In this document: one piece after another, positions 1 through 64,000 of the stretch
Position numbering within the stretch: position 1 is the first letter of the stretch
Layout of the letters: each line of letters opens with the position of its first letter
The notes under the pieces: model-generated
Told to the model about the DNA's origin: nothing
Database searches by the model: none
The model's input: the letters and a program-made list of their open reading frames with translations, nothing else
Position numbers and translations under genes: made by a program
NCBI RefSeq assembly: GCF_013122565.1
Contig: NZ_CP053258.1
DNA: 64,000 bases
Origin: Escherichia coli
GTDB taxonomy: Bacteria > Pseudomonadota > Gammaproteobacteria > Enterobacterales > Enterobacteriaceae
Direction: 5' to 3' (one strand)

Positions 1-499
1 GGGAAATACGTTTGTCTTCCCCATGGCGGGTTATTCCAAAAAAATAAAAACCGTGGCGCAAATAAAAGAAGGCGCTACAGTGGCGATCCCCAACGACCCG
101 ACCAACCTTGGTCGCGCGCTTTTACTGTTGCAAAAAGAGAAGCTAATTACTCTGAAAGAGGGAAAAGGGTTATTACCTACCGCGCTGGATATAACCGATA
201 ATCCTCGTCATTTGCAGATTATGGAACTCGAGGGGGCGCAGCTCCCGCGCGTACTGGATGATCCCAAAGTTGATGTGGCGATTATTAGCACCACTTACAT
301 TCAGCAGACCGGACTTTCTCCGGTGCACGACAGCGTATTTATTGAAGATAAAAATTCGCCGTATGTGAACATCCTGGTGGCACGGGAAGATAATAAGAAT
401 GCAGAAAACGTGAAGGAATTTCTGCAATCTTATCAATCACCCGAAGTCGCAAAAGCGGCAGAAACCATCTTTAACGGTGGCGCGGTGCCTGGCTGGTAA
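1..499 (+). CDS. nlpA: NlpA/MetQ-family lipoprotein, C-terminal part (5' end lies outside the window)
   Basis: Open frame running in from the window edge to a stop at 499; the 158-aa tail resembles the C-terminal domain of NlpA/MetQ substrate-binding lipoproteins; convergent with yicL as in K-12. Confidence 0.7.
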   Translation, partial: GNTFVFPMAGYSKKIKTVAQIKEGATVAIPNDPTNLGRALLLLQKEKLITLKEGKGLLPTALDITDNPRHLQIMELEGAQLPRVLDDPKVDVAIISTTYIQQTGLSPVHDSVFIEDKNSPYVNILVAREDNKNAENVKEFLQSYQSPEVAKAAETIFNGGAVPGW

Positions 500-502
500 T
501 TC

Positions 503-1426
503 TCACTCATGCCGCGCTGGACGATTTATTTTTCTGGCGCGGCGACGGGAATCCATTGAAATCAAAATTACCGATGACAGAATCAGCAGCGTTCCCAGCC
601 AGTCCGGCAATGTGAACGTGATCCCCAGCAACAGCAAAGAGAGCAGCGCGCTACTTAATGGTTCCGCACAGCTTAAAATGCTGGCTTTTGGACCGCCAAT
701 TAATTGTGCTCCTTTCAGGTACAGGCTAAATGTCAGAGATGTACCAATGACCACCAAATAAAAAAACGCCAGAATCAAACTGCCGTTAACGACAAAGTTT
801 GTTCCTTGTCTGGCATAAAAAGGCAACAGAATCAGACCGCCAATCAGCATACTCCAGCCGACGACTGGTAACGTGCCATAGCGGGCAATCAGCGTTGAGG
901 GATAGGTGGTATAGAATGCAGCAGCAAATGCCGAGGCAATGCCCCAGAATAACGCGGCAGGAGAGATCGATAATGATGTCGGATTACCGTGTGTCACCAA
1001 TAAAAAAGTCCCGACCAGCGATGTCAAAATAGCGCAAAAAACCAGAATGCCCGGGCGCGATTTACGTACCAGTGAGAACCAGGCGACGATAATCGTCGGT
1101 GAGAGGAATTGCAGCACCGTTGCCGTGGCTGCGTTCGATTTTTCGATGGTTAGCAAAAAAGTGAGCTGTACGGTTAGCGCGCCAACCACGGAAAAAATCA
1201 GCAGACTAAAGGCATCTTTGTGATTGTTAATAATAGAAAAGATTTTATCGCCATGAACAAATGACAGCGTCAGCAGAATCAAACCGGCGAATATCAAACG
1301 CGTCATAGTCAAAAACTGCGACGACATCTGGCTTTGCTCCATGATGTATTGCGCGCAGACCCCTGAACTTCCCCACAACACGGCGGCAATCAGAACGTTC
1401 AGCATCCCCTTTCTGGTGGAACCCAT
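503..1426 (-). CDS. yicL: EamA/DMT-family inner-membrane transporter
   Basis: 307-aa highly hydrophobic ORF, same length as K-12 YicL; position between nlpA and setC. Confidence 0.8.
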
Positions 1427-1536
1427 TTTTCCCTCTGCATACTGTTTTGTCGTTTATGTATGCAGGCATGATAGCAAAAATGGCGAGGATGGCTCTGTTT
1501 GCGCCACGCCGATTTTTCTTAGCCCAGACTGGTGAG

Positions 1537-2721
1537 CTAAATATCTTTAATAAACAGCAGGCAAATCATCGCAATACCCAACATCCCTATCGCCAGCCAG
1601 AACAACGCGTGGTAGCTCCAGATTTCAACCATAATTCCGTCAACAGAGCCGGCGATAATCCAGCCGACGCGTGAAGTATTTGCATATAACGTTGTCGCAG
1701 AGCCTATTTTTTCAGGCATCAGGTCCTGAAAATAAAGCATGCCGATACCACAGAGAATACCAAGGAAGATGGCATTTAGAATTTGCAATTCCAGCTCAAC
1801 TGCCGGAGTCGTCGCCATGAGTACGCTGGCGTAAAAACACATTCCACTCACGATAGCAATGAGCATTAATAGCCGCTTGCCAATACGTTTCATGTAATAG
1901 CCTGCGATTAACATCATCGGAATTTCCAGACCGGCAGCGATACCAATCATTTCTCCAGCCAGTTTATCGGTTAGATGCAGTTCATCAATAATAAATAGCG
2001 GCATATTTATCATGTAGAGATTATTCGCCGCCCACATCATTGAACAGACTACAAAAAGTAGCCGTGTATCCCGCTTTCTATGGATGGAGGGTAAAACTTC
2101 TACGGGTTGGGTAACAACAGGAATATTTCTTTGTATTGATGGCAAAAACAACCAGACTATCAGCCCGCAAATAACAAATGCGATGGCAGCGGTGAGATAC
2201 ATCACTTTAAAACTAAATCCCATTGCCAGCTCATAAGCGAGCGGTGGCCCGATAACCCAGGCAAGCGAGATCTGAGCACGTAAAAATGTACTGAACATGA
2301 CCGTCTCGCGGCCTGTTCTGTCAGCGTGTTCACGGGCGAGGGCGAACATTTGCGGGTTTGCGGTGGAAGCAAAACTACTCAGAAGTACGCCCGTTGAGAG
2401 GAGAATGAAGTAGTTGCGATTCCACGCAAAAAGCGTGCAGGCCAGCACTCCAAATAAGCAACATAGCAGAATCAGTAATTTACGGTCGCCTTGTTTATCG
2501 GAGTGCCTTGCCAAAAATTGACTGACCAGAATTCCCATAATAGCGCTACCGGTGAAGAAAAAACCTACCATTATAGGACGAGCTTTCAGTTCATCTGCGA
2601 GGAATATACTTAAGGTAGGAGTCTGGAGAGCGCCCGCAATACCCGTCAGAAAGGCGACAAGTAAAAATGCCGCGGCAGTGAGATCAAGTATTTTTGATGG
2701 AGTGGTAGCCGTTTTTTGCAT
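1537..2721 (-). CDS. setC: MFS sugar efflux transporter SetC
   Basis: 394-aa multi-TM ORF, same length as K-12 SetC; adjacent to selC. Confidence 0.8.
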   Translation of the reverse strand: MQKTATTPSKILDLTAAAFLLVAFLTGIAGALQTPTLSIFLADELKARPIMVGFFFTGSAIMGILVSQFLARHSDKQGDRKLLILLCCLFGVLACTLFAWNRNYFILLSTGVLLSSFASTANPQMFALAREHADRTGRETVMFSTFLRAQISLAWVIGPPLAYELAMGFSFKVMYLTAAIAFVICGLIVWLFLPSIQRNIPVVTQPVEVLPSIHRKRDTRLLFVVCSMMWAANNLYMINMPLFIIDELHLTDKLAGEMIGIAAGLEIPMMLIAGYYMKRIGKRLLMLIAIVSGMCFYASVLMATTPAVELELQILNAIFLGILCGIGMLYFQDLMPEKIGSATTLYANTSRVGWIIAGSVDGIMVEIWSYHALFWLAIGMLGIAMICLLFIKDI

Positions 2722-3106
2722 TCTTCTGAATCACCGGGCGACAAAATATAACTGAGTTACAAATAAGTACCAGTCGAATGAGTATTGTATTAAGAATTTT
2801 TGAGTATCGCTGATACAACCAGAAAGCAATGCTAGCGCAATATTATAGGGCCAGCAATTGAGATTATTAGCAAAAGCATGTTAAGAATTAATTACCGAAT
2901 TTATATATTAATTATAGTAAGGCAATGAGCTATTTTTGATAGTAAAAATAAAACAAGTTGATTTGATATATTAAATGAACAAATTAATCTTGATGGCAGT
3001 CTGATTATTGGTGAGGTTTATAGGTCAGTTTTTTTCGCCAGCTGTTAAAGGAATAGAATAGTCGTATAAAAAAGGGTGTTCTGGAGCGTGTAAAACAACA
3101 TCTTCA

Positions 3107-3330
3107 CCTTAATGGCGATACAGTTGGCTGAGAGTCATCAGGGGGGCAAATCACCTGCAAATAAACACGGCGCAGACTGGCGCGAGTATCGCGGATGCGT
3201 TCGAGGACAGAAGAACCGACAGGCGGATTCTTCAGCCGCTCATCGTCCATCACAAAACCTTTGATCAGGTATTCCTGAAGCCGATTGAATATTGAGCAGT
3301 AGAAAATATCTGGATTGACAGTATTACAAG
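3107..3330 (-). pseudogene. Stop-free remnant of a RhuM-family (virulence-protein-like) gene directly 3' of selC
   Basis: Minus-strand frame translates without stops to ...[49 protein letters not shown]...*; the LxEYLIKGF-DDERLKN and ERIRD-R-S motifs resemble the central region of RhuM-family proteins (recalled, not searched); no start codon, under 60 aa from the first Met. Confidence 0.35.
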
Positions 3331-3358
3331 GGATTGGAGAACGTCAGGAGAGGCATTT

Positions 3359-3453
3359 TGGCGGAAGATCACAGGAGTCGAACCTGCCCGGGACCGCTGG
3401 CGGCCCCAACTGGATTTGAAGTCCAGCCGCCTCACCGGAGACGACGATCTTCC
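3359..3453 (-). tRNA. selC: tRNA-Sec (selenocysteine, anticodon UCA)
   Basis: Reverse complement is GGAAGATCGTCGTCTCCGGTGAGGCGGCTGGACTTCAAATCCAGTTGGGGCCGCCAGCGGTCCCGGGCAGGTTCGACTCCTGTGATCTTCCGCCA, 95 nt, with the long variable arm and encoded CCA typical of E. coli selC. Confidence 0.95.
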
Positions 3454-3745
3454 GCGCCTCGATTGCTACATGGAGGCGGGGCGCATTATAGCTACTTCCT
3501 TGAGTTTCTACATCCCCCAGATCAGTTTTTTCCGCCTAATACACGCAGCGTATTATCACGAAAGCATTATAGTTCATATAAAATTCATATTTTTCAATGA
3601 TATATAAGCGGAATTAACGCTACCACGATCACATAAAACAAGAATCATAAATTAATAACCAGATATCGGAATATTCGCTCTCACAGGGATGGTTTACAAA
3701 ATGCGTTATCGGTCTCAGCACCCCTATAGCATCAAGGAAAAGCAG

Positions 3746-5128
3746 ATGAAGAGTGAAGTGTTGTCCGTTAAAGAGAAAATTGGTTATGGCATGGGAGACG
3801 CCGCCAGCCACATTATTTTCGATAACGTAATGTTATATATGATGTTCTTTTATACCGATATTTTTGGCATTCCTGCCGGATTTGTCGGAACTATGTTTTT
3901 GGTCGCTCGTGCACTGGATGCGATTTCCGATCCTTGCATGGGGTTGTTGGCCGATCGAACGCGCTCTCGCTGGGGTAAATTTCGTCCGTGGGTACTGTTT
4001 GGCGCACTGCCATTCGGGATCGTCTGTGTACTGGCCTATAGCACGCCAGATCTCAGTATGAACGGAAAAATGATTTATGCAGCAATTACTTACACCCTAC
4101 TTACCTTACTTTATACCGTCGTCAATATCCCTTACTGCGCATTGGGTGGTGTAATCACCAATGACCCGACTCAGCGTATCTCGCTGCAATCCTGGCGTTT
4201 TGTGCTGGCGACCGCGGGAGGCATGCTTTCTACTGTTCTGATGATGCCACTGGTTAATTTAATTGGTGGTGATAATAAACCACTCGGTTTCCAGGGCGGT
4301 ATCGCGGTCCTTTCCGTGGTGGCATTTATGATGCTGGCATTTTGTTTCTTCACCACTAAAGAACGCGTTGAAGCACCACCTACAACGACGTCTATGCGGG
4401 AAGATTTACGTGATATCTGGCAAAACGACCAGTGGCGGATTGTCGGTTTACTAACCATTTTCAATATCCTGGCGGTGTGCGTACGCGGTGGAGCGATGAT
4501 GTATTACGTCACATGGATTTTGGGTACGCCGGAAGTGTTTGTCGCTTTTCTCACCACTTATTGCGTGGGTAACCTGATTGGTTCCGCACTGGCAAAACCG
4601 CTGACCGACTGGAAATGTAAAGTCACTATCTTCTGGTGGACGAACGCCCTGCTCGCAGTGATTAGCATCGCGATGTTCTTTGTTCCCATGCAGGCCAGCA
4701 TCACTATGTTTGTCTTCATCTTCGTGATTGGTGTGTTGCATCAACTGGTGACACCTATCCAGTGGGTAATGATGTCCGATACCGTCGACTACGGCGAGTG
4801 GTGCAATGGTAAACGCCTGACCGGGATCAGTTTTGCTGGCACGCTGTTTGTGCTCAAACTGGGGTTGGCCTTCGGCGGCGCTCTTATCGGCTGGATGCTG
4901 GCTTATGGCGGATATGATGCGGCAGAAAAAGCGCAGAACAGCGCCACGATTAGCATCATTATCGCGCTATTCACGATTGTTCCGGCGATCTGTTATTTGC
5001 TGAGCGCGATTATCGCTAAACGCTACTACTCACTCACGACGCACAATCTGAAAACCGTTATGGAACAGCTGGCTCAGGGTAAACGCCGTTGCCAGCAACA
5101 ATTCACCTCTCAAGAAGTGCAGAACTAA
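3746..5128 (+). CDS. yicJ: MFS glycoside-pentoside-hexuronide:cation symporter family transporter
   Basis: ORF with multiple TM segments; ATG at 3746 gives 460 aa (K-12 YicJ length); immediately upstream of yicI. Confidence 0.85.
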   Translation: MKSEVLSVKEKIGYGMGDAASHIIFDNVMLYMMFFYTDIFGIPAGFVGTMFLVARALDAISDPCMGLLADRTRSRWGKFRPWVLFGALPFGIVCVLAYSTPDLSMNGKMIYAAITYTLLTLLYTVVNIPYCALGGVITNDPTQRISLQSWRFVLATAGGMLSTVLMMPLVNLIGGDNKPLGFQGGIAVLSVVAFMMLAFCFFTTKERVEAPPTTTSMREDLRDIWQNDQWRIVGLLTIFNILAVCVRGGAMMYYVTWILGTPEVFVAFLTTYCVGNLIGSALAKPLTDWKCKVTIFWWTNALLAVISIAMFFVPMQASITMFVFIFVIGVLHQLVTPIQWVMMSDTVDYGEWCNGKRLTGISFAGTLFVLKLGLAFGGALIGWMLAYGGYDAAEKAQNSATISIIIALFTIVPAICYLLSAIIAKRYYSLTTHNLKTVMEQLAQGKRRCQQQFTSQEVQN

Positions 5129-5137
5129 GGAACGGCA

Positions 5138-7456
5138 ATGAAAATTAGCGATGGAAACTGGTTGATTCAACCTGGCCTCAATTTGATTCACCCGCTTCAG
5201 GTATTCGAGGTTGAACAGCAGGGTAATGAAATGGTGGTCTATGCTGCCCCCCGTGATGTACGTGAACGTACCTGGCAGCTTGACACGCCTTTATTTACGC
5301 TGCGCTTTTTCTCCCCACAGGAAGGTATTGTCGGGGTGCGGATTGAGCATTTTCAGGGGGCGCTGAATAACGGCCCTCATTACCCGCTCAATATTTTGCA
5401 GGACGTGAAGGTCACAATCGAAAACACAGAACGTTATGCTGAGTTTAAAAGTGGCAACTTAAGCGCGCGTGTCAGCAAAGGTGAGTTCTGGTCACTCGAT
5501 TTTCTGCGCAACGGTGAACGTATTACCGGTAGTCAGGTGAAAAATAATGGCTACGTGCAGGACACGAATAATCAACGAAATTATATGTTTGAGCGGCTTG
5601 ATCTTGGCGTTGGCGAAACAGTTTATGGTCTGGGAGAGCGCTTCACTGCCCTGGTGCGCAATGGTCAGACGGTAGAGACCTGGAACCGGGACGGCGGCAC
5701 AAGTACTGAACAGGCGTATAAAAATATCCCGTTCTATATGACTAACCGTGGTTATGGGGTACTGGTCAATCATCCCCAATGCGTCTCTTTTGAAGTGGGA
5801 TCGGAGAAAGTCTCCAAAGTGCAGTTCAGCGTTGAGAGTGAATATCTCGAATACTTTGTTATCGACGGTCCGACGCCGAAAGCGGTACTTGATCGTTATA
5901 CCCGTTTTACTGGTCGTCCGGCGCTGCCGCCCGCATGGTCCTTCGGCCTGTGGCTAACCACTTCATTTACCACCAACTACGACGAAGCGACGGTAAACAG
6001 CTTTATCGATGGTATGGCGGAACGCAATCTGCCGCTGCATGTTTTCCACTTTGACTGTTTCTGGATGAAAGCCTTCCAGTGGTGCGATTTTGAGTGGGAC
6101 CCGCTGACTTTCCCGGACCCGGAAGGGATGATCCGCCGCCTGAAAGCGAAAGGGCTGAAAATCTGCGTCTGGATTAACCCCTATATTGGGCAAAAATCCC
6201 CCGTTTTTAAAGAGTTACAAGAGAAAGGTTATTTACTCAAACGCCCGGACGGCTCGCTGTGGCAGTGGGATAAATGGCAGCCAGGTCTGGCGATTTATGA
6301 CTTTACCAATCCGGATGCCTGCAAATGGTACGCCGACAAACTGAAAGGTCTGGTCGTGATGGGCGTTGATTGCTTTAAGACCGACTTTGGCGAACGTATT
6401 CCAACCGATGTTCAATGGTTTGACGGTTCCGATCCGCAGAAAATGCATAACCATTATGCGTACATCTACAACGAACTGGTGTGGAACGTGCTCAAGGACA
6501 CCGTTGGTGAGGAAGAAGCTGTCTTGTTTGCCCGCTCGGCCTCCGTCGGTGCGCAGAAATTCCCGGTACACTGGGGTGGCGACTGTTACGCTAACTACGA
6601 ATCAATGGCGGAAAGCCTGCGCGGTGGTTTGTCTATTGGCCTTTCAGGTTTTGGCTTCTGGAGCCACGATATCGGCGGCTTTGAAAATACCGCGCCGGCA
6701 CACGTTTACAAACGCTGGTGCGCGTTTGGTTTGCTCTCCAGCCATAGCCGTTTACATGGCAGCAAATCTTATCGTGTGCCGTGGGCCTATGATGATGAGT
6801 CCTGTGATGTGGTGCGCTTCTTCACGCAACTGAAATGCCGCATGATGCCTTATCTGTATCGTGAAGCTGCGCGTGCGAATGCGCGGGGTACGCCGATGAT
6901 GCGGGCCATGATGATGGAGTTCCCGGACGATCCGGCTTGTGATTACCTTGACCGTCAATACATGTTAGGCGACAACGTGATGGTTGCGCCGGTGTTCACT
7001 GAAGCGGGCGATGTGCAGTTCTACTTGCCGGAAGGTCGCTGGACACACCTGTGGCACAACGATGAGCTCGACGGTAGTCGCTGGCATAAACAGCAGCACA
7101 GCTTCCTGAGTCTGCCCATTTATGTGCGTGATAACACCCTACTGGCGCTGGGCAATAACGATCAACGTCCCGATTACGCGTGGCACGAAGGCACGGCATT
7201 CCACCTCTTTAATCTGCAAGACGGGCATGAAGCCGTCTGTGAAGTGCCCGCTGCTGACGGTTCGGTGATCTTTACACTAAAAGCAGCACGTACTGGCAAC
7301 ACGATTACTGTGACTGGTGCGGGCGAGGCGAAGAACTGGACGCTGTGCTTGCGCAATGTTGTGAAGGTAAATGGTCTGCAAGGCGGTTCGCAGGCTGAAA
7401 GTGAGCAGGGGCTGGTGGTGAAGCCTCAAGGGAATGCGCTGACAATTACGTTGTAA
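5138..7456 (+). CDS. yicI: alpha-xylosidase (glycoside hydrolase family 31)
   Basis: 772-aa ORF, same length as K-12 YicI; GH31-like catalytic region (WIDMNE-like / [10 protein letters not shown] motifs). Confidence 0.9.
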
Positions 7457-7470
7457 TCTATTGATGGAAT

Positions 7471-7498
7471 GCCGGGTACGTCTGAGTCGTACCCGGCG
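7471..7498. terminator. Hairpin between convergent yicI and yicH (likely bidirectional terminator)
   Basis: Inverted repeat gccgggtacg-tctgagt-cgtacccggc in the 52-bp convergent intergenic gap. Confidence 0.5.
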
Positions 7499-7508
7499 AG
7501 ATTGATGT

Positions 7509-9218
7509 TTACTGCACCGGCTCCGTCGACGTAACTTCGCCACTGGAAACGACGCCCGCATTCATGGTTTGAGTCACTTGCTGCTTTGCGGCGTTCACGG
7601 CATGCAATTGCCCGCTAACCGTAGGTTTCAACGGGACATTGGCCTGAATATCGCCACTGGCGGTAAGCTGAATATTGCCGTCGCCAGTCAACGGTAATTC
7701 AGGCCATCCCCACTGTTGCAAAATATTCACCGGCACACCGCGTCCATTCAGGCTGATATGGGTCTGACGTTGTGGCGTTTGTGAAATACTGGCGGTGGCT
7801 TCCAGAATGCCTTTTTCAGTAAATGCACTCAGTTCGCTGATATTCACCGTGCTGCTGTTGGCGGTTAGCGCCAGCGATGGGCGACGAATATCAACACGAT
7901 TAAACGTCGCGGCGGCGGCATTCAGATTCGCCGAGCCACTCCAGACGCCCCATTTATGATCGGTAACCAGCGTCAGATTGGCACCGTAACCATCGAGCGC
8001 GGTGAGCTGCCACGGGAAGTCAGGGTCGATATCAATGATCAGATTGCGGCTGGCGCTAAATCTCTTCAGTTGCAGGCTGTTTAACCAGCCGGGTGTCGTT
8101 TCCATCCACAACTGTTGCCAGTTTTTCGGCAAGGTATATTCCAGCCCGGCAATTGCCGCATCATCAAGGATCAACGTTTTCCCGTCACGCAGCCAGTTCC
8201 CTGACGTTCTGACCATGCCCCCTTCCCAGCGGCTGGTGAACTGGCGCAGCGCTACGCCCTGCGGGGAAAATTCCGCGTTTATAATCGGGTCAAATAAATG
8301 CAGCGAACCATAAATGAACTCGCTGGCATTCATCGACAGTTTGCCTTCCTGTGTCTGCCAGTCATCTTTACTAAAGGTCATGTTGCGCAAGCTGAGATCG
8401 AGGTCGGTCACCGCCCAGTCCGGACCTTGCAGACGTGCGTCGATGACTTCCAGGCGACCAATCTGCAACGATGGGACAGAGCGTAATGGCGCAAAGAAGT
8501 CGGTTAGCGATTTTTCGCTTTGTAGACGGATATCCGCCATGCGCAGATTTTCCACTTGCCAGCTGCCGTCGGCGTTACGCTGCGCGTTTCCGGTTAATGT
8601 CCCGCGGGCGATGTCGGCACCCAGGTTAGTCAGCGTAACGCGATCGTTATCAATACTGCATTCAATCAGTACATTGGTGGCAGGAACATCATTGAGCGAA
8701 AGCGATCCGGCACTAAACTGAATCTGCGCCTTCGTACCCAGCACTTTACCGGCTTCTGGTGACCACGGAACCACGCCGCCATTTACCCGCTGCGCGCTCA
8801 GTTTCCATTCGCTATTCGGGCTATTAAACGCCATATCACGCAGTTGCAGACGATCGGCTTTGAACGGTAGCGGCGCGGTCTGGTCGGTGAGATTCAGCGT
8901 TCCGTTTTCCAGCAGGATGGTATCGACATGGCGTGGTTCGGTCAGTTGCCGACTGCTTAGCGCAATGTCGACACTTTTTGCCACCAGGGTCGCGGGCTGG
9001 CCATCACGGCCAAACGTGACGTTCTCCAGCACGATATGAGATGGCGCGGAAAAACGGTGATCCATCGCCCCGAAGGCCAGATGATAGTCGCTATTCTCGG
9101 AAACCCATGCGCTGATATGTTGTGCTCCCCAGCGAGTTTGCAGAAGAAAATAGAGGCCAGCGATCACCACTAACAGAGCGATGAGAATGTAGAGAAGCAG
9201 CTTCCCAATAAATTTCAT
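7509..9218 (-). CDS. yicH: AsmA-family outer-membrane assembly protein
   Basis: ATG at 9218 gives 569 aa (K-12 YicH length); N-terminal signal/TM segment MKFIGKLLLYILIALLVVIAGLYF. Confidence 0.85.
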   Translation of the reverse strand: MKFIGKLLLYILIALLVVIAGLYFLLQTRWGAQHISAWVSENSDYHLAFGAMDHRFSAPSHIVLENVTFGRDGQPATLVAKSVDIALSSRQLTEPRHVDTILLENGTLNLTDQTAPLPFKADRLQLRDMAFNSPNSEWKLSAQRVNGGVVPWSPEAGKVLGTKAQIQFSAGSLSLNDVPATNVLIECSIDNDRVTLTNLGADIARGTLTGNAQRNADGSWQVENLRMADIRLQSEKSLTDFFAPLRSVPSLQIGRLEVIDARLQGPDWAVTDLDLSLRNMTFSKDDWQTQEGKLSMNASEFIYGSLHLFDPIINAEFSPQGVALRQFTSRWEGGMVRTSGNWLRDGKTLILDDAAIAGLEYTLPKNWQQLWMETTPGWLNSLQLKRFSASRNLIIDIDPDFPWQLTALDGYGANLTLVTDHKWGVWSGSANLNAAAATFNRVDIRRPSLALTANSSTVNISELSAFTEKGILEATASISQTPQRQTHISLNGRGVPVNILQQWGWPELPLTGDGNIQLTASGDIQANVPLKPTVSGQLHAVNAAKQQVTQTMNAGVVSSGEVTSTEPVQ

Positions 9219-9338
9219 GGTCTTCCATCCCGTGAAATGCACATAAGGGAGTTATGCACGATTTACGCGCAATCCTCAAGGCGGGAATGGTGAAAGAGGT
9301 GAGACTGCGGCGGTAATTATCTTACCGCCGCCAGTGAA

Positions 9339-10730
9339 TTACTGTTTTTCTGGTGGGAAAATCAGATTCAGCACGATGGCAGTAATACCGCCCGCGGCGA
9401 TCCCGGAGGAGAGCAGGTTTTTCAGCCATTCAGGGGCAAACTGCAAAATCAGCGGCTGCTGAGACACGCCCAGACCAACCGCCAGCGACAGCGCGATAAT
9501 CAGAATCGCCCGACGGTTCAGCGGCTCACGAGACACAATGCGCACACCGGAGGCGGCGATGGTGCCAAACATTACAAGCGTTGCGCCGCCCAGAACCGGT
9601 TCTGGAATGTGTTGTACAAAACCGCTCACTGCCGGGAACAGACCCAGCACGATCAACATCAGCGCGACGACAAAACCGACATAGCGGCTGGCAACACCGG
9701 TCAACTGGATCACTCCGTTGTTCTGCCCGAAGCAGGAGTTCGGGAAGGTGTTAAACACCGCCGAAACAAACGAGTTCAGGCCGTTTGCCAGCACGCCGCC
9801 TTTCAGGCGTTTCATGTACAGCGGACCGGACACTGGCTGTTCGGAAACGTCAGAGGTCGCCGTGATATCGCCAATGGTTTCCAGCGAAGTGATCATAAAG
9901 ACCAGCATCAGCGGCAGCAGCAGACTCCATTCAATGCCAAGACCGTAATAGAGCGGCGTTGGCACCATAATCAGTTCTTGCGTCATCGGTTCGTTGCTTT
10001 CTGGCAACATGCCCATAAACCACGCCAGCGCATATCCGGCCGCCATCGCAATCACCAGTGAGGCCACGCGTAAGTAAGGGTTACGTTGACGGTTAAGCAG
10101 GATAATTAAGGCTAAGACCACGCCTGCCAGCAGCAGATTTTTCGGTGCGCCGAAGGTGTTATCGCTCATGGCTGCGTAACCGCCGCCAATGGAGGTCAGC
10201 CCCACCTGAATTAGCGACAGGCCGATAATCATCACCACAACGCCAGAAACCAGCGGCGTAATAATGCGGCGCGCCAGATGCAGAACGCGGGAGATCACCA
10301 TCTCGGTGCAACTTGCCAGCATCAACGTGCCGAACAAAGCCGCCATCATGGTAGGAACATCAGCACCACCCGTTTTTAATGCCGTACCGCCCATAATCAG
10401 CGGGGCAACAAAGTTGAAGCTGGTGCCCTGAATAGACAACAGCCCGGAGCCAACCGGACCCCAGGCCTTAATTTGAATAATCGATGCCACACCGGAGGCA
10501 AACAGCGACATACTAATAATGTGTTGCGTGTCTTGTGCCGGTAAACCCAGCGCCTGGCAGATTAATAGCGCTGGCGTGATCACCGCAACGAACATCGCCA
10601 GCAGATGCTGACAGGCGGCAAACAGGGTTTGAGGAAGCGGCGGACGATCTTCAAGACGGTAAATCAGTTCGCTGTTTTGAGTCTGCGCAACCGGTTGCGC
10701 ATTTTCTGACTCGAGGGTGGAAACAGACAT
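9339..10730 (-). CDS. xanP: xanthine permease (NCS2 family)
   Basis: Multi-TM ORF; ATG at 10730 gives 463 aa (K-12 XanP/YicE length); NCS2-like motifs. Confidence 0.85.
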
Positions 10731-11009
10731 CGAAAACAATCCCGTGGTAGCAAAGCGGGCATTTTAGCTGACCGAAAGAGAAAAGCAAACGTTTGCCACG
10801 TCCTCCTCTAAATATTTAAATGAGATAAATGCACTTTTTTATATAACTTTTGGTATTTTTCTGCTTAAAATCCATGCCATTTGTTCATTAACAGCTGAGA
10901 ATTTGACCCAGGAAAGCATGACTCGATACCCGTCATATTTCATGAAGTTGCCACTGCGCGATGAAGTATGACGAGTATGAAAGAGTGATGCGGATACAAA
11001 GGAGTAACT

Positions 11010-12215
11010 ATGTTTCATCTCGATACTTTAGCAACGCTTGTTGCCGCAACGCTGACGTTGCTGCTCGGGCGTAAGTTGGTCCATTCCGTCTCCTTTTTGA
11101 AGAAATACACCATACCGGAACCTGTTGCGGGTGGTTTGTTGGTGGCGCTGGCGCTACTGGTACTGAAAAAAAGCATGGGCTGGGAAGTCAACTTTGATAT
11201 GTCCCTGCGCGATCCGTTAATGCTGGCATTCTTCGCCACCATTGGCCTGAACGCCAACATTGCCAGTTTGCGTGCCGGTGGGCGTGTGGTTGGCATCTTC
11301 CTGATTGTGGTTGTTGGTCTGTTGGTGATGCAAAATGCCATTGGCATTGGTATGGCTAGCCTGTTAGGGCTTGATCCGCTGATGGGGCTGTTGGCCGGTT
11401 CTATTACGCTTTCCGGCGGTCACGGTACGGGAGCTGCATGGAGTAAATTGTTCATTGAACGTTATGGCTTCACCAATGCGACGGAAGTGGCGATGGCCTG
11501 TGCGACGTTTGGTCTGGTGCTGGGCGGCTTGATTGGCGGTCCGGTAGCGCGCTATCTGGTGAAACACTCCACCACGCCGAACGGTATTCCGGATGACCAG
11601 GAAGTCCCGACGGCGTTTGAAAAGCCGGATGTGGGCCGCATGATCACCTCGCTGGTGCTGATTGAAACTATCGCGCTGATTGCTATCTGCCTGACGGTGG
11701 GGAAAATTGTTGCGCAACTTTTGGCTGGCACTGCTTTTGAACTACCGACCTTCGTCTGTGTACTGTTTGTTGGCGTGATTCTGAGCAACGGTCTGTCAAT
11801 AATGGGCTTTTACCGCGTCTTTGAGCGTGCGGTATCCGTGCTGGGTAACGTAAGCTTGTCGTTGTTCCTGGCGATGGCGTTGATGGGGCTGAAACTGTGG
11901 GAGCTGGCTTCGCTGGCGCTGCCGATGCTGGCGATTCTGGTGGTACAGACCATCTTCATGGCGTTGTATGCCATCTTCGTTACCTGGCGCATGATGGGCA
12001 AAAACTACGATGCGGCAGTGCTGGCTGCGGGTCACTGTGGTTTTGGCCTCGGTGCAACGCCAACGGCAATCGCCAACATGCAGGCGATCACTGAACGCTT
12101 TGGCCCGTCGCACATGGCGTTTTTGGTGGTGCCGATGGTCGGTGCGTTCTTTATCGATATCGTCAATGCGCTGGTAATTAAGTTGTATTTGATGTTGCCG
12201 ATTTTTGCCGGTTAA
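11010..12215 (+). CDS. gltS: sodium/glutamate symporter
   Basis: 401-aa multi-TM ORF, same length as K-12 GltS; divergent from xanP. Confidence 0.9.
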   Translation: MFHLDTLATLVAATLTLLLGRKLVHSVSFLKKYTIPEPVAGGLLVALALLVLKKSMGWEVNFDMSLRDPLMLAFFATIGLNANIASLRAGGRVVGIFLIVVVGLLVMQNAIGIGMASLLGLDPLMGLLAGSITLSGGHGTGAAWSKLFIERYGFTNATEVAMACATFGLVLGGLIGGPVARYLVKHSTTPNGIPDDQEVPTAFEKPDVGRMITSLVLIETIALIAICLTVGKIVAQLLAGTAFELPTFVCVLFVGVILSNGLSIMGFYRVFERAVSVLGNVSLSLFLAMALMGLKLWELASLALPMLAILVVQTIFMALYAIFVTWRMMGKNYDAAVLAAGHCGFGLGATPTAIANMQAITERFGPSHMAFLVVPMVGAFFIDIVNALVIKLYLMLPIFAG

Positions 12216-12223
12216 CCGATGAA

Positions 12224-12250
12224 GCGGCGGTCTTCTCACCGCCGCCTTTT
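12224..12250 (+). terminator. Rho-independent terminator hairpin after gltS (in the convergent gap with recG)
   Basis: gcggcggt-cttctc-accgccgc stem-loop followed by TTTT. Confidence 0.6.
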
Positions 12251-14330
12251 ACGCATTCGAGTAACGTTCTGTCTCCGGCATCCAGCGTTCTATCAAGGCT
12301 TTTGCCTGTTGTGGGTAACGTTCGTGAATATGTCGCGCCAGGCGCTGAACTTCCGGGATCATCGCCTGATCGCGCAGTAAATCCGCCACTTTAAATTCAG
12401 CATTACCCGTCTGACGCGTGCCTAACAATTCGCCAGGGCCGCGAATCTCCAGATCTTTTTGCGCAATCACAAAACCGTCGTTACTGTCGCGCAGCACTTG
12501 CAGGCGAATTTGCGCCGTTTTAGAAAGCGGCGTTTTGTAGAGCAGCACGCAGTGAGAAGCCACCGCGCCACGACCTACGCGCCCGCGCAGCTGGTGTAAC
12601 TGCGCCAGACCCAGACGCTCAGGGTTTTCGATAATCATCAGGCTGGCGTTAGGCACATCAACACCGACTTCAATAACGGTAGTGGCAACCAGCAGATGTA
12701 GCTCACCTTGTTTAAACGACGCCATCACCGCCTGTTTCTCGGCTGGTTTCATCCGCCCGTGTACCAGGCCAACATTCAATTCTGGTAGCGCCAGTTTCAA
12801 CTCTTCCCAGGTAGCTTCCGCCGCCTGCGCTTCCAGTAACTCTGACTCTTCAATCAACGTACAAACCCAGTACGCCTGACGACCTTCAGTTATGCAGGCG
12901 TGGCGCACGCGGTCAATGATGTCGGTACGGCGGGTATCAGGAATAGCGACCGTAGTCACTGGCGTGCGGCCTGGCGGCAGCTCATCTATCACCGAGGTAT
13001 CGAGATCGGCATACGCAGTCATTGCCAGCGTGCGGGGGATCGGCGTGGCGGTCATGATCAACTGATGCGGATGGAAGCCCTGCTGCTGGCCTTTCTCCCA
13101 CAATGCCAGACGCTGATGCACGCCAAAACGATGCTGTTCGTCGATAATCACCAGCGCCAGGCCGTTAAACTGCACCTGTTCCTGGAAGATGGCGTGTGTA
13201 CCGACAATCATCTGCACCTGACCGCTGGCGATGGCTTCCTGCTGTGCCAGTCGCGCTTTACCTTTCTGCTTACCGGCGAGCCAGCCCACTTCGATACCGA
13301 GCGGTGCAAACCAGTTGCGGAAGTTATTGGCGTGCTGCTCGGCGAGTAATTCGGTTGGTGCCATCAATGCTACCTGTTTGCCGTGGGCAATCGCACGCAA
13401 CGCGGCGAGGGCGGCGACCAGCGTTTTACCGGAACCTACATCGCCCTGCACCAGACGCATCATCGGCACATCCAGCGCCATATCGCGCTCGATCTCCGCC
13501 ACTACGCGTGCCTGTGCGCCCGTTGGCTTGAACGGTAAGGCGGCGAGGAGTTTATTTTTCAGCGTGTCATTGGCGCTCAGCGGCTGGGCATGAAAACGCT
13601 GTGCTCCGGCACGTAAGGCTAACATGCTGAGGTTGTGCGCCAGCAGTTCTTCCAGAATCAGACGACGTTGCGCCGGATGCTGCCCGGTTTCCAGATCGCT
13701 AAGCTGTAGCGTCGGTGGCGGGCGGTGCAAAGTGCGCAACGCTTCCGGTAGCGTCATCATTCCTTGTGACAGTTCCGGCGGCAGGAGTTCTTCAATGGCG
13801 CAGGTGTCGAGCAGATCCAGCGCCTGGTCGGTTAATTTACGCAGCGTGGCCTGCTTTACGCCTTCCGTTGTTGGATAAACCGGCGTGAGCGTTTCCTGTA
13901 ATTCTGGCGTGCTGAGATCGCCCTGCACGCGGTATTCCGGGTGGATCATCTCCGCACCATATTTACCGCGCTTTGCTTCTCCATAGGCCAGCACGCGGCG
14001 GCCCGTCGCCAGGCTATTTTTCATTGCCGCGCTGAAATTGAAAAAGCGCATGGTGAGGATGCCGGAACCGTCGCTGATCTGGCAGGTCATCATCCGCCGA
14101 CCGCCGAAGGAGATATTGCAGTTCAGCACTTCGCCTTCCACCGTGGCATAAACGCCCGGCAGTAGTTCTCCGATGGGGTAGAGATGGGTGCGATCTTCGT
14201 AGCGCAGGGGAAGGTGTAAGAGTAGATCCTGCACGGTATGCAGGTTGATTTTCGCCAGTTTGTTACTAAGTGCTGCGCCAACGCCCGTTAGGGAACTGAG
14301 TGGGACAGCATCTAACAGGCGACCTTTCAT
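12249..14330 (-). CDS. recG: ATP-dependent DNA helicase RecG
   Basis: Walker A GDVGSGKT and helicase motifs; ATG at 14330 gives 693 aa (the track ORF is extended upstream from an alternative start codon). Confidence 0.9.
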   Translation of the reverse strand: MKGRLLDAVPLSSLTGVGAALSNKLAKINLHTVQDLLLHLPLRYEDRTHLYPIGELLPGVYATVEGEVLNCNISFGGRRMMTCQISDGSGILTMRFFNFSAAMKNSLATGRRVLAYGEAKRGKYGAEMIHPEYRVQGDLSTPELQETLTPVYPTTEGVKQATLRKLTDQALDLLDTCAIEELLPPELSQGMMTLPEALRTLHRPPPTLQLSDLETGQHPAQRRLILEELLAHNLSMLALRAGAQRFHAQPLSANDTLKNKLLAALPFKPTGAQARVVAEIERDMALDVPMMRLVQGDVGSGKTLVAALAALRAIAHGKQVALMAPTELLAEQHANNFRNWFAPLGIEVGWLAGKQKGKARLAQQEAIASGQVQMIVGTHAIFQEQVQFNGLALVIIDEQHRFGVHQRLALWEKGQQQGFHPHQLIMTATPIPRTLAMTAYADLDTSVIDELPPGRTPVTTVAIPDTRRTDIIDRVRHACITEGRQAYWVCTLIEESELLEAQAAEATWEELKLALPELNVGLVHGRMKPAEKQAVMASFKQGELHLLVATTVIEVGVDVPNASLMIIENPERLGLAQLHQLRGRVGRGAVASHCVLLYKTPLSKTAQIRLQVLRDSNDGFVIAQKDLEIRGPGELLGTRQTGNAEFKVADLLRDQAMIPEVQRLARHIHERYPQQAKALIERWMPETERYSNA

Positions 14331-14335
14331 GGCAC

Positions 14336-15025
14336 TTACCCTGCAGCCTGCATAGTAGCCCACCAGTCGGCATCAGCTTCGATCTCGCCTTGCTGATTGA
14401 CGTGGGGATAAGGCAGGCCTTTGCGTTTTGCGACTTTCGCCAGCACCGGATAGCCGCCTTCAAACAACAGGCGTTGTTGCTCTGCTTCCGGCAACATGCT
14501 GTTTTCACGCAGGTACATGCCTGCATTTTGCCGCTGACGCTGGGCTTCGTAAAGAATGAGGGCTGAGGCAACGGAAACATTCAGCGACTGCACCATGCCG
14601 ATCATCGGAATGATGATGTCCTGATCCGCCAGGGCCAATGCTTCCTGGGTGATGCCCGTTTTCTCCTGTCCCATCAAAATGCAGGTCGGGCGAGTGTAAT
14701 CAATTTCGCGGAAATCGACAGCGTTATCAGAAAGATGGGTTGCCAGAATCTGCATGCCCTGGCCTTTCAGATGAGCGACGGCATCGCCAATGGTGCGGTG
14801 TGTTTTCACCTGTACCCAGCTGTTACTACCCGCCGCTGCCGAAGCCATGGTGCGCATGCGGCTACCAGGCCAGACGGCGTGAACTTCATGTACGCCAACG
14901 GCATCTGCGGTACGAATAATCGCAGAAACGTTATGAGGTTTGTGGACCTGCTCCATACAGACGGTCAGATCAGGCTGCCGCCTAGCGAGCATTTCGCAGA
15001 TGCGTGCATAACGTGTTGGGTTCAT
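14336..15025 (-). CDS. trmH: tRNA (Gm18) 2'-O-methyltransferase
   Basis: 229-aa SpoU-family ORF between spoT and recG. Confidence 0.9.
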   Translation of the reverse strand: MNPTRYARICEMLARRQPDLTVCMEQVHKPHNVSAIIRTADAVGVHEVHAVWPGSRMRTMASAAAGSNSWVQVKTHRTIGDAVAHLKGQGMQILATHLSDNAVDFREIDYTRPTCILMGQEKTGITQEALALADQDIIIPMIGMVQSLNVSVASALILYEAQRQRQNAGMYLRENSMLPEAEQQRLLFEGGYPVLAKVAKRKGLPYPHVNQQGEIEADADWWATMQAAG

Positions 15026-15031
15026 AAAACA

Positions 15032-17140
15032 TTAATTTCGGTTTCGGGTGACTTTAATCACGTCTGGCATCACGCGGATTTTGCGCATGATATTCGCCAG
15101 ATGCACACGGTCACGGGCGGTCAGACGAATAAAGGCGCTATAGACGCGACCATCTTTCTCTTCCGTATTCAAACTTTGAATATTCGAGGTCGTGGTGTTA
15201 ATTGCCGCCGTCAGGTTTGCCAGCGCGCCCTGATGATTGAACATCTCCACCTTGATTTCGGTGATGAACTCCTGCGCCGTCTCTTTATCCCATTCCACAG
15301 CCATAAACTTCTCTGGCTCTTTCTGGTAGCCACGGATGTTACGGCAGGATTCATGGTGGATCACCAGACCTTTACCGGGGCTGACGTGGGCGATAATCGG
15401 GTCGCCAGGAATAGGGCGGCAGCATTTCGCAAAGGTGATCAGCACGCCATCAGCGCCTTTGATCGGCAGATGCCCGTGGCTTTGAGTCGCCGGTGGAATG
15501 GAACCGTCTCCCTGCTGGAGATTCTTCGCGACCACCACGCTCATCGCGTTGCCAAGACCAATTTCTGCCAGCAGATCGTCAAGCGTTGCCAGCTTCATGC
15601 GATCCAGCTCGCGCTGAATATTTTCCTGCGGGATTTCATTGAGCTTACGGCTGCCACCCAACGCATGGTTGAGCAGGCGACGGCCCAGACTAACGGAATC
15701 ATCACGCTTGAGGTTTTTCAGCAACTGACGAATTTTGGCGCGCGCTTTCGAGCTAACGACAAAGTTCAGCCACGCGGCATTCGGGCGAGCGCCCGGTGCG
15801 GTAATGATTTCAACGGTTTGACCGCTAGTAAGCGGCTGCGACAGCGGGTAAGGCTGGCGGTCGACGCGTGCGCCCACGCAGGCATGACCGATATCGGTAT
15901 GCACCGCATAAGCGAAGTCGACGGGCGTTGCACCGGCAGGCAGTTCGACAATTCGCCCTTCTGGTGTGAAAACGTAAATCTCATCCGGGAAGAGATCGGA
16001 TTTAACGCTCTCAATAAATTCGAACGAGCTACCGGCGCTCTGTTGCAGCTCCAGCAGGCTTTGCATCCAGCGCTGGGCGCGGATTTGTGCGGTAGTACTG
16101 GTTTCGCCGTGCTCTTTATAAGCCCAGTGCGCGGCAACACCCATCTCCGCCATCTGATCCATATCTTCGGTACGGATCTGGACCTCAACCGGCACACCGT
16201 GCGGGCCGATCATCGAGGTGTGCAAAGACTGATAGCCGTTCGCCTTTGGAATGGCGATGTAGTCTTTCACGCGACCCGGACGCGGCTTGTACAGGCTATG
16301 CATTTGCCCGAGCACGCGATAACAGGTGTCGGAATCATTGACGATCACGCGGAAAGCGTAGATGTCCATGATTGAGTGAAAACGCTGCTCTTTGAGCACC
16401 ATTTTGCAGTAAATCGAATAAAGATGCTTCTCGCGACCACTGACGCGGCACGGTATTCCCGCTTCCTGCAAACGCCCTTCGATTTCAGAAAGAATCTTCT
16501 GGATCATCTCTTTACGGTTGCCGCGCGCGGCTTTCACCACTTCTTTGATTACGCGATAACGGTTGGGATACAGCGCCTCAAAACCCAGCTCTTCGAGTTC
16601 GGTTTTAATGTGGTGGATACCTAAACGGTGCGCCAGCGGGCTGTAAATTTCGAGTGTTTCACGGGCGATGCGGCGACGTTTGTCCGGGCGAAGTGAGCCC
16701 AGCGTGCGCATGTTGTGGGTACGGTCGGCAAGTTTGATGAGAATGACGCGGATATCCTGCACCATCGCCATAATCATCTTGCGAAAGTTTTCGGCCTGCG
16801 CCTCTTTCTTATCGCGGAACTTGAGCTTATCAAGCTTCGACACCCCCTCTACCAGCTCGGCGACGCTTTTACCAAAAAGCTGTTCCATGTCCTGGTAGGT
16901 GGCGGGTGTATCTTCAATCACGTCATGCAGCAGCGCCGCCATTAGCGTTTCATAGTCGAGTTTCATCTCGGCCAGAATGCAGGCAACCGCTACCGGGTGC
17001 GTGATATAGGGTTCACCGCTTGAACGTGTTTGCCCCTCGTGAGCATCACGTGCAACGAGATACGCCTGCCGCAGACGCTTGATTTGGTCTTCCGGCAGGT
17101 AGTTTTGAATCAGCTGATTCAGGCTTTCAAACAGATACAA
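15032..17140 (-). CDS. spoT: bifunctional (p)ppGpp synthetase/hydrolase SpoT
   Basis: 702-aa ORF with HD-domain (HDVIEDT) and RelA/SpoT synthetase region; follows rpoZ. Confidence 0.95.
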   Translation of the reverse strand: MYLFESLNQLIQNYLPEDQIKRLRQAYLVARDAHEGQTRSSGEPYITHPVAVACILAEMKLDYETLMAALLHDVIEDTPATYQDMEQLFGKSVAELVEGVSKLDKLKFRDKKEAQAENFRKMIMAMVQDIRVILIKLADRTHNMRTLGSLRPDKRRRIARETLEIYSPLAHRLGIHHIKTELEELGFEALYPNRYRVIKEVVKAARGNRKEMIQKILSEIEGRLQEAGIPCRVSGREKHLYSIYCKMVLKEQRFHSIMDIYAFRVIVNDSDTCYRVLGQMHSLYKPRPGRVKDYIAIPKANGYQSLHTSMIGPHGVPVEVQIRTEDMDQMAEMGVAAHWAYKEHGETSTTAQIRAQRWMQSLLELQQSAGSSFEFIESVKSDLFPDEIYVFTPEGRIVELPAGATPVDFAYAVHTDIGHACVGARVDRQPYPLSQPLTSGQTVEIITAPGARPNAAWLNFVVSSKARAKIRQLLKNLKRDDSVSLGRRLLNHALGGSRKLNEIPQENIQRELDRMKLATLDDLLAEIGLGNAMSVVVAKNLQQGDGSIPPATQSHGHLPIKGADGVLITFAKCCRPIPGDPIIAHVSPGKGLVIHHESCRNIRGYQKEPEKFMAVEWDKETAQEFITEIKVEMFNHQGALANLTAAINTTTSNIQSLNTEEKDGRVYSAFIRLTARDRVHLANIMRKIRVMPDVIKVTRNRN

Positions 17141-17158
17141 GGGCGACCCGCTTTGTGA

Positions 17159-17434
17159 TTAACGACGACCTTCAGCAATAGCGGTAACGGCTTGTAATTC
17201 AGCGGCTTCCTGCTCTTGCTGTTCCTGGCGTTCGCGAACGTCGAGGATCTGGTTGTTGATCAGACCTTCTTCGATTTCGCGCAGCGCGATTACAGTGGTT
17301 TTATCGTTTTCTTCCGGTACCAGCGGATCCTTTCCGCCTACCTGCATCTGACGAGCGCGACGCGCGGCGACCAGTACCAGGTCAAAACGGTTACCAATTT
17401 TCTCTACAGCGTCCTGAACAGTTACGCGTGCCAT
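17159..17434 (-). CDS. rpoZ: RNA polymerase omega subunit
   Basis: 91-aa [32 protein letters not shown]... Confidence 0.95.
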
Positions 17435-17488
17435 ACTTAAAAAGCTCCACAGGTGAAGAAATGACTGGGCATGATACTGAAATCAGGT

Positions 17489-18276
<788 letters not shown>

Positions 18277-18277
18277 C

Positions 18278-20666
<2,389 letters not shown>

Positions 20667-20956
20667 GGTTCTCTCCCTAAAAATCTGTCTGGCAGGGTAG
20701 CGATTTGTGCGTATTGTCACGATTGAGATTTTTTAAGGTGAGAGGAAATTGATAACTTGTAGTTATGTGAAATCGCTATTTTCTGTAGCGGAGATGCATT
20801 CATCTGACTTCTTGTCTGAGAAAATGCATAAGAAAAAATAGGTTAAAACTGAGGGGGGAAAAGAAAGGTGCAATGTTTAGCCATTGTGTTCACTGCACCT
20901 GGACCTTGGCTTACGCATCGGGTGTCTCAATCAACAAAAAGAGTTTTTCGTTTCTG

Positions 20957-21781
20957 CTATTTCTTCTCTGTAATTTTTACACTGTTTTCCAACTGCTTGA
21001 TGCTGACCTGCGGGGTCGGCAACTCCTCAGGCATGGTTCCGCCAAGTTCCTGAATGGTTTGCCTCACCTTGCTACCCACGTCAAAGTGTGTGGTATTAGC
21101 TTGCTGTTTTGAATTCACGCCATCCCGCTTGAGTTTTTCTTCTGTTTGGGTAGCTCGAAAGAGATTAGCCGCCAGTTCTGTTGAACCCATATGATCCAGG
21201 ATCTTCTGACTCTTTTTCAGCCCCTTCCGTTGATGAATAGCTTTCTGATCTAATCCACCATACAGCCCCCGGTAACCATGATTCTGAAATATGGCGAAAT
21301 CGATAGCTGTCGCTACCCCAGCTTGCTGCGCTGCCTCAACCAATTGTTTGTTATGTTCTTTCAATTCATTTCTCAGAAAAAGACGCTTTTCGTCTTCACG
21401 AAGTTGCCTGAAAGCTTCATCGTCAGCCAGCTCCTGCCGTCGGGTCTGGATAGCAAAATAAGTTTGCCCTGCCGCAATAACCGGTTTCGCAGGGTCGCCG
21501 TTTTGTACTACCAGGTAACAGGCATAGCGGGAGAGATGAACATCTTCAAGTTCTCGTTGAGCCCCTGAACCTAATACAACCATTTTGGTGGTTTCAACGA
21601 AATGGTCAGATGCAGCTTGATTGCTAGCTTTGCACGCTTGAGTCGCGCGGGTCAGTACCTTTTGAAAATTGCGCCAGTCCCGATAATTCAGTAACGGTGC
21701 CAATTCTCTCGCTGACCAAAATTCTTGCCCTTCAGTGCCATAATGCCGTATCTCTTCAAAAGGTTGATGATGTTCGTTCAT
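20957..21781 (-). CDS. dinD: DNA-damage-inducible protein D
   Basis: ATG at 21781 gives 274 aa; LexA box in its upstream region. Confidence 0.8.
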   Translation of the reverse strand: MNEHHQPFEEIRHYGTEGQEFWSARELAPLLNYRDWRNFQKVLTRATQACKASNQAASDHFVETTKMVVLGSGAQRELEDVHLSRYACYLVVQNGDPAKPVIAAGQTYFAIQTRRQELADDEAFRQLREDEKRLFLRNELKEHNKQLVEAAQQAGVATAIDFAIFQNHGYRGLYGGLDQKAIHQRKGLKKSQKILDHMGSTELAANLFRATQTEEKLKRDGVNSKQQANTTHFDVGSKVRQTIQELGGTMPEELPTPQVSIKQLENSVKITEKK

Positions 21782-21824
21782 TGCCCACTCCATGTGATAT
21801 CGATTGCAAAGAAAGTAAATCTGT

Positions 21825-21844
21825 AACTGTATTTATATACAGTT
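21825..21844. promoter_or_regulatory. LexA operator (SOS box) upstream of dinD
   Basis: aaCTGTatttatatACAGtt fits CTGT-N8-ACAG; an extra CTGT half-site lies just 5' (21821-21824). Confidence 0.7.
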
Positions 21845-22001
21845 ATGAGTATCTCACGTTCTCAGTGTGCTGGGCAAAAAGACATCGCAAAATCTGGAGC
21901 AGGCACGCAAAACAGAATTGAAGTTGCGGGGAAGAAAAATGCCGCTCTGTTTGAGTGGGCGGCATTTGTGAAGGCTGAAAAGTAAGAATTGGCGTTACGA
22001 G

Positions 22002-22865
22002 TTATTCAATGTTCTGAATCTGCTCGCGCATCTGCTCAATCAACACTTTCAGCTCAATCGCGGAGTTTGTCACTTCGGCATTGATAGACTTCGACGCAAG
22101 AGTGTTCGACTCGCGGTTGAACTCCTGCATCATAAAGTCCAGACGACGACCAACGGCTTCTTTTTTCTTCAGAATGTTGTACGTCTCTTTAACATGCGCT
22201 TCGAGGCGGTCCAGTTCTTCGGCAACGTCAATTCGTTGTGCCAGCAGAACCAACTCCTGCTCCAGACGGTTGTTTTCCAACTGCACCTGAGCATCTTCCA
22301 GCTTCGCGACCAGACGTTCACGCTGCCATTGCAGGATTTCCGGCATATGGGCGCGGACTTTAACTACTTCGGCGGTGACGCCTTCCAGACGCTGCTCAAT
22401 CAACGCTTTCAGCGCCTGACCTTCGGTTTCGCGTGCGACAATAAAGTCGTCCAGCGTACCATCCAGCGCCGCGAGAATTTCAGCGGCAATGGCGTCGAGA
22501 TCTTGCTCCTGGGCCGCCATCACGCCCGGCCAACGGAGAATATCAACTGGGTTGATTTCCCCTTCGTCACTCTGCATTTTTACCCAGTTCGCGGCAGTTA
22601 CCAGCTGTTTAGCCAGTTTTTCGTTGAGGATCAGCTCACCTTGCGCGCTAACATCTGGCTCATAGCGCAGGGTACATTCCACTTTACCGCGCGTCAGGCG
22701 AGAACGAATACGCTCGCGAACGACAGGTTCAAGGCTACGGAACTGCTCCGGCAGACGAAAGTAAGTTTCCAGATAACGCTGGTTTACCGAGCGCATTTCC
22801 CAGGTTGCGCTCCCCCATTCACCCTTGATTTCACGCCGGGCGTAGGCGGTCATACTGCGGATCAT
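22002..22865 (-). CDS. yicC: YicC-family stress-induced protein
   Basis: 287-aa ORF, same length as K-12 YicC. Confidence 0.85.
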   Translation of the reverse strand: MIRSMTAYARREIKGEWGSATWEMRSVNQRYLETYFRLPEQFRSLEPVVRERIRSRLTRGKVECTLRYEPDVSAQGELILNEKLAKQLVTAANWVKMQSDEGEINPVDILRWPGVMAAQEQDLDAIAAEILAALDGTLDDFIVARETEGQALKALIEQRLEGVTAEVVKVRAHMPEILQWQRERLVAKLEDAQVQLENNRLEQELVLLAQRIDVAEELDRLEAHVKETYNILKKKEAVGRRLDFMMQEFNRESNTLASKSINAEVTNSAIELKVLIEQMREQIQNIE

Positions 22866-22991
22866 AGACGTTCCTGTTTATAAAAGGAGAGGTGGAAGGA
22901 TTATAGCCATCGATGCCTTGTCAGGATAGGAATAACCGCCGGAAGTCCGTATAATGCGCAGCCACATTTGTTTCAAGCCGGAGATTTCAAT

Positions 22992-23708
22992 ATGCGTCCA
23001 GCAGGCCGTAGCAATAATCAGGTGCGTCCCGTTACCCTGACTCGTAACTATACAAAACATGCAGAAGGCTCGGTGCTGGTCGAATTTGGCGATACCAAAG
23101 TATTGTGTACCGCCTCTATTGAAGAAGGCGTGCCGCGCTTCCTGAAAGGTCAGGGCCAGGGCTGGATCACCGCAGAATACGGCATGCTGCCACGTTCTAC
23201 CCACACTCGTAACGCGCGTGAAGCGGCGAAAGGTAAGCAGGGTGGACGCACAATGGAAATCCAGCGTCTGATCGCCCGTGCGCTTCGCGCGGCAGTAGAT
23301 TTGAAAGCGCTGGGTGAGTTCACCATTACACTGGACTGCGACGTGCTTCAGGCTGATGGTGGCACGCGTACCGCTTCGATTACGGGTGCCTGCGTGGCGC
23401 TGGCAGATGCGCTACAGAAGTTGGTGGAAAACGGCAAGCTGAAAACCAATCCAATGAAAGGGATGGTAGCCGCGGTTTCTGTCGGGATTGTGAACGGCGA
23501 AGCGGTTTGCGATCTGGAATACGTTGAAGACTCTGCCGCAGAGACCGACATGAACGTAGTGATGACCGAAGACGGGCGCATCATTGAAGTGCAGGGGACG
23601 GCAGAAGGCGAACCGTTCACCCACGAAGAATTACTTACCTTGTTGGCTCTGGCCCGAGGGGGAATCGAATCCATTGTAGCGACGCAGAAGGCGGCGCTGG
23701 CAAACTGA
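22992..23708 (+). CDS. rph: ribonuclease PH (apparently intact, full-length)
   Basis: [14 protein letters not shown]... through ...[16 protein letters not shown]; 238 codons with no frameshift. Confidence 0.9.
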
Positions 23709-23713
23709 TTTTT

Positions 23714-23741
23714 AAGGCGACTGATGAGTCGCCTTTTTTTT
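23714..23741 (+). terminator. pyrE attenuator (intrinsic terminator in the rph-pyrE gap)
   Basis: aaggcgactgatgagtcgcctt hairpin followed by a T run, 6 bp after the rph stop and about 30 bp before the pyrE start. Confidence 0.75.
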
Positions 23742-23773
23742 GTCTGTAGAAAAGTAAGATGAGGAGCGAAGGC

Positions 23774-24415
23774 ATGAAACCATATCAGCGCCAGTTTATT
23801 GAATTTGCGCTTAGCAAGCAGGTGTTAAAGTTTGGCGAGTTTACGCTGAAATCCGGGCGCAAAAGCCCCTATTTCTTCAACGCCGGGCTGTTTAATACCG
23901 GGCGCGACCTGGCACTGTTAGGCCGTTTTTACGCTGAAGCATTGGTGGATTCCGGCATTGAATTCGATCTGCTGTTTGGTCCTGCTTACAAAGGGATCCC
24001 GATTGCCACCACAACCGCCGTGGCGCTGGCGGAGCATCATGACCTGGACCTGCCGTACTGCTTTAACCGCAAAGAGGCAAAAGACCACGGTGAAGGCGGC
24101 AATCTGGTTGGTAGCGCGTTACAAGGGCGCGTAATGCTGGTAGATGATGTGATCACCGCCGGAACGGCGATTCGTGAGTCGATGGAAATTATTCAGGCCA
24201 ATGGCGCGACGCTTGCTGGCGTGTTGATTTCGCTCGATCGTCAGGAACGTGGGCGCGGCGAGATTTCGGCGATTCAGGAAGTTGAGCGTGATTACAACTG
24301 CAAAGTGATTTCTATCATCACCCTGAAAGACCTGATTGCTTATCTGGAAGAGAAGCCGGAAATGGCGGAACATCTGGCGGCGGTTAAGGCCTATCGCGAA
24401 GAGTTTGGCGTTTAA
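23774..24415 (+). CDS. pyrE: orotate phosphoribosyltransferase
   Basis: [13 protein letters not shown]...; 213 aa; PRPP-binding motif [13 protein letters not shown]. Confidence 0.95.
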
Positions 24416-24422
24416 AGAAACT

Positions 24423-24446
24423 CGCCGGATGAAAAGTCATCCGGCG
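24423..24446. terminator. Hairpin between convergent pyrE and slmA
   Basis: cgccggatg-aaaagt-catccggcg inverted repeat. Confidence 0.5.
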
Positions 24447-24451
24447 TCATA

Positions 24452-25048
24452 TTACTGCAACTGCGCGGCAATTAGCGGCCAGCGGGCGTCAAAATCATCC
24501 GTCGGGCGGTATTTAAACTCGCTGCGGACAAAACGTGACAGCATACCTTCACAGAAGGCCAGGATCTGGCTTGCCAGCAGGGTTTCATCGGTGGTGTAAC
24601 CTTCACCCTCACGCATTCTCTTTTCACGCAATACCTGACGCAGCTGCGCTTCAATACGCTCGAACAGCTGGTTGATACGCCCTTGCAGGCGATCCTGTTC
24701 AAACATCAGCGCATGACCAGTGAGGATGCGGGTCAGGCCAGGATTACGCTCACCAAAACCGAGAAGCAGCAACACAATCAGACGCAGGCGCGCTGTGGTG
24801 TCTTTCTCATCTTTCAGAATCAGATTGATGCGAGTAATCAGGCTATCTTCGATAAACTCAATCAGGCTATCGAACATGCGGGTCTTACTGGGGAAGTGGC
24901 GATACAGTGCCGCTTCGGAAACGCCGACAGAGGCGGCCAGTTTTGCCGTCGTGATACGTTGGCTTCCATCGCTGGATTCCAGCATCAGCGCCAGAGACTG
25001 AAGTATTTCCTCGCGACGGTTCCTTTTCGCAGTTTGTTTTTCTGCCAT
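24452..25048 (-). CDS. slmA: nucleoid occlusion factor SlmA (TetR family)
   Basis: ATG at 25048 gives 198 aa starting [16 protein letters not shown]; TetR-like HTH. Confidence 0.9.
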
Positions 25049-25154
25049 GTTACAAAATACCCCTGAAAATAAGCACTTGCCAGGCGGCACCCACGCTATG
25101 ACCGCAAACGAAATGTTTGCGGCTATGTTATGACGTTATTCGGATGCGTATGTG

Positions 25155-25613
25155 TTACTGACGACCAGAGTGACCAAAGCCGCCTTCACCGCGGTCGGTG
25201 GCGTTGAAATCTTCCACCAGATTAAATTCAGCCTGTACTACCGGAACAAAAATCATCTGGGCGATGCGTTCACCAGGTTGAATGGTGAAGCTGTCCTGAC
25301 CACGGTTCCACACGGAAATCATTAACTGGCCCTGATAGTCGGAATCGATCAATCCTACCAGGTTACCAAGCACGATACCGTGCTTATGCCCCAATCCGGA
25401 GCGCGGCAGCATCATTGCCGCCAGTGAAGGATCGGCAATATGAATCGCCAGCCCGGTCGGAACCAGCGTAGTGTCACCCGGAGCCAGTTCTACGGCGTCG
25501 TCGAGACAGGCACGCAGGTCAAGTCCGGCAGAGCCAGAGGTGGCATAAGTCGGGAGCGGAAATTCCTTCCCAACGCGCGGGTCCAGAATCTTAACGTCGA
25601 TTTTTTTCATCAT
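25155..25613 (-). CDS. dut: dUTP diphosphatase
   Basis: 152-aa [18 protein letters not shown]... Confidence 0.95.
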
Positions 25614-26811
25614 AACGGGTCACGATCTCGTCGAGTAATAATTGGCCAAGGAGCTCTTTGCGCTCAAGCGGTAAGACTTTATCTCCGTCCTGCCAGAAAA
25701 GGTGTAATGCGTTGTTGTCGCTGTTAAATCCTTGAGTTGGCTGGGAAACATCGTTCGCGCAGATCAGATCAAGGTTTTTACGGATACGTTTTTGCCGGGC
25801 GTATTCTTCCACATTATTTGTTTCGGCGGCAAATCCAACGACGTAGGGGCGATGGTCTTTTAGTGCGGCAACGCCTGCGACGATATCGGGGTTTTTAACC
25901 ATTTTTATTGTTAATTCATCACCCTGCGTGGCCTGTTTTTTGATTTTTTCTGGGGCCACAGTAGCTGCGCGATAATCCGCCACGGCGGCGCAGCCGATAA
26001 AAATATTTTGCTGCTGTACAGAAGCATTCACGGCGGCTTCCATTTCCAGCGCGGTCATCACATCAACACGTTTAACAAACGGTGGCGTCGGTAGTGAAAC
26101 CGGACCTGATACCAGCGTGACGTTCGCGCCACGACGGGCAGCGGCGGCGGCGATAGCAAAACCCATCTTGCCGGAGCTGTGATTAGAGATATAACGCACC
26201 GGATCGAGCGGTTCACGCGTCGGACCGGCGGTAATCATAATGTTCAGATGTTTCAGGTCGTTGACGGGCGAAAAATGCGCCACCGCCATATCCACAATGG
26301 TTAACGGATCGAGCATTCGCCCAGGACCGATATCACCACAAGCCTGACTGCCACTGTCTGGCCCCCAGATGAGCAAACCACGGGAAGCAAGCACCTCTAA
26401 ATTATGCTGCGTGGCAGCGGCACGGTACATCTGCTGGTTCATGGCGGGGAGCACGGCTACAGGCGCAGGTGTAGCCAGACAAATCGTCGATACCAGGTCA
26501 TTCGCCATTCCGGCAGCAACACGGGCAATCAAATCTGCCGTGGCAGGGGCGAGAATCACTAAATCAGCCCATTTACCCAGCTCAATATGGCCCATAGCGG
26601 CTTCGGCTGCCGGGTCAAGCAGGCTGTCGGAAACGGGATACCCAGAAACCGCCTGCAAGCTAAGTGGGGTGATAAAGGCTTTTGCCGCTTCGGTCATGGC
26701 TACGCGGACGTCGGCCCCGCGATCGCGCAAACGACGCACCAGTTCAGGGGTTTTATAGGCAGCAATACCGCCGCTAACGCCGAGAACGATTTTTTTACCG
26801 GCCAGGCTCAT
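25591..26811 (-). CDS. coaBC: bifunctional phosphopantothenoylcysteine decarboxylase / phosphopantothenate-cysteine ligase
   Basis: ATG at 26811 gives 406 aa starting [20 protein letters not shown] (flavoprotein fold); overlaps the dut start. Confidence 0.9.
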
Positions 26812-26976
26812 GATGATTTTTCCTGTTGGGTGACACCAGAAGTTGGCGATTTTATCACAATACTTTTGTTGTCGTGCCTTCACCTGAGAATCACTTTGCG
26901 AGGCGCTTTCCAGGATTGAAAACTGGCCGTCGAATTAACGGAACGGCTATGACAGGATGCGAGCACCACAAAGGAG

Positions 26977-27651
26977 GTGAAGGTGAAAAACAATGCACAG
27001 CTGTTGATGCCGCGCGAAAAAATGCTGAAGTTTGGTATTAGCGCCTTAACGGATGTCGAGCTGCTGGCGCTATTTCTGCGTACCGGAACGCGCGGTAAAG
27101 ATGTATTAACCCTGGCAAAAGAGATGCTGGAGAATTTCGGCTCTCTTTATGGCTTGTTAACCTCTGAATATGAACAATTTAGTGGTGTTCATGGAATTGG
27201 CGTAGCGAAATTTGCCCAGTTAAAGGGGATTGCTGAATTGGCGCGGCGTTACTACAACGTGCGGATGCGTGAAGAAAGCCCTTTACTCAGCCCGGAGATG
27301 ACGCGGGAATTTTTACAAAGCCAGCTCACGGGTGAGGAGCGGGAGATCTTTATGGTGATCTTTCTCGACTCACAACACCGGGTTATAACGCATAGCCGTC
27401 TTTTTTCCGGCACGCTAAACCATGTTGAAGTCCATCCTCGGGAAATTATCCGCGAAGCGATAAAAATAAACGCCTCGGCGCTGATCCTTGCACATAATCA
27501 CCCTTCGGGTTGTGCTGAACCCAGTAAAGCGGATAAACTCATTACTGAACGGATAATAAAGAGTTGTCAGTTCATGGATTTACGCGTGCTCGACCATATC
27601 GTGATTGGGCGTGGAGAGTATGTTTCTTTTGCCGAACGCGGCTGGATTTAA
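26977..27651 (+). CDS. radC: RadC/YicR-family JAB-domain protein
   Basis: 224-aa ORF with JAMM-like motif HNHPSG. Confidence 0.85.
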
Positions 27652-27846
27652 CCCGCTATGCGCGATCCTTCGGGATCTTTGTCTGTTCGGGACTTGAGCA
27701 CATCGCTGAGTCAGCGTATACTACGCCACCTTTGAGAATCTCGGGTTTGGCATTTGGGCCTGGCAATCGAGAGTTCACATAGAACTGCGATGACCGGGCT
27801 GTAAAGCCTGACGAGGCGCCAATACCCCATACGAAGCTCGAGCTAA

Positions 27847-28104
<258 letters not shown>

Positions 28105-28121
28105 GTACTTAGAGGAAATAA

Positions 28122-28292
<171 letters not shown>

Positions 28293-28389
28293 TTCTCGCT
28301 TTGATGTAACGAAAAACCTCGCTCCGGCGGGGTTTTTTGTTATCTGCTTGCCCCCATATTGACTGCATCTGTTCATTCCTGGAGATGCT

Positions 28390-29199
28390 ATGCCTGAATT
28401 ACCCGAAGTTGAAACCAGCCGTCGCGGCATAGAACCGCATCTCGTTGGTGCAACCATTCTTCATGCGGTGGTGCGCAACGGACGCTTGCGCTGGCCGGTT
28501 TCAGAAGAGATCTACCGTTTAAGCGACCAACCAGTGCTTAGCGTGCAGCGGCGGGCTAAATATCTGCTGCTGGAGCTGCCTGAGGGCTGGATTATCATTC
28601 ATTTAGGGATGTCTGGCAGCCTGCGCATCCTTCCAGAAGAACTTCCCCCTGAAAAGCATGACCATGTGGATTTGGTGATGAGCAACGGTAAAGTGCTGCG
28701 CTACACCGATCCGCGCCGCTTTGGTGCCTGGCTGTGGACCAAAGAGCTGGAAGGGCATAATGTGCTGGCCCATCTTGGACCGGAGCCGCTTAGCGACGAT
28801 TTCAACGGTGAGTATCTGCATCAGAAGTGCGAGAAGAAAAAAACGGCGATTAAACCGTGGCTGATGGATAACAAGCTGGTGGTAGGGGTAGGGAATATCT
28901 ATGCCAGCGAATCACTGTTTGCGGCGGGGATCCATCCGGATCGGCTGGCGTCATCACTGTCGCTGGCAGAGTGTGAATTGTTAGCTCGGGTGATTAAAGC
29001 GGTGTTGCTGCGTTCGATTGAGCAGGGTGGTACAACTCTGAAAGATTTTCTGCAAAGTGATGGTAAACCGGGCTATTTCGCGCAGGAATTGCAGGTTTAC
29101 GGGCGAAAAGGCGAGCCGTGTCGGGTGTGCGGTACGCCGATTGTGGCGACTAAACATGCGCAGCGGGCAACGTTTTATTGTCGGCAGTGTCAGAAGTAA
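28390..29199 (+). CDS. mutM: formamidopyrimidine-DNA glycosylase
   Basis: 269-aa ORF starting MPELPEVE; C-terminal zinc finger CRVCGTPI...CRQC. Confidence 0.95.
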
Positions 29200-29237
29200 T
29201 TCATGCGCGCCGGATGGCATACCATCCGGCATAAACG

Positions 29238-31002
<1,765 letters not shown>

Positions 31003-31326
31003 AGTAAATAGCTGACTTATGGATGTGCTGGGGATTCTATGTATTTAGCTGTGGCTTTACCATTACTTTTCCCGTTTTTGACTTAAATAGCAATTTACCC
31101 GCCAATTCTTGCTGAACATCTATACTTTTTTTGTATTTTTATGCGATTCATTGATTTCTGCAGTACGTGCAGGAAGGAATCGCAGAGCAACAGTAAAAGA
31201 ATATGGTCACTAATGATTTTATTTGATTGATTTCTTTATTGAAAATCAACAATATGCTTAAAAATCATTCGGGTCGGATTGCCGCGAAAGAAGTGATACA
31301 CTAGCGCGTCAATATCAGTGCGGTAT

Positions 31327-31365
31327 CAGTATTCAGGTAGCTGTTGAGCCTGGGGCGGTAGCGTG
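31327..31365 (+). promoter_or_regulatory. JUMPStart element containing the ops site (RfaH recruitment) in the waaQ leader
   Basis: cagtattcaggtagctgttgagcctggGGCGGTAGCGTG; the 12-nt ops consensus GGCGGTAGCGTG is at 31354-31365. Confidence 0.7.
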
Positions 31366-31438
31366 CTTTTTCTGCTTCACCTTAATCGGATAATCTCAAC
31401 AAAAAGAGTTACTTGTGGATAAGCCATTTCGAAGAATT

Positions 31439-32473
31439 TTGCTCATTAAGATGCGTTTTCATGGGGATATGTTATTGACTACTCCCGTCATTAGTTCGCT
31501 GAAAAAAAATTACCCTGACGCAAAAATCGATGTGCTGCTTTATCAGGACACCATCCCGATCCTGTCTGAAAATCCAGAGATTAACGCGCTCTACGGCATA
31601 AAAAATAAAAAAGCAAAAGCCTCAGAAAAAATTGCCAACTTTTTTCATCTCATCAAGGTATTACGTGCCAATAAGTATGACCTTATCGTCAATCTTACCG
31701 ATCAATGGATGGTTGCTATACTGGTTCGCTTATTAAATGCCCGTGTGAAAATTTCCCAGGATTATCATCATCGGCAGTCTGCTTTTTGGCGTAAAAGTTT
31801 CACCCATTTGGTGCCGTTGCAGGGTGGAAATGTGGTGGAAAGTAACTTATCCGTGCTGACACCATTGGGACTTGATTCGTTGGTGAAGCAGACAACCATG
31901 AGTTACCCGCCTGCAAGCTGGAAACGTATGCGTCGCGAACTTGATCACGCTGGTGTTGGACAAAATTATGTGGTTATCCAACCTACGGCGCGGCAAATCT
32001 TCAAATGCTGGGACAACGCCAAGTTTTCCGCTGTGATTGATGCCTTACATGCTCGTGGTTATGAAGTCGTTCTGACGTCCGGCCCAGATAAAGACGATCT
32101 GGCCTGCGTCAATGAAATTGCGCAGGGATGCCAGACGCCACCAGTAACGGCCCTGGCTGGAAAGGTGACCTTCCCGGAACTTGGTGCGTTAATCGATCAT
32201 GCGCAGCTGTTTATTGGCGTTGATTCCGCACCGGCGCATATTGCCGCTGCAGTTAATACGCCGCTGATATCGCTGTTTGGTGCGACAGACCATATTTTCT
32301 GGCGTCCCTGGTCAAATAACATGATTCAATTCTGGGCGGGAGATTATCGGGAAATGCCAACGCGCGATCAGCGTGACCGAAATGAGATGTATCTTTCGGT
32401 TATTCCGGCGGCAGATGTCATTGCTGCTGTCGATAAATTACTGCCCTCCTCCACGACAGGTACGTCGTTATGA
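31439..32473 (+). CDS. waaQ: LPS heptosyltransferase III (GT9)
   Basis: Frame opens at a GTG at 31415 (352 aa); the TTG at 31439 gives 344 aa, matching my recollection of the K-12 WaaQ length; start is uncertain. Confidence 0.8.
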   Translation: MLIKMRFHGDMLLTTPVISSLKKNYPDAKIDVLLYQDTIPILSENPEINALYGIKNKKAKASEKIANFFHLIKVLRANKYDLIVNLTDQWMVAILVRLLNARVKISQDYHHRQSAFWRKSFTHLVPLQGGNVVESNLSVLTPLGLDSLVKQTTMSYPPASWKRMRRELDHAGVGQNYVVIQPTARQIFKCWDNAKFSAVIDALHARGYEVVLTSGPDKDDLACVNEIAQGCQTPPVTALAGKVTFPELGALIDHAQLFIGVDSAPAHIAAAVNTPLISLFGATDHIFWRPWSNNMIQFWAGDYREMPTRDQRDRNEMYLSVIPAADVIAAVDKLLPSSTTGTSL

Positions 32474-33594
32474 TCGTTGCTTTTTGTTTATATAAATATT
32501 TTCCCTTTGGCGGTTTGCAGCGCGATTTTATGCGTATTGCTCAGACAGTCGCCGCCCGAGGTCATCATGTTCGGGTTTATACCCAGTCGTGGGAAGGCGA
32601 ATGCCCTGATGTATTTGAACTGATCAAAGTGCCGGTTAAATCGCATACCAATCACGGGCGCAATGCGGAGTATTTTGCCTGGGTGCAAAAACATTTACGC
32701 GAACATCCCGTCGATAAAGTCGTTGGATTCAACAAAATGCCGGGGCTGGACGTTTATTATGCCGCTGATGTTTGTTATGCCGAGAAAGTAGCGCAGGAAA
32801 AAGGCTTTTTCTATCGCCTGACGTCACGTTATCGCCATTATGCCGCCTTTGAGCGGGCAACCTTCGAACAGGGCAAGCCGACACAGCTGCTGATGCTGAC
32901 AGATAAGCAAATCGCCGATTTCCAGAAACATTATCAGACTGAAGCGGAGCGTTTTCATATTCTGCCACCGGGAATTTATCCTGATCGTAAATATAGCCAG
33001 CAGCCAGCTAATAGCCGTGAAATCTTCCGTAAGAAGAATGGAATAACCGAACAACAATATTTATTGTTGCAGGTCGGTTCAGACTTCACGCGTAAAGGTG
33101 TCGATCGTTCCATTGAAGCACTTGCTTCGTTACCGGATTCGCTGCGCCACAACACATTGCTATATGTTGTTGGGCAGGATAAACCGCGAAAATTTGAGGC
33201 GCTGGCAGAAAAACGCGGCGTGCGCAGTAATGTTCACTTCTTCTCGGGGCGCAACGATGTCTCGGAATTAATGGCGGCGGCGGATTTATTACTGCATCCT
33301 GCCTACCAGGAAGCTGCGGGAATTGTGCTGCTGGAAGCGATTACTGCAGGATTACCGGTACTAACAACTGCCGTTTGCGGCTATGCGCATTATATTGTCG
33401 ACGCCAATTGCGGCGAGGCTATTGCTGAGCCATTCCGCCAGGAAACATTGAATGAGATTTTACGCAAAGCGTTAACACAATCTTCATTGCGCCAGGCCTG
33501 GGCGGAAAATGCGCGACATTATGCTGATACACAAGATTTATACAGTCTGCCAGAGAAAGCGGCGGATATCATAACGGGTGGTCTGGATGGTTGA
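32470..33594 (+). CDS. waaG: LPS core glucosyltransferase I (GT4)
   Basis: 374-aa ORF; overlaps the waaQ stop. Confidence 0.9.
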
Positions 33595-34384
33595 ACTTAA
33601 AGAGCCGTTTGCCACGTTATGGCGCGGAAAAGATCCTTTTGAGGAAGTTAAAACTTTGCAGGGTGAGGTATTTCGTGAACTGGAAACTCGCCGTACTCTG
33701 CGCTTTGAAATGGCGGGCAAAAGCTATTTTCTCAAATGGCATCGCGGCACGACCCTGAAAGAGATAATCAAAAATTTACTCTCATTGCGGATGCCAGTAT
33801 TAGGCGCAGACCGCGAATGGAATGCGATTCATCGACTGCGGGATGTCGGCGTTGATACTATGTATGGGGTGGCATTTGGCGAAAAAGGCATGAATCCGCT
33901 GACCAGAACTTCATTTATTATTACCGAAGATCTGACACCAACCATAAGTCTGGAAGATTACTGTGCTGACTGGGCGACCAACCCACCAGATGTTCGCGTA
34001 AAGCGTATGCTTATTAAGCGTGTCGCGACGATGGTGCGCGATATGCATGCTGCGGGCATTAACCACCGTGACTGTTATATCTGTCATTTCCTGTTGCACT
34101 TGCCTTTTTCCGGTAAGGAAGAGGAGTTAAAAATTTCGGTAATTGACCTGCACCGGGCGCAGCTTCGCACGCGCGTTCCACGTCGTTGGCGGGATAAAGA
34201 TTTGATTGGTTTATATTTCTCATCAATGAATATTGGTCTGACGCAGAGAGATATCTGGCGATTTATGAAGGTTTATTTTGGGATGCCTTTACGCGATATT
34301 TATAGACTTGAGATTGATTTACTTAAAAAGGCAAGGATTAAAGCAGGAAAAATAGAAGCAAGAACAATAAGAAAAAACTTGTAA
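33587..34384 (+). CDS. waaP: LPS core heptose(I) kinase
   Basis: ATG at 33587 gives 265 aa starting [12 protein letters not shown]; kinase-like HRDCY motif. Confidence 0.9.
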
Positions 34385-34416
34385 ATAGTATTTTATTACA
34401 AAAAGGGATTCTAAAA

Positions 34417-35397
34417 TTGTTGAAATATAGAAACTTCGTTGCTAAGAAGAAAAATTTATACCAAAACGAAGTGTCGTATGTTAAAAATTTACATATTGCA
34501 CTATGCTTTGACCGTGAATTCATAATGCCAGCGGGTGTTGCATTATATTCAATTATATCCAACAATAGACATATTAACCTTCATTTTCACCTTCTTATAT
34601 CAGGCATAGAAGAAAAGGAGTGTTCAGCTTTTTACGAACTAGAAGGTCCTAATACATCAATATCTGTATATTATATAACTGATAAATTTGACATTAATCC
34701 GGATACATTAGTTCTTGGTATTCCTTTATCAACATGTTTACGTTTTTTAATCCCAGAAGTTATTGATGATAAAATAAATAAGATACTTTATCTTGACTGT
34801 GATGTCATATGTAATGGTCCTTTAGATGAACTGGTTGATTATAATTTAAATGCTGATATTGCATATGTAATTCCAGATTCGCCAGAAATGCAAGAACGTG
34901 TAAAAAAATTAGACTATGGCATTGAGTTTATTAATTATTTTAATGCCGGGGTTATGCTTATTAATACCAGCGAATGGAAAAAAAATAATATAACACAAAA
35001 AGCGTTAGAAAAGATCAACAGTGGAAAAGTATATAGGTATGCAGATCAGGATGTGCTCAATATTTTACTTAATGGACGAGTGCATTACCTTGATAAGAAG
35101 TACAATAATAAGACAACATTGTCAGTACGATGTGATGAAGAACAAAAAAACTTGCCCAACACAATTATAATGCATTATGTTACCCAGAATAAACCATGGT
35201 ACAAAATATTTAGAGCACAAAATTTTGATCATTATTTTTCAAATTCTCCTTGGAAGAACCATAAAAGAAATCTAGCTCCATCATCAAGTGAGATTAGGTT
35301 AAAGTCTAAAGTTTTTTGGCTAGAAGGAAAATATTGTAAAGCCATTTCTTATTATTATAAGTATTTACTTGTTAAATTATTTGGCTTAAAGATTTAG
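34417..35397 (+). CDS. waaS: GT8-family glycosyltransferase at the waaS position of a K-12-type core cluster
   Basis: Positionally equivalent to K-12 waaS; the protein shares the DxD region (LYLDCDVICNGPL), FNAGVMLIN, DQDVLN and KPW motifs with the downstream waaO and waaJ products; frame begins at TTG, first in-frame ATG is codon 37, so the start is uncertain. Confidence 0.6.
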   Translation: MLKYRNFVAKKKNLYQNEVSYVKNLHIALCFDREFIMPAGVALYSIISNNRHINLHFHLLISGIEEKECSAFYELEGPNTSISVYYITDKFDINPDTLVLGIPLSTCLRFLIPEVIDDKINKILYLDCDVICNGPLDELVDYNLNADIAYVIPDSPEMQERVKKLDYGIEFINYFNAGVMLINTSEWKKNNITQKALEKINSGKVYRYADQDVLNILLNGRVHYLDKKYNNKTTLSVRCDEEQKNLPNTIIMHYVTQNKPWYKIFRAQNFDHYFSNSPWKNHKRNLAPSSSEIRLKSKVFWLEGKYCKAISYYYKYLLVKLFGLKI

Positions 35398-35410
35398 CTG
35401 GAATGAAATT

Positions 35411-36490
35411 ATGAAAATAGCCTTTATTGGCGAAGCTGTTTCTGGATTTGGCGGCATGGAAACAGTCATTCGTGATGTTATTACTACCTTCAGGCAACAA
35501 CATATCCAAAGTGAAATTTTTTTCTTTTGTCGTAATGACAAAATGGATAAGGGATGGCTGGAGGGTATTAAGTACTCGTGTTCATTTTCCAATATTCGCT
35601 TAGGTTTTTTGCGTCGCGCGAAACATATTCATGCTTTAAGCAAATGGTTTCAGGATTATCAGCCAGATGTTGTTATTTGTATTGACATGATCTCGTGTTT
35701 GTATGCGGCCAAAGCTCGTAAAAAATCGGGGATTGATGTACCTGTATTTTCATGGCCGCATTTTTCTTTAGATCATAAAAAACATGCCGAATATATCACC
35801 TGTGCAGACTATCATTTAGCCATCAGCTCTGGTATTAAACAGCAAATGATTAGCCGGGGTGTGCCGGAATCGACAATAAACGTTATTTTTAATCCCGTCG
35901 AGGCGAAAAATTCAGTCATTCCTGCACCCGGGGAAGGCGAAACGGCAACATTCATTTATGTTGGGCGCATGAAATTTGAAGGCCAAAAGCGCGTAAAAGA
36001 TCTGCTTGATGGCTTATCACAAGTGCAAGGTGACTGGAAACTTCATGTATTGGGAGATGGCTCCGATTTCGAAAAATGCCAGGCTTATGGTAGAGAATTA
36101 AATATTGATGATCGAATTGTCTGGTATGGTTGGCAACAACATCCCTGGAAATTAGTTCAGCAAGATATTAAAAAAGTGAGTGCATTATTACTCACGTCAT
36201 CTTTTGAAGGTTTCCCAATGACTCTACTTGAAGCCTTGTCGTGGGGGATCCCTTGTATCAGTGCAGATTGCGTCTCCGGGCCTGCTGATATCATTCAGCC
36301 TGATGTTAATGGTCATTTATATCAACCGGGAGATATTGCTGGTTTTGTAACTCTTCTAAATAAATATATAGCAGGTGAAATTCATATCGAACATGAAAAA
36401 ATTCCTGCGTCGATCGATAAGTTTTATCAATTAAAGTATTACGATAGATTACATAATATAATTATTTCTGCTATTTCCCGGAGGAAATAA
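35411..36490 (+). CDS. waaB: LPS core galactosyltransferase (GT4)
   Basis: 359-aa ORF, same length as K-12 WaaB. Confidence 0.85.
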   Translation: MKIAFIGEAVSGFGGMETVIRDVITTFRQQHIQSEIFFFCRNDKMDKGWLEGIKYSCSFSNIRLGFLRRAKHIHALSKWFQDYQPDVVICIDMISCLYAAKARKKSGIDVPVFSWPHFSLDHKKHAEYITCADYHLAISSGIKQQMISRGVPESTINVIFNPVEAKNSVIPAPGEGETATFIYVGRMKFEGQKRVKDLLDGLSQVQGDWKLHVLGDGSDFEKCQAYGRELNIDDRIVWYGWQQHPWKLVQQDIKKVSALLLTSSFEGFPMTLLEALSWGIPCISADCVSGPADIIQPDVNGHLYQPGDIAGFVTLLNKYIAGEIHIEHEKIPASIDKFYQLKYYDRLHNIIISAISRRK

Positions 36491-37509
36491 TGCAGCAGGT
36501 ATTATTCCAGGAAACTGAGTTTCTAAATACAGTTATTGATTATAATCATAAAGTAGAAACGGAAAATCCTTGTCTGGACATCGCGTATGGAACTGACAAA
36601 AACTTTCTATTTGGTTGCGGAATTTCGATTGCTTCAATATTAAAGTATAATGAAGGAAGTCGGTTGTGTTTCCACATTTTTACTGATTATTTTGGTGATG
36701 ATGATCGTAAGTATTTTGATGCCCTAGCGTTACAGTATAAAACCAGAATTAAAATATATCTGATTAATGGTGACCGACTACGCTCATTGCCTAGCACAAA
36801 GAACTGGACTCATGCAATATATTTTCGTTTTGTTATTGCAGATTACTTTATTAATAAGGCGGCTAAAGTCCTTTATCTGGATGCAGATATCATTTGTCAG
36901 GGGACTATTGAGCCACTAATTAAATTCTCATTTCCTGACGATAAAGTCGCAATGGTTGTTTCTGAAGGGCAAGCTGACTGGTGGGAAAAACGCGCCCATT
37001 CGTTAGGTGTTGCGGGAATTGCTAAAGGTTACTTTAACTCCGGTTTTTTATTGATTAATACTGCCAAATGGGCGGCTCAGCAGGTTTCTGCACGAGCCAT
37101 TGCAATGCTAAATGAGCCAGAAATAATCAAAAAAATAACACATCCTGATCAGGATGTATTAAATATGTTGCTGGCAGATAAACTTATTTTCGCTGATATT
37201 AAATATAACACCCAGTTTAGCTTAAATTATCAACTAAAAGATAACTTTATAAACCCAATTACCAACGATACTATTTTTATCCATTATATCGGGCCAACCA
37301 AGCCCTGGCATGATTGGGCCTGGGATTATCCTGTATCACAAGTATTTATGGAGGCAAAAAATGTTTCGCCATGGAAGAATACGGCGTTGCTGAAACCGAA
37401 CAATAGCAATCAATTAAGATATAGCGCTAAACATATGCTTAAAAAACATAGATATCTAAAAGGGTTTAGCAACTATCTTTTTTATTTTATTGAAAAGATA
37501 AAGCATTAA
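36490..37509 (+). CDS. waaO: LPS core alpha-1,3-glucosyltransferase (GT8)
   Basis: 339-aa ORF; GT8 motifs LYLDADIICQG, DQDVLN. Confidence 0.85.
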   Translation: MQQVLFQETEFLNTVIDYNHKVETENPCLDIAYGTDKNFLFGCGISIASILKYNEGSRLCFHIFTDYFGDDDRKYFDALALQYKTRIKIYLINGDRLRSLPSTKNWTHAIYFRFVIADYFINKAAKVLYLDADIICQGTIEPLIKFSFPDDKVAMVVSEGQADWWEKRAHSLGVAGIAKGYFNSGFLLINTAKWAAQQVSARAIAMLNEPEIIKKITHPDQDVLNMLLADKLIFADIKYNTQFSLNYQLKDNFINPITNDTIFIHYIGPTKPWHDWAWDYPVSQVFMEAKNVSPWKNTALLKPNNSNQLRYSAKHMLKKHRYLKGFSNYLFYFIEKIKH

Positions 37510-37548
37510 AACTGGGAAACTATAAAGTAATGATATAAGGGTAGCATT

Positions 37549-38565
37549 GTGGACTCATTTCCTGCCATAGAGATAGATAAAGTTAAAGCCTGGGATTTTC
37601 GGCTGGCTAATATAAATACTTGTGAATGTTTAAATGTTGCCTATGGTGTCGATGCTAATTATCTTGATGGTGTAGGTGTTTCCATCACATCAATTGTCCT
37701 AAATAATCGACATATTAGTCTTGATTTTTATATTATTGCTGATGTTTATAATGATGCTTTTTTTCAAAAAGTTGCAAAGCTTGCAGAGCAATACCAATTA
37801 AGAATCACGTTATATAGAATTAACACTGATAAGCTCCAGTGCTTGCCTTGTACACAGGTCTGGTCAAGAGCAATGTACTTCCGTTTATTTGCATTTCAAT
37901 TATTGGGTTTAACTCTTGATCGTTTGCTTTATCTTGATGCAGATGTTGTTTGTAAAGGCGATATTAGCCAACTATTGCATCTGGATTTAAACGGAGCGGT
38001 TGCTGCTGTTGTTAAAGATGTTGACCCAATGCAGGAAAAGGCGGCATCTAGGTTGTCTGATCCTGAATTAGTTGGGCAGTACTTTAATTCCGGTGTCGTT
38101 TATTTAGATTTAAAAAAATGGGCTAACGCAAAACTAACCGAAAAAGCGTTGTCTATTCTTATGAGTAAAGATAATTTTTATAAATACCCTGATCAGGATG
38201 TTATGAATGTCTTACTGAAAGGAATGACAATATTTTTGCCTCGTGAGTATAATACAATTTATACAATTAAAAGTGAATTAAAGGACAAAACACATCAAAA
38301 CTATAAAAAGCTGATTACAGAAAATACTCTTCTTATTCATTATACAGGTGCAACTAAACCGTGGCACAAATGGGCAATTTATCCATCGGTAAAATACTAC
38401 AAAATAGCTTTAGACAATTCCCCCTGGAAAGATGACTCTCCACGAGATGCGAAATCAATTATTGAATTCAAAAAAAGATATAAACATCTTTTAGTGCAAC
38501 ATCACTATATCTCAGGAATTATAGCAGGAGTCTGTTATCTTTGCCGAAAATATTACCGTAAATAA
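37549..38565 (+). CDS. waaJ: LPS core alpha-1,2-glucosyltransferase (GT8)
   Basis: 338-aa ORF from a GTG start; GT8 motifs LYLDADVVCKG, DQDVMN. Confidence 0.85.
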   Translation: MDSFPAIEIDKVKAWDFRLANINTCECLNVAYGVDANYLDGVGVSITSIVLNNRHISLDFYIIADVYNDAFFQKVAKLAEQYQLRITLYRINTDKLQCLPCTQVWSRAMYFRLFAFQLLGLTLDRLLYLDADVVCKGDISQLLHLDLNGAVAAVVKDVDPMQEKAASRLSDPELVGQYFNSGVVYLDLKKWANAKLTEKALSILMSKDNFYKYPDQDVMNVLLKGMTIFLPREYNTIYTIKSELKDKTHQNYKKLITENTLLIHYTGATKPWHKWAIYPSVKYYKIALDNSPWKDDSPRDAKSIIEFKKRYKHLLVQHHYISGIIAGVCYLCRKYYRK

Positions 38566-38582
38566 CATTTAACTGGTTTATT

Positions 38583-39281
38583 ATGATTCAGAAGAGCAAG
38601 ATCAAAGACTTGGTTGTTTTTACCGATGAAAAGAATTCAAAGTACCTCAATGTATTAAATGACTTCTTGTCTTATAATATAAATATCATCAAGGTTTTTC
38701 GTTCTATTGATGATACAAAAGTTATGCTTATTGATACCGATTACGGTAAATTGATTCTTAAGGTTTTTTCTCCGAAAGTTAAGCGTAACGAACGTTTCTT
38801 TAAGTCTCTGTTAAAAGGTGATTATTACGAACGCCTTTTTGTGCAAACTCAAAAAGTACGAAATGAAGGGTTAAATACACTCAATGATTTTTATTTATTG
38901 GCTGAACGGAAAACCTTACGATTTGTCCATACTTATATCATGATCATCGAGTATATTGATGGCATAGAGTTATGTGATATGCTCGATATTGATGATTCGC
39001 TAAAAAATAAAATTCAACAATCAATTAATGCCTTGCATCAACATGGCATGGTTTCTGGCGACCCTCATCGTGGTAATTTCATTATAAAAAATGGTGAGGT
39101 CCGAATTATTGATCTCTCTGGAAAACGTGCTTCAGCGCAGCGTAAAGCGAAAGATCGTATTGACTTAGAGCGTCATTATGGTATTAAAAATGAGATTAAA
39201 GATGTAGGCTATTATCTTTTAGTATATCGTAAAAAAATGCGCAATTTTATGCGGCGTTTGAAAGGGAAACCAGCGCGCTAA
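38583..39281 (+). CDS. waaY: LPS core heptose(II) kinase
   Basis: 232-aa ORF, same length and position as K-12 WaaY. Confidence 0.8.
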   Translation: MIQKSKIKDLVVFTDEKNSKYLNVLNDFLSYNINIIKVFRSIDDTKVMLIDTDYGKLILKVFSPKVKRNERFFKSLLKGDYYERLFVQTQKVRNEGLNTLNDFYLLAERKTLRFVHTYIMIIEYIDGIELCDMLDIDDSLKNKIQQSINALHQHGMVSGDPHRGNFIIKNGEVRIIDLSGKRASAQRKAKDRIDLERHYGIKNEIKDVGYYLLVYRKKMRNFMRRLKGKPAR

Positions 39282-39349
39282 AAATTCACAAAATTACATG
39301 TATTCACCAGAACAGTTTTAAGCGGAGTTATTTATTTCACAGGTTTATC

Positions 39350-40201
39350 ATGAAGAATATTAGATATATTGACAAAAAAGATGTTGAAAACCTGATTGAA
39401 AATAAAACATCTGATGATGTTATTATTTTTCTTTCTGGCCCTACATCGCAAAAAACACCTTTGTCAGTATTACGTAAAAAGGATATTATTGCTGTCAATG
39501 GTTCTGCGCAATATCTGTTAAGTCATAATATCGTTCCTTTTATATATATAGTTACAGATGTCCGCTTTTTACATCAGCGTCGTGATGATTTTTATAAATT
39601 TAGCCAGAGAAGTCGTTATACCATAGTAAACGTCGACGTTTATGAACACGCTTCCAAAGAAGATAAACTTTATGTCCTCCAGAACTGCCTCGTATTACGG
39701 TCCTTTTATCGCCGAGAAAAAGGCGGTTTGATAAAGAAGATAAAATTTAATATATTAAGTCAGATTCATAAAGAACTGCTGATCTCTGTACCGTTCTCTA
39801 AAAAAGGTCGTCTGGTCGGATTTTGCAAGGACATTAGTCTTGGTTATTGCTCATGCCATACTATTGCCTTTGCTGCAATTCAAATAGCATATACACTTAA
39901 GTATGCGCGGATTATTTGTTCTGGTCTTGATTTAACTGGTAGTTGTTCTCGTTTCTATGACGAAAATAATAATCCCATGCCCTCGGAATTGAGTAAGGAT
40001 TTATTCAAAATCTTGCCATTTTTCCGTTTTATGCGTGATAATGTTGAAGATATTAATATCTATAATTTATCAGATGATACCGCAATTTCTTACGATGTAA
40101 TTCCATTTATTAAATTTCAAGATATCAGTAGAGAAGAATCAAAAGATAAGACAAGAAAAAAAATGCAATATAGAACTTCAACTGATTCTTATGCTAATTA
40201 A
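39350..40201 (+). CDS. waaZ: LPS core biosynthesis protein WaaZ
   Basis: 283-aa ORF, same length and position as K-12 WaaZ. Confidence 0.75.
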   Translation: MKNIRYIDKKDVENLIENKTSDDVIIFLSGPTSQKTPLSVLRKKDIIAVNGSAQYLLSHNIVPFIYIVTDVRFLHQRRDDFYKFSQRSRYTIVNVDVYEHASKEDKLYVLQNCLVLRSFYRREKGGLIKKIKFNILSQIHKELLISVPFSKKGRLVGFCKDISLGYCSCHTIAFAAIQIAYTLKYARIICSGLDLTGSCSRFYDENNNPMPSELSKDLFKILPFFRFMRDNVEDINIYNLSDDTAISYDVIPFIKFQDISREESKDKTRKKMQYRTSTDSYAN

Positions 40202-40233
40202 TCATCCTGAAACTAAAGTGATATGGTATAAAA

Positions 40234-41307
40234 ATGCGTTTAGGAACTTTTCACAAAAAGAAAAGATTTTATATAAACAAAATCAAAATTAATTTCCTTT
40301 CTTTTTTATTTCGTAAGAAAATAAATAATCAAATTACAGAACCAGCGCAAGTTAATTCATGTCTTATTATTCATGATAATAATAAGCTCGGTGATCTAAT
40401 TGTATTAAGTTCGATTTATCGTGAACTTTATAGTAGAGGGGTTAAAATAACCATTCTTACAAATAGAAAGGGTGGGGAGTTTCTCTCTAACAATAAAAAT
40501 ATATTTGAGTTCTGTATTAAAGAATCAACTGGTTTTCTTAAAATGCTTACTCTATGTAAGCATCTGCAGGATTTACAGTTCGATATTGTATTAGACCCCT
40601 TTGAAACTATGCCCTCATTTAAGCATAGCTTAATATTATCAAGTTTAAAAGATTCTTACATTCTGGGTTTTGATCATTGGTATAAGCGTTACTATTCATT
40701 TTACCATCCTCACGATGAATGTTTAAAAGAACATATGAGTACACGAGCAATAGAAATACTGAAGCATATTTATGGTGAGGGTAAATTTTCCACCGACTAC
40801 GACTTGCATTTACCAGTAGATGTTGAAGATAAAATAATAGAATTTATTGGAGATACAAGAATAGTCATTATTAATCCATTAGGTGCAAAAAAAATATGCC
40901 GTCTTACGTTTGAGCAAATAAAAGTTATATATCAAGAAGTGAAAACACACTTTGAAAATTATCGGATTATATTTACCGGGTTACCGCAAGATTTATTGAC
41001 AATACCAATACTTGAAATCGAAACACTACCATTTGATGAGTTTATTTATACCGTTGCGTTGACCAAGTATAGTGATTTTGTCATTTCTGTTGATACAGCT
41101 CTTGTTCATATCGCTGCGGCTTATCATAAACCAACGCTTGCATTTTACCCTAATTCACGTACTCCGGAATATCCCTCGCATTTAATTTGGTCCCCGAATC
41201 ATCATAAATCTATACAAATAGTATCCCCAACATATACGGTAAAAGATATCGATACTGAAACTTTAACTAATTCAGTAAAGAGATTAAGTTGTATAGATAA
41301 GAAGTGA
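40234..41307 (+). CDS. waaU: LPS heptosyltransferase IV (GT9; WaaU/WaaK)
   Basis: 357-aa ORF, same length and position as K-12 WaaU. Confidence 0.8.
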   Translation: MRLGTFHKKKRFYINKIKINFLSFLFRKKINNQITEPAQVNSCLIIHDNNKLGDLIVLSSIYRELYSRGVKITILTNRKGGEFLSNNKNIFEFCIKESTGFLKMLTLCKHLQDLQFDIVLDPFETMPSFKHSLILSSLKDSYILGFDHWYKRYYSFYHPHDECLKEHMSTRAIEILKHIYGEGKFSTDYDLHLPVDVEDKIIEFIGDTRIVIINPLGAKKICRLTFEQIKVIYQEVKTHFENYRIIFTGLPQDLLTIPILEIETLPFDEFIYTVALTKYSDFVISVDTALVHIAAAYHKPTLAFYPNSRTPEYPSHLIWSPNHHKSIQIVSPTYTVKDIDTETLTNSVKRLSCIDKK

Positions 41308-41338
41308 GTTTTAACTCACTTCTTAAACTTGTTTATTC

Positions 41339-42598
41339 TTAATTAATTGTATTGTTACGATTATTAATAACGAGTAAGAGCACTATAGCGGATATAATAA
41401 TAATTGGAATGCTGCGTGCCCATATGATCACATCACTGAGTCCAATCCCCACAATGCCAAGCGTTAATATCAACAAACCCAAAGCTCGTTTTTTATATGC
41501 TATATAAAATAGTGAAAAATAGAGGAAAAGTGTGGAAAAAATTCCCATCAGACCTTTCAGTGACCCTGCTTCAATTATCTCATTATGTAGATGTACGTTA
41601 GAAAACTCCAATGCCCCTCTTAGCCTGTTGTGTTCTGCAACTAACAAATTCATACTTTCAGCGCGCGACTCTGCAGATCTAAATGAAAAAGGTGACTTTT
41701 TGAATATATCCAAACCAATTTCGTACATTGCCAGCCTTGCACCTAAGGAAGTCACGCTATTAGCATTTGTATAACTGTTTAAATCATTTAATGCTTCATT
41801 ATAGCGATTCTGTATTGGTTTATTAAATATAATTACAATACTCGCCAATATAGCAATTAGAAGAAAAATAGCGGAAGTAATTTTCTTAGGTGATTTATTA
41901 TAATAAGCTATTAATGTAACAGCACAAATTCCAGGAAACAGGAGTAGTGTTGCTCTGGTTTGTGTTAGTGCCAGAACATAAAGTACCGCGCAACTATTTA
42001 ATAAAAATAAAAAAGGATGGTTTTTCTTAGTATAAAGAATCGCAACACCACTAACTATCCCTATTAGCATTGTTGAATATGCCGCTCCTGTTGCCGTTCC
42101 TACACCAAAAGAAATACGATCATATTCATGAATACTATTAATATACATTGCATATCCAGCAATTATAAATGACAGAGAATATAAAATGTATAATATACTC
42201 TCTTTTTTATTTTTTAGCTGGCTAGTTAGTGCTAAAAAAACAATAAAAGAACCAAATATAAATATTTTGGCAGTATTTAAATAACTATGGTAAGTAGCAC
42301 GATATGGCGAGTTATCTACTTTAAATACAGAATACCAAATTAAATCAAGAAACCCTATAAAAAATATAGAAAGGGGCAGAATAATATTTTTTATATTGTA
42401 ATTTATTTGTCTGCCACGTAAAATTAGTGCTAATAAGCAAGTTATAGCAGTGATGTTATACATCTTTATGCTGAAATTGTTATCGACGAATGCAATTATT
42501 AATGAAAAAAAACATAATATATAAGTTATTATCTCTAAAATCATAGATGATTGCAGAGTGTAAGGTTTCCATGAATGAAGTTTAATGAAGGTTGGCAT
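41339..42598 (-). CDS. waaL: O-antigen ligase
   Basis: 419-aa polytopic ORF, convergent with waaU. Confidence 0.9.
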   Translation of the reverse strand: MPTFIKLHSWKPYTLQSSMILEIITYILCFFSLIIAFVDNNFSIKMYNITAITCLLALILRGRQINYNIKNIILPLSIFFIGFLDLIWYSVFKVDNSPYRATYHSYLNTAKIFIFGSFIVFLALTSQLKNKKESILYILYSLSFIIAGYAMYINSIHEYDRISFGVGTATGAAYSTMLIGIVSGVAILYTKKNHPFLFLLNSCAVLYVLALTQTRATLLLFPGICAVTLIAYYNKSPKKITSAIFLLIAILASIVIIFNKPIQNRYNEALNDLNSYTNANSVTSLGARLAMYEIGLDIFKKSPFSFRSAESRAESMNLLVAEHNRLRGALEFSNVHLHNEIIEAGSLKGLMGIFSTLFLYFSLFYIAYKKRALGLLILTLGIVGIGLSDVIIWARSIPIIIISAIVLLLVINNRNNTIN

Positions 42599-42607
42599 GT
42601 TTTACCT

Positions 42608-43567
42608 TTATAATGATGATAACTTTTCCAAAACTGTTTGACCGTTGAGATTATTTAAACTTTTCCCCGGAGCCCTACAAACCATCTGATTCTTCCCATA
42701 CCCACCAATTAATCCCGGATCGGTTGGTCCATAAACCGTGATATTCGGTCTATCCAGTGCCGCCGTTAAATGGCTTAACCCCGTATCCACCGACACTACA
42801 AATTTAGCCCCGGCCAGCACGCGGGCAACGCCTTCCAGACTCATCTTCGGCAATACTTCAACATAAGCAAATCCTTCCGCCAGTCGTTTCGCCCGTTCTT
42901 CCTCATGCGGCGCGCCCCACGGAAGTTTAATCCGTATTCCTGAATCAGCCAGTAAACCAATCAATTCTCGCCAGTGTTCTTCCGGCCAGTGTTTATCATC
43001 ACGGGTCGTCGCATGAAGAAATACGGCATATTCGCCAGCATCTGTAGGCAGGTTCGTCAGGAAATGCTGTGCAATAGCATAATCGCCCTGGGTTTGCGGT
43101 TTGCTATAGCCCAAACTTTTGGCAAACAGTTCGCGGGTGCGTTCTACGGCGTGCTGCTGTTTTGCAATATGATGTTTACGATTGTAAAACAGGCTGGCTA
43201 AAGGTTCGCGAGCGGTTTGCCAGTCCATTCCATGCTTTACGCCATGCGCCAGACGCGTCACCAGCGCCGCGCTTTTTACCAGCCCCTGAGCATCGATAAC
43301 TGCGTCATAGTTCTCTGCTTGTAGCGCTTCACGAAACGCTTTGCGTTCCGCTTTTATGGGGGCCGAGAACCAGGCTTTACGCCAGCGACGTATTGCCACA
43401 GGAATAACTCGCTCAACGGCGGCGTGCCAGGAAGGAATTTGTGCGAACCCTTCTTCCACCACCCAGTCAAACTTAATCCCTGGGATTGCCTGCTGGGCAT
43501 CAGTGAGTGAGGGCAACGTATGGAGAACATCGCCCATCGACGATGTTTTAACGATCAAAACCCGCAT
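42608..43567 (-). CDS. waaC: LPS heptosyltransferase I
   Basis: 319-aa ORF starting MRVLIVKTSSMGDVLH. Confidence 0.95.
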   Translation of the reverse strand: MRVLIVKTSSMGDVLHTLPSLTDAQQAIPGIKFDWVVEEGFAQIPSWHAAVERVIPVAIRRWRKAWFSAPIKAERKAFREALQAENYDAVIDAQGLVKSAALVTRLAHGVKHGMDWQTAREPLASLFYNRKHHIAKQQHAVERTRELFAKSLGYSKPQTQGDYAIAQHFLTNLPTDAGEYAVFLHATTRDDKHWPEEHWRELIGLLADSGIRIKLPWGAPHEEERAKRLAEGFAYVEVLPKMSLEGVARVLAGAKFVVSVDTGLSHLTAALDRPNITVYGPTDPGLIGGYGKNQMVCRAPGKSLNNLNGQTVLEKLSSL

Positions 43568-43570
43568 CCG

Positions 43571-44617
43571 TCAGGCTTCCTCTTGTAACAATAGCTCGTT
43601 GAGTTCTTCCAGTACGCGCTGGGGAGTAATGTCGATCAAGCTCTGGTGATAACCCTCCGCAGCGTCACCTTTACGCACTTTGTGATAGCCGGTAATCAGA
43701 CGGATCACGCGTGCTTTATGGGATAGCGGCGGTGTGAAGTCCGGGCTACTCGGACCATACAGGGCAACCAGCGGACGATTGAGCGCCGCCGCAACGTGCA
43801 TCAGGCCAGAATCGTTAGTGACAATGGCTTTACAGGCTGCAATCAGGATAACCGCTTGATCAAGCTGTGTTTCCCCCGCCAGGTTCCGACACCATGCCTG
43901 CTGCTCGGTATTCAAAGCGGCAAGAATCTCATTGCCCGCTTCATGATCTTTCGCCGAGCCAAACAGAACCACCTGATAACCTTCATCAATCAGCTGCTTT
44001 GCCAGCTCCGCATAGTGGTAGTGTGGCCAGCGTTTTGCCGGACCAAACTCTGCACCCGGGCAAAAACCAATCATCGGACGTTCTGATGAAAGCGAAAATT
44101 GATTACAGGTATATGATTTTTCACCTTCGCTCACCTGCAACTGCGGCCATAACAATGGCTGCGGCAGATCTTGTGCGGTACGCATAATGCCTTTGTCATA
44201 GGCCAGCGCGACATAGCGTTCCACCATTAGCGGCCAGGCTTCTTTATCGAGCACACGTACATCGTTGAGTAAACCGTAGCGCATCTCGCCGCGCCAGCCG
44301 GTGCGATGAGGAATACCCGCGAAGAAAGGCACTAATGCAGATTTGAAGGAGTTGGGTAAGACGTAGGCGCGGTCGTAGCGCTTTTCACGCAGGCTATGAC
44401 CCAGTTTGCGGCGTTCGCCGATTTCCAGCGCTCCGTGACCGAGAGGCATAGGGATAGCTTCGTTAACTTCCGGCATCCGCGATAATAATGGACGGCACCA
44501 TGCAGGTGCCATCACGTCGATTATCGCCTGGGGATAGCGCGCCTGGAGCGTGCGATAGAGACTTTGCGACATCATCATGTCGCCAACCCAAGACGGGCCG
44601 ATCACCAGTATTTTCAT
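43571..44617 (-). CDS. waaF: LPS heptosyltransferase II
   Basis: 348-aa ORF starting MKILVIGPSWVGDMMMSQ. Confidence 0.95.
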   Translation of the reverse strand: MKILVIGPSWVGDMMMSQSLYRTLQARYPQAIIDVMAPAWCRPLLSRMPEVNEAIPMPLGHGALEIGERRKLGHSLREKRYDRAYVLPNSFKSALVPFFAGIPHRTGWRGEMRYGLLNDVRVLDKEAWPLMVERYVALAYDKGIMRTAQDLPQPLLWPQLQVSEGEKSYTCNQFSLSSERPMIGFCPGAEFGPAKRWPHYHYAELAKQLIDEGYQVVLFGSAKDHEAGNEILAALNTEQQAWCRNLAGETQLDQAVILIAACKAIVTNDSGLMHVAAALNRPLVALYGPSSPDFTPPLSHKARVIRLITGYHKVRKGDAAEGYHQSLIDITPQRVLEELNELLLQEEA

Positions 44618-44626
44618 GCAGAGCTC

Positions 44627-45559
44627 TTATGCGTCGCGATTCAGCCAGGCCATATATTCCGTTACACCTTCGGCAACGGTTTTGAACGGTTTGTCGTAAC
44701 CCGCCGCGCGCAGATTTGTCAGATCTGCCTGAGTGAACGCCTGGTAGCGGCCTTTCAGCTTATCCGGGAACGGAATGTATTCGATCTGGCCTTTCTTGTG
44801 ATAAGCCAGCGTTGCATCGGCTACTGCCTGGAAGGATTCTGCACGACCGGTGCCGAGGTTGAAGATACCGGAAACGCCATTTTCCAGGAACCACAGGTTG
44901 ACGTCTGCCACGTCGCCTACGTAAACGAAATCGCGTTTGAAGTTTTCGCTACCTTCGAACAGCTTCGGTGATTCACCGTTGTTAAGCTGGGTGTTGAGAT
45001 GGAAAGCGACGCTCGCCATGCTGCCTTTATGGCCTTCACGCGGCCCATAGACGTTGAAGTAGCGGAAGCCAACAATCTGTGAATTTGCTTCCGGCAGGAT
45101 TTGACGAACATATTCATCAAACAGGAATTTTGAGTAACCGTAGACGTTCAACGGTTTTTCGTACTCGCGGGATTCAATAAAGTCGGAGGTGCGTCCGCCG
45201 TAAGTGGCTGCGGAAGAGGCGTACAGGAACGGGATTTCACGCTCCAGGCAGTAGTGCAGCAGCTCCTTGGAGTATTGATAGTTGTTATCCATCATATACT
45301 TGCCGTCCCACTCGGTGGTGGAAGAGCACGCGCCTTCGTGGAAAATCGCTTCGACATCGCCGAACTCTTCGCCAGCCATAATCTGGATCAGGAAGTCTTC
45401 CTTATCCATATAGTCCGCGATATCCAGATCCACCAGGTTCACAAACTTGGTGCCGTCTTTCAGGTTGTCCACCACCAGAATATCGGTGATGCCTTTATCA
45501 TTCAGGGCTTTAACGATGTTGCTGCCGATAAAGCCCGCGCCGCCGGTAACGATGATCAT
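44627..45559 (-). CDS. hldD: ADP-L-glycero-D-manno-heptose 6-epimerase
   Basis: 310-aa ORF with Rossmann motif [16 protein letters not shown]. Confidence 0.95.
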
Positions 45560-45772
45560 AACTGTAACCTTCGAATTATGGAGTCAGAGACAATCTCAGA
45601 CACGAATACTTCTATCATATCACTACACGGCGTTGGCTTCAGCCATTCGCCAAAAGTGAGATTGATGGACGTTATTTATCCTGAATTTTGCAGAAGTGTT
45701 AACGCGTCATCTCGTCGCGACCTATAAGTTTGGGTAATATGTGCTGGAATTTGCCCTGTCTGGAGAATCGCA

Positions 45773-46969
45773 ATGCGTGGAGAATTTTATCAGCAGTTAA
45801 CCAACGATCTGGAAACCGCACGGGCGGAAGGGTTGTTTAAAGAAGAGCGCATTATTACGTCTGCGCAGCAAGCAGATATCACTGTGGCTGATGGAAGCCA
45901 CGTCATTAACTTTTGTGCCAACAACTATCTCGGGCTGGCGAATCATCCGGATCTGATTGCGGCGGCAAAGGCGGGAATGGATTCTCACGGTTTCGGCATG
46001 GCTTCGGTGCGTTTTATTTGCGGCACTCAGGACAGCCATAAAGAGCTTGAACAAAAACTGGCGGCTTTCCTGGGGATGGAAGATGCGATTCTCTACTCTT
46101 CCTGCTTTGATGCTAACGGTGGCCTGTTTGAAACGCTGCTGGGTGCGGAAGACGCCATTATCTCCGACGCACTGAACCACGCGTCTATTATTGATGGTGT
46201 GCGTCTGTGTAAAGCTAAACGCTATCGCTATGCCAACAACGATATGCAGGAGCTGGAAGCACGTCTGAAAGAAGCGCGTGAAGCCGGTGCACGTCATGTG
46301 CTGATTGCCACCGATGGTGTGTTCTCGATGGACGGCGTGATTGCCAACCTGAAGGGCGTTTGCGATCTGGCAGATAAATACGATGCCCTGGTGATGGTAG
46401 ACGACTCCCACGCGGTCGGTTTTGTCGGTGAAAATGGTCGTGGTTCCCATGAATACTGCGATGTGATGGGCCGGGTCGATATTATCACCGGTACGCTTGG
46501 TAAAGCGCTGGGCGGGGCTTCTGGTGGTTATACTGCGGCGCGCAAAGAAGTGGTTGAGTGGCTGCGCCAGCGTTCTCGTCCGTATCTGTTCTCCAACTCG
46601 CTGGCACCGGCGATTGTCGCCGCTTCCATCAAAGTGCTGGAGATGGTTGAAGCGGGTAGCGAGCTACGTGACCGCCTGTGGGCGAACGCGCGTCAGTTCC
46701 GTGAGCAGATGTCGGCGGCGGGCTTTACCCTGGCGGGGGCCGATCACGCCATTATTCCGGTCATGCTTGGCGATGCGGTCGTGGCGCAGAAATTTGCCCG
46801 TGAGCTGCAAAAAGAGGGCATTTACGTCACCGGTTTCTTCTATCCGGTCGTACCGAAAGGTCAGGCGCGTATTCGTACCCAGATGTCTGCGGCGCATACC
46901 CCTGAGCAAATTACGCGTGCAGTAGAAGCATTCATGCGTATTGGTAAACAACTGGGCGTTATCGCCTGA
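45773..46969 (+). CDS. kbl: 2-amino-3-ketobutyrate CoA ligase (glycine C-acetyltransferase)
   Basis: 398-aa PLP-dependent ORF; immediately upstream of tdh. Confidence 0.95.
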
Positions 46970-46978
46970 GGATGTGAA

Positions 46979-48004
46979 ATGAAAGCGTTATCCAAACTGA
47001 AAGCGGAAGAGGGCATCTGGATGACCGACGTTCCTGAGCCGGAACTCGGGCATAACGATCTGCTGATTAAAATCCGTAAAACAGCCATCTGCGGGACTGA
47101 CGTTCACATCTATAACTGGGATGAGTGGTCGCAAAAAACCATCCCGGTGCCGATGGTTGTCGGTCATGAATATGTCGGTGAAGTGGTAGGTATTGGTCAG
47201 GAAGTGAAAGGCTTCAAGATTGGCGATCGCGTTTCTGGCGAAGGCCATATCACCTGCGGTCACTGTCGCAACTGTCGTGGCGGTCGTACCCATCTGTGCC
47301 GCAACACGATCGGCGTCGGCGTTAACCGTCCGGGCTGCTTCGCCGAATATCTGGTGATCCCGGCGTTCAACGCCTTCAAAATCCTAGACAATATCTCCGA
47401 CGACCTGGCTTCCATTTTTGATCCCTTCGGTAACGCCGTGCATACCGCTCTGTCGTTCGATCTGGTTGGCGAGGATGTGCTGGTCTCTGGTGCAGGGCCG
47501 ATAGGTATTATGGCTGCGGCGGTGGCGAAACACGTTGGTGCACGCAACGTGGTGATCACGGATGTTAATGAATACCGCCTTGAGCTGGCGCGTAAAATGG
47601 GTATCACCCGTGCGGTTAACGTCGCCAAAGAAAATCTCAATGACGTGATGGCGGAGTTAGGCATGACCGAAGGCTTTGATGTCGGTCTGGAAATGTCCGG
47701 TGCGCCGCCAGCGTTTCGTACCATGCTCGACACCATGAACCACGGCGGTCGCATTGCGATGCTGGGTATTCCACCGTCTGATATGTCTATCGACTGGACC
47801 AAAGTGATCTTTAAAGGCTTGTTCATTAAAGGTATTTACGGTCGTGAGATGTTTGAAACCTGGTACAAGATGGCGGCGCTGATTCAGTCTGGCCTCGATC
47901 TCTCGCCGATCATTACCCATCGTTTCTCTATTGATGATTTCCAGAAGGGCTTTGACGCTATGCGTTCGGGCCAGTCCGGGAAAGTTATTCTGAGCTGGGA
48001 TTAA
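46979..48004 (+). CDS. tdh: L-threonine 3-dehydrogenase
   Basis: 341-aa zinc-type alcohol dehydrogenase-family ORF. Confidence 0.95.
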
Positions 48005-48011
48005 CACGAAC

Positions 48012-48038
48012 AAGGGCTGGTATTCCAGCCCTTTTATC
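48012..48038 (+). terminator. Rho-independent terminator after tdh
   Basis: gggctgg-tatt-ccagccc stem-loop followed by TTTTAT. Confidence 0.6.
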
Positions 48039-48242
48039 TGAGGATAATCCGTTAAATATGTAAAATCCTGTCAGTGTAATAAAGATATCGTAATTGCGCT
48101 GATCTCTTATATAGCTGCTCTCATTATCTCTCTACCCTGAAGTGACTCTCTCACCTGTAAAAATAATATCTCACAGGCTTAATAGTTTCTTAATACAAAG
48201 CCTGTAAAACGTCAGGATAACTTCAGAGGTCGTCGGTAATTT

Positions 48243-49277
48243 ATGATGAACAGCACCAATAAACTTAGTGTTATTATCCCGTTATATAATGCGGGCGATG
48301 ATTTCCGCACGTGTATGGAATCTTTAATTACGCAAACCTGGACTGCTCTGGAAATCATTATTATTAACGATGGTTCAACGGATAATTCTGTTGAAATAGC
48401 AAAGCATTACGCGGAAAACTATCCGCACGTTCGTTTGTTGCATCAGGCGAATGCTGGCGCATCGGTGGCGCGTAATCGTGGGATCGAGGTGGCGACGGGC
48501 AAATATGTCGCTTTTGTCGATGCTGACGATGAGGTCTATCCCACCATGTACGAAACGCTGATGACCATGGCGTTAGAGGACGACCTCGACGTGGCGCAGT
48601 GCAACGCTGACTGGTGTTTTCGTGAAACGGGAGAAACCTGGCAATCCATCCCCACCGATCGCCTTCGCTCAACCGGCGTCTTAACCGGCCCGGACTGGCT
48701 GCGGATGGGGCTTTCTTCGCGCCGTTGGACACACGTGGTCTGGATGGGGGTTTATCGCCGCGATGTTATTGTTAAAAATAACATTAAATTTATTGCCGGA
48801 TTACATCATCAGGATATTGTCTGGACAACAGAATTCATGTTTAACGCGCTGCGTGCGCGATATACCGAGCAATCATTATATAAATATTATCTGCATAATA
48901 CGTCAGTGAGTCGGTTGCATAGACAAGGGAATAAAAACCTTAATTATCAACGTCACTATATTAAGATTACCCGCCTGCTGGAGAAATTAAATCGAAATTA
49001 TGCCGACAAAATTACGATTTATCCGGAATTTCATCAGCAAATAACTTACGAAGCATTGCGTGTTTGCCATGCGGTGCGCAAAGAGCCGGATATTCTTACC
49101 CGCCAACGGATGATTGCCGAGATATTTACTTCCGGTATGTATAAGCGCCTGATTACCAATGTCCGCAGCGTGAAGGTGGGTTACCAGGCGTTACTGTGGT
49201 TTTTCCGCTTATGGCAATGGCGCGACAAAACGCGGTCGCACCATCGCATTACGCGTAGCGCCTTTAATTTGCGCTAG
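48243..49277 (+). CDS. waaH: GT2-family glycosyltransferase WaaH/YibD
   Basis: 344-aa ORF with N-terminal GT2 signature LSVIIPLYNAGDD...DADD. Confidence 0.8.
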   Translation: MMNSTNKLSVIIPLYNAGDDFRTCMESLITQTWTALEIIIINDGSTDNSVEIAKHYAENYPHVRLLHQANAGASVARNRGIEVATGKYVAFVDADDEVYPTMYETLMTMALEDDLDVAQCNADWCFRETGETWQSIPTDRLRSTGVLTGPDWLRMGLSSRRWTHVVWMGVYRRDVIVKNNIKFIAGLHHQDIVWTTEFMFNALRARYTEQSLYKYYLHNTSVSRLHRQGNKNLNYQRHYIKITRLLEKLNRNYADKITIYPEFHQQITYEALRVCHAVRKEPDILTRQRMIAEIFTSGMYKRLITNVRSVKVGYQALLWFFRLWQWRDKTRSHHRITRSAFNLR

Positions 49278-50223
49278 CGTTAAGTTTTGCCGCTTCGGGC
49301 TGCTTGCCCCAGCCTTGCCACTGATGCTGGAAGTAAACGATCAGCGTGCTCTGGCTGATGCTTTCGCTTAATACTTCAAAGAAGCGATTAGCATAAACAG
49401 GTTCTATCGGTTTCTTCGGTTTGCAGAGCTTCACGCCACGGAACGGATTACGCGGTGTGTCGGGCACAGTGTTTTTCGGCGGTGTAGACGTATCAACCTG
49501 CGGTTCATTCAGCAAGCTGCTGGCTTTCACCAGCGTAATGTCTGGTGGCAGGTTATAAACCATCTGTTGTAGCACGCGTACCGTTGAAGGGTGAGGATGA
49601 CCGATGGCAATGGTCGAACCGTTGCGACGCGCGAGGTCAATCGCGCGATTGAACTGCACACGGATGTCCGCTTCGTTCTGTGAATCGTCGAGGAACACCT
49701 TCCGTTTGATCACCTTCACGCCAGTGCCTTGTGCGGCGCGCATCGCCTGGGTATTACCGATGGTTACGCTGTCGAGGAAGTAAAGATTGTAACGCTCCAG
49801 CGCCTGCATCACTTTCTGCATACCAAACAGGTTAGAGGTCATCTTGCTGCCCATGTGGTTGTTGATCCCCACGGCATAGGGCACGTTATTGACCGCACTA
49901 CGAATAATGCGCTCAATTTCGTCGCTGCTCATCTCCGGGCGTAGCGTATTTTTCTCCAGCGGCTGTTTACTCAGTGGTGCCATCGGTAGATGAATCAACA
50001 CTTCGTGACCGCTGTTATGCGCTTTGGTCGCCATCTCTCTGGCGTGCGGTGAATCGGGTAATACAGCGACGGAGATAGCGGGAGGCATCGCCAGCACCTG
50101 GTTTTCGTTGTGCGGGCGATACCCAAAATCATCAATGACGATGGCAAGTTTGCCAGCAAGTACGGGGGAGGAGAGCGCCAACAGAGCGGCAAATGCAAGA
50201 ACGTTACGACGAAATGGAAACAA
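49264..50223 (-). CDS. yibQ: divergent polysaccharide deacetylase-family protein
   Basis: 319-aa ORF with signal peptide; 3' end overlaps the waaH 3' end by 14 bp (convergent). Confidence 0.8.
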   Translation of the reverse strand: MFPFRRNVLAFAALLALSSPVLAGKLAIVIDDFGYRPHNENQVLAMPPAISVAVLPDSPHAREMATKAHNSGHEVLIHLPMAPLSKQPLEKNTLRPEMSSDEIERIIRSAVNNVPYAVGINNHMGSKMTSNLFGMQKVMQALERYNLYFLDSVTIGNTQAMRAAQGTGVKVIKRKVFLDDSQNEADIRVQFNRAIDLARRNGSTIAIGHPHPSTVRVLQQMVYNLPPDITLVKASSLLNEPQVDTSTPPKNTVPDTPRNPFRGVKLCKPKKPIEPVYANRFFEVLSESISQSTLIVYFQHQWQGWGKQPEAAKLNASAN

Positions 50224-50226
50224 AAC

Positions 50227-51486
50227 TTATCTTCCCAACCACGGCTGTGGATTGACCGCCTGACCCTGGCGGCGAATTTCGAAATAGAGTGAAGGTCTGC
50301 CCTGACCACCACTGCTGCCCACCAGTGCAATTGGCTGGCCCGCGCGAACCTGCGAACCAACGCTCACCAGTGCGCTCTGATTATAGCCGTAAAGACTCAT
50401 GTCGCCTTTACCATGCTCAACCACCACCACCAGACCGTAGCCTTGCAGCCAGTCAGCCAGAATCACCCGACCGTCGGCAATCGCTTTAACTTCAGTACCT
50501 TCAGAGGCACCAATCACCATCCCTTTCCAGCGTAATTCACCCTGTAGCTGTTCGCCATAGCGATGCAGCGTCGGCCCGCGAACCGGCCAGAATGCCTGAC
50601 CACGCGGTGCGCCCAGACCACCGGTACGGGACATCAGCGATTTTTCGCTTTCAGTCGGTTTGTAGGTGGTGCCTTTACGCGTCGCTTCTTTCTGGCGGTC
50701 GCGAACCGCCTGGGCCTCACGTGCTTCTCGTTCTGCACGCGCTTTCGCCGCGGCTTCCGCACGGGCAATGCTGTTACGCAGACGGGATTCGTTGGCGCGC
50801 AGCTCGCTCAACTGTTGCTGACCTTGCTGGATGGAAGACTCCAGCCCTGCCAGCGTCTTTTTACGCTCGTTCAGCGCCTGAGTCAGTTTCGCCTGTTGGG
50901 CGCGCTGTTCGTATAACAGCGTTTGTTGCTCGCTCTGTTTCTCTTCCAGTTCGGCACGCTGCATAGCGACTTCTTCACGCGTTTGCTTCAACTGGGCGAT
51001 GGTTTCTTGTCGCGCCTGGTTGAGATAGCCGAAGTAAGCCTGCAATCGTTGACCGCGCTGGCTTTCTTCGCCGCTGAGAATCAGCTGAATACCGGTATGT
51101 TCACCCTGACGAAACGCGGCATCCAGTTGCGCGGCGAGGCTGCGTTCCTGGGAGGCTTTTTGCTGCTCCAGTTTCGCAATCGACGCATTCATCTCATCAA
51201 TCTGTTTATTCAGTTGATTGAGGGTGTTTTGCGTTTCGCGCAGCTTGCGGGTGGCTTCCGAGATCGCCTCTTCCTGCTTTTTCAGCTGAGCAAGCAGGCT
51301 TGCGCGTTGTTGCTGCTGTTGACGTACCGCGCGCTCTTTTGCGGCGATGTCAGCCTGAATAGATTTGAGTTGGTCACGCTCATCCGCGTGGGCGGAAAAG
51401 GCGCACAACAATACGCCAGCGCTAAGAACGCTGGCGTAGATGATGGGCCTGATTGCAAACCTGCGCGGTTTCACGGCCCGTGTCAT
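50227..51486 (-). CDS. envC: murein hydrolase activator EnvC (coiled-coil plus LytM domain)
   Basis: ATG at 51486 gives 419 aa; long Q/A/E/R-rich coiled-coil region, C-terminal peptidase M23-like domain. Confidence 0.9.
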   Translation of the reverse strand: MTRAVKPRRFAIRPIIYASVLSAGVLLCAFSAHADERDQLKSIQADIAAKERAVRQQQQQRASLLAQLKKQEEAISEATRKLRETQNTLNQLNKQIDEMNASIAKLEQQKASQERSLAAQLDAAFRQGEHTGIQLILSGEESQRGQRLQAYFGYLNQARQETIAQLKQTREEVAMQRAELEEKQSEQQTLLYEQRAQQAKLTQALNERKKTLAGLESSIQQGQQQLSELRANESRLRNSIARAEAAAKARAEREAREAQAVRDRQKEATRKGTTYKPTESEKSLMSRTGGLGAPRGQAFWPVRGPTLHRYGEQLQGELRWKGMVIGASEGTEVKAIADGRVILADWLQGYGLVVVVEHGKGDMSLYGYNQSALVSVGSQVRAGQPIALVGSSGGQGRPSLYFEIRRQGQAVNPQPWLGR

Positions 51487-51519
51487 GGTATTAATCGCCT
51501 TTCCCCTCATGGGGAGGGA

Positions 51520-53064
51520 TTATTCCACGATGAACAGCGGCTTACCAGTCATCTCTTGCGGGATTTCCATACCCATCAGCGACAACATGGTCGGCGCGAT
51601 GTCAGAAAGTTTGCCGCCTTCAACCGCTTTCACGTTCTTATCGCCAACGTAAATCAGCGGAACTGGCAGGTTGGTGTGCGCTGTGTGCGCCTGACCCGTT
51701 GCCGGATCGCGCATCTGCTCAGCGTTACCGTGGTCAGCGGTGATCAGCAGTTGTCCACCTACAGACTCAACCGCTTTCGCAACTTCATCCACGCAGTGAT
51801 CCAGCGCTTCAACGGCTTTAACTGCTGCTTCCATCACCCCGGTGTGACCTACCATGTCACCGTTCGGGTAGTTACAGATGATGGTGTCGTATTTGCCGCT
51901 CTTGATTGCCGCAACCAGTTTTTCGGTCAGCTCTGCGGAGCTCATTTCCGGTTGCAGATCGTAAGTTGCCACTTTCGGTGAGTTGATCAGAATGCGGTCT
52001 TCGCCTTGGAACGACTCTTCTACACCACCGTTAAAGAAGAAAGTGACGTGGGCATATTTTTCGGTTTCGGAAATACGCAGCTGAGTTTTGTCGTTTTTCG
52101 CCATCCACTCGCCGAAGGTGTTAACCAGGGAAGCTGGTGGGTAAGCAACCGCAGTTTTGATGTCTGCGGCGTATTCGGTCAGCATCACGAAATCCACGTT
52201 AACCACTTTCTTACGCGCGAAGCCGTCGAAATCAGCGTTCACGAAAGCACGAGTGATTTCACGCGCACGGTCAGCACGGAAGTTCATGAAAATCAGTACA
52301 TCGCCGTCTTCCATTGCCGCGTCTGGCTGACCTTCTGCACGAATAACGGTCGCTTTCACGAACTCGTCGTTTTCGTCGCGAGCATAAGCTGCCTGCAAAC
52401 CAGCAACGGCGGTATCGGCCTGGAACTCACCCTGCGCCAGAGTCAGCAGGTCATAAGCTTTTTCAACGCGATCCCAACGGTTATCGCGGTCCATGGCGTA
52501 GTAACGGCCAATGATAGACGCTACGCGGCCTTTGCCCAGCGCGGCAAATTTCTCTTCAAATTTTTTCAGCGAGGATTCAGCACTGCGCGGCGGAGTGTCG
52601 CGACCGTCAAGGAATGCGTGCAGGTAGATTTTTTCTGCGCCGCGTTCAGCTGCCAGTTCTACCATCGCCATGATGTGATCTTCGTGGCTGTGTACGCCGC
52701 CTGCGGACAGCAGACCCATAATGTGTACCGCTTTGCCCGCATTTTTCGCTTTATCTACCGCGCCAGTCAGCACCGGATTAGCAAAGAAAGCGCGATCTTT
52801 GATTTCAACGTCCAGACGAGTCAGGTCCTGATACACGATGCGGCCGGCACCCAGGTTAACGTGGCCTACTTCGGAGTTACCCATCTGACGGTCAGGCAGA
52901 CCGACTTCCAGACCGGAAGCGTCGATCAGGGTATGCGGACGATTGGCCCACAGTGCATCCATTACCGGGGTTTTAGCACTAAAAATGGCGTTATCCTGCT
53001 GTTCTTCGCGATAGCCATAGCCATCCAGAATCACCAGTACCATAGGTTTTTTAGAAACCGACAT
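51520..53064 (-). CDS. gpmM: 2,3-bisphosphoglycerate-independent phosphoglycerate mutase
   Basis: ATG at 53064 gives 514 aa starting [18 protein letters not shown]. Confidence 0.9.
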
Positions 53065-53308
53065 TGCGACAACCTCATACTCAAGAGTCAAAATTTGCGT
53101 AATTTTACTACAGCTGAATCGATAAAATAGCCTCTGAAGATCAAAATATACGACCGCTCGCGGCAAGCCGATGCCAGATTTGCGCTTTTTTTTCGTCGCG
53201 CCCCGCAAAATTGCATTCCAGTTAACGCGCTGGCTGTATTTGCCGCACCGCGCAGGTATACTCCTTTCCTGGTTTTTTTAATCACTACGTCGGGAGTTGT
53301 TACCCCCC

Positions 53309-53740
53309 ATGCAAGAAATTATGCAATTTGTTGGCCGTCATCCCATACTGAGTATCGCCTGGATCGCGTTACTGGTGGCGGTTCTTGTGACTACGTTTAA
53401 GAGCCTGACCTCGAAAGTGAAGGTGATTACTCGTGGTGAAGCTACGCGTCTGATCAACAAAGAAGACGCTGTGGTTGTGGATTTACGTCAGCGTGATGAC
53501 TTCCGTAAAGGCCATATCGCAGGTTCTATCAATCTGTTGCCGAGCGAAATCAAAGCCAACAATGTTGGTGAGCTTGAGAAGCACAAAGACAAACCGGTTA
53601 TCGTGGTAGACGGTTCTGGCATGCAGTGCCAGGAGCCTGCAAACGCGCTGACGAAAGCTGGTTTTGCGCAAGTATTCGTGCTGAAAGAGGGCGTTGCTGG
53701 CTGGGCTGGCGAAAACTTGCCTCTGGTGCGCGGCAAATAA
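53309..53740 (+). CDS. yibN: rhodanese-domain protein
   Basis: ATG at 53309 gives 143 aa; N-terminal TM segment followed by a rhodanese-like domain. Confidence 0.85.
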
Positions 53741-53880
53741 TTTACCTGTCGTCTTTCATGATGCAGGCCGTTAGCTGCAATTAGGCCCCCAGCGACTTAT
53801 TGTTATAAGCTTCTGGGGACACTCCATTTTGCTGCCGCCCTGCAACATGAAATTTCAGGGTAAAAAACAGGAGCTAAGTT

Positions 53881-54132
53881 ATGGCCAATGTTGAAATCTA
53901 TACCAAAGAAACCTGCCCGTATTGCCATCGTGCAAAAGCACTGCTGAGCAGCAAGGGCGTGAGTTTTCAGGAGTTGCCGATCGATGGCAACGCCGCTAAG
54001 CGTGAAGAGATGATCAAACGCAGCGGTCGCACCACGGTTCCCCAGATTTTTATTGACGCACAGCACATTGGCGGCTGTGATGACTTGTATGCATTGGATG
54101 CACGTGGTGGACTGGATCCCCTGCTGAAATAA
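53881..54132 (+). CDS. grxC: glutaredoxin 3
   Basis: 83-aa ORF with active site CPYC. Confidence 0.95.
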
Positions 54133-54194
54133 CGTGTGAACGTTGGCATTACATTGCGCAGTATTTAAGGACAACACTTAAGGGTTTTCTACAC

Positions 54195-54662
54195 ATGTCA
54201 GAACAAAACAACACCGAAATGACTTTCCAGATCCAACGTATTTATACCAAGGATATTTCTTTCGAAGCGCCGAACGCGCCGCACGTTTTCCAGAAAGATT
54301 GGCAGCCAGAAGTTAAACTTGATCTGGATACGGCATCTACTCAACTGGCAGATGACGTTTACGAAGTGGTACTGCGTGTTACCGTAACGGCCTCCCTGGG
54401 CGAAGAAACCGCGTTCCTGTGTGAAGTTCAGCAGGGCGGTATTTTCTCCATCGCGGGTATCGAAGGCACCCAGATGGCACATTGCCTGGGCGCATACTGC
54501 CCGAACATTCTGTTCCCGTATGCTCGTGAGTGCATCACCAGCATGGTATCCCGCGGTACATTCCCGCAACTGAACCTTGCGCCGGTTAACTTCGATGCGC
54601 TGTTCATGAACTATTTGCAGCAGCAGGCTGGCGAAGGTACTGAAGAACATCAGGATGCCTGA
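54195..54662 (+). CDS. secB: protein-export chaperone SecB
   Basis: 155-aa ORF starting [29 protein letters not shown]. Confidence 0.95.
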
Positions 54663-55681
54663 TGAACCAACGTAATGCTTCAATGACTGTGATCGGTGCC
54701 GGCTCGTACGGCACCGCTCTTGCCATTACCCTGGCAAGAAATGGCCACGAGGTTGTCCTCTGGGGCCATGACCCTGAACATATCGCAACGCTTGAACGCG
54801 ACCGCTGTAACGCCGCGTTTCTCCCCGATGTGCCTTTTCCCGATACGCTCCATCTTGAAAGCGATCTCGCCACTGCGCTGGCAGCCAGCCGTAATATTCT
54901 CGTCGTCGTACCCAGCCATGTCTTTGGTGAAGTGCTGCGCCAGATTAAACCGCTGATGCGTCCTGATGCGCGTCTGGTGTGGGCGACCAAAGGGCTGGAA
55001 GCGGAAACCGGACGTCTGTTACAGGACGTGGCGCGTGAGGCGTTAGGCGATCAAATCCCGCTGGCGGTTATCTCTGGCCCAACGTTTGCGAAAGAACTGG
55101 CGGCAGGTTTACCGACGGCTATTTCGCTGGCCTCGACCGACCAGACCTTTGCCGATGATCTCCAGCAACTGCTGCACTGCGGCAAAAGTTTCCGCGTTTA
55201 CAGCAATCCGGATTTCATTGGCGTGCAGCTTGGCGGCGCGGTGAAAAACGTCATTGCCATTGGCGCGGGGATGTCCGACGGTATCGGTTTTGGTGCGAAT
55301 GCGCGTACGGCGCTGATCACCCGTGGGCTGGCTGAAATGTCGCGTCTTGGCGCGGCGCTGGGTGCCGATCCTGCCACCTTTATGGGCATGGCGGGGCTGG
55401 GGGATCTGGTGCTTACCTGTACCGACAACCAGTCGCGTAACCGCCGTTTTGGCATGATGCTCGGTCAGGGCATGGATGTACAAAGCGCGCAGGAGAAGAT
55501 TGGTCAGGTGGTGGAAGGCTACCGCAATACGAAAGAAGTCCGCGAACTGGCGCATCGCTTCGGCGTTGAAATGCCAATAACCGAGGAAATTTATCAAGTA
55601 TTATATTGCGGAAAAAACGCGCGCGAGGCAGCATTGACGTTATTAGGTCGTGCACGCAAGGACGAGCGCAGCAGCCACTAA
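54662..55681 (+). CDS. gpsA: NAD(P)H-dependent glycerol-3-phosphate dehydrogenase
   Basis: 339-aa ORF; start overlaps the secB stop by 1 nt. Confidence 0.95.
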
Positions 55682-55760
55682 CCCCAGGGAACCTTTGTTA
55701 CCGCTATGACCCGGCCCGCGCAGAACGGGCCGGTCATTATCTCATCGTGTGGAGTAAGCA

Positions 55761-56582
55761 ATGTCGTGTGAAGAACTGGAAATTGTCTGGAACAATATTA
55801 AAGCCGAAGCCAGAACGCTGGCGGACTGTGAGCCAATGCTGGCCAGTTTTTACCACGCGACGCTACTCAAGCACGAAAACCTTGGCAGTGCACTGAGCTA
55901 CATGCTGGCGAACAAGCTGTCATCGCCAATTATGCCTGCTATTGCTATCCGTGAAGTGGTGGAAGAAGCCTACGCCGCCGACCCGGAAATGATCGCCTCT
56001 GCGGCCTGTGATATTCAGGCGGTGCGTACCCGTGACCCGGCGGTGGATAAATACTCAACCCCGTTGCTATACCTGAAGGGTTTTCATGCCTTGCAGGCGT
56101 ATCGCATCGGTCACTGGTTGTGGAATCAGGGGCGTCGCGCACTGGCAATCTTTCTGCAAAACCAGGTTTCTGTGACGTTCCAGGTTGATATTCACCCGGC
56201 AGCAAAAATTGGTCGCGGTATCATGCTTGACCACGCGACAGGCATCGTCGTTGGTGAAACGGCGGTGATTGAAAACGATGTATCGATTCTGCAATCTGTG
56301 ACGCTTGGCGGTACGGGTAAATCTGGTGGTGACCGTCACCCGAAAATTCGTGAAGGTGTGATGATTGGCGCGGGCGCGAAAATTCTCGGCAATATTGAAG
56401 TTGGGCGCGGCGCGAAGATTGGCGCAGGTTCCGTGGTGCTGCAACCGGTGCCGCCGCATACCACCGCCGCTGGCGTTCCGGCTCGTATTGTCGGTAAACC
56501 AGACAGCGATAAGCCATCAATGGATATGGACCAGCATTTCAACGGTATTAACCATACGTTTGAGTATGGGGATGGGATCTGA
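55761..56582 (+). CDS. cysE: serine O-acetyltransferase
   Basis: 273-aa ORF with hexapeptide-repeat C-terminal region. Confidence 0.95.
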   Translation: MSCEELEIVWNNIKAEARTLADCEPMLASFYHATLLKHENLGSALSYMLANKLSSPIMPAIAIREVVEEAYAADPEMIASAACDIQAVRTRDPAVDKYSTPLLYLKGFHALQAYRIGHWLWNQGRRALAIFLQNQVSVTFQVDIHPAAKIGRGIMLDHATGIVVGETAVIENDVSILQSVTLGGTGKSGGDRHPKIREGVMIGAGAKILGNIEVGRGAKIGAGSVVLQPVPPHTTAAGVPARIVGKPDSDKPSMDMDQHFNGINHTFEYGDGI

Positions 56583-56595
56583 TGTCCTGTGATCG

Positions 56596-56636
56596 TGCCG
56601 GATGTGATGCGGTTCATAACGCATCTTATCCGGCAT
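56596..56636. repeat. REP-like palindromic unit between convergent cysE and trmL
   Basis: Minus strand reads GCCGGATAAGATGCG...CATCACATCCGGC, an imperfect palindrome of REP (PU) type. Confidence 0.5.
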
Positions 56637-56643
56637 GACGTAA

Positions 56644-57117
56644 CTAATCTCTCAACAACGCGCCCGGATACCCCAGCTGCCGCCAGGCTTCATACACCAC
56701 AACCGACACCGCATTGGACAGGTTCATGCTGCGGCTGTCCGGCACCATCGGAATGCGAATTTTTTGTTCAGCGGGCAGGGCATCAAGAATGCTCGCTGGA
56801 AGGCCGCGTGTTTCCGGGCCGAACATCAGATAATCGCCATCCTGATAGCTTACGGCGCTGTGAGCAGGTGTACCTTTCGTGGTGAGGGCAAACAGGCGCT
56901 GGGGATTTTCTGCTTCGAGGAACGCGCGATAGTCATGATGACGCGTAACGGCGGTAAACTCGTGATAGTCCAGCCCCGCACGGCGCAGGCGCTTATCGTC
57001 CCAGGCAAATCCCATCGGTTCGATGATATGCAGACGAAAGCCGGTATTAGCGCAAAGACGGATGATGTTGCCAGTATTTGGCGGAATTTCTGGTTCGTAA
57101 AGTACGATGTTTAGCAT
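56644..57117 (-). CDS. trmL: tRNA (cytidine/uridine-2'-O)-methyltransferase TrmL
   Basis: 157-aa SpoU-family ORF. Confidence 0.9.
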
Positions 57118-57169
57118 ACTGCCCCCTTAGTGCGGGGGCAGGATAGCAGAAAATTGGTGAGCAGTGCGG

Positions 57170-57262
57170 CCTTTTCCCCTCACCCCGGCCCTCCCCCTGT
57201 CTCTTGATCAGGAGATCTGATCAAGAGACAGCTCCCTGAGGGAGAGGGTTAGGGGGAGGGGG
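57170..57262. repeat. Compound GC-rich palindromic element with an IS50 inside-end-like core
   Basis: cccctcaccccggccctcccc-CTGTCTCTTGATCAG-gagatc-TGATCAAGAGACAG-ctccctgagggagagggttagggggaggggg in the 154-bp lldD-trmL gap; the minus strand of the core reads CTGTCTCTTGATCAGATCT. Confidence 0.6.
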
Positions 57263-57271
57263 CGCAAACGA

Positions 57272-58462
57272 CTATGCCGCATTCCCTTTCGCCATCGGAG
57301 CCAGTGCCGCAGGCAACTCTTTACCCAGCCCTTGCACCAGCGAATCTTGCGTAATTTCGCTAATCGATTTCGCGCCAGTCAGCGTCATCGCCACTTTCAT
57401 CTCTTTTTCGATCAGATTTAGCAGGTTAGCTACACCCGCCTGGCCCGCTGTTGCCAGCGCATACAGGAAAGCACGACCCAGCAGTACGGTGTCGGCACCG
57501 AGCGCAATCATACGCACGACATCAAGCCCGTTACGAATTCCGCTATCCGCCAGAATGGCGATATCACCTTTCACCGCATCTGCAATAGCGGGCAACGCAC
57601 GAGCGGAAGAGAGTACACCGTCCAGCTGGCGGCCACCGTGGTTAGAAACCACAATCCCATCAGCACCAAAACGTACTGCATCGCGCGCATCTTCCGGATC
57701 GAGGATCCCTTTGATCACCATCGGGCCATCCCAGAAATCGCGGATCCACTCAAGGTCTTTCCATGAGATGGACGGATCGAAGTTATTCCCCAGCCAGCCG
57801 ATGTAATCTTCCAGTCCGGTCGGTTTGCCGAGATATGCTGAGATATTACCTAAATCATGCGGACGACCGTTTAGGCCCACATCCCACGCCCATTGCGGAT
57901 GTGTCACCGCCTGCAAGTAGCGCCGCATTGCCGCATTTGGGCCGCTCATACCCGAGTGCGCATCACGGTAGCGTGCGCCCGGTGTCGGCATATCCACGGT
58001 GAAAACCAGCGTCGAACAACCCGCTGCTTTTGCTCGCTCCAGCGCGTTACGCATAAAGCCGCGATCGCGCAGCACATAAAGCTGGAACCACATTGGGCGC
58101 TTGATGGCTGGCGCGACTTCTTCAATCGGGCAAACGGAAACCGTCGAGAGAGTAAACGGAATGCCATGCGCATCCGCCGCTTTGGCTGCCTGAACTTCGC
58201 CACGACGCGCATACATGCCACACAAACCCACCGGTGCCAGTGCTACCGGCATCGACAATTTCTCATTAAACAGCGTCGTTTCCAGGCTTAAGTCGGACAT
58301 GTTTTTCAGAATACGCTGGCGCAGCGCCACTTCTGACAAATCTTCCACGTTGCGGCGCAGCGTGTATTCAGAATATGCCCCCCCATCCATATAGTGGAAC
58401 AGGAACGGCGGCAGAATGCGTTGCGCTGCGGCGCGATAATCGCTGGCTGCGGAAATAATCAT
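57272..58462 (-). CDS. lldD: L-lactate dehydrogenase (FMN-dependent)
   Basis: 396-aa ORF, alpha-hydroxyacid oxidase family. Confidence 0.95.
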
Positions 58463-59235
58463 GCGTTTTTCTCCCTCGAATGCTCATTATGCTCACCGGG
58501 CAGGCGGGTAATCCGTGCGTGGCGAGCCTGATCTTCATCGAATCGTTTCATGGTGGTGTGAACAAAACTAAGGTGCGCCATCATTGCTTTACGCGCCCCG
58601 TCGGCATCACCAGCAAAAATGGCGTCAATGACAGCCTGATGTTGTTCGGTCAGTTGTGAAAAAACCGGTGGCACCAGATACATCCGTTGACGGCTATGCT
58701 TCACTGAGGATTGCAGGACATCGAAGAAACCGCGCATGGTTTGCAGCAGCACGATGTTATGTGAGGCTTCGGCAATCGCCAGATGAAAACGAACGTCCGC
58801 TTGTGAGGCGATATCCGGGTCTTCGCTGAGCGTTGCTTCAAAGCAAAGCTGAATCTTTTCTTTGTCGCCAGGTGTGGCGCGCATTGCCGCATGCCACGCG
58901 GTGCTGGCTTCAATGGCGTAGCGAGCTTCCAGAATATCGAAACTGTAATCCGGATCATCGGCCATCAGCGTTTTTAGCGGCTGGACGATGTTTTGCTCCG
59001 ACCATGTGTCATGACGCCAGCGAATAAACGTCCCGCCGCCGCGTCGACTGAGCAGCACGCCTTCGCTCACCAGTTTTGCCAGCGCCTCGCGCAGTGAATT
59101 ACGCGATACGCCGAGTTGCATCGCCAGTTGACGTTCAGCGGGCAACTTCATGCCCGCCTCCAGGTTTTTTTCATCAATCAGCGCCCGCACACGATCGGCA
59201 ACCTCGTCTGACAGGCGTCTGGGTAAAACAATCAT
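58459..59235 (-). CDS. lldR: GntR-family transcriptional regulator LldR
   Basis: ATG at 59235 gives 258 aa; N-terminal winged-HTH plus FCD domain. Confidence 0.9.
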
Positions 59236-60890
59236 TAAGGAATCATCCACGTTAAGACATAGGCCTGAAGCGTGGTGATCACGCCCACCATACAGGTGAA
59301 GATCAGGCTGTGTTTGACAGTAAAGCGGAACAAATCAGACTCTTTGCCCACCAGGCCTACCGCCGCACAGGCGATAGCGATAGATTGTGGGGAGATCATC
59401 TTACCGGTGACGCCACCGGTGGTATTGGCGGCAACCAGCAACAGATCAGAGACGCCAATTTGTTGTGCTGCGGTGGCTTGCAGCGCGGCGAACAGGGCGT
59501 TAGATGAGGTATCCGACCCGGTCAGGAATACACCCAGCCAGCCGAGGAACGGCGAGAAGAAGGTGAATGCATGACCGGTGTGCGCCAGTGCGAGCGCCAG
59601 TGTTGATGACAGTCCGGAATAGTTCGAAATAAAGGCGAACGCCAGCACCATACCGATGGAGTAGATAGGCAGAGCCAGTTCTTTCAGCGTGCTGCCGAAG
59701 GTGCTGATAGCGTCAGATGGTTTCATCTTCAGCCAGACAATCGAGAGCAGGGCAGCAAAAAGAATGGCGGTACCGGTGGCAGAGAACCAGTCGAACTTAA
59801 ACACGGCGGCATACGCTGTCGCCTCGCTGACCACTGGCGGCATACGGGCAACCAGTTTATCGAGGTACGGCACCGGAATATTGATCACCCACTCATACAG
59901 CGCGCCACCCGATGCGAACAGGGCTTTAAACGGCGGGATACTCCACAGTGTTACGGTAGCGGTCAGGAACAGGAACGGTGTCCAGGCACGTAATACCTGA
60001 CCCGCGGTGTAACCGGTGTGGGCCAGCGTCATATCAACCTGTGACGCCCCCAAATCACCAAAACGGAATACGCGCACTGGCTGCCAGCGTTTGAGGAACA
60101 GCGTCAGGCAGAGCAGTGATACCAGCGAAGAGATAATGTCCGGCAGCTCCGGCCCAATGAAGTTAGAGCTAAGGTACTGAGCGATGGCAAACGAGCCGCC
60201 CGCAACCACGACCGCAGGCCACGTCTCTTTGATACCGCGCCAGCCGTCCATAATCGCCATGATCCAGAACAGCACGATAATGGTCATAAACGGTAGCTGC
60301 CGCCCCACCATCTGACCAATCTCAAAGCTGTCGATACCTGTTACCTGTCCGGCAACCAGGATTGGAATGCCCATCGCGCCAAATGCCACTGGCGCGGTGT
60401 TAACAATCAGGCACAGCCCGGCGGCGTACAGTGGTTTAAAGCCCAGACCGACCAGCAATGCGGCGGTAATTGCTACCGGTGCGCCAAAGCCTGCAGCTCC
60501 TTCGAGGAACGCGCCGAAACAGAAACCGACGATCAGCATTTGCAGGCGCTGGTCTGGGGTTATCGAAAGAATAGACGAGCGAATGATGTCAAACTGCCCG
60601 GTTTTCACCGAGATCTTATAGACGAACACCGCTGCAATAATGATCCACGCGATGGGCCACAAACCATAGAAGAAGCCATAAACCACCGAGGCCAGCGCGT
60701 TAGCGACCGGCATTTTATAGAACAGCAAAGCCACGGCAAGGGCGATTGCCACCGTCCATGAGGCGGCAACGTATCCTTTCAGTTTGAGCTTAATCAGCGC
60801 AAAGAAGAAAAACAGGATGGGAAGCGATGCTATCAGGCTGGAAAGCCAGATATTCCCAGCGGGATCGTAGTTTTGTTGCCAGAGATTCAT
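59235..60890 (-). CDS. lldP: L-lactate permease
   Basis: ATG at 60890 gives 551 aa starting [13 protein letters not shown]; polytopic. Confidence 0.9.
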
Positions 60891-60962
60891 TGCAGGTCTC
60901 CTGGAGTCCACGCACATCGTGTAATGAGTCTGTTGCTCATCTCCTTGTCACACGTTGTGTAA

Positions 60963-60979
60963 AAGTGGCACTGCCAATT
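60963..60979. promoter_or_regulatory. Candidate LldR operator (promoter-proximal) upstream of lldP
   Basis: aagTGGCACTGCCAatt GntR/FadR-type palindrome about 75 bp upstream of the lldP start. Confidence 0.5.
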
Positions 60980-61088
60980 ATGTTGTGTAGGGATAATGAC
61001 AATGAATGGTTAACTAAATGTTATGTATTGGCAACATTTATGTGAGTTTTAATTGGGGAACTGTGAACCAGAGGTCAGATAAGCGAAG

Positions 61089-61104
61089 AATTGGTAGGGC
61101 CAAT
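61089..61104. promoter_or_regulatory. Candidate LldR operator (distal) upstream of lldP
   Basis: aatTGGTAGGGCCAat palindrome about 200 bp upstream of the lldP start. Confidence 0.5.
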
Positions 61105-61120
61105 CTTGGGAGATAGGTAA

Positions 61121-61155
61121 TGAAGAAAAGGGCAATTCCCATCAGAGAATTGCCC
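61121..61155 (-). terminator. Rho-independent terminator downstream of the adhesin gene
   Basis: Minus strand: gggcaattc-tctgatggg-aattgccc hairpin followed by TTTTCTTC. Confidence 0.55.

Positions 61156-64000: not shown

Follow-up and report, generated by a model that had tools for sequence, protein, structure and literature searches.

The stretch of Escherichia coli DNA analysed here (64,000 nucleotides of GCF_013122565.1, NZ_CP053258.1; referred to as the window) very probably carries a functional selC gene in the unoccupied hotspot configuration of K-12, with the eroded relic of a rhuM gene in the spacer between selC and setC. Gene order, spacing and sequence at the site are those of K-12, and neither an integrase, nor an insertion sequence, nor a foreign block is present, which bears out the first-pass annotation, where the site was described as unoccupied. 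The "empty" site itself would most likely be the eroded stump of an old element that had once been integrated at selC. The features on which this picture is based are given below, with coordinates counted from the first nucleotide of the window.

23-499, end of nlpA (ORF)
503-1426, minus strand, yicL (ORF)
1537-2721, minus strand, setC, MFS sugar efflux transporter of 394 amino acids (ORF, K-12 position)
2722-3103, no strand, AT-rich, setC-proximal part of the spacer, 31.7% GC (composition profile)
3119-3281, minus strand, rhuM pseudogene fragment, corresponding to yicT (b4653) of K-12 (tblastn, PF13310, annotation)
3282-3358, minus strand, 77-nt 3' flank of selC (blastn, alignment, shuffle test)
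3359-3382, minus strand, integration core (attB), the last 24 nt of selC (SCU-316 breakpoint, published 24-bp repeat)
3359-3453, minus strand, selC, tRNA-Sec with anticodon UCA (ARAGORN, Rfam, identity with K-12)
3454-3745, no strand, divergent intergenic region between selC and yicJ (sequence, K-12 annotation)

The selC Gene and Its Attachment Core

The sole tRNA gene of the window is that of tRNA-Sec at 3359-3453 on the minus strand, for which ARAGORN gives the anticodon as TCA. It matches the tRNA-Sec model RF01852 of Rfam at 83.8 bits and is the same as selC of K-12 at 95 of 95 nucleotides. In the intergenic region toward yicJ, a candidate -10 element of selC was picked out by eye, namely, the hexamer TATAAT at 3490-3485 of the minus strand, with GC-rich sequence after it; the promoter scan made no call at this hexamer. 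The longest ORF of yicJ starts at 3689 (479 amino acids), and the annotated K-12 start, located by tblastn of YicJ, corresponds to 3746 (460 amino acids). It was the longer ORF that had set the upper bound of the region 2722-3688, to which several of the comparisons below refer.

Elements of the P4 and CP4 type carry a copy of the tRNA 3' end, which their tyrosine integrases recombine with the selC core of the chromosome; the tRNA gene is thereby rebuilt, and a partial copy remains at the far junction of the insert. Since the 3' end of the tRNA gene is located at 3359, islands using selC would be expected toward lower coordinates. The core was placed at 3359-3382 because in E. coli SCU-316 the setC-side homology to the window stops at 3382, at the border between island DNA and a partial selC copy of 21 nt (TGGCGG-AGATCACAGGAGTCG). 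In agreement with this position, a selC direct repeat of 24 bp has been reported for an island at selC (PMC6174562).

In the window, the core is intact and present as a single copy. The search for a second selC 3' end marking an attR, which had been recommended in the first-pass annotation, was extended over all 64 kb, and a 26-mer with up to three mismatches as well as a 16-mer with up to two mismatches matched the tRNA gene alone. With the 22-nt core, an indel-tolerant search of the spacer and the 64 kb still returned 6-7 errors for the best match, and the best fuzzy match within the spacer (7 errors) looks like a product of chance. The repeat finder gave no relevant family for the selC 3' end in the window.

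Comparison with K-12 and Other E. coli Genomes

The gap between selC and setC, previously estimated at about 640 bp, measures 637 bp (2722-3358), compared with 636 bp in K-12 MG1655 (b3658, b4653, b3659), which has the order nlpA, yicL, setC, spacer, selC, yicJ, and yicI in common with the window. The proposed alignment of 2722-3688 with MG1655 extends from end to end at 98.0% identity, with 948 of the 967 positions matching and the differences amounting to 18 substitutions and one 1-nt indel. On the larger scale, the 64-kb window is collinear with K-12 from 3,839,673 to 3,777,039, except for gaps of about 1.1 kb in the waa cluster, 60 nt at 45.6 kb, and 2.8 kb at the end of the window. Each ORF in 1-8000 has its counterpart among the genes of K-12.

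A match to 2722-3688 is found in 5,424 of 5,426 complete E. coli genomes, and in 2,471 of the 5,426 the arrangement is contiguous and island-free, with "contiguous" denoting one place that covers at least 80% of the query 2722-3688. According to the first-pass annotation, an identical spacer in reference genomes without an island would mark this as the ordinary ancestral site, and this is essentially the case: as the near-identical spacer is present in island-free references including K-12, the locus represents the ordinary K-12 configuration. That configuration is known, and its pseudogene is already annotated (yicT, b4653; 'RhuM family protein, incomplete').

The characteristics of an unoccupied site are present throughout, namely, an intact tRNA-Sec gene with a single 3'-terminal core, yicJ upstream, and the spacer, setC, yicL, and nlpA downstream at the spacing of the reference. 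Those of an occupied site are absent, there being no tyrosine integrase beside the tRNA 3' end, no direct repeat of that end at a far junction, and no non-core block between the tRNA gene and the core flank. The only non-core trace in this interval is the 160-nt rhuM fragment, setC itself being accessory. A tblastn search with two selC-type integrases yielded no match at E<1e-3 in the 64 kb, and with the mismatch-tolerant and indel-tolerant searches likewise blank, the earlier impression that no integrase, transposase, or repeat of the tRNA end is visible still holds. That no island is located downstream of selC is concluded from the contiguity of the K-12 neighbours within the window, which extends just 3,358 nt past the tRNA 3' end. 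The site would still be free for integration, with a usable attB.

The best contig retrieved by an exact match to SetC, from a Logan assembly, is 99.4% identical; among the complete genomes the best matches reach 98.7-98.8%, with the spacer of E. coli FDAARGOS_943 the closest (98.8%). The FDAARGOS_943 genome is riddled with insertion sequences; its AT-rich spacer is interrupted by an IS1 flanked by a 9-bp target duplication (2921-2929 in the window), an IS5-family element splits setC, and yicJ and yicI are pseudogenes.

Occupied selC Sites and SPI-3

In genomes with an occupied selC, the 3' end of the tRNA gene is separated by 160-300 bp from a tyrosine integrase, and the far junction contains a 22-24-nt partial selC copy. 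In E. coli SCU-112, foreign genes follow a tyrosine recombinase that begins about 300 bp past the tRNA 3' end, while in E. coli 2017.09.02CC a P4-like satellite begins 163 bp past it, encoding an integrase, an AAA ATPase and an HNH endonuclease, Psu, Delta, and an Icd-like protein. In that satellite (locus 1-6840), the pair of AAA-family ATPase and HNH endonuclease adjoins the integrase and looks like a satellite-borne defence cassette. The sites of SCU-112, 2017.09.02CC, and SCU-316 have the tRNA gene, the 24-nt core, and upstream yicJ/yicI in common with the window, and many occupied sites have kept the K-12-type spacer including the rhuM fragment beyond the far junction. They differ in having an integrase, kilobases of cargo, and a far-end partial selC, none of which is present in the window.

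PAI I-536 and SHI-2 are integrated at selC, as is phiR73, a retronphage. A published list of selC occupants comprises LEE, SPI-3, LPA, the Tia locus, phiR73, and an island of CFT073 (PMC6174562). In SPI-3 of Salmonella, a rhuM homologue (STM3755) is located downstream of selC on the tRNA strand, like the window fragment, which exhibits 72.5% DNA identity to rhuM of S. Infantis. The SPI-3 layout used for comparison is selC ... rhuM STM3755, rmbA, misL, fidL, and marT; mgtCB also belongs to the gene set of this island, whose total size is about 17 kb. In SPI-3, however, rhuM is full-length, begins about 3 kb from selC, and is followed by a multi-kb island, whereas the window contains only about 160 nt of rhuM. 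The SPI-3 genes rmbA, misL, fidL, marT, and mgtCB do not occur downstream of selC in the window, as it is collinear with K-12 and contains no extra DNA.

The rhuM Remnant in the Spacer

The short coding-like remnant noted in the first-pass annotation is real. With the intact RhuM of E. coli AVS0713 (345 amino acids) as query, tblastn aligns residues 121 to about 170 to the window, with an 8-residue gap, at an E value of 2e-20 (a second E value for RhuM against the window is 1e-17), and the Pfam family PF13310 (Virulence_RhuM) is matched with an i-E of 1.5e-11, covering model positions 50-98 of 252. The fragment of about 160 nt corresponds to codons ~121-170 of the 345-amino acid protein, with an internal deletion of 8 codons. 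It is contained in a stop-to-stop frame on the minus strand (3104-3295) that is open and reads ...LQEYLIKGFVMDDERLKNPPVGSSVLERIRDTRASLRRVYL.... The K-12 fragment occupies the same position and differs in an internal stop flagged by PGAP. NC_000913 carries the annotation of yicT at this position, and the label 'RhuM family protein, incomplete' is the one given by PGAP at the same place in K-12-type genomes.

The profile match is significant, as expected of a RhuM family member, while a complete translatable gene is missing and the native start is gone as well. Because just 49 of the 252 Pfam positions are covered, both the K-12 and the window fragment are predicted to be incapable of encoding a functional RhuM. 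Over their best 69-75 nt (~3207-3281), K-12-type fragments are 95-99% identical to intact E. coli rhuM. Judged from its sequence, the remnant is a piece of the cargo-type gene rhuM and not of an integrase.

The 77-nt flank between the fragment and the tRNA gene (3282-3358) was found by blastn to be homologous to the leader preceding the rhuM start in Escherichia sp. E1V33, E. whittamii, and SCPM-O-B-8794; in the alignment of the window, this leader jumps straight to rhuM codon ~120. The first 15 nt of the flank (3344-3358) are common to the tRNA-proximal arm of SCU-112-type integrase islands. An interpretation of the entire flank as such an arm was rejected, as past these 15 nt the local alignments were no better than those of shuffled sequences for most islands.

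An 18-nt near-repeat is present at 3022-3039 and 3519-3536 (AGGTCAGTTTTTTTCGCC / AGATCAGTTTTTTCCGCC; 16/18 identical), with the copies 497 nt apart. It brackets selC and the rhuM fragment, and by a rough estimate for T-rich DNA its probability by chance is a few percent.

Intact rhuM at selC in Other Genomes

A 2.3-kb segment encoding full-length rhuM and a hypothetical gene of 166 amino acids is present in 844 of the 5,426 E. coli genomes (~15%). In the AVS0713-type genomes examined, this segment is located between selC and yicL, in place of setC and the AT-rich spacer, and the homology between AVS0713 and the window breaks at 1455/1456 and 3343/3344. The intact 345-amino acid RhuM of this type matches PF13310 with an E value of 5.7e-118. 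About 110 bp past the rhuM stop of AVS0713, a degenerate selC end (18 nt) plus 10 nt of flank is found, the aligned copy being GAGGCATTTTGGCG----ATCACAGGAGTCG. Similarly, selC of Pseudescherichia vulneris is followed by rhuM at +250 and by a selC repeat (20/22) at +1385. These rhuM-only islets comprise about 1.2-1.4 kb without an integrase (AVS0713 locus 5268-6486; P. vulneris +1 to +1406). Position and strand of rhuM in the islets are those of the window fragment. The islets, however, include an intact rhuM with the degenerate selC repeat after it, and in E. coli they occur in genomes devoid of setC, whereas in the window the start, the C-terminal half, and the repeat are lost.

The AVS0713 leader corresponds to the initial ~43 nt of the arm that SCU-112-type islands have next to the tRNA gene, and it is matched in E. 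albertii by the ~43 nt that directly follow selC. In E. albertii NBRC 107761, there follow an integrase pseudogene, representing residues 109-374 of the SCU-112-type integrase, and then the ribosome-binding site and gene of rhuM (+43 to +1650). The 11 kb preceding selC in this locus gave no homologue of YicJ or YicI.

Outside Escherichia, intact rhuM adjoins the 3' end of selC in Pseudescherichia, Enterobacter, Morganella, and Providencia, and rhuM fragments are found at selC in Hafnia, Erwinia, Photorhabdus, Xenorhabdus, and Kosakonia; repeat and integrase are both lacking from most rhuM loci of other genera. A rhuM cut to its first 14 codons is present in Escherichia sp. E1V33 and E. whittamii. 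E1V33, which alone of the loci with this stump is long enough to show the downstream gene, contains an ORF of 417 amino acids on the opposite strand after the stump (+190 to +1450), presumably encoding a FliB-like protein (lysine-N-methylase). Upstream of selC, yicJ is missing in E1V33 and yicI is just 319 nt away.

With regard to function, intact RhuM matches the PADLOC candidate defence family PDC-S05 (E 2.8e-173), while sequence searches of NCBIfam, PHROGs, and PDB returned no match for RhuM. RhuM has been proposed as a toxin domain in restriction-modification neighbourhoods (Anantharaman et al., PMC3710099). The gene rhuM may be regarded as a candidate single-gene anti-phage or toxin gene.

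The AT-Rich Stretch and setC

The strong AT bias that had been described for 2760-3060 amounts to 29.6% GC, against 49.4% for the whole window; the setC-proximal part of the spacer as a whole has 31.7% and setC, its downstream border, 45.8%. Of the 5,426 E. coli genomes, 3,718 (68.5%) possess setC at a coverage of at least 80%; AVS0713-type E. coli and Escherichia sp. E1V33 lack the gene. Among 120 selC loci of other Enterobacterales, many of them too short downstream to exclude setC, none yielded a SetC homologue.

The AT-rich stretch always accompanies setC. No gene was found in it and nothing is annotated there in K-12; Rfam gave no match at E<=1, and no repeats are present beyond short ones at chance level. 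Promoter-like sites number one, as opposed to 3.0 expected, and neither promoter- nor terminator-like sites are enriched. A mobile ancestry of the stretch was considered and rejected after blastn against plasmids and phages, which returned only mislabelled E. coli chromosome and Salmonella rhuM. The stretch of about 380 bp would most likely represent the upstream and promoter region of setC, and it may have arrived, or been retained, along with this accessory gene.

The selC-setC spacer of E. coli recurs at 97.6% identity in two database records of 'Campylobacter phage' (MG065686.1 and MG065691.1), and the PLSDB 'plasmids' NZ_OL790696.1, CP061233.1, and NZ_CP141089.1 (1-4.9 Mb) also carry it. 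All of these phage and plasmid records are probably contaminated or mislabelled.

Other Regions of the Window

Toward the end of the window, an ORF of 868 amino acids on the minus strand (61302-63908) is similar to a trimeric autotransporter adhesin in its repeated motifs and its YadA-like C-terminus. Within this ORF there is a 286-nt tandem duplication of 89% identity, with the repeats at 63141-63723, and the segment 61244-64000 has no counterpart in K-12 3,770,000-3,777,039. In the LPS core cluster, the waaQ-waaG-waaP end (31000-35400) is 75-80% identical to K-12, compared with 94-97% for the rest of the waa cluster and about 98% for its flanks, and 34294-35410 (~1.1 kb) remains unaligned; this region looks like a mosaic or recombined core-type locus. 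Identity to K-12 also drops to 88.5% in 21001-22000, which by K-12 coordinates belongs to the dinD-yicG region, against 97-99% in the neighbouring segments.

Origin of the rhuM Relic

In the first-pass annotation, past rather than present occupancy of the site had been suggested, on the grounds of the AT-rich composition and the coding-like remnant. The suggestion gains from the identification of the remnant as rhuM and from other genomes, while the AT-rich stretch does not constitute independent evidence. As neither a far-end repeat nor a trace of an integrase is present in the window, the case for past occupancy is built wholly on other genomes. An old integrase-rhuM element is suggested by the selC repeats past rhuM, the integrase pseudogene of E. 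albertii, and the match of the AVS0713 leader to the island arm. In the proposed scenario, a small element integrated at selC would have brought in an integrase together with rhuM, and the integrase would subsequently have been lost. In the K-12-type lineage, at least two deletions would then have removed rhuM codons 1-120, the codons after ~170, and the far-end repeat. The present-day loci would be fossils of this process, with rhuM intact but without integrase in B2-like E. coli, the integrase pseudogene kept in E. albertii, a 14-codon stump left in E. whittamii and E1V33, and an internal 50-codon fragment in the window and K-12. That the element pre-dates the diversification of Escherichia and was eroded lineage by lineage, with the interval from selC to yicL serving as a gene-replacement hotspot and setC as cargo, is given an even chance.

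Two other histories would lead to a similar locus. According to one of them, which is tentative, the rhuM fragment, the AT-rich stretch, and setC (~1456-3343) would together form a single old islet specific to E. coli, with setC as its cargo. The exact breaks of AVS0713-type homology at 1455/1456 and 3343/3344, with a different gene set between them, are consistent with such an islet, as are the replacement of setC by another gene between the rhuM stump and yicL in E1V33, the occurrence of setC in just 68.5% of E. coli and in none of the 120 Enterobacterales loci, and the low GC contents of setC (45.8%) and the spacer (31.7%). No att repeat or integrase bounds the segment, however, many of the outgroup loci are too short downstream to exclude setC, and homologous recombination between the flanks would yield the same pattern without any integration. 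According to the other history, which is rather unlikely, rhuM would be an old, vertically inherited neighbour of selC in the Enterobacterales that decayed in the K-12-type lineage, so that the site would never have been occupied. In its favour, many genera have rhuM, or pieces of it, immediately past the 3' end of selC and on the tRNA strand with no integrase present, most of these loci reveal no selC repeat, and RhuM identity to the E. coli protein (87% in E. albertii, 81% in Pseudescherichia, 79% in Enterobacter, 70-71% in Morganella and Providencia) ranks roughly with phylogeny and with the identity of YicJ and YicI. Against it speak the partial selC copy that closely follows rhuM in two genera and puts this gene within an integrated segment, and the integrase pseudogene between selC and rhuM in E. 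albertii along with the AVS0713 leader matching island arms. Furthermore, rhuM belongs to a candidate defence family typical of island cargo, and within E. coli its presence or absence goes with alternative gene sets.

A small non-canonical element, for instance an sRNA locus, a small gene for a toxin, or a transposable element of the miniature type, could also be imagined to be hidden in 2722-3103, in view of the low GC content (29.6-31.7% versus 49.4%), the lack of the stretch in E. coli without setC, and the IS1 insertion in one strain, FDAARGOS_943. This is highly improbable, considering that terminal inverted or direct repeats beyond chance, an Rfam match at E<=1, and an enrichment of promoter- and terminator-like sites are all absent, that the stretch has no copies elsewhere in E. 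coli genomes (median of one place per genome) and was not found in true plasmids or phages, and that the K-12 annotation, although listing small proteins such as yicU, is blank there.

Taken by itself, the selC locus of the window matters little and opens no new question. It provides the negative information that no LEE, PAI, SHI-2-like island, or P4-like satellite resides at selC in this strain and that the attachment core is intact. The comparison with other genomes has brought out rhuM as a widespread, selC-linked one-gene cassette, sometimes bounded by att sites, in a candidate defence family; this by-product is of modest use in studying defence islands and the erosion of tRNA hotspots.

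Follow-up and report, generated by a model that had tools for sequence, protein, structure and literature searches.

A RhuM-family gene remnant between selC and setC in Escherichia coli: the pseudogene yicT revisited

The DNA analysed here (the window) is a stretch of 64,000 nucleotides of an E. coli/Shigella-type chromosome, colinear with that of K-12 and in reverse orientation. The locus is anchored by the tRNA gene selC, an integration hotspot for genomic islands, and the following genes and intervals were located around it.

23-499, plus strand: nlpA
503-1426, minus strand: yicL
1537-2721, minus strand: setC
2722-3358: selC-setC spacer, 637 nt
3359-3453, minus strand: selC, tRNA-Sec (UCA), by ARAGORN and by Rfam RF01852 (83.8 bits)
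Beyond selC, plus strand: yicJ and yicI

Between selC and yicL only a rhuM relic and setC were found, in an order colinear with K-12, and there is no integrase ORF in this interval. The relic lies on the same strand as selC, immediately 3' of it and inside the selC-setC spacer. The remainder of the spacer (2722-3076) is very AT-rich, with a GC content of 0.29-0.36 versus about 0.5 in the flanks, and is devoid of any detectable gene, repeat or Rfam match, apart from a single sigma-70-like hexamer pair on the plus strand (2881-2909), a count no higher than expected by chance; this part is presumably the setC upstream region.

Several other features of the window were recorded. Positions 1-12000 showed a best identity of 98.7% among the complete E. 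coli genomes in RefSeq, and the closest spacer allele, that of FDAARGOS_943, carries IS1 and IS5 insertions that are both absent from the window. About 116 bp of the K-12 gltS-recG interval are missing at 12210-12231, and the stretch from near yicC to rfaP (21749-34294) is only 92.7% identical to K-12. A JUMPstart RNA element (31327-31365; Rfam RF01707, 55.2 bits) separates waaA from the rfaQ operon, its expected position being upstream of that operon. At 34294-35410, in the waa (LPS core) cluster, other sequence stands in place of the K-12 rfaS region, with a 326-aa ORF (34417-35397) that resembles an LPS 3-alpha-galactosyltransferase, below the NCBIfam cut-off. The K-12 gene yibB (about 1.28 kb, rfaD-kbl) is absent at 45607-45669 and about 62 nt stand in its place. 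At the end of the window, a trimeric-autotransporter-adhesin ORF (YadA/EmaA/Ata-type) of at least 868 codons occupies 61302-64000 on the minus strand and runs off the window end; this stretch beyond lldP is unmatched in the K-12 region used for comparison, where yibL comes next.

A stop-free minus-strand frame between selC and setC had been noticed in an earlier, sequence-only reading of this DNA, and translation reproduced the quoted peptide exactly, with 75 sense codons at 3107-3331 and a TAA at 3104-3106 (translation of 3104-3331), the remaining two minus frames over 3104-3331 being full of stops. The chance of a 75-codon open frame is (61/64)^75, or about 0.03 per frame; the frame alone is weak evidence, and the excess over chance lies in homology. 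The same reading had found no start codon, which proved not strictly correct, as an in-frame GTG (3253) and ATG (3250) are present, the K-12 yicT annotation beginning at that ATG. The ATG opens an ORF of 48 codons (3104-3250) with AAGG 7 nt upstream, intact in both the window and K-12, and the GTG an ORF of 49 aa (3104-3253). Codons 1-17 of the open frame (3282-3331) are non-coding leader that does not derive from RhuM, and the clearly RhuM-derived part comprises codons 18-60 only (3152-3281).

Likeness to the conserved core of RhuM-family proteins, also suggested earlier, was borne out by profile and pairwise searches. BLASTP of the frame peptide against E. coli RhuM WP_001280585 (345 aa, from NRG857C) gave 40/51 identities over residues 121-171, with one 8-residue gap (E=2e-23). 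The Pfam family Virulence_RhuM (PF13310) matched the fragment at E=2.1e-11 over model positions 50-98 of 252, compared with E=6e-118 over positions 1-250 for the intact E. coli protein, and PADLOC PDC-S05 matched the remnant at E=2e-15 over positions 118-166, a partial match only, whereas intact E. coli RhuM matches the models end to end (E=3e-173). At the nucleotide level, 119/130 positions of the core were identical to NRG857C rhuM without gaps (blastn, E=9e-30), and the first 69 nt of the remnant were 100% identical to intact B2 rhuM. The translated comparison with the selC-proximal rhuM of SPI-3 that had been proposed was positive, the product from Salmonella Infantis SARB27 sharing 39/51 aa with the window peptide (E=4e-21). 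By tblastn, the remnant segment was matched in all 80 RhuM loci retrieved from other species. Neither the fragment nor the intact protein was assigned to a family in NCBIfam or PHROGs scans. The profile match extends over a partial model only, and the complete protein (an N-terminal part of about 70 aa plus the full domain of about 250 aa, about 330-345 aa in all) is not present. The earlier description of the segment as far shorter than a full gene was accurate, with residues 121-171 of 345 and a degenerate tail kept. Since the N-terminal 120 codons and about 150 C-terminal codons are absent, the fragment is a RhuM-family-derived pseudogene, not a member gene. The relic represents about one seventh of a RhuM-family gene and is inactive as a protein.

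Comparison with other selC loci allowed the remnant to be divided into the following parts.

3282-3358, minus strand: att-like, non-coding leader directly 3' of selC, 77 nt, kept from the 5' end of the former selC-rhuM intergenic leader
3278-3281, minus strand: deletion junction with GCTT microhomology, where the leader is joined to RhuM codon 121
3152-3281, minus strand: core RhuM remnant, residues 121-171 of 345 aa (LQEYLIKGFVMDDERLKNPPVGSSV / LERIRDTRASLRRVYLQV)
3077-3151, minus strand: degenerate tail, roughly RhuM residues 172-197, with small indels, holding the stop at 3104-3106
3119-3250, minus strand: equivalent of the K-12 pseudogene yicT (b4653), 97.0% identity, 4 mismatches in 132 nt

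The leader was traced through E. coli E69, in which a sequence 83% identical to window 3278-3358 (L007:1899-1980, E=4e-17) comes after a partial copy of selC and extends another 40 nt, up to the GGCGGCGAC-ATG of a second, truncated rhuM (MSDKDLTQSPAGEF...). As the E69 copy leads into a rhuM start, window 3282-3358 was assigned to the 5' part of the old selC-rhuM leader. The first 51 nt after selC (3308-3358) also adjoin selC in O157:H7, where an island integrase gene comes next, and in TUM1586 they stand after an incomplete copy of selC, at the selC island's distal end; given this recurrence at island junctions (O157:H7, TUM1586 and E69), 3308-3358 is att-like in its behaviour. In other genera, the leaders between selC and rhuM gave no convincing alignment to the window leader past the first 30 nt or so.

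The junction itself was defined by comparison of three sequences (a stroke marks the boundary): the E69 leader reads ...TCGGCTT/AACCGAG, intact rhuM reads ...CAGACGCTT/CAGGAATAC, and the window reads ...TCGGCTT/CAGGAATAC. From this comparison it follows that about 0.4 kb is gone, namely the remaining leader together with codons 1-120. The boundaries can be read directly from the alignment, and a deletion at the GCTT microhomology would be the mechanism. Among the E. coli genomes, none was recovered with a K-12-type leader followed by a complete rhuM. The core carries a 24-nt in-frame deletion that removed VPDYFDEM (8 codons; junction at about 3205/3206). In the tail, the alignment to E. albertii rhuM reaches window position 3077 or so with small indels, and tblastn to locus L012 reaches ...DSQPTV; in local alignments of the tail, 3/2000 (E. 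albertii), 22/2000 (Salmonella) and 41/2000 (NRG857C) shuffles scored as well. The tail is probably RhuM-derived, although its homology is weak.

The att-like behaviour of the leader bears on the reading that the DNA has been kept for a role in cis, as an att region for selC islands, as the 3' flank or terminator of selC, or in the upstream regulation of setC. The recurrence of the 51 nt at selC (3308-3358) at the island junctions of O157:H7, TUM1586 and E69, and the presence of the spacer in 3,618 genomes, are in keeping with such a role, which would cover the leader (3282-3358) but not the RhuM-derived part. Moreover, the core is polymorphic at 12/130 sites among ten alleles, and the whole setC-type spacer is missing from B2 strains. 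The search for terminators found one weak hairpin only (3104-3118), at chance level with 1 found versus 0.6 expected, and RNA folding of 3060-3358 was no better than that of shuffled sequences (z=0.14), which gives no excess structure in support of a cis element. A cis role was considered very improbable for the remnant as a whole.

Evidence of decay was sought in the invariant columns of the family and in the alleles of E. coli. In an alignment of 32 intact homologues (mean column identity of 79%), the retained segment spans many invariant columns; P147, D148, Y149, F150 and E152 were removed by the 24-nt deletion, and I160T, E164L and R170Q are found in the window at columns invariant in the 32 homologues. 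The invariant residues of the retained segment are, in short, not conserved. Substitutions were analysed in the 130-nt core of ten E. coli spacer alleles, and the statistics pertain to these ten alleles only: 12/130 sites were substituted, 9 of them non-synonymous (one nonsense) and 3 synonymous, with no third-position excess. The nonsense change, from K to a stop codon, occurs in MG1655, AW1.7 and Res13. The core of strain 4069 has lost 1 nt (inside the 48-codon ORF), another 1-nt deletion, in the C-run of the tail, is shared by strains 4069 and M11957, and the TUM1586 leader is short of 15 nt through a deletion. The flags given by PGAP vary by strain between 'internal stop', 'frameshifted' and 'incomplete'. 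The window differs from the nine other alleles at 3186 (I160T), 3175 and 3138. Across the ten E. coli alleles the substitution pattern is that of neutral decay, and truncation, lineage-specific lesions and neutral substitution, the marks of a pseudogene, were all found. The earlier suggestion of a decayed cargo gene is therefore supported by the truncation at both ends, the lost invariant residues and the neutral evolution.

These data also weigh on the proposal that the remnant was domesticated as a small protein, either the 48-aa product of the ATG ORF (3104-3250) or the 49-aa product of the GTG ORF (3104-3253), which might modulate RhuM-type proteins. The ORF keeps the conserved GFVMDDERLKNPP...ERIRD segment, its ATG has an AAGG at 7-nt spacing, and the K-12 nonsense codon lies upstream of the ATG, so that the short ORF is intact in K-12. 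Selection on a protein is nevertheless hard to reconcile with 9 non-synonymous versus 3 synonymous sites in the core without codon-position bias, with 1-nt deletions inside the ORF (4069) and in the C-run (4069 and M11957) that break or change the frame, and with the deletion or replacement of invariant family residues. In addition, no sigma-70-like site was found on the minus strand between 2600 and 3800, and both curated annotations treat the sequence as a pseudogene. Domestication was thus rated highly improbable. The remaining alternative, an open frame arisen by chance in non-coding spacer with a spurious resemblance to RhuM, can appeal to a 75-codon frame that is only mildly improbable and whose first 17 codons are non-coding leader, but its likelihood is negligible, as it is already refuted by the homology searches (E=2e-23 by BLASTP, 2e-11 by Pfam, 9e-30 by blastn and 4e-21 against SPI-3 RhuM, with 80/80 RhuM loci matched).

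The preferred reading, with a probability of roughly 0.93, is that window 3077-3358 (minus strand) is a non-functional relic of a RhuM-family gene that once lay directly downstream of selC in the same orientation. B2 E. coli, E. albertii and Salmonella SPI-3 still have an intact rhuM downstream of selC, as do numerous further Enterobacterales. According to the history that we infer, rhuM would have arrived as cargo at the selC integration hotspot and would have been inactivated by the deletion of about 0.4 kb between GCTT microhomologies; further small deletions probably came after this loss, and the relic and setC may then have been transmitted together by vertical descent in most E. coli outside B2.

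The remnant is already known and is an ordinary, previously annotated pseudogene. NC_000913.3 annotates the pseudogene yicT (b4653) at 3836425-3836556, and at this position PGAP gives 'rhuM: RhuM family protein' as pseudo, 'missing N-terminus and C-terminus', both in derivatives of MG1655 and in all further strains with the spacer that were opened. Searches of the literature on yicT/b4653 and on rhuM with selC returned mostly unrelated papers. The window allele shares with K-12 yicT the selC-setC locus, the strand, the 5' truncation and the 24-nt internal deletion, and differs at a codon upstream of the yicT ATG, AAA (Lys) in the window and TAA in K-12, which makes the open frame of the window allele longer. 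Of 5,426 complete E. coli genomes, 3,618 have the K-12-type spacer with the relic and 843 have an intact rhuM, counted as such from 80% of its length upwards. For the window itself the finding is of little importance, being the re-discovery of an annotated pseudogene, with a small refinement of the annotation as regards the retained leader, the microhomology deletion of about 0.4 kb and the 24-nt in-frame deletion. The relic is of modest use as a historical marker for the selC integration hotspot, being present in most E. coli, with the gene intact in B2/ST131-type strains, E. albertii and Salmonella.

As for function, intact RhuM-family members are candidates for single-gene anti-phage defence (PADLOC PDC-S05). 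According to a preprint, a cold-seep PDC-S05 Virulence_RhuM protein lowered the plating of T7 and T5 about 1000-fold and that of T4 about 10-fold in E. coli B (bioRxiv 10.1101/2024.09.26.614923). PDC-S05 defence needs the whole protein, whereas the window fragment is without more than 80% of it, and phage restriction by such a piece, under 20% of the full protein, would be implausible. RhuM homologues are also found in phages and plasmids, which fits mobile cargo. The structure of the family was approached with the intact protein: a PDB sequence search returned nothing below E=0.6, and the AlphaFold2 model obtained from the 32-sequence alignment was poor (mean pLDDT of 59.5, pTM of 0.37). A bolder idea is that the 48-codon yicT frame encodes a micro-protein that interferes with or senses RhuM/PDC-S05 defence and, more broadly, that the tight adjacency to selC marks rhuM as a 'sentinel', a defence gene conserved at the selC hotspot; this was held to be very doubtful. 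If it were true, the loss of rhuM in most E. coli could shape phage susceptibility.

The nearest known counterparts of the locus are those of B2 strains (NRG857C, ST131), in which an intact RhuM is encoded at the same position and orientation relative to selC. The order in NRG857C is selC, 15 shared nt, an intact rhuM of 1,038 nt, a partial selC copy, a second rhuM relic, a hypothetical gene and yicL. Unlike the window, which keeps about 130-200 nt of rhuM, the B2 loci are without the setC-type spacer and have a hypothetical gene instead of setC. A partial copy of the selC 3' end lies about 130 nt after the intact rhuM in both NRG857C (L002:2822-3390) and E69 (L007:1763-2060), and it is followed by a second, older rhuM relic, which spans residues 165-205 or so in NRG857C and the first 14 codons only in E69. 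The partial selC copy and the second relic point to repeated insertion and decay at selC. A selC-integrated P4-type island has an integrase gene beside selC and, at its distal boundary, a direct repeat of the selC 3' end. Such structures, present in O157:H7, TUM1586, E69 and NRG857C, are not found in the window, and a search of all 64 kb with up to 3 mismatches found no second selC 3' end and no second copy of its 23 downstream nt.

In Salmonella, the SPI-3 rhuM (STM3755 orthologue) is intact and its product has 85% aa identity to the E. coli protein. The order from selC in SPI-3 is sugR, rhuM, rmbA and further genes (PMC9251186), and the sugR/rhuM end of the island is often deleted in Salmonella serovars (PMC5966662). 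In SARB27, rhuM is encoded on the strand of selC, downstream of it and ahead of yicL; its start is some 2.9 kb away from selC, with the sugR region in between. The sequence-only reading had placed rhuM next to selC in SPI-3, which holds as to nearness and fails as to immediate adjacency, with sugR between the two and the distance of 2.9 kb in SARB27. The window is not a part of SPI-3; the Salmonella comparator does carry the SPI-3 genes, and only the selC-to-rhuM linkage is shared. One Salmonella record bears the label 'Fic family toxin', as a record label only.

Other species were surveyed through the best 80 RhuM loci, taking one genome per species (L009-L083 among the loci). A tRNA-Sec gene was found upstream of rhuM, on the same strand and within 8 kb, in 26 of these 80 best loci, E. 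albertii included, and downstream of it in none (0/80); tRNA-Leu(CAA) was upstream in two further loci. A repeat of the selC 3' end after rhuM was looked for in 27 selC-linked loci of other species and was found only in Pseudescherichia vulneris. The gap between selC and rhuM was 150-520 nt, with no integrase between them, in 13 of the 26 loci, and these tight loci come from Enterobacter, Pseudescherichia, Pantoea, Raoultella, Huaxiibacter, Morganella, Proteus, Providencia, Hafnia, an Erwinia MAG and a MAG labelled Bacillota. With tRNA-Sec upstream in 26/80 loci, the selC-to-rhuM linkage is widespread in Enterobacterales, and its decayed E. coli form is found in the window.

Follow-up and report, generated by a model that had tools for sequence, protein, structure and literature searches.

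In the SOS system, a promoter is kept repressed by a LexA dimer on the palindromic box and is freed when RecA stimulates LexA to cleave itself. The dinD (pcsA) operator of Escherichia coli is already known and well characterised, and the promoter is a textbook SOS promoter. The K-12 site is printed as ACAACTGTATATAAATACAGTTACA in Table 4 of PMC3009722, where RT-qPCR on lexA(Def) and lexA(Ind-) mutants also showed the expression of dinD to be LexA-dependent. A heterology index (HI) of 2.2, a 9.8-fold induction by AZT and a 12-fold dependence on lexA or LexA cleavage have been reported for the gene (PMC11228462), and under ciprofloxacin its log2 induction reached up to 4.5 (PMC11002266). It is included in a list of genes with known SOS boxes (PMC6590174), and dinD-lacZ fusions are a standard SOS reporter (PMC5350276). 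The operators of umuDC, sbmC, tisB/istR and recN (box 1) likewise consist of CTGT-N8-ACAG with a TA-rich spacer, have an HI of about 2 and are single, promoter-proximal boxes. The dinD box differs from high-affinity SOS operators in its outer positions, which read AA...TT where the consensus reads TA...TA, and dinD, unlike recA or uvrA, is missing from some E. coli.

The window, which is the whole stretch of DNA analysed here (64,000 nucleotides), is E. coli chromosome with the genes ligB (+), yicG (-), dinD (-), yicC (-), rph (+) and pyrE (+). The features discussed below are, in window coordinates:

20957-21781, minus strand: dinD coding sequence, 274 aa, the target gene of the operator (RefSeq annotation of homologous loci)
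21788-21791, minus strand: GGAG Shine-Dalgarno sequence, 6 nt before the ATG at 21781, read from the sequence
21821-21824, no strand assigned: additional CTGT of the first-pass annotation, judged not to be a functional part
21825-21844, minus strand: dinD LexA operator (SOS box), AACTGTATTTATATACAGTT as the window reads and AACTGTATATAAATACAGTT on the dinD strand
21827-21830, no strand assigned: CTGT arm, LexA half-site, invariant in seven E. coli strains and in both alleles
21831-21838, no strand assigned: 8-bp AT-rich spacer ATTTATAT, intact here and the exact ISKox3 target-site duplication in other strains (filled versus empty sites)
21839-21842, no strand assigned: ACAG arm, LexA half-site, invariant in the same strains and alleles
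21848-21856, minus strand: predicted extended -10 element TGaGATACT (GATACT 21853-21848, TG 21856-21855), from a relaxed sigma-70 scan, invariant in seven strains
21872-21877, minus strand: predicted -35 element TTGCCC, 18 nt from the -10 element, same scan, invariant in seven strains
21935-21965, minus strand: probable yicC terminator hairpin, ATGCCGC...GCGGCAT followed by a T-run, read from the sequence

The segment 21821-21844 reads CTGTAACTGTATTTATATACAGTT. Within it, positions 21827-21842 form the 16-bp palindrome CTGT-N8-ACAG without a mismatch (CTGTATTTATATACAG), and the dinD ATG at 21781 lies 43 nt from the box, close to the distance of about 45 bp given in the first-pass annotation. 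The 20-mer at 21825-21844 is identical, letter for letter, to the K-12 dinD SOS box of PMC3009722, the comparison by which the first-pass annotation had proposed to check its call. The agreement with K-12 extends to the order yicC-dinD-yicG-ligB, to the distance from the ATG and to the flanking candidate promoter hexamers. Two bases differ from K-12-like strains. One, at window 21845, adjoins the 5' end of the box as read on the dinD strand, with T here and C there; as the window reads, this is a private A beside the 20-mer, with G in the other strains compared. The other lies upstream of the -35 element. Neither difference is expected to have a functional consequence.

The site was scored with an HI matrix built from 17 other E. 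coli SOS boxes in Table 4 of PMC3009722, dinD being left out. With this leave-one-out matrix the dinD box reached an HI of 2.95, or 25.8 bits, and ranked best of about 128,000 window positions (runner-up 10.07; window mean 36.1, standard deviation 5.7). The lowest HI in 200 dinucleotide-preserving shuffles was 5.56, and none reached 5 or less. A LexA-repressed gene generally needs an HI below 15 (PMC11002266). The low matrix score that would have spoken against an SOS box was thus not obtained, and the description of the site in the first-pass annotation as a near-consensus SOS box upstream of dinD is borne out by both the HI and the identity to the K-12 operator. Its further claim, that the box marks an SOS-regulated promoter, is supported by the published lexA-dependent expression with an identical K-12 box (PMC3009722, PMC11228462).

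The palindrome might be taken for a mere AT-rich promoter element or a chance match to which LexA does not bind. AT-rich palindromes are common near promoters, and the bare pattern CTGT-N8-ACAG, which occurs twice in the 64 kb against 0.55 occurrences expected, was found at least twice in 9 of 100 window shuffles, as in the real sequence. The count of the bare pattern alone is therefore weak evidence for an SOS box. The score of the full 20-mer, however, lies far beyond the shuffle distribution, and the same sequence is an operator with published LexA-dependent regulation, which leaves a chance palindrome with practically no probability. From its sequence, 21825-21844 is almost certainly the single high-affinity LexA operator of E. 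coli dinD.

The second-best LexA-like site of the window, TACTTTATAGTTTCCCAGTT at 37510-37529 (minus strand; HI 10.07), is without CTGT and ACAG arms. It lies within a 40-bp AT-rich gap with two co-directional ORFs on either side and is probably a chance match.

The gene assignment and the start codon were examined separately. DinD matches the NCBIfam equivalog NF008573 over residues 1-274 with 502.3 bits (cut-off 242), and a Bro-N domain (PF02498, 3e-11) is located at its N terminus. The dinD call, which the first-pass annotation had considered to be supported by the box, is confirmed by this match and by the RefSeq homologues, which are dinD. A GGAG sequence is present before the ATG at 21781 and absent before the in-frame ATG at 21793, which supports the annotated start; a true start elsewhere, named in the first-pass annotation as grounds for doubt, was not found.

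A strict promoter and terminator scan of 21600-22100, with at least 9 of 12 matches demanded, reported nothing. The best sigma-70 candidate of the relaxed scan, TTGCCC-18-TGaGATACT, has weak hexamers (8 of 12 matches), and its -10 end lies 4 nt upstream of the box. On the basis of this placement of the -35 and -10 elements, transcription is predicted to start near 21841, inside the box, and LexA would then cover about -3 to +17. Upstream, the yicC hairpin was missed by the automatic scan because its loop is longer than 8 nt; this hairpin is the probable upstream limit of the dinD control region. No RNA family was detected at E of 1 or lower in an Rfam scan of 20600-22200.

A mechanism of the usual SOS type would fit this arrangement. 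In undamaged cells, a LexA dimer would occupy CTGT-N8-ACAG at 21827-21842. The box, set 4 nt beyond the probable extended -10 element, would cover the predicted start, and bound LexA would block RNA polymerase. After DNA damage, RecA on single-stranded DNA would stimulate self-cleavage of LexA, the operator would empty and dinD would be transcribed. Tight repression and a large induction ratio are proposed to follow from the closeness of the box to the consensus. DinD itself is cited in PMC4849656, with reference to Uranga 2011, among the proteins that ensure the removal of RecA filaments from DNA. By itself the box is of little consequence: it adds confirmation of the dinD call, and fusions to this promoter have been used for decades as DNA-damage reporters.

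The first-pass annotation had also drawn attention to an additional CTGT half-site just beside the box. The tetramer is present at 21821-21824, only 2 nt from the box, and is kept in the common allele A described below, so that a composite operator could be imagined in which it serves as a third half-site or as part of a second, overlapping LexA dimer site. There is no second box, however: the 20-mer that makes use of the extra CTGT (21819-21838) has an HI of 24-26, which is the background level, and a tetramer of this kind is expected by chance within 8 nt of about 10% of sites. In allele B the extra CTGT is lost, GTAG or GTAA standing in its place, and the true arms are unchanged. A composite operator is accordingly very unlikely, and this part of the first-pass annotation does not hold beyond the presence of the four letters.

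It was further considered that the box might control a divergent transcript on the plus strand, instead of or besides dinD. A 46-aa ORF (21845-21985) begins at the base directly after the box, and the annotation of one genome, ET490, lists it as a hypothetical protein. The ATG, however, comes from a private substitution, and the other strains compared have GTG at this place. In the K-12-like and KE47 alleles, the frame is broken by one-base indels. No Pfam family matches the ORF, which crosses the yicC terminator hairpin, and no plus-strand promoter was found in the strict scan of 21600-22100. Control of such a transcript is most improbable, and the ORF was rejected as a gene on account of its private ATG, the indels and the lack of a family match. 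A single operator that serves dinD is retained as the reading of the box.

Two forms of the operator region are found among complete E. coli genomes. Allele A, which is that of the window and of K-12, was matched exactly over 60 nt around the box in 3,418 of 5,426 genomes. Allele B falls in the 90-95% identity band (948 genomes); its box reads AACTGTATATAAACACAGTTGTAG and has an HI of 3.3. The two alleles differ at 5-6 of the 60 positions. In the seven E. coli strains compared, both arms of the box, the candidate promoter hexamers and the TG are invariant. Over the 1.2 kb of 20900-22100, no complete RefSeq E. coli genome exceeds 98.9% identity to the window.

The 60-nt operator region was undetectable in 722 of the 5,426 complete genomes. 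In strain APEC17, yicG adjoins yicC, and dinD, its promoter, the box and a different yicC terminator are missing (L005:5700-6030 compared with window 20721-22001). The gene is accessory in E. coli.

Several E. coli strains carry prophage or island DNA that separates the dinD control region from the 3' end of yicC; this 3' end looks like an integration site. The inserted DNA carries genes for PerC, ImmA/IrrE, a DNA ejection protein, DUF927 and toprim proteins, and was located at:

L004:6900-13109: prophage or island DNA by yicC
L003:8400-12939: prophage or island DNA by yicC
L094 and L095, about 4500-4850: prophage or island DNA by yicC

The box itself is interrupted in other strains. In ET490, a 1,316-bp ISKox3 element (ISL3 family; NF033550, 322 bits) is inserted at the centre of the dinD box. 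An 8-bp duplication, ATTTATAT, borders the element at dinD on both sides and equals the spacer of the box exactly; in a carrier of allele B the duplication is GTTTATAT. The sites compared were:

L003:6933-8264, L094-L097 and L093: dinD sites filled by ISKox3
Window 21831-21838: corresponding empty site

The junction between ISKox3 and dinD was found in 226 of the 5,426 complete E. coli genomes. The flanks of the carriers differ at up to 140 positions in 1.85 kb. Four of the five ISKox3 copies compared differ from one another by 0-3 nt, and the variant of carrier A20 shows 27 differences. A single clonal insertion at dinD was rejected in view of the diverged flanks, the near-identical IS copies and the allele-B duplication GTTTATAT; these comparisons point to repeated independent insertions.

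The occurrence of ISKox3 at SOS boxes in general was studied with a 38-nt end of the element, for which exact matches were sought in metagenome and viral (IMG/VR) contigs; the scan yielded 38 distinct insertion sites (L098-L137). The target logo over these sites is TACTGT-N8-ACAGTA, which is the LexA consensus. Upstream of the element, every one of the 38 sites has G at -10; T stands at -9 in 37 and at -11 in 36, C stands at -12 in 33, and CTGT is complete at -12 to -9 in 31. Both ends were available at 19 sites, and in 18 of them a matching 8-bp duplication was followed by ACAG. Reconstructed targets have HI values of 0.4-6.9, with one at 13.2. The genes beside the sites encode UmuD/HumD, DinI-family proteins, 79-aa prophage proteins and DinD. 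In addition, the chromosomal umuDC operator carries ISKox3 in 48 complete E. coli genomes (H108-H115). Natural carriers include strains 165 and ET490 for dinD and CREC-544 for umuD. Taken from these alignments, the 8-bp spacers of SOS boxes, that of dinD included, are very probably a preferred integration target of ISKox3.

A LexA box is rebuilt at neither junction, so that each insertion would remove LexA control. A strict rule for the orientation of ISKox3 relative to the SOS gene was rejected, both orientations being found. In contig L104 (4648-4737), a flank from the umuD side is joined to one from the dinD side and the duplications do not match, which points to a rearrangement involving two ISKox3 copies.

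Homing of the element would use either a direct reading of the palindrome or docking on bound LexA. Other elements with specific targets include IS1397 and ISKpn1, which insert in REP/BIME repeats, IS30, which has palindromic hot spots, and Tn7, which inserts at attTn7. Like these, ISKox3 is selective, inserting at a single short palindromic motif and making a duplication of fixed length; unlike them, its motif is the operator of a global repressor, LexA. The term SOS-box-targeting insertion sequence is proposed here as a class for ISKox3 and does not denote an established family. ISKox3 is best known from blaNDM-carrying IncX3 plasmids. In the literature searched, which included 81 papers that mention ISKox3, no description of a link between ISKox3 or ISL3 and SOS boxes was found. 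Insertions of ISKox3 in capsule genes under selection have been reported, with the AT-rich duplications ATACATAT, TTATAATT and ATTTGTAA (PMC12057282), and the preference for SOS boxes may therefore not be absolute.

If the preference is real, ISKox3 could release from SOS control dinD, umuDC (which encodes error-prone polymerase V) and the antirepressor genes of prophages. In clinical Enterobacterales, its homing would then be relevant to mutation rates and to the induction of prophages. A transposon that targets the binding site of a regulator would also be unusual, and here an IS would home to the operators of a global stress repressor.

Homologues of DinD number more than 588, counted with one genome per species. 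The best 80 of these loci (L010-L089) were examined; they are 64-82% identical and come from many phyla, with one archaeal MAG among them. Only two of the best 80 loci, those of Citrobacter werkmanii and Paraburkholderia madseniana, have a strong gamma-type LexA box in the 300 bp upstream, and a LexA box as a family-wide trait of DinD was rejected on this count. In Pseudocitrobacter, Providencia and Morganella (L010, L013 and L021, about 2200-2515), dinD directly follows yicC as in E. coli, and a LexA box is absent from the intergenic region.

Genes of type I restriction-modification systems are frequent neighbours. Within 2.5 kb of the homologue, HsdM was found in 44 and HsdS in 42 of the best 80 loci, and HsdR in several. 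DinD corresponds to the defence candidate PDC-S13 in PADLOC, where a model for a DinD-HsdS fusion is also present, and a gene with a dinD domain within a type I restriction-modification locus has been mentioned (PMC9881135). Because few homologues have the box while many are situated in type I restriction-modification loci, LexA control of dinD looks like a lineage-specific addition to a mobile, restriction-modification-associated gene.

The two exceptions resemble E. coli in having a strong box 26-89 nt upstream of the DinD homologue (HI 4.3-4.6), and differ from E. coli dinD in the sequence of the box and in the locus. In C. werkmanii, dinD follows ibpB, is placed between ibpB and yidE and has its own box, CACTGTAAAAATATCCAGTA (HI 4.6; L020:2430-2495). 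At the same locus in Klebsiella pneumoniae strain 176, the box is a decayed CAGTTTAAAAAACAATCATA and dinD is a pseudogene truncated after 131 aa (L007:2900-3400). The boxes of C. werkmanii and P. madseniana look like separate gains of LexA control and not like inheritance.

The name DNA damage-inducible protein D has been spread by annotation to hundreds of homologues. Since most of these belong to type I restriction-modification loci that lack a LexA box, the term DNA damage-inducible probably misdescribes the majority of them.

Several database records that match the dinD region call for comment. The record for Campylobacter phage A11a (MG065691.1, marked UNVERIFIED; L008) holds the E. coli yicC-dinD segment with the box, nearly identical to that of K-12-like strains. 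Its match at 84% identity was set aside as uninformative because the record is unverified and includes chromosomal DNA of E. coli; contamination or a chimeric assembly is probable. The PLSDB plasmid records NZ_CP141089.1, CP125156.1 and NZ_OL790696.1 are of chromosome size (4.8-5.4 Mb), and their matches are chromosomal loci.

Follow-up and report, generated by a model that had tools for sequence, protein, structure and literature searches.

Does the rph gene in the 64,000-nucleotide stretch of DNA analysed here (the window) have the intact form or the rph-1 frameshift of K-12 MG1655 and W3110, and what does its state imply for the strain and for the expression of the downstream gene pyrE? The mechanism that links the two genes and the rph-1 phenotype have been described previously (PMC2784333, PMC9997739, PMC5933015). 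According to the account in PMC2784333, which refers to Bonekamp et al. 1984 and Jensen 1993, translation of rph is coupled to transcription at a UTP-sensitive attenuator. Transcription of pyrE in K-12 needs read-through of this attenuator, with a ribosome at the end of rph following closely behind an RNA polymerase that a shortage of UTP has slowed (PMC2784333). In rph-1 the stop codon is shifted away from the hairpin, which results in uncoupling and under-expression of pyrE, and adaptive deletions in MG1655 bring the rph stop back toward the hairpin (PMC2784333; PMC5933015).

The rph frame and its G run

The following features were identified in rph:

22992..23708, + strand: rph, encoding full-length RNase PH, 238 codons plus TGA (open reading frame, translation and profile match)
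23658..23662, + strand: five-G run, the rph-1 site (four G in rph-1 strains), in codons Gly223-Gly224, GGG GGA (alignment)
23677..23679, + strand: TAG, the premature stop of the rph-1 frame, out of frame in the window (MG1655 translation)

The frame is open throughout, from the ATG at 22992-22994 to the TGA at 23706-23708, with 238 sense codons in both the open reading frame and its translation, as had been claimed in the initial annotation. When compared to TIGR01966, the RNase PH equivalog profile, the product scored 380.8 bits, far above the curated cut-off of 141.5, and its residues 2-236 matched profile positions 1-235 of 236. Both Pfam domains were present (PF01138 at residues 10-140 and PF03725 at residues 157-222), and residues 2-237 could be aligned with residues 3-238 of the solved RNase PH chain 1r6l_A (E=3.7e-104). 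Because TIGR01966 is matched from end to end and both the Pfam domains and solved RNase PH chains are matched as well, rph is not a chance reading frame.

The C-terminal segment past residue 223, which follows the G run, is intact and ends like WP_001247093.1. Over its whole length the window protein is identical to this protein, annotated in strain 504239 (238/238 residues), and a large public collection lists exactly the same protein in 97,315 blocks. Judged by its sequence, it is the common E. coli form of the enzyme. RNase PH trims tRNA precursors as a phosphorolytic 3'-5' exoribonuclease, and since the window enzyme matches the common E. coli form exactly, it would be expected to have this activity. 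Ahead of rph, a TATAAT is found at 22950-22955; the sigma-70 scan called no promoter for rph. Further upstream, an open reading frame of 229 amino acids (22194-22883, + strand) lies antisense to yicC (22002-22865, - strand) and is probably a chance shadow of the yicC frame and no gene.

In a three-way alignment of the window with the MG1655 region (NC_000913.3) and the wild E. coli strain 504239, a single gap column was observed, in which MG1655 reads GGGG and both the window and strain 504239 read GGGGG. The run at 23658-23662 is thus one G shorter in MG1655, and W3110 has the same four-G sequence. This confirmed that the window does not carry the rph-1 allele. As stated before for MG1655, the deletion truncates RNase PH: its rph gene (b3643, annotated as 'truncated RNase PH') was translated to 228 amino acids, ending in ALARGESNPL before the stop. 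The TAG at which the rph-1 frame ends, within CCATTGTAG, is present in both the window and MG1655, but is out of frame in the window. It lies 34 nt ahead of the hairpin, whereas the normal rph stop lies 5 nt ahead of it. The rph-1 locus of K-12 (MG1655, W3110 and EMG2) and that of the window have the gene, its position and the sequences of attenuator and spacer in common, and differ in the GGGG of MG1655, in the end of its frame after 228 codons, about 30 nt earlier, and in 18 substitutions.

An open frame could also be found if the rph-1 deletion were present and a second indel nearby kept the frame open. We observed nothing in favour of this. The alignment has its only gap column at the G run, where the window agrees with the wild strain 504239, and an ungapped recount of 785 nt, beginning at the rph ATG and ending with that of pyrE, yielded, apart from this one indel, only substitutions relative to MG1655 (18, all inside rph). 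The last 70 nt of rph are identical to MG1655 except for the missing G, and the C-terminal peptide is that of WP_001247093.1. Since no second indel was found, a compensating change is excluded, and its probability is negligible.

Two of the 18 substitutions are visible in the protein: the window has A138 and T216, while the reconstructed K-12 rph+ protein has V and I at these positions. For this K-12 rph+ reference the MG1655 sequence was taken and one G was added; it was rebuilt in this way because NZ_CP026085.1, labelled DH5alpha, carries non-K-12 rph alleles. This RefSeq record encodes A138 and T216 and does not have the K-12-specific rph substitutions. With 4.83 Mb it is presumably larger than a typical K-12 genome, and it may be mislabelled or non-K-12 at the rph locus. 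From the best-matching complete E. coli genome, the rph-pyrE region of the window differs at 11 of 785 nt, all of them synonymous, and about 8 of these 11 differences are unique to the window among the aligned sequences.

The attenuator, the spacer and pyrE

Downstream of rph the following features were identified:

23714..23735, + strand: pyrE attenuator hairpin, 9-bp stem AAGGCGACT / AGTCGCCTT with loop GATG (terminator scan)
23734..23741, + strand: T8 run, the U-tract of the attenuator, beginning inside the 3' arm (sequence and terminator scan tail)
23774..24415, + strand: pyrE, orotate phosphoribosyltransferase, 213 codons plus TAA (TIGR00336, 240.6 bits)

The rph TGA (ending at 23708), the stem (23714-23735), the T8 run (23734-23741) and the pyrE ATG at 23774 are thus arranged in the order and spacing of the pyrE attenuator. 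Position 23774, which had been given as an end coordinate in the initial annotation, is the A of this ATG. The distance between stop codon and hairpin had been put at 6 bp, which is right to within 1 nt: between the stop and the 9-bp stem there are 5 nt (TTTTT, 23709-23713), and up to the G+C core of the stem, GGCGACT, there are 7 nt. The first two T of the T8 run are able to pair with the AA at 23714-23715. RNA folding of a 56-nt stretch returned the same stem, with a minimum free energy of -17.6 kcal/mol and a z-score of -1.9. Because this z-score is modest, the case for the attenuator is based on identity with the studied K-12 element and not on folding energy. The spacer between rph and pyrE (23709-23773) is identical to that of MG1655 at 65 of 65 nt, including the hairpin and the T8 run, and the PyrE proteins are identical as well (213/213 residues).

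The attenuator described for pyrE, which is modulated by UTP (Bonekamp et al. 1984; Jensen 1993), likewise consists of a hairpin and a U-tract directly after the stop codon of the upstream gene. In sequence, no difference could be detected between this K-12 element and that of the window. The window agrees with the wild-type E. coli rph-pyrE operon in the rph stop codon, in the 65-nt spacer with its hairpin and T8 run, and in the start of pyrE. The pyrE attenuator is not represented by any Rfam family, and the scan of the window at gathering thresholds returned only tRNA-Sec and JUMPstart. The tRNA-Sec gene (selC, 3363-3453, - strand) lies between the open reading frames 1537-2721 and 3689-5128, which by position are setC and yicJ, and no inserted island is visible in its flank. 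The JUMPstart element (31327-31365, + strand) is located upstream of waaQ.

When comparing attenuators of other loci, we came across two natural sequences that lack one C in the 3' arm, reading AGTCGC and then T8 instead of AGTCGCC, which gives a weaker hairpin. They are found in locus L008 (around 10718-10782) and at the equivalent site of locus L016, one of them being from GCA_050113055.1 and the other from a metagenome scaffold. The missing C appears to be the same as in the pyrE -41 deletion that arose in MG1655 during laboratory evolution (PMC5933015). The shorter 3' arm may reflect genuine natural variation or a sequencing error in a homopolymer.

Allele frequency and relationship to K-12

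The frequency of the two rph alleles was determined in 5426 complete RefSeq E. coli genomes. Two short queries centred on the G run were used, built such that the 28-base seed of megablast must span the run. The 46-mer with five G matched 5250 of the 5426 genomes (96.8%), and the 45-mer with four G, representing rph-1, matched 170 of 5426. Among the 60 matches listed for the four-G query, nearly all carriers were labelled as K-12 laboratory strains (MG1655, BW25113, J53, Keio and evolved derivatives). Five G together with an identical spacing from stop to hairpin were present in 15 of the 15 non-MG1655 loci that were fetched. One of these 15 is Escherichia sp. MOD1-EC7003, whose identity to the window is just 95%.

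As five G were found in 5250 of the 5426 genomes and in all 15 loci, MOD1-EC7003 included, the intact rph is the ancestral and near-universal state in E. coli. In PMC9997739 and PMC2784333, which on this point both cite Jensen 1993, rph-1 is presented as a peculiarity of one laboratory pedigree. An intact rph in front of pyrE is already known and is the ordinary wild-type state. Outside K-12 pedigrees it is no marker of a strain, because about 97% of the complete E. coli genomes have it, and its use as a strain discriminator in the initial annotation had to be given up.

These counts also bear on another explanation, in which the fifth G is a homopolymer artefact of sequencing or assembly and the true genome is frameshifted. 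Such miscalls occur in some long-read assemblies, but five G is what 96.8% of the complete genomes and all 15 non-MG1655 loci have, and of the 60 listed carriers of four G nearly all bear the label of a K-12 laboratory strain, whereas the window is not K-12. Moreover, the other open reading frames of the window that were inspected are full length. A miscall from four to five G is implausible because the 18 flanking substitutions show a non-K-12 lineage and all non-K-12 loci examined have five G. We therefore consider an artefact very unlikely and regard the five G of the window as genuine.

Next to the rph state, the initial annotation had described the segment as K-12-like. The gene order from lldP to spoT is indeed collinear with MG1655, and the genes of the waa cluster are those of the K-12 type, being collinear with MG1655 from waaQ to waaL/C/F at 96.1% identity. 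This core is not exclusive to K-12, as 1525 genomes cover at least 80% of a 15-kb waa query. At the level of sequence the description did not hold. Besides the 18 substitutions in rph, the window is 98.3% identical to MG1655 over 5.8 kb around the gene. Compared to a 50-kb stretch of MG1655, the identity is 92.7-97.9% across five collinear blocks that span most of it. Members of the K-12 lineage would be expected to exceed 99.9% identity with MG1655, and the window stays well below this value. The segment is therefore K-12-like in architecture only, that is in gene order and waa gene set, and should not be handled as K-12-like sequence. The earlier conclusion that the DNA is not from MG1655 or W3110 was right, but what shows this is the overall divergence, to which the rph state contributes nothing.

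The same comparison speaks to a possible origin from an rph+ K-12 strain, either a line without rph-1 or an MG1655 derivative in which the deletion was reverted by engineering or evolution. K-12 lines that do not carry rph-1 exist, for example WG1 (PMC9997739), and the MG1655 gene order from lldP to spoT, the K-12-type waa gene set and a PyrE identical to the K-12 protein would all be expected of such a strain. K-12 derivatives are essentially identical among themselves, however, and the window has 18 substitutions in the 717 nt of rph, two of them changing the protein (A138 and T216 in place of V and I), together with the identities of 98.3% over 5.8 kb and 92.7-97.9% in the five collinear blocks given above. 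It also has a YadA-type adhesin gene in place of yibL, and no complete genome, K-12 or other, is more than 98.8% identical to it. The divergence from MG1655 refutes an rph+ K-12 origin, which we regard as exceedingly improbable.

The adhesin gene is an open reading frame of 868 amino acids (61302-63908, - strand). Its product contains head, stalk and anchor domains of the YadA type, as is characteristic of trimeric autotransporter adhesins. The gene is located upstream of lldP, at the place of yibL in MG1655, and the best E. coli matches for this end of the window reach only about 95%. No transposase stood out in the list of open reading frames of the window.

A close relative was absent from the complete genomes as well. 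Among the 5426 complete RefSeq E. coli genomes, the best identity was 98.8% for 901 nt around rph, 98.6% for 24 kb, 98.6% for the first 10 kb, 98.0% for waa and about 95% for the last 11 kb. This set consists of E. coli assemblies only, and Shigella is probably left out of it. An exact 36-mer scan of the GTDB species representatives hit Escherichia sp. MOD1-EC7003 only, which with its 95% identity is not the source of the window. Loci that share the RNase PH or Dut protein with the window are just 93.4-98.9% identical to it. The LigB reading frame had no exact protein match, probably because the longest frame (562 aa, GTG start) was compared and the annotated form has 560 aa. The window comes from a lineage of the E. 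coli group that has no close relative among these 5426 genomes. Whether this lineage is also under-sampled and deep-branching is doubtful, and we propose it only tentatively; if true, the ancestral five-G rph and its attenuator would be documented outside the well-sampled phylogroups.

The closest sequence found, retrieved by means of the WaaL protein, was a Logan contig (SRR11451197, L018), which aligned to 31339-52598 of the window with 99.15% identity over 21 kb and no gaps. This identity is distributed unevenly. About 4 mismatches fall in the 14 kb of waa (about 31.3-45.6 kb), whereas the adjoining 7 kb, with kbl, tdh, waaH, yibQ and envC, are about 2.5% divergent. The sharp boundary at waa fits a horizontal exchange of the LPS-core locus, which would make this region a recombination mosaic. 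The mismatches between the window and this contig are mostly at third codon positions (121, compared to 15 at first and 10 at second positions), they comprise 137 transitions and 44 transversions, and they are clustered. Because of this third-position bias, the excess of transitions and the clustering, the divergence of the window is natural, and an artificial mutation of the sequence was rejected.

Expected regulation of the operon

Taken together, the evidence indicates that the window contains the ordinary wild-type rph-pyrE operon and derives from an E. coli-group strain other than K-12, a reading to which we assign a probability of about 0.96. The sequence holds nothing against this reading.

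For the expression of pyrE, the initial annotation had predicted a normal 'translational coupling' of rph and pyrE. This wording was loose, as no hand-over of ribosomes from one cistron to the next is involved; what stands is the coupling of translation and transcription at the attenuator, as it is described in PMC2784333. In the mechanism established for K-12, RNA polymerase lags in the U-rich region at low UTP, and the ribosome that ends rph is then near enough to mask the 5' arm of the hairpin, which prevents termination and allows transcription of pyrE. At high UTP the polymerase leaves the ribosome behind, the hairpin forms and transcription halts ahead of pyrE. In rph-1, the loss of one G puts a TAG in frame about 30 nt earlier, so that the hairpin is never reached by ribosomes. 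Termination is then constitutively high and pyrE under-expressed.

The sequence identity with the K-12 element suggests that this UTP-responsive attenuation also operates in the window. Because the rph stop is at its wild-type position and the hairpin, the U-tract and the spacer are identical to those of the studied element, normal regulation of pyrE is likely, and with five G, RNase PH should be active and pyrE expressed under normal control. The genome from which the window derives should therefore be free of the pyrimidine limitation and of the loss of RNase PH that complicate the physiology of MG1655 and W3110.

Follow-up and report, generated by a model that had tools for sequence, protein, structure and literature searches.

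A hairpin and U tract between rph and pyrE as the intercistronic attenuator of an rph+ Escherichia coli strain

Introduction

In Escherichia coli the size of the UTP pool controls the expression of pyrBI and pyrE through transcription pausing and attenuation (PMC7818426), and the pyrE attenuator was defined in strain K-12 (Bonekamp 1984 and Jensen 1993, as these are cited in PMC2784333 and PMC11148124). Does the hairpin that lies between rph and pyrE in the DNA studied here, a 64-kb stretch of an E. coli chromosome that we refer to as the window, act as such an attenuator, or is it an ordinary terminator, an RNA-stabilizing element or the end of a small RNA? A first-pass annotation of the window had described a G+C-containing stem followed by a T run between the rph stop codon and the pyrE start codon, and had proposed that termination there depends on how closely the ribosomes translating rph follow RNA polymerase. 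Here we report a computational analysis of the element, of the genes on either side of it, and of its conservation within E. coli and across related species.

Results

A stable hairpin followed by a U tract lies 5 nt downstream of the rph stop codon

The features on which the analysis turns are as follows (window coordinates).

22992–23708, plus strand: rph (RNase PH), an intact frame of 238 codons, the "leader" cistron whose translation would control the attenuator (open reading frame list, NCBIfam and annotation)
23658–23662, plus strand: run of five G residues (G5), the wild-type rph allele; K-12 MG1655 has G4, the rph-1 frameshift, seen as a single alignment gap in K-12
23677–23679, plus strand: TAG, the in-frame stop codon of K-12 rph-1, out of frame and unused in the window (sequence, end of the K-12 coding sequence, alignment)
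23706–23708, plus strand: rph stop codon TGA, separated by 5 nt from the start of the hairpin stem
23709–23713, plus strand: TTTTT spacer between stop codon and stem, a candidate UTP-sensitive slow-down site
23714–23735, plus strand: attenuator hairpin, with 5′ arm 23714–23722, loop GATG 23723–23726 and 3′ arm 23727–23735; 9 bp, 5 of them G-C
23734–23741, plus strand: T8 run (U tract), the predicted transcript release site (sequence, terminator scan and T-run count)
23761–23766, plus strand: pyrE Shine-Dalgarno sequence GAGGAG, 7 nt before the ATG (read from the sequence)
23774–24415, plus strand: pyrE (orotate phosphoribosyltransferase), 213 codons, the regulated gene (TIGR00336; start as in the K-12 annotation)

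The plus strand at 23714–23741 reads AAGGCGACT-GATG-AGTCGCCTT-TTTTTT. The two arms are 100% complementary and form the sole inverted repeat in the interval 23560–23760. The first two residues of the T8 run pair with AA at the base of the stem, leaving six T residues past it. The 28-mer has a predicted fold energy of −14.3 kcal/mol, compared with −3.3 ± 1.9 kcal/mol for 200 dinucleotide-preserving shuffles of the same 28-mer, none of which was as stable (0/200; z = −5.9), and the same hairpin is present in both the minimum-energy and the centroid structures when 76 nt or 146 nt of context is folded. A scan for consensus terminators called the hairpin on the plus strand alone. We considered and rejected the idea that it is a bidirectional terminator, as the minus strand has AAAAA and does not have a T run after the stem. 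The hairpin at 23714–23741 is thus beyond what chance would produce. It sits exactly where the first-pass annotation had put it, and the fold on which that description depended survives in the 76-nt context with the T8 run behind it.

No alternative, antiterminator-like fold was seen in the 146-nt context. This fits a mechanism in which a ribosome blocks the hairpin rather than one in which the RNA itself acts as a switch.

The hairpin is flanked by intact rph and pyrE genes

Both neighbors of the hairpin are securely identified. The product of rph matches the NCBIfam equivalog TIGR01966 (RNasePH) with a score of 380.8 bits (cutoff 141.5), and an rph annotation is found in 5424 E. coli genomes; the product of pyrE matches the equivalog TIGR00336 at 240.6 bits. 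The pyrE ATG at 23774 is 32 nt past the end of the T run. We note that an in-frame ATG at 23759–23761, five codons upstream of the pyrE start and overlapping the Shine-Dalgarno sequence, is where the open reading frame list begins the gene (MRSEG-MKPY...); the K-12 annotation places the start at 23774 and not at this upstream ATG. From rph through pyrE there are only two runs of four or more T residues, the TTTTT spacer at 23709–23713 being one of them, and a T-rich patch is present upstream of the hairpin near 23631–23650. The order of genes around the locus (nlpA-yicL-setC-selC ... dinD-yicC / rph-pyrE / slmA-dut-coaBC ... waa cluster ... lld operon) is standard for E. coli.

Two further sequences near these genes deserve mention. 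Upstream of rph, TTGTCA...TATAAT (22921–22955) was considered as a candidate rph promoter and rejected, its spacer being too long and the site not being called by the promoter scan. Downstream, a 10-bp G+C-rich hairpin at 24423–24446 lies between the convergent genes pyrE and slmA; the scan called it a terminator on the minus strand only (the slmA side), and the plus strand has no T run there.

The element is identical to the K-12 attenuator but is preceded by a wild-type rph allele

The first-pass annotation had named the characterized K-12 attenuator as the comparison to make, and pairwise alignment with E. coli K-12 MG1655 (NC_000913.3) bears it out base for base: positions 23706–23790 are 100% identical. 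The window is accordingly the same as the K-12 rph-pyrE intercistronic attenuator (Poulsen, Bonekamp and Jensen 1984; Jensen 1993) from the rph stop codon through the hairpin, the U tract and the Shine-Dalgarno sequence to the pyrE start, and the gene order yicC / rph-pyrE / slmA is shared as well. Where the two differ is in rph. Besides a few substitutions, the window has G5 where MG1655 and W3110 carry the rph-1 allele with G4, and K-12 rph is annotated as a truncated RNase PH. As a result, translation of rph stops 5 nt short of the hairpin in the window and 34 nt short of it in K-12 rph-1. Judged by its sequence, the attenuator of the window is in the wild-type, functional rph+ arrangement.

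That this difference matters is indicated by work on K-12. RNAP gets past the pyrE attenuator only when transcription and translation are closely coupled, and pyrE is expressed less in the presence of rph-1 (PMC11148124; PMC2784333); when MG1655 was evolved in the laboratory, mutations that bring the rph stop codon nearer to the attenuator loop were selected repeatedly (PMC2784333; PMC4166923; PMC3203608). Among the strains described by Conrad et al., two with an 82-bp deletion showed no clear up-regulation of pyrE in the expression data (PMC2784333). A 10-bp direct repeat, GCAGAAGGCG, is present in the window at 23601–23610 and 23684–23693, with a spacing of 83 nt (82 in K-12). According to studies of laboratory-evolved MG1655, the GCAGAAGGCG repeats border the 82-bp rph-pyrE deletion that arises there repeatedly (PMC2784333; PMC3203608).

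The attenuator is nearly invariant within E. coli

Over its whole length the window shares only about 98.0–98.5% identity with the best match among 5426 complete E. coli genomes, which indicates that its Escherichia or Shigella lineage is not closely represented in that collection; between 22 and 26 kb the identity is 97.9% to K-12 and 93.1% to E. albertii. Despite this lower identity of the whole window, the 101-nt interval 23690–23790 that contains the attenuator has a match of 99% identity or more in 5326 of the 5424 complete E. coli genomes, and a contiguous match to it is absent from 17 of the 5424. In one genome, that of E. coli GN25 (NZ_CP139196.1; locus L084, 1790–2510), IS200C is inserted directly after the T run of the attenuator (TTTTTTTTG|TGCACAG...) and parts the attenuator from pyrE.

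Across species the spacing and the U-rich spacer are conserved, whereas the stem sequence is not

A PyrE-based scan with one genome per species gave 80 loci from Enterobacterales, Vibrionaceae, Shewanella and Zobellella, and rph is directly upstream of pyrE in 77 of these 80. When the window is included, 75 of 78 loci (74 of the 77 other species) have a terminator-like hairpin and T run beginning 1–9 nt (median 5) after the rph stop codon, in spacers between rph and pyrE that range from 44 to 348 nt in length (median 83 nt). Under a strict definition of a terminator the count is 70 of 78, against 0.0 expected from shuffled spacers. As a control, we looked for plus-strand terminators within 200 nt after pyrE and found them at only 20 of 78 loci, with gaps of 3–171 nt (median 22.5) from the stop codon.

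The stems themselves differ between clades, there being 26 distinct 7-bp core stems among the loci: those of Enterobacterales are GGCGAC/GTCGCC, those of Vibrio ATAGCTCCC/GGGGGCTAT, those of Enterovibrio and Grimontia GCGGCTTC/GAAGCCGC, and those of Shewanella AAGGACCC/GGGTCCTT. RNAalifold predicted no consensus structure from a MAFFT alignment of the loci, in which the Vibrio rows were out of register; for this reason the helix was named by hand and the sequences were re-aligned with a covariance model. Of the cells in the named helix, 86% pair in the MAFFT alignment, and compensatory changes occur in 6 of its 9 pairs. In the covariance-model alignment, which is itself fitted to the structure, 89.4% of cells pair, 5 of 9 pairs have compensatory changes, and the structure outscores every slid control. 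The covariance model built from the MAFFT alignment has exactly one hit in the 64-kb window (23697–23745, 63.8 bits) and likewise a single one per locus, at the rph 3′ end, in 70 further loci. The spacer between stop codon and stem is 83% T across the 75 loci. What is conserved, then, is the tight spacing from stop codon to stem together with a U-rich spacer, and not the sequence of the stem.

A recognizable terminator after rph is missing from 3 of the 78 loci, those of Budvicia diplopodorum, Vibrio sp. Hep-1b-8 and Zobellella taiwanensis. The B. diplopodorum locus keeps GGCGAC...GTCGCC around an enlarged loop and has no T run, and the Vibrio sp. Hep-1b-8 locus has only a weak A+T-rich hairpin. 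Four loci, from a Raoultella metagenome-assembled genome, Escherichia sp. ESNIH1 and two Pectobacterium species, have rph-pyrE spacers of 175–348 nt; in all four the extra DNA is located downstream of the attenuator.

A ribosome at the rph stop codon would be positioned to suppress termination

Taken together, these findings make it very probable (roughly 0.93) that the feature is the rph-pyrE intercistronic attenuator, an intrinsic terminator 5 nt past the rph stop codon through which pyrE is transcribed by read-through, the UTP dependence and the requirement for coupling being taken from the literature. The architecture put forward in the first-pass annotation thus finds support in the gene context, the identity with K-12, the 5-nt gap between stop codon and stem, and the presence of the arrangement with covarying stems in 74 of 77 other species.

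The mechanism we envisage is a race between polymerase and ribosome. When UTP is plentiful, RNAP would outrun the leading ribosome, the hairpin would form behind the polymerase as it stands on the U tract, and the transcript would be released there, with little pyrE mRNA being made. When UTP is scarce, the polymerase would slow at U-rich stretches, for which the T5 spacer, the U tract and the T-rich patch near 23631–23650 are candidates, and the ribosome would catch up to the rph stop codon. With only 5 nt between this stop codon and the stem, a ribosome terminating there would mask most of the 5′ arm (23714–23722) with its footprint; the hairpin could then not form, and the polymerase would read on into pyrE.

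Measurements on a tR2 reporter speak to the distances involved. When the stop codon was moved from 28 to 5 bp upstream of the terminator, termination fell from ~90% to <10% in a translation-dependent manner; termination was maximal beyond ~27 nt, and a clearance rule of 10–15 nt was described (PMC4824070). These distances map onto the two alleles: at 5 nt, as in the window, a ribosome would be able to suppress termination, and at 34 nt, as in K-12 rph-1, it would not.

Other explanations for the hairpin

An ordinary, unregulated terminator that ends the rph unit, with pyrE transcribed from a promoter of its own, would also account for the hairpin, which by sequence is a normal intrinsic terminator; moreover, nearness to a stop codon alone is no proof of regulation, another hairpin being found only 7 nt after the stop codon of pyrE. 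We nevertheless regard this explanation as very unlikely. A consensus scan, of a kind that weak or non-sigma-70 promoters may escape, called no sigma-70-like promoter for pyrE, either in the 32 nt that follow the T run or elsewhere in the spacer. A plain terminator does not explain why the rph-pyrE pair is kept together with a 1–9 nt gap at 75 of 78 loci when terminators after pyrE are rare and variably placed, nor why the genetics of K-12 ties the position of the rph stop codon to pyrE expression.

Two explanations at the level of RNA seem to us more improbable still. A stable 3′ hairpin guards RNA against exonucleases, and the stem-loop might serve mainly in stability or processing, protecting the rph message after cleavage of the dicistronic mRNA without acting as a switch. 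Processing of the dicistronic rph-pyrE mRNA is the subject, going by its title, of a paper by Andersen, Poulsen and Jensen 1992 (in the references of PMC10087573). Such a role is compatible with attenuation and not an alternative to it, and, taken as the main function, which we consider extremely unlikely, it leaves the conserved U tract, the 83% T spacer, the tight spacing between stop codon and stem, and the polarity of rph-1 unexplained. It is barely credible that the hairpin terminates a small RNA made from the 3′-terminal part of rph. Searching 23400–24000 against Rfam with E-values up to 10 gave only weak, terminator-like matches to small RNA models, among them sub-threshold matches over the hairpin to RyhB (24.5 bits) and STnc240 (23.4 bits); these are far under the gathering scores of 55 bits and span little beyond the terminator itself. 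At the gathering threshold, no Rfam family for the attenuator element was found in the whole 64-kb window, and no internal promoter was seen from which a small RNA might start.

Discussion

Our analysis indicates that the hairpin between rph and pyrE in the window is the pyrE attenuator. The element is already known: it is the textbook rph-pyrE attenuator, and here it is intact.

The closest parallel outside pyrE is the attenuator in the pyrBI leader, which follows the same logic in that a ribosome catches up during UTP-sensitive pausing and blocks a terminator hairpin (PMC7818426; PMC4824070). Whereas pyrBI has a short, dedicated leader peptide, a terminator inside the leader open reading frame and an added layer of control by reiterative transcription (PMC7818426), in the window the leader is a full-length enzyme gene, the 238-codon rph, and the terminator is just past its stop codon. 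The PyrR-dependent pyr attenuators of Bacillus and other Firmicutes likewise control genes for pyrimidine biosynthesis through transcription termination. They rely, however, on binding of the protein PyrR to an anti-antiterminator, and no antiterminator fold was seen in the 146-nt context of the hairpin; the Rfam covariance model of the PyrR binding site had no match in the window at the gathering threshold and none in 23400–24000 at E-values up to 10. In the engineered tR2 system (Li et al. 2016, PMC4824070), too, a ribosome terminating at a stop codon 5 bp ahead of the intrinsic terminator suppresses termination, an effect lost beyond ~27 nt; that system, a synthetic reporter, uses a phage terminator and does not sense nucleotide pools.

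The comparison across species raises the possibility of a broader interpretation, to which we give somewhat less than even odds. The rph stop codon, U-rich spacer, terminator and pyrE may constitute an ancient module common to Enterobacterales, Vibrionaceae and Shewanella that has been kept by wholesale replacement of the stem, with the U-rich spacer of 1–9 nt as the actual UTP-sensing pause site that sets the race between ribosome and polymerase. If so, both the breadth of the module and the role of the spacer would exceed what the papers available to us confirmed as described.

Some observations concern other parts of the window. The tRNA-Sec gene selC (3363–3453, minus strand; Rfam 83.8 bits) is a well-known site of island integration; the closest relative has only an rhuM fragment beside selC and the window is collinear with that relative, which makes the site appear unoccupied. 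A JUMPstart element (Rfam RF01707, 55.2 bits; 31327–31365, plus strand) lies ahead of the waa (LPS core) operon. The region 24400–49000 is covered to at least 80% in only 1532 of 5426 E. coli genomes, which fits a waa cluster particular to a single LPS core type; the matches carry annotated waaB, waaL and waaG genes. For 49000–64000, identity to relatives reaches only 96%, with 94% coverage, and some segments of this region recur several times per genome; at about 61300–64000 is the start of a large gene for a YadA-like (trimeric autotransporter) adhesin, adjoining lldP.

With regard to the locus itself, 23714–23741 can be confidently annotated as the pyrE attenuator, and, as the strain is rph+, it should regulate pyrE normally. 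To what was known, the survey of species adds the small observation that the spacing and the U-rich spacer are conserved and the stem sequence is not. The attenuator is a classic illustration of how a gene can be controlled without a repressor protein, through the physical link between transcription and translation, and it accounts for why the standard laboratory strains MG1655 and W3110 are limited for pyrimidines.

Follow-up and report, generated by a model that had tools for sequence, protein, structure and literature searches.

The waaA–waaQ interval and the waaQ operon

The window, by which we mean the whole 64-kb stretch of Escherichia coli DNA that was analyzed, carries the divergent genes waaA and waaQ, and the 412-nt spacer between them contains a JUMPStart/ops element (Table 1). 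The 352-aa waaQ ORF, which matched NCBIfam NF007742 at 714 bits over residues 1–351, opens an operon of 10 genes and 9.9 kb that is headed by the element and runs to waaU; beyond it lie waaL–waaC–waaF–rfaD in convergent orientation. This waaQ-to-waaU operon had been proposed in a first-pass annotation, and ORFs, family matches and co-linearity with K-12 and WEC all bore it out. The fourth operon gene is not waaS: it encodes a family-8 glycosyltransferase (GT8), and comparison of its product with K-12 WaaS found no similarity. The remaining outer-core genes of the operon are K-12-like. GC content drops from ~50% to 29–37% over positions 34000–43000, in the distal operon; such AT-rich DNA is the kind that RfaH counter-silences (PMC9765446). 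The rfaH gene is not encoded within the 64-kb window.

Among complete E. coli genomes, the 15-kb operon region had a best full-length match of 98.0% identity. The segment waaA–waaQ–waaG–waaP was 98.4% identical to an R1-core strain and 87.9% identical to K-12, and the segment from waaB through rfaD shared 96% identity with K-12. The locus is thus a mosaic (27542–34294 vs. 35410–45546), which places a recombination junction near 34300–35400. The GT8 allele was present in 502 of the 5426 complete E. coli genomes, and is annotated as two fragments in WEC. Elsewhere in the window a tRNA-Sec gene (selC; 3363–3453, minus strand, Rfam 83.8 bits) lies between MFS transporter genes, and quick inspection saw no island-like insertion beside it. 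The interval between pyrE and slmA is only 34 nt in the window (24417–24450); in FDAARGOS_497 it holds a 1.3-kb insertion with a gene for a 'reverse transcriptase family protein'.

Table 1. Features in and around the waaQ leader, in window coordinates
Feature	Position	Strand	Basis and remarks
waaA (kdtA)	29725–31002	−	425-aa ORF; aligns with annotated waaA of FDAARGOS_497, WEC and K-12
Extended −10-like motif TGaTACACT	31294–31302	+	Found by eye; 6 nt upstream of K-12-equivalent rirA/waaQ 5′ end
RirA counterpart (K-12 b4760, 73 nt)	31309–31381	+	K-12 annotation mapped via shared 39-mer
Possible long imperfect RNA hairpin, ops in 3′ arm	31317–31368	+	Hypothetical; MFE −19.3 kcal/mol
JUMPStart	31327–31365	+	RF01707; 39/39 identical to K-12 waaQ leader, 33/39 to K-12 rfb JUMPStart
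JUMPStart hairpin	31334–31338 paired with 31348–31352, loop 31339–31347	+	Structure line of Rfam alignment
GGTAGC direct repeat, upstream copy	31336–31341	+	Found by eye; second copy 31357–31362, inside ops
ops GGCGGTAGCGTG	31354–31365	+	Exact match; T6 = 31359, pause position T11 = 31364
T-run	31367–31371	+	Directly 3′ of ops; typical of waaQ-type leaders in 19-leader alignment
AAGAG, weak Shine-Dalgarno-like	31404–31408	+	6 nt before GTG; bases 1–3 and 5 invariant in 19 leaders
waaQ (rfaQ), heptosyltransferase III, operon gene 1	31415–32473	+	NCBIfam equivalog NF007742
Rest of operon	32470–41307	+	waaG, waaP, GT8 gene, waaB, waaO, waaJ, waaY, waaZ, waaU
Fourth operon gene, GT8	34417–35397	+	Pfam Glyco_transf_8, 168 bits
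waaU, last operon gene	40234–41307	+	ORFs, family matches, co-linearity with K-12 and WEC

The ops/JUMPStart element

The 39-nt element reads CAGTATTCAGGTAGCTGTTGAGCCTGGGGCGGTAGCGTG, and its last 12 nt are the ops sequence, which agrees with the consensus GGCGGTAGnnTG at 12 of 12 positions and is the single match within the window, even with one mismatch permitted. Taken alone, this 12-mer match is statistically weak: with one mismatch, 0.33 matches are expected per window by chance, and 28 of 100 shuffles contained at least one. The Rfam JUMPstart covariance model (RF01707) spans exactly the 39 nt of the element with model positions 1–38 of 38, scoring 55.2 bits where the gathering threshold is 35 (E = 1.5e–11 locally, 6.4e–10 for the whole window), a match far beyond chance. 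The 12-nt ops and the JUMPStart-like context that the first-pass annotation had described in the waaQ leader were thus both upheld, and the element belongs to two long-known, curated families, ops and JUMPStart/RF01707. Mismatches at the ops positions critical for RfaH, which had been raised as the evidence that would speak against the assignment, were looked for and none was found; G4, G5, T6, A7 and G8, which serve contact with RfaH, and T11, which serves pausing together with G12, are all present.

The ops sequence lies on the sense (non-template) strand, the same as waaQ, 45 nt past the K-12-equivalent transcription start site (TSS), which was transferred by homology. All five pairs of the JUMPStart hairpin form in the window, the second as A-U, where the consensus and K-12 rfb have U-A. 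The two GGTAGC copies, 21 nt apart, fall one in the JUMPStart hairpin and the other within ops; both were invariant throughout the collected JUMPStart alignments, in which the search pattern (including GGTAGCTG) had itself fixed them. The 8-mer GGCGGTAG has three copies in the window vs. 1.3 expected. We rejected the other two copies as ops and regard them as chance occurrences, each lacking the pause dinucleotide T11–G12 and a JUMPStart and lying inside an ORF: GGCGGTAGCGAC at 20454–20461 (plus strand), antisense within a yicG-like ORF, and GGCGGTAGGCCT at 59357–59364 (minus strand), sense within a lactate permease gene.

The waaQ start and other leader signals

The first-pass annotation had put ops about 75 bp upstream of the waaQ coding start. 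We measured 61 nt from the first base of ops to the GTG at 31415 (with a gap of 49 nt between the end of ops and that GTG) and 97 nt to the ATG at 31451, which is equivalent to the annotated K-12 start; the earlier distance therefore fits neither start. That GTG was invariant in 19 of 19 aligned waaQ leaders from nine genera, and the RefSeq annotation of close relatives begins waaQ at the same codon. Judged from these comparisons, GTG 31415 is the conserved start of waaQ. The K-12 MG1655 record begins the gene at an ATG 36 nt (12 codons) further downstream, a start that is probably too short, because the conserved N-terminus would be cut off. The fourth base of the AAGAG motif upstream of the GTG was A in 17 of the 19 leaders.

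The extended −10-like motif lies inside a block that is invariant between the window and K-12. Scanning the intergenic region with the sigma-70 consensus yielded neither a convincing promoter at the K-12-equivalent start nor a good −35, and we regard the motif as a putative extended −10 promoter. The waaQ leader transcript begins with the 73 nt of the RirA counterpart, which differs from K-12 rirA by four substitutions and a 1-nt indel. The T-run gives the waaQ leaders a composition of their own, with a mean of 4.6 T in the 7 nt after ops vs. 2.7 in other JUMPStarts among the matches listed in the survey described below.

Conservation and distribution

The intergenic region was present in 5424 of the 5426 complete E. 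coli genomes; the 73-nt RirA counterpart was at least 90% identical in all 5424 carriers, and 4412 E. coli genomes had it at 99% identity or more. We then turned to 100,044 species genomes with the pattern GGTAGCTG-N6-9-GGGGCGGTAG, which leaves free ops positions 9–12 and most of the 3′ side of the hairpin, and which found at least 120 loci. Among the matches listed, 103 had the JUMPStart form (GCC before the G-run), two of these being chance-like, and 17 loci, from unrelated phyla, were without it. In the part of ops that the pattern did not constrain, C9 and T11 were constant in 101 of the 101 genuine JUMPStarts among the matches listed and positions 9–12 read CGTG in 80, whereas the 17 chance matches showed no such C9/T11/CGTG pattern. 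Hairpin pair 2 was T-A in 67 of the 103 listed elements, A-T in 17, G-T in 9 and G-C in 3, so that a standard pair was retained in 96 of 103 with four pair types, and ~5 were real mismatches; the other four hairpin pairs were fixed, or nearly so, by the survey pattern.

Contexts were sorted by tblastn with WaaQ and WaaA of the window and RfbB and GalF of K-12. Two main contexts emerged among the matches listed, leaders between waaA and waaQ and leaders between galF and the O-antigen genes. The former were found, among these matches, in E. albertii, Citrobacter, Silvania, Pluralibacter, Cedecea, Shimwellia, Kosakonia, Pectobacterium, Brenneria and Serratia. In Enterobacteriaceae, residue 1 of WaaQ (GTG-initiated) falls at +50 to +61 from ops G1 (Citrobacter, Silvania, Pluralibacter, Cedecea, Shimwellia, Kosakonia and E. 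albertii), with the window at 61.

Enterobacterial JUMPStarts also turned up on contigs filed under Arthrobacter, Erysipelotrichia, Peptococcaceae, Flavobacterium and Lachnospiraceae, several of which also carry galF or rfbB 96–100% identical to the E. coli protein. To judge by these sequences, such non-enterobacterial contigs most likely reflect contamination or mis-binning in public assemblies. On IncY and IncFIB plasmids of E. coli and Citrobacter we observed IS-flanked galF–JUMPStart–O-antigen gene clusters; plasmids are therefore a further vehicle for RfaH-dependent polysaccharide loci.

Predicted function as an RfaH loading site

We hold, with a probability of about 93%, that this JUMPStart/ops of the waaQ leader works as an RfaH loading site. 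Sequence, position, strand, family membership and conservation of the element were established here, and pausing, RfaH binding, RfaH dependence and an RfaH-binding leader RNA come from the literature on the identical K-12 sequence. In that literature, ops acts as a consensus pause that leaves the RNA 3′ end at U11, and RfaH recognizes a small hairpin in the non-template strand from which T6 is flipped out; substitutions at G4, G5, A7 and G8 abolished RfaH recruitment in vitro, those at C3 and T6 lowered it ~3-fold, and T11G, as would fit a role in pausing, strongly reduced activation by RfaH in vivo (Zuber et al. 2018, PMC5995543). According to reviews, the waaQ and rfb operons depend on RfaH, which acts via the ops/JUMPStart of their 5′ UTRs (PMC6358824, PMC8745692 and PMC5736990). 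Folding the 12-nt ops DNA hairpin gave a marginal −0.9 kcal/mol, as expected for a protein-stabilized structure, and was uninformative; a paper on MarA mentions binding in the kdtA regulatory region and added nothing on ops.

By analogy with these studies, transcription would start near 31309, ~45 nt upstream of ops, and RNA polymerase would pause after ops with the RNA 3′ end at U11 (31364). The last base of the JUMPStart hairpin, 31352, precedes this 3′ end by 12 nt, a spacing that would suit a pause-stabilizing hairpin in the exit channel. Non-template GGCGGTAGCGTG would then be exposed in the open bubble, where its tiny hairpin may offer T6 and G5 to the N-terminal domain of RfaH; RfaH would open, remain on the polymerase, and suppress pausing and Rho- or H-NS-linked termination. 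The refolded C-terminal domain of RfaH could recruit a ribosome to a leader whose AAGAG/GTG start signal is weak, and the predicted outcome is full-length transcription of the AT-rich 9.9-kb waaQ–waaU operon.

Term-seq data for K-12 bear on the pausing step. The supplements of PMC7815308 report strong RNA 3′ ends at NC_000913.3 positions 3808184 and 3808183 (minus strand), whose coordinates and printed flanking sequence both identify them as ops G10 and U11, equivalent to 31363 and 31364 in the window; the main text of that paper does not mention waaQ, for which its supplements give the data. The site has a Rho score of 1.04 and is not a Rho termination region, and its intrinsic-terminator score is 6.28, where values of at least 3 are called suggestive (PMC7815308). 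Carried over from K-12, these ends are indirect in vivo evidence that transcripts of this leader would stop or linger exactly at the ops pause.

That the 12-mer is merely a G-rich string that arose by chance in an intergenic region has in its favor the expectation quoted above for a one-mismatch 12-mer. Against it stand the Rfam E-value of 6e–10 for the window, the identical 39-mer at the orthologous position in K-12, and conservation across genera; moreover, true chance copies of GGCGGTAG lack TG at positions 11–12, lack a JUMPStart and lie inside ORFs. We consider coincidence refuted because of the conservation data, leaving it a probability close to nil.

Possible roles of the leader RNA

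Two further proposals concern the RNA rather than the DNA. A short RirA-like leader RNA, comprising the JUMPStart hairpin and ops, might bind RfaH and limit its availability, the element thus acting as a feedback decoy instead of, or besides, a DNA loading site. Such a role is suggested by the annotation of the K-12 counterpart as the ncRNA rirA, by the abundant Term-seq 3′ ends inside the K-12 leader, and by the nature of the Rfam JUMPstart family, which is modeled as an RNA hairpin in which one pair covaries. The F plasmid, however, has ops without the upstream half of JUMPStart, the base requirements of ops were mapped on non-template DNA, RirA phenotypes stem from overexpression, and the Term-seq 3′ ends, at nt ~55–56 of the leader, disagree with the annotated 73-nt RNA. 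Overall we rate the decoy as possible but not likely, and even then it complements recruitment at the DNA level and does not replace it. In the K-12 waaQ leader, mapped 3′ ends stand at nt ~55–56 (ops G10/U11) and the annotated RirA end at nt 73; a literature search for rirA together with Term-seq found nothing.

In the other proposal ops forms part of an attenuator, in which the long hairpin (31317–31368) followed by the T-run would terminate a portion of the transcripts unless RfaH is loaded, making the short leader RNA and adding a second checkpoint. Support is comparative. The MFE structure and the RNAalifold structure from 19 waaQ leaders agree on the same long hairpin, in which 93.8% of cells are paired vs. 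at most 51% with slid partners. Its 5′ arm draws on a conserved box 4 nt upstream of the 39-mer in waaQ-type leaders, AGTGCG in the window and ACACG in Cedecea, Shimwellia and Enterobacter sp. Ag1, where substitutions keep the stem paired: by changes on one side, U-G becomes C-G and G-U becomes A-U, four times each, and by changes on both sides G-C becomes A-U twice. Pairing of ops positions 9–12 to the 5′ flank occurs in 82% of waaQ leaders vs. 31% with shuffled flanks and accompanies the T-run in 17 of the 19, and the K-12 Term-seq end carries the intrinsic-terminator score already given. Yet the hairpin is no stabler than shuffles (z-score −0.46), folding of the leader alone or with the waaQ start gave energies no better than shuffles, so that thermodynamics alone supports no structure, and a terminator scan of the intergenic region found no terminator. 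The sequence variants come from one or two related lineages and thus represent few independent events, and the ops side of the stem is under other constraints and was, in addition, fixed by the survey pattern. Finally, the K-12 3′ ends at G10/U11 precede the T-run and fall within the proposed outer stem, as expected for the ops pause and not for hairpin-plus-U termination. We judge attenuation improbable. In leaders of the O-antigen class we observed no conservation outside the 39-mer, and RNAalifold returned the small hairpin only; a closing stem tried for this class was rejected, with 61% pairing vs. 33% for shuffled flanks, a gain of only −0.17 kcal/mol, and many of the sequences related to one another.

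Combining these elements, one could picture, for the waaQ class and not clearly for the O-antigen class, an ops RNA embedded in the 3′ arm of a conserved long attenuator hairpin plus U-run that would release an abundant RirA of ~56 nt, with its 3′ end at the ops pause and not at nt 73, in a self-limiting circuit for the LPS core. We regard this picture as doubtful. If attenuation did occur, a DNA signal for RfaH loading would double as part of an RNA attenuator.

Comparison with known systems

The ops/JUMPStart of waaQ is already known, and detailed studies of its K-12 ortholog exist. RfaH-dependent expression of the LPS core governs outer-membrane integrity, resistance to serum and antibiotics, and phage receptors, and the element is the switch for it. 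As the element is textbook knowledge in K-12 and its functional core is identical here, the value of the present result lies in correct annotation and not in discovery. Comparison with other RfaH targets, which the first-pass annotation had proposed as a check, sustained the assignment: ops is identical in K-12 waaQ, K-12 rfb and the F plasmid, and agrees at 11 of 12 positions in an alpha-haemolysin (hly) plasmid.

The closest counterpart is the K-12 waaQ leader, which shares with the window the orthologous position between waaA and waaQ, the identical 39-mer, the upstream promoter block, and the T-run after ops. The two differ within the first 18 nt of the window leader, by four substitutions, and in the T-run, which is one T shorter. 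While the flanking intergenic DNA and waaQGP are only ~88% identical to K-12 (87.9% over the waaA–waaQGP segment), the block from ~31259 to the end of the T-run (31371) hardly varies, and the 39-mer with the following CTTTTT does not vary at all.

More distant is the JUMPStart between galF and rfbB of K-12, a member of the same 39-nt family (60.0 bits with RF01707) with identical ops and the same hairpin. It matches the window at 33 of 39 positions; of the six differences, a single hairpin pair, changed on both sides (U-A vs. A-U), accounts for two. The rfb (O-antigen) class, unlike the waaQ leaders, has neither conserved flanks nor a T-run, and its first gene lies farther away (+82 to +134); in K-12, ~76 nt separate ops from rfbB.

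The F plasmid carries the identical GGCGGTAGCGTG between traV and traR, inside the tra operon, and lacks the upstream half of JUMPStart there; a copy of the GGCGGTAG 8-mer in F traI was rejected as ops, being a chance copy without TG. On the alpha-haemolysin plasmid the corresponding sequence is GGCGGTAGCATG, which keeps T11 and G12, lies ~2.8 kb upstream of hlyC, and gave no match to the Rfam JUMPstart model at E ≤ 1. In chromosomal hly, by contrast, ops sits within a 39-bp JUMPStart located 634 bp upstream of hlyC (PMC6775461).

Follow-up and report, generated by a model that had tools for sequence, protein, structure and literature searches.

A conserved 14-bp convergent overlap between waaH and yibQ of Escherichia coli, with a length probably set by the WaaH C-terminus

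Among the adjacent genes of E. coli, 663 overlapping pairs have been counted, 75 of which are convergent (Huvet & Stumpf 2014, PMC4161906). Convergent overlapping pairs that are formed by stop-codon displacement consist of two bona fide genes sharing a short 3′ stretch, to which one partner supplies a low-constraint tail. The ends of transcripts that run into a convergent neighbour have been studied by DirectRNA-seq with and without bicyclomycin (Adams 2021, PMC7815308). The Rho termination regions listed in supplementary file 2 of that work include an "antisense" class, and dozens of convergent neighbours in this table display Rho-terminated antisense read-through. Bidirectional terminators constitute another described class (Ju et al. 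2019, SEnd-seq; Wang et al., bioRxiv 10.1101/2022.10.23.513370). In this class a palindromic hairpin is present where the transcripts of a convergent pair overlap; the terminators are described as located between genes, independent of Rho and producing uniform 3′ ends.

We compared these systems with the waaH-yibQ gene pair, located in a stretch of 64,000 nucleotides of E. coli DNA (NCBI RefSeq assembly GCF_013122565.1, contig NZ_CP053258.1) that is referred to below as the window. In its essentials the pair does not differ from convergent overlapping pairs in general: two bona fide genes share a short 3′ stretch, one of them contributing a low-constraint tail. The detail specific to this pair is that the yibQ stop is antisense to a conserved [L/F/I]-N junction of WaaH, which would fix the overlap at 14 bp across genera. 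The orthologous position of K-12 is itself an entry of the antisense Rho class (3789384, + strand, antisense waaH), with bicyclomycin-sensitive read-through and no discrete terminator made of a hairpin and a U-tract. In the window strain Rho would presumably act as in K-12, a rut site being suggested by a mild C>G bias. With bidirectional terminators the locus shares the convergent arrangement and a palindromic hairpin at the transcript overlap; unlike them, its hairpins lie inside coding sequence and are not conserved, and in K-12 the read-through is Rho-sensitive and no sharp 3′ end is catalogued among the curated Term-seq ends.

The coding features of the junction are the following.

48243-49277, + strand: waaH (yibD), 344 aa, UDP-glucuronate:LPS(HepIII) glycosyltransferase (ORF reading, Pfam, RefSeq orthologue annotation)
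49264-50223, - strand: yibQ (sddA), 319 aa, divergent polysaccharide (peptidoglycan denuded-strand) deacetylase with a TTG start (ORF reading, Pfam, RefSeq)
50227-51486, - strand: envC, directly upstream of yibQ and in one transcription unit with it (ORF reading, RefSeq)
49264-49277, both strands: convergent overlap of waaH and yibQ, 14 bp, TTAATTTGCGCTAG (direct reading)

By direct reading, waaH ends with GCC TTT AAT TTG CGC TAG (A F N L R *), its TAG stop being located at 49275-49277, and yibQ ends with AAC GCT AGC GCA AAT TAA (N A S A N *), the TAA corresponding to the + strand TTA at 49264-49266. The shared TTAATTTGCGCTAG therefore encodes (F)NLR* of WaaH on the + strand and (A)SAN* of YibQ on the - strand. 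An earlier note on this DNA had claimed that waaH (+) and yibQ (-) overlap tail to tail by 14 bp. This is confirmed by the reading of the two gene ends, which share 49264-49277 and leave no intergenic space, and by the RefSeq annotation. The note had also considered that a corrected stop could remove the overlap; the overlap stands, and both stops are found at the same positions in 11 species belonging to seven genera. The waaH stop is embedded in a perfect 8-bp palindrome, CGCTAGCG (49272-49279), the CTAG of which is read on the yibQ strand as part of GCT AGC (Ala-Ser).

Pfam matches, orthologues and the biochemistry of YibQ/SddA indicate that both partners are true protein-coding genes on opposite strands. 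WaaH residues 9-137 correspond to Glycos_transf_2 (GT2, E=9e-39) and YibQ residues 28-238 to PF04748 (Polysacc_deac_2, E=2e-76), and more than 5400 genomes carry annotated orthologues of waaH and yibQ. An 801-nt junction query detected the locus in 5424 of the 5426 complete E. coli genomes, on the chromosome every time; about 15 of these 5424 genomes lacked full coverage of the query. The same 14-bp overlap is annotated in K-12 MG1655 (RefSeq: yibQ 3788101..3789060, + strand; waaH 3789047..3790081, - strand) and, identically, in two further complete E. coli strains. The overlap is thus already known as part of the E. coli reference annotation. When positions 48900-49700 were compared with the 5,426 complete genomes, the closest was 98.6% identical and none reached 99%, and therefore the lineage of the window appears to be poorly represented in the collection at this locus.

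The spacing of the pair is not a statistical oddity. The 32 kb around the locus in K-12 contain four convergent pairs, with spacings of +11, +52, -14 and +31 nt, and the waaH-yibQ overlap is an instance of ordinary gene packing. At the other end of yibQ, envC and yibQ form one operon (bioRxiv 10.1101/2025.02.18.638797), and only 3 nt separate the envC stop (50227-50229) from the yibQ TTG start (50223-50221). Such close spacing on one strand would fit co-translation within the operon. The longest ORF at envC comprises 427 aa (start 51510), compared to 419 aa (1260 nt) in RefSeq, the alternative ATG being located further upstream.

To see how the junction varies we surveyed 80 Enterobacteriaceae yibQ loci, taking one genome per species and locating both stops at each locus. 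The counts given here cover the 31 species that contain an intact convergent waaH-type neighbour.

14-bp overlap, 11 species: E. coli, E. albertii, S. enterica diarizonae, four Citrobacter, a Leclercia, an Enterobacter, Silvania and Cedecea
4-bp overlap, 5 species: Kluyvera, Pseudescherichia and one other
abutting stops (0 bp), 10 species: the C. freundii group and two Kluyvera, with a waaH-like gene of ~66% identity
gap of 6-14 nt, 3 species: loci L077, L024 and L022
gap of 72-113 nt with a REP-like insert, 2 species: loci L076 and L059

A zero spacer (14, 4 or 0 bp) is therefore present in 26 of the 31 species. The seven genera in which the overlap measures 14 bp are Escherichia, Salmonella, Citrobacter, Leclercia, Enterobacter, Silvania and Cedecea, a distribution suggesting that it is old and vertically inherited. 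A 152-bp overlap initially scored for Superficieibacter electus (L024) was rejected as an artefact of tblastn extension, the true junction being a 10-nt gap. The two loci with a large gap belong to Pseudocitrobacter (L059 3934-4046 and L076 3883-3954), the only surveyed species with a sizeable spacer; a REP-like palindromic sequence (GCCGGATAAGGCGTAGCCGCATCCGGC and similar) separates their yibQ and waaH stops.

Comparison of the two C-termini indicates what determines the length of 14 bp. The C-terminus of WaaH, A-[L/F/I]-N-L-x*, is well conserved, with 71% identity across genera over the last 40 aa, whereas identity over the last 11 aa of YibQ amounts to 22%. In 13 of 13 aligned sequences the yibQ stop (TAA, or TGA in Salmonella) lies opposite the WaaH codon junction xTy|AAy: its complement on the waaH strand consists of the second and third bases of the L/F/I codon followed by the first base of the Asn codon. 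Conservation in YibQ extends as far as the motif QWQGW, which precedes the stop by 14 codons. Beyond this motif the tail measures 12-14 aa in the 14-bp group, compared to 0-5 aa in most species whose yibQ does not face a waaH of the E. coli type, a few of these reaching ~12 aa. According to published work (bioRxiv 10.1101/2025.02.18.638797), residues 239-319 of YibQ form a disordered C-terminal region that Prc cleaves and that deacetylase activity does not require. As the tail is disordered and poorly conserved, the overlap can be regarded as a low-constraint tail that continues antisense to a constrained neighbour as far as the first stop. Judged from these alignments, the protein constraint on WaaH would fully explain the length of 14 bp, which would remain constant because of purifying selection on the WaaH C-terminus.

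The yibQ gene is not tied to the presence of its neighbour. Many genera do not contain waaH at the position beside yibQ, and it has been deleted in two Citrobacter species, sp. Awk 4 (L009) and R56 (L011), with yibQ left intact. Divergence from the waaH-bearing relatives begins ~4 nt past the yibQ stop in these deletions, tdh follows ~119 nt further on, and yibQ retains its long tail of 14 aa and its stop despite the loss of waaH (L009 3950-4085, and L011). In E. coli WWCOL-256 (L003 2677-4000) waaH is interrupted by the IS4-like element ISVsa5; the last 96 nt of waaH remain and yibQ is intact. In Escherichia sp. MOD1-EC7003 (L006, 899-1478) the sequence that follows yibQ after ~217 nt resembles WaaH only in part (residues 97-224, 76% identity), and waaH may be degraded or replaced there. 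At the upstream side of waaH in the window, a 9-bp GC-rich hairpin, AAGGGCTGG-N4-CCAGCCCTT, is located at 48012-48033, 8 nt past the tdh stop. It was flagged by the terminator scan on the - strand only, is also present between yibQ and tdh in a waaH-less Citrobacter (L009 4063-4084), and is probably the tdh terminator.

Next to the question of length stands that of how transcripts end at a junction without a spacer. Two hairpins are predicted there.

49251-49280, both strands: HP1, imperfect palindrome ACGCGTAGCGC-N9-GCGCTAGCGT, predicted at ~-13 to -14 kcal/mol on either strand
49214-49247, - strand: HP2, 13-bp stem and 8-nt loop, inside waaH codons, 16 nt past the yibQ stop

Both were overlooked by the inverted-repeat finder because of bulges and G.U pairs. 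HP1 straddles the two stops: that of yibQ falls in the loop and that of waaH in the 3′ arm, whose core is the 8-bp palindrome mentioned above. The sequence after HP1 on the waaH strand is a weakly U-rich tail, UUAAGUUUUG, in the window and UUAAACUUCG in K-12, where a U-rich tail is absent. HP2 has a predicted energy of -23.0 kcal/mol in yibQ-sense RNA, compared to -16.8 kcal/mol in waaH-sense RNA; the yibQ-sense form is the stronger because of two G.U pairs, which become C.A mismatches on the other strand. In the yibQ direction HP2 is not followed by a U-run, the next sequence being CAUAAGCGGAAAAA.

A consensus scan for intrinsic terminators at the junction returned a weak 6-bp stem at 49340-49359 and nothing else. 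Together with folding of both strands, this indicates that neither direction contains a canonical intrinsic terminator, i.e. a GC-rich stem-loop and U-run past the stop. The hairpins themselves are not conserved: RNAalifold applied to 13 sequences with the same overlap gave a consensus energy of -8.26 kcal/mol, to which covariation contributed -0.05. In this comparison HP1 was not conserved beyond Escherichia, and only a 5-bp core (GCGAC/GTCGC) of HP2 was kept across genera, its 3′ arm lying in the invariant TCGCGCCA that encodes W-R-D-K of WaaH. Neither did Rfam give a match at E<=1 in 46500-52000, so that no known structured RNA or REP family was detected at the junction. The two junction hairpins of E. 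coli are fairly stable, and HP2, being stronger in yibQ-sense RNA, could be a lineage-specific 3′-end stabiliser or pause element, to which a cross-genus test would be blind.

The situation is different in relatives in which waaH does not abut yibQ. In at least three genera of this kind, direct reading revealed a canonical hairpin plus T-run terminator directly 3′ of the yibQ stop. The one in Enterobacter asburiae is AAAAAGCCACC-TGTGA-AGGTGGCTTTTTT, and similar ones are present in Trabulsiella and in another Enterobacteriaceae genome. These terminators were flagged by our own script and missed by the consensus scan, and three were confirmed by direct reading. Those of E. asburiae and Trabulsiella guamensis are located at the same operon end as the one studied here, directly past the yibQ stop, and consist of a 9-12-bp GC-rich stem and a T-run; the window contains none, because the waaH coding sequence fills the space that such a terminator would occupy.

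The earlier note had held that the overlap leaves no room for independent terminators. As regards the lack of a spacer and of a canonical intrinsic terminator this is correct, but the conclusion fails because termination can occur inside the coding region of the partner. The published K-12 data support this. In the Adams 2021 table (PMC7815308) a Rho region is listed at 3789384, + strand, "antisense waaH", with a Rho score of 5.55 (p=1.8e-15) and upstream/downstream coverage of 106/28 without and 187/274 with bicyclomycin. The peak lies 324 nt beyond the yibQ stop, where the RNA is antisense to the 3′ third of waaH. Positions were converted with k = 3838324 - w, based on equal gene lengths, which gave the following features of the yibQ-sense RNA in the window.

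48900-48980 (~48940), - strand: approximate yibQ-sense Rho termination peak, transferred from K-12 3789384
49101-49240, - strand: modest C>G stretch in yibQ-sense RNA (C/G ~1.3-1.4), candidate Rho loading region

The first of these should be read as a region, since 800-nt windows were compared in Adams 2021, giving a low positional resolution, and since those data were obtained with K-12 in LB, another strain than that of the window. The C>G stretch, from 49240 to 49101, is past the yibQ stop and hence untranslated in yibQ-sense RNA; its bias is only modest. The suggestion of the earlier note that antisense 3′ UTRs arise here is thus supported for the yibQ direction, by the bicyclomycin-sensitive region of K-12. 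No discrete 3′ end is included for K-12 3788700-3789499, the interval containing HP1 and HP2, in the curated Term-seq 3′ ends (Adams 2021, PMC7815308), and the TERMITe supplements do not contain an entry for waaH or yibQ.

For the waaH direction the same table contains a Rho region at 3790042, - strand, "internal waaH", located 39 nt into the ORF (LB; Rho score 5.77; PMC7815308), which corresponds to window position ~48282. Without induction, waaH transcription thus seems to be attenuated or to stop early. Expression of waaH increases only under phosphate limitation in a PhoB-dependent, possibly indirect manner (bioRxiv 10.1101/2023.02.07.527549). Few polymerases would therefore reach the 3′ end of waaH in rich medium, and the mutual interference between the two genes that the earlier note had envisaged is probably minor or rare under these conditions.

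Our preferred explanation, to which we assign a probability of about three in four, is that this is an ordinary, vertically inherited convergent overlap, with a length set by constraint on WaaH and with transcripts that end via Rho inside the partner gene. According to this explanation waaH is packed end to end, without a spacer, against yibQ/sddA, which closes the envC-yibQ unit, and the yibQ frame runs via its poorly constrained, disordered tail into the antisense of waaH as far as the first in-frame stop. This stop, TAA or TGA, is the reverse complement of the WaaH [L/F/I]-N junction, and purifying selection on WaaH would hold the overlap at 14 bp. If the window strain behaves as K-12 does, yibQ-side transcripts would enter waaH in antisense and be ended by Rho a few hundred nt further on, so that their 3′ UTR would be antisense to waaH. 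On the waaH side, transcripts would be scarce in phosphate-replete cells and mostly terminated by Rho near their 5′ end, and once induced they would presumably end by Rho within yibQ, antisense to it.

Other explanations of the junction differ in how they account for the same observations. HP1 and HP2 might form an overlapping bidirectional terminator of the SEnd-seq class, at which the hairpin pauses RNA polymerase and head-on and trailing collisions release it. Such terminators exist in E. coli and are unlike canonical ones (bioRxiv 10.1101/2022.10.23.513370), HP1 is almost palindromic, with ~-14 kcal/mol on both strands and UUAAGUUUUG after it on the waaH strand of the window, and HP2 reaches -23 kcal/mol in yibQ-sense RNA. 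We consider this unlikely, as the published class is described as independent of Rho (bioRxiv 10.1101/2022.10.23.513370) whereas the yibQ-strand read-through is sensitive to bicyclomycin and drops ~324 nt downstream, and as no curated Term-seq 3′ end coincides with HP1 or HP2 in K-12, where moreover the U-rich tail of HP1 is missing. Across the genera that retain the 14-bp overlap the two hairpins are neither conserved nor covarying, and the collision model applies best to highly expressed pairs (bioRxiv 10.1101/2022.10.23.513370), while waaH is poorly expressed. That the overlap is simply an annotation artefact, with one stop misplaced or one ORF end left untranslated, could be argued from the position of YibQ 239-319 outside the Pfam domain and from its being unneeded for activity. 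This idea was ruled out by direct stop reading and by conservation, and we give it practically no weight: stops read from the sequence cannot be moved, both frames are open up to them in 11 species with a conserved WaaH C-terminus, QWQGW is just 14 codons upstream of the YibQ stop, and the full-length YibQ of 319 aa has been expressed and its C-terminal tail studied (bioRxiv 10.1101/2025.02.18.638797).

A further view is that the overlap is a selected regulatory device that couples modification of the LPS core to deacetylation of septal peptidoglycan through transcriptional interference or an RNA duplex, either because envC-yibQ read-through silences waaH in phosphate-replete cells or because induced waaH lowers the level of full-length yibQ mRNA. 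In favour of this view, the cell envelope is the target of both products, K-12 makes yibQ-sense RNA that covers the 3′ third of waaH in antisense, and the near-universal zero spacer (26/31 species) might have been selected for coupling the two genes, compaction alone being the other possibility. Against it, many genera do not have waaH here, and yibQ stays intact when waaH is naturally lost, as in the two Citrobacter deletions and the IS-disrupted E. coli; the 14-bp length is already accounted for by the constraint on the WaaH protein, and dozens of convergent neighbours show similar Rho-terminated antisense read-through (Adams 2021, PMC7815308). We infer that the overlap has no selected regulatory role, such a role being very unlikely. 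Rho-sensitive read-through, the absence of catalogued sharp 3′ ends, the lack of conserved structure and the independent losses of waaH disfavour both the bidirectional terminator and the regulatory device. A more speculative combination, which we regard as highly improbable, is that the zero-spacer junction and the Escherichia-specific HP1 and HP2 constitute a conditional collision or pause element that works reciprocally between waaH and envC-yibQ(sddA). Induction of waaH by phosphate starvation could then truncate or destabilise the 3′ end of the envC-yibQ(sddA) mRNA, and read-through from the latter could dampen waaH.

If this last possibility were true, glucuronylation of LPS would be linked to deacetylation of septal peptidoglycan. 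On the explanation that we prefer, an ordinary overlap with Rho-dependent transcript ends, the junction matters little beyond bookkeeping: it is annotated, it belongs to a common class, and its antisense 3′ UTR ending by Rho is already contained in the K-12 data. In practice, when yibQ/sddA or waaH is deleted or tagged at its C-terminus, the 14 bp that the two genes share have to be taken into account. The locus would also serve as a textbook case in two respects, as it illustrates how a conserved C-terminal motif can fix the stop of a convergent neighbour, and hence the length of the overlap, across genera, and how Rho can take over at the end of an operon that has lost its intrinsic terminator to an abutting gene.

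Follow-up and report, generated by a model that had tools for sequence, protein, structure and literature searches.

A 35-bp palindrome between lldD and trmL of Escherichia coli is best read as the fossil right end of the insertion sequence ISEc13

The gap between lldD and trmL contains a 35-bp palindrome that is, on the basis of sequence comparison, best read as the fossil right end of ISEc13, an insertion sequence of the IS4 family (IS50 group), and not as a working mobile element. We assign a probability of about 80% to the reading that ISEc13 inserted in a BoxC-like hairpin below lldD and was then nearly completely lost, so that its last 33 bp remain. The lldD-trmL feature is an unannotated instance of a well-known kind of object, i.e. 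an IS fossil. The features of the region are listed in Table 1, with positions in the window, i.e. the whole stretch of 64 kb that was analysed.

Table 1 Features of the lldD-trmL gap and of the two adjacent genes
Feature	Position	Strand	Remarks
trmL	56644-57117	-	downstream of the element, on the same strand as lldD
BoxC-like repeat, left arm	57176-57196		minus strand resembles the zntA-tusA repeat GGGGAGAGGGTTAGGGTGAGGGGAAAAGGC
35-bp palindrome	57197-57231		CTGTCTCTTGATCAG-GAGAT-CTGATCAAGAGACAG; two 15-nt arms, 5-nt centre
Probable ISEc13 right (inside-end-type) terminus, 33-bp remnant	57199-57231	+	tip ...GAGACAG towards lldD
GATC (Dam) sites, n = 3	57206-57209, 57214-57217, 57219-57222		inside the palindrome
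IS50/Tn5 inside-end match, 19 nt	57213-57231	-	reverse complement is CTGTCTCTTGATCAGATCT, 19/19
Probable former stop codon (TGA) of the ISEc13 transposase	57218-57220	+	aligned to the translation of an IS copy
Target DNA abutting the IS tip	57232-57239	+	CTCCCTGA; presumed surviving copy of an 8-bp duplication
BoxC-like repeat, right arm	57240-57262		GGGAGAGGGTTAGGGGGAGGGGG
lldD	57272-58462	-	upstream gene; stop codon 10 nt from the right arm

A preliminary description of this DNA, made from the sequence alone, had noted a palindrome in the gap, GC-rich flanking arms, several Dam sites, and the absence of an adjacent transposase gene, and it was correct in all four respects. The two 15-nt arms are 100% complementary around the 5-nt centre, and the GC-rich outer arms (57176-57198 and 57239-57261, 23 nt each) are 78% complementary, with 100% over the inner 10 nt. 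Three GATC sites lie within the palindrome, and the neighbours are trmL and lldD. Dam methylation at transposon ends is known to block transposase binding (PMC3347997). The 15-mer arm occurs twice in the window when up to two mismatches are allowed, compared with 0.06 occurrences expected from shuffled sequences.

The parent element was recognised when the gap was compared by BLAST with 5,426 complete E. coli genomes. Matches were found on plasmids, where the 33 bp end a transposase pseudogene of the IS4/Tn5 family, the intact copies of which are annotated by NCBI as "IS4-like element ISEc13 family transposase". The remnant is identical to the last 33 bp of ISEc13 (33/33, versus 28/33 in the reverse orientation), and the match, with an E value of 5e-11 within the window, takes in the final transposase codons and the TGA stop. 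In all ISEc13 copies examined, the transposase reading frame ends in the identical 33 bp. Positions 57197-57217 correspond to the last codons, (K)SLDQEI, and an IS copy (L005) translates to ...VMKSLDQEI followed by the stop. The CT at 57197-57198 is missing from the IS-internal copy (AAGTCTC), and the full 15-nt left arm is therefore not simply IS-internal sequence.

ISEc13 has a length of 1,550 bp, with the left end CTGTCTCTTATACACAAAT and the right end ...GAAGTCTCTTGATCAGGAGATCTGATCAAGAGACAG, which holds the last codons ...KSLDQEI and the stop codon. Its transposase (457 aa) aligns over the full length to Tn5 transposase structures (E = 4e-82) and matches the NCBIfam IS4 family model NF033590. 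The right end carries a built-in hairpin with 13-bp arms and the same GAGAT loop, which is most of the palindrome noted earlier. About 30 copies of ISEc13 are present in EPEC E2348/69. The left end has 17/19 identities with the Tn5 outside end and also 17/19 with the engineered mosaic end CTGTCTCTTATACACATCT, the first 16 nt of the latter comparison being identical (L010:684-702; also L007, L008, L012, and L061-L069); the outside-end and mosaic-end sequences were taken from PMC3347997. A literature search for ISEc13 yielded only resistome or mobilome listings, and a search for the core sequence gave no match.

Nothing else of the element was detected. Neither the left end CTGTCTCTTATACAC... 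(with up to three mismatches) nor, by BLAST, other ISEc13 segments were found in the 64-kb window. Lacking a transposase, a left end, and a usable end pair, the remnant is immobile. It shares with ISEc13 the identical terminal 33 bp, including the final codons, the TGA, and the 13-bp hairpin, and it shares with intact copies a target at the apex of a GC-rich hairpin (see below), but it keeps only 33 of 1,550 bp and lacks the left end, the transposase, and a clean target duplication. A "transposition scar" had been among the options of the preliminary description, and this is the option that stands, in the form of an ISEc13 terminal remnant.

The sequences on both sides of the palindrome resemble repeats at zntA-tusA and ybaY-atl, and the arm motif is present in one copy in the window. 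The left arm in the window, read on the minus strand, is also matched by the outer arm of the zntA-tusA repeat (GGGTGAGGGGAAAAGGC). Because the arms match those of the zntA-tusA repeat, they belong to a dispersed repeat, which we provisionally regard as BoxC-like. In E. coli, BoxC repeats are 56 bp long and present in about 32 copies (PMC2267715). Like the arms in the window, they are GC-rich imperfect palindromes at intergenic loci, but the core palindrome of the window element is no part of the repeat. The earlier proposal of a BoxC-like element thus applies, provisionally, to the flanking arms only and fails for the core, which is not a multicopy BoxC/RSA-type sequence and occurs at one E. 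coli locus.

The position of the remnant inside such a repeat is explained by the habit of ISEc13 to insert at hairpin apexes. Intact copies for which both flanks are available have direct duplications of 8 bp, sometimes 9 bp, which are fully identical (8/8 or 9/9) and abut GAGACAG. At five of six independent sites the duplication is centred at most 3 nt from the apex of a GC-rich hairpin, i.e. at ybaY-atl (stem of 12 bp), agp-yccJ (11 bp), symE (10 bp), and sites beside iclR (8 bp) and tRNA-Pro (7 bp). The sixth site, dgoD, has no hairpin. For stems of 8 or more pairs, only about 1% of the window positions are equally close to an apex; this strict criterion applies to four of the six sites, which corresponds to about 1e-7 in a rough binomial estimate; a binomial value of 4e-10 is obtained for at least five of six sites, for which the 7-pair stem has to be counted. 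A seventh copy, in E2348/69, is located in the BoxC-like zntA-tusA repeat, with a 9-bp duplication directly 5' of GGGGAGAGGGTTAGGGTGAGGGG. The remnant in the window, GAGACAG/CTCCCTGA/GGGAGAGGGTTAGGG, has the same relative position, directly 5' of GGGAGAGGGTTAGGG.

The targets of ISEc13 differ in sequence and comprise BoxC-like repeats, terminator-like hairpins, and C5/G5 hairpins (sites in L010, L064-L068, L007, and L069), and the preference therefore looks structural or symmetry-based, rather than directed at one repeat family. No mention of hairpin-apex targeting by ISEc13 was found in the literature search. IS1397/ISKpn1 and IS621 insert in REP/BIME palindromic repeats. ISEc13 resembles these elements, and also ISRm22, in that its copies and remnants are centred in dispersed GC-rich palindromes, but differs in that its targets vary in sequence. 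ISRm22, a member of the IS4 family, targets REPs of Sinorhizobium, and Tn5 targets show a tendency towards palindromes with terminal G/C (PMC1525189).

The distribution of the remnant allele was determined in the 5,426 complete E. coli genomes, counting matches that cover at least 80% of an 86-nt query. It behaves as an ordinary allele, common and harmless, and is present in 791 genomes (about 15%) with identities of 97.7-100%, which is consistent with one ancestral event. Carriers include E. coli B/BL21 derivatives, ATCC 8739, HS, and O145 strains, and the allele is also the main match in gut metagenomes. The 35-bp core has a single locus in E. coli. Alleles with and without the remnant have their flanks in common.

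The K-12-type allele, found in about 2,700 genomes, consists of two inverted BoxC-like hairpin units with a 57-nt spacer and contains no IS sequence (MG1655, L001:301-534); the RefSeq record of MG1655 has no repeat feature annotated in the gap. It differs from the remnant allele by about 80 bp and is not its simple-insertion counterpart, so that the ancestral state is uncertain. The alleles of C10 and PEC240 are of the K-12 type with a 12-nt deletion. Strain GIMC1405:EC_Lstone01 has lost the whole BoxC pair, and CCCCTCACCCC is joined to CAACTATGCCGC (L072:251-360), showing that the whole structure is dispensable. In Ecol_276 the gap consists of 47 bp of unrelated sequence. A full ISEc13 at the lldD-trmL junction was found in none of the 5,426 genomes with a chimeric query of 84 nt of the IS end and 68 nt of the flank, for which at least 80% coverage was required.

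Several further observations concern this gap. In O157:H7 TR01 (L002:390-455), the left 26 bp of the palindrome are fused to K-12-type sequence, together with further private SNPs. This chimera was considered as an intermediate allele and dropped, as it is present in one of the 5,426 genomes and the other O157 strains are of the K-12 type; it reflects either rare recombination or an error of assembly. The K-12 spacer (CTCACTCTGAAACGACACC) was also considered as an older IS end, and the candidate was rejected because its 11/19 identities with the Tn5 outside end are at chance level, given the number of positions tried. A separate hairpin, ATACTGCCCCC-TTAGTGC-GGGGGCAGGAT at 57116-57144, overlaps the start codon of trmL (ATG 57117-57115, minus strand). 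All seven aligned alleles, including the otherwise unrelated Ecol_276 gap, have this hairpin unchanged, and it may control the translation or transcription of trmL.

According to the preferred reading, ISEc13 would have inserted into the central hairpin of the BoxC-like repeat just downstream of lldD, with the right end directed towards lldD. Of the 1,550 bp, nearly all would have been lost later, while the last 33 bp, including the 13-bp inverted copy of the element's own tip, would have been kept, and two further bases would have completed the perfect 15+15 palindrome. From the 8-9-bp duplications that abut GAGACAG in intact copies, we infer that CTCCCTGA was duplicated upon insertion. The junction on the lldD side would then be GAGACAG/CTCCCTGAGGG, and the site prior to insertion would be a single-BoxC "empty" allele, GGCCCTCTCCCTGAGGGAGAGGG.

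Four observations weigh against this sequence of events. Firstly, the flanking target-site duplication for which the preliminary description had proposed a search is not present in a clean form: the left flank, which ends ...GGCCCTCCCC, offers CCCTCCCC, which has 3/8 identities with CTCCCTGA on the right, and shifted boundaries as well as 8- and 9-bp registers were included in the search. A fit with a 4-nt slip and a substitution is possible, but was discarded as post hoc. Secondly, the absence of a full ISEc13 from the junction in 5,426 genomes means that the intermediate was not observed. Thirdly, the CT at 57197-57198 needs an extra step. Fourthly, as noted above, the K-12-type allele is not a simple-insertion counterpart of the remnant allele.

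We infer three possible routes for the loss of the body. The first would be a deletion between the two copies of a 7-bp direct repeat of ISEc13, GTCTCTT, one at the left end and the other internal, close to the right end. This deletion would generate the exact 35-mer, including the CT, but it predicts that the duplications are retained; as they are absent, the left junction is not explained by this route alone. Foster and colleagues reportedly described in 1981 a "nearly precise excision" of Tn10, in which palindromic leftovers arise when the DNA between short direct repeats within the inverted ends is deleted. The Tn10 remnants resemble that of ISEc13 in being short palindromic leftovers of transposon-end sequence only, but they keep the 9-bp target duplication, whereas the ISEc13 remnant shows none. 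The second route would be a hairpin-primed template switch, in which the nascent strand would use the right-end hairpin to turn back on itself; after copying the tip AG and part of the flank, it would return to the template within the other arm of the palindromic target. The CT, inverted flanks, and the occurrence of solo copies (see below) in palindromic targets only would thereby be accounted for; however, in the window the left and right flanks are not inverse copies of each other, so that this route also does not fit cleanly. As a third route, a K-12-type double repeat could have undergone a larger deletion.

The compound hairpin, irrespective of how it arose, could now be the lldPRD terminator or a stabiliser of the mRNA 3'-end and be kept for that reason. 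We consider this unlikely. The lldD-sense RNA of the remnant allele has a very stable predicted fold (-89.6 kcal/mol, z = -6.2), the hairpin starts 10 nt past the stop codon of lldD, and the allele is common and well conserved, all of which would fit such a role. However, there is no U-tract behind the hairpin, the sequence past the stem being GGGGAAAAGGCC, whereas the K-12-type allele, the RNA of which has an equally stable fold (-94.3 kcal/mol), contains in its lldD-sense strand a U7 run (CACUCUUUUUUUCU) that is lost in the remnant allele. In other lineages the 47-bp gap or the deletion of the whole repeat shows that the structure is not required. A search of Rfam gave nothing at the gathering threshold, with generic hairpin matches of 20-28 bits versus thresholds of 64-96. 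Taken together, the missing U-tract, the dispensable repeat, and the lack of an Rfam match mean that nothing indicates a selected role, and the sequence does not support the terminator function that had been suggested for the palindrome. In the predicted fold of the lldD-sense RNA, the remnant simply lengthens a 3'-UTR hairpin that is already very stable. Because trmL follows on the same strand, read-through may be tolerated.

The same palindrome was found in other species when metagenomes and one genome per species were scanned for the exact pattern, namely in Serratia silvae, other Serratia, Rahnella, Budvicia, Escherichia whittamii, and another Escherichia species, and also in Salmonella diarizonae and a soil proteobacterial MAG. 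About 11 matches in the species genomes are right ends of IS copies, while about 15, and a few from metagenomes, are 35-bp solo copies with CT...AG ends and the loop in either orientation. The solos occur where relatives of the IS occur, and most are centred in CCCTCTCC...GGAGAGGG hairpins. None of the approximately 15 solo copies has a direct duplication (the best direct identities are 4/8 or 6/9). Their flanks are inverted repeats, which are perfect over 13-16 nt in two cases. One motif contains a decayed IS in an E. coli plasmid and only the solo in S. diarizonae and a metagenome contig, which is consistent with collapse in place. It can tentatively be proposed that members of the ISEc13 family home to the apexes of GC-rich hairpins, such as BoxC-like repeats and terminators, and, owing to the hairpin built into their right end, collapse there by hairpin-primed template switch, leaving a 35-bp solo with inverted instead of direct flanking repeats; we regard this as possible, though doubtful.

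Some sequence patterns recur around these copies. Several solos share the arrangement GCGA/element/TCGC (the solos are in L013, L014, L016-L020, L030, L036-L039, L048, and L057), and GCGA(A) also precedes GTCTC inside IS copies of Budvicia, Rahnella, and Serratia. The IS in the leading region of an E. coli plasmid (L006, bracket at 2055-2079 and 3034-3056) and the solos of S. diarizonae, a metagenome contig, and Budvicia (L035, L046, and L025) lie within a common bracket of about 25 nt. All four have GTCTATGGAAAACCCCCAGCCAGGCT at the left; the right bracket, GGCTATGCCGGAGGATATTTATT, is common to L006, L035, and L046, and Budvicia L025 has the left flank only. The four bracketed loci are not alike in their wider contexts, and the terminator-like hairpin that precedes the left flank is another one at each of them; the bracket could itself belong to a mobile or recombining unit. 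In Budvicia aquatica (L021-L028), seven of eight right junctions of IS or solo copies abut GTTGAAAAACGGGGT or GTTTTTCAACGGGGT, which belong to a further hairpin repeat (ACCCCGTT-loop-AACGGGGT), the loop of which occurs in both orientations.

The solo copies also bear on the possibility that the element is a MITE, i.e. a 35-bp unit with two inside-end-type terminal repeats that is moved in trans into hairpins by the transposase of the ISEc13 family or of Tn5. Its perfect terminal inverted repeats (15+15 in 35 bp), the lack of coding capacity, and the hairpin context common to solos and full IS copies are all compatible with this view, as is the presence of solos at many loci in several genera, including five in one genome of Serratia silvae with the loop in both orientations. 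In contrast, none of the approximately 15 solos has a direct duplication of 8-9 bp, whereas full ISEc13 copies have one, and there is a single locus per E. coli genome. Furthermore, two full 19-bp ends cannot fit into 35 bp, and the left end has 15/19 identities and overlaps the right end. Synapsis of Tn5 needs both ends in one looped complex, which very short DNA is unable to form, and 35 bp would be too short for a paired-end complex. The MITE-like element of the preliminary description is therefore weak as an explanation and appears quite improbable.

A scar of IS50/Tn5 itself, of natural origin or left by laboratory mutagenesis, is suggested by the 19/19 inside-end match. This match, put forward in the preliminary description, holds against real Tn5 DNA: a 121-nt Tn5 query matched 243 plasmid records at approximately 100% identity, and in plasmid p14EC017b (L041) CTGTCTCTTGATCAGATCT is located 18 nt from the start codon of aph(3')-IIa, adjoining a frame that encodes the C-terminus of the Tn5 transposase, ...DGFLAAKDLMAQGIKI, up to the stop codon. 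ISEc13 and IS50 have homologous transposases and nearly identical ends, and for this reason the remnant matches the Tn5 inside end, including its two GATC sites. However, contiguous identity from the tip ends at exactly 19 bp for IS50, whereas it extends over 33 bp, including the stop codon, for ISEc13, and IS50, unlike ISEc13, has no inverted internal copy of its tip and hence forms no such palindrome. Moreover, the allele is present in 791 genomes, of natural as well as laboratory strains, from many hosts and in gut metagenomes, and neither aph(3')-II, ble, nor IS50 sequence beyond the 19-mer was found in the 64-kb window. The proposed relation to IS50/Tn5 as the source thus gives way to ISEc13 as the parent, and the comparison of 19 bp with 33 bp effectively refutes an origin from IS50/Tn5. 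Hardly credible at all is the view that the palindrome is native to a BoxC-type repeat and resembles a transposon end by chance, since, although it is centred in a BoxC-like palindrome and similar composites exist in Serratia, the zntA-tusA and ybaY-atl repeats and the K-12 allele lack it, arm motif and core each have a single copy in the window, and a 33/33 match including a transposase stop codon (E = 5e-11) is not plausibly fortuitous.

No annotation exists for the lldD-trmL stretch, in which K-12 and B-type laboratory strains differ. The U-run of K-12 is missing from the B-type allele, and this could alter the 3'-end formation of lldD and the read-through into trmL. The chromosomes of BL21 derivatives, ATCC 8739, and HS hold a perfect Tn5 inside end. 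In addition, the similarity of the ISEc13 left end to the mosaic end used in tagmentation is relevant to adapter trimming, as Nextera-type trimming would clip true reads at ISEc13 left ends, e.g. at the approximately 30 copies of EPEC E2348/69.

The main lead is the hairpin-apex habit of ISEc13 together with the duplication-free palindromic scars of its relatives in several genera. The apparent apex preference offers a case in which structure-guided targeting by a Tn5-like transposase can be tested. If homing to apexes and subsequent collapse are true, intergenic palindromes would have been lengthened and perfected recurrently across Enterobacterales, and intact Tn5-type inside ends would be scattered through their chromosomes.
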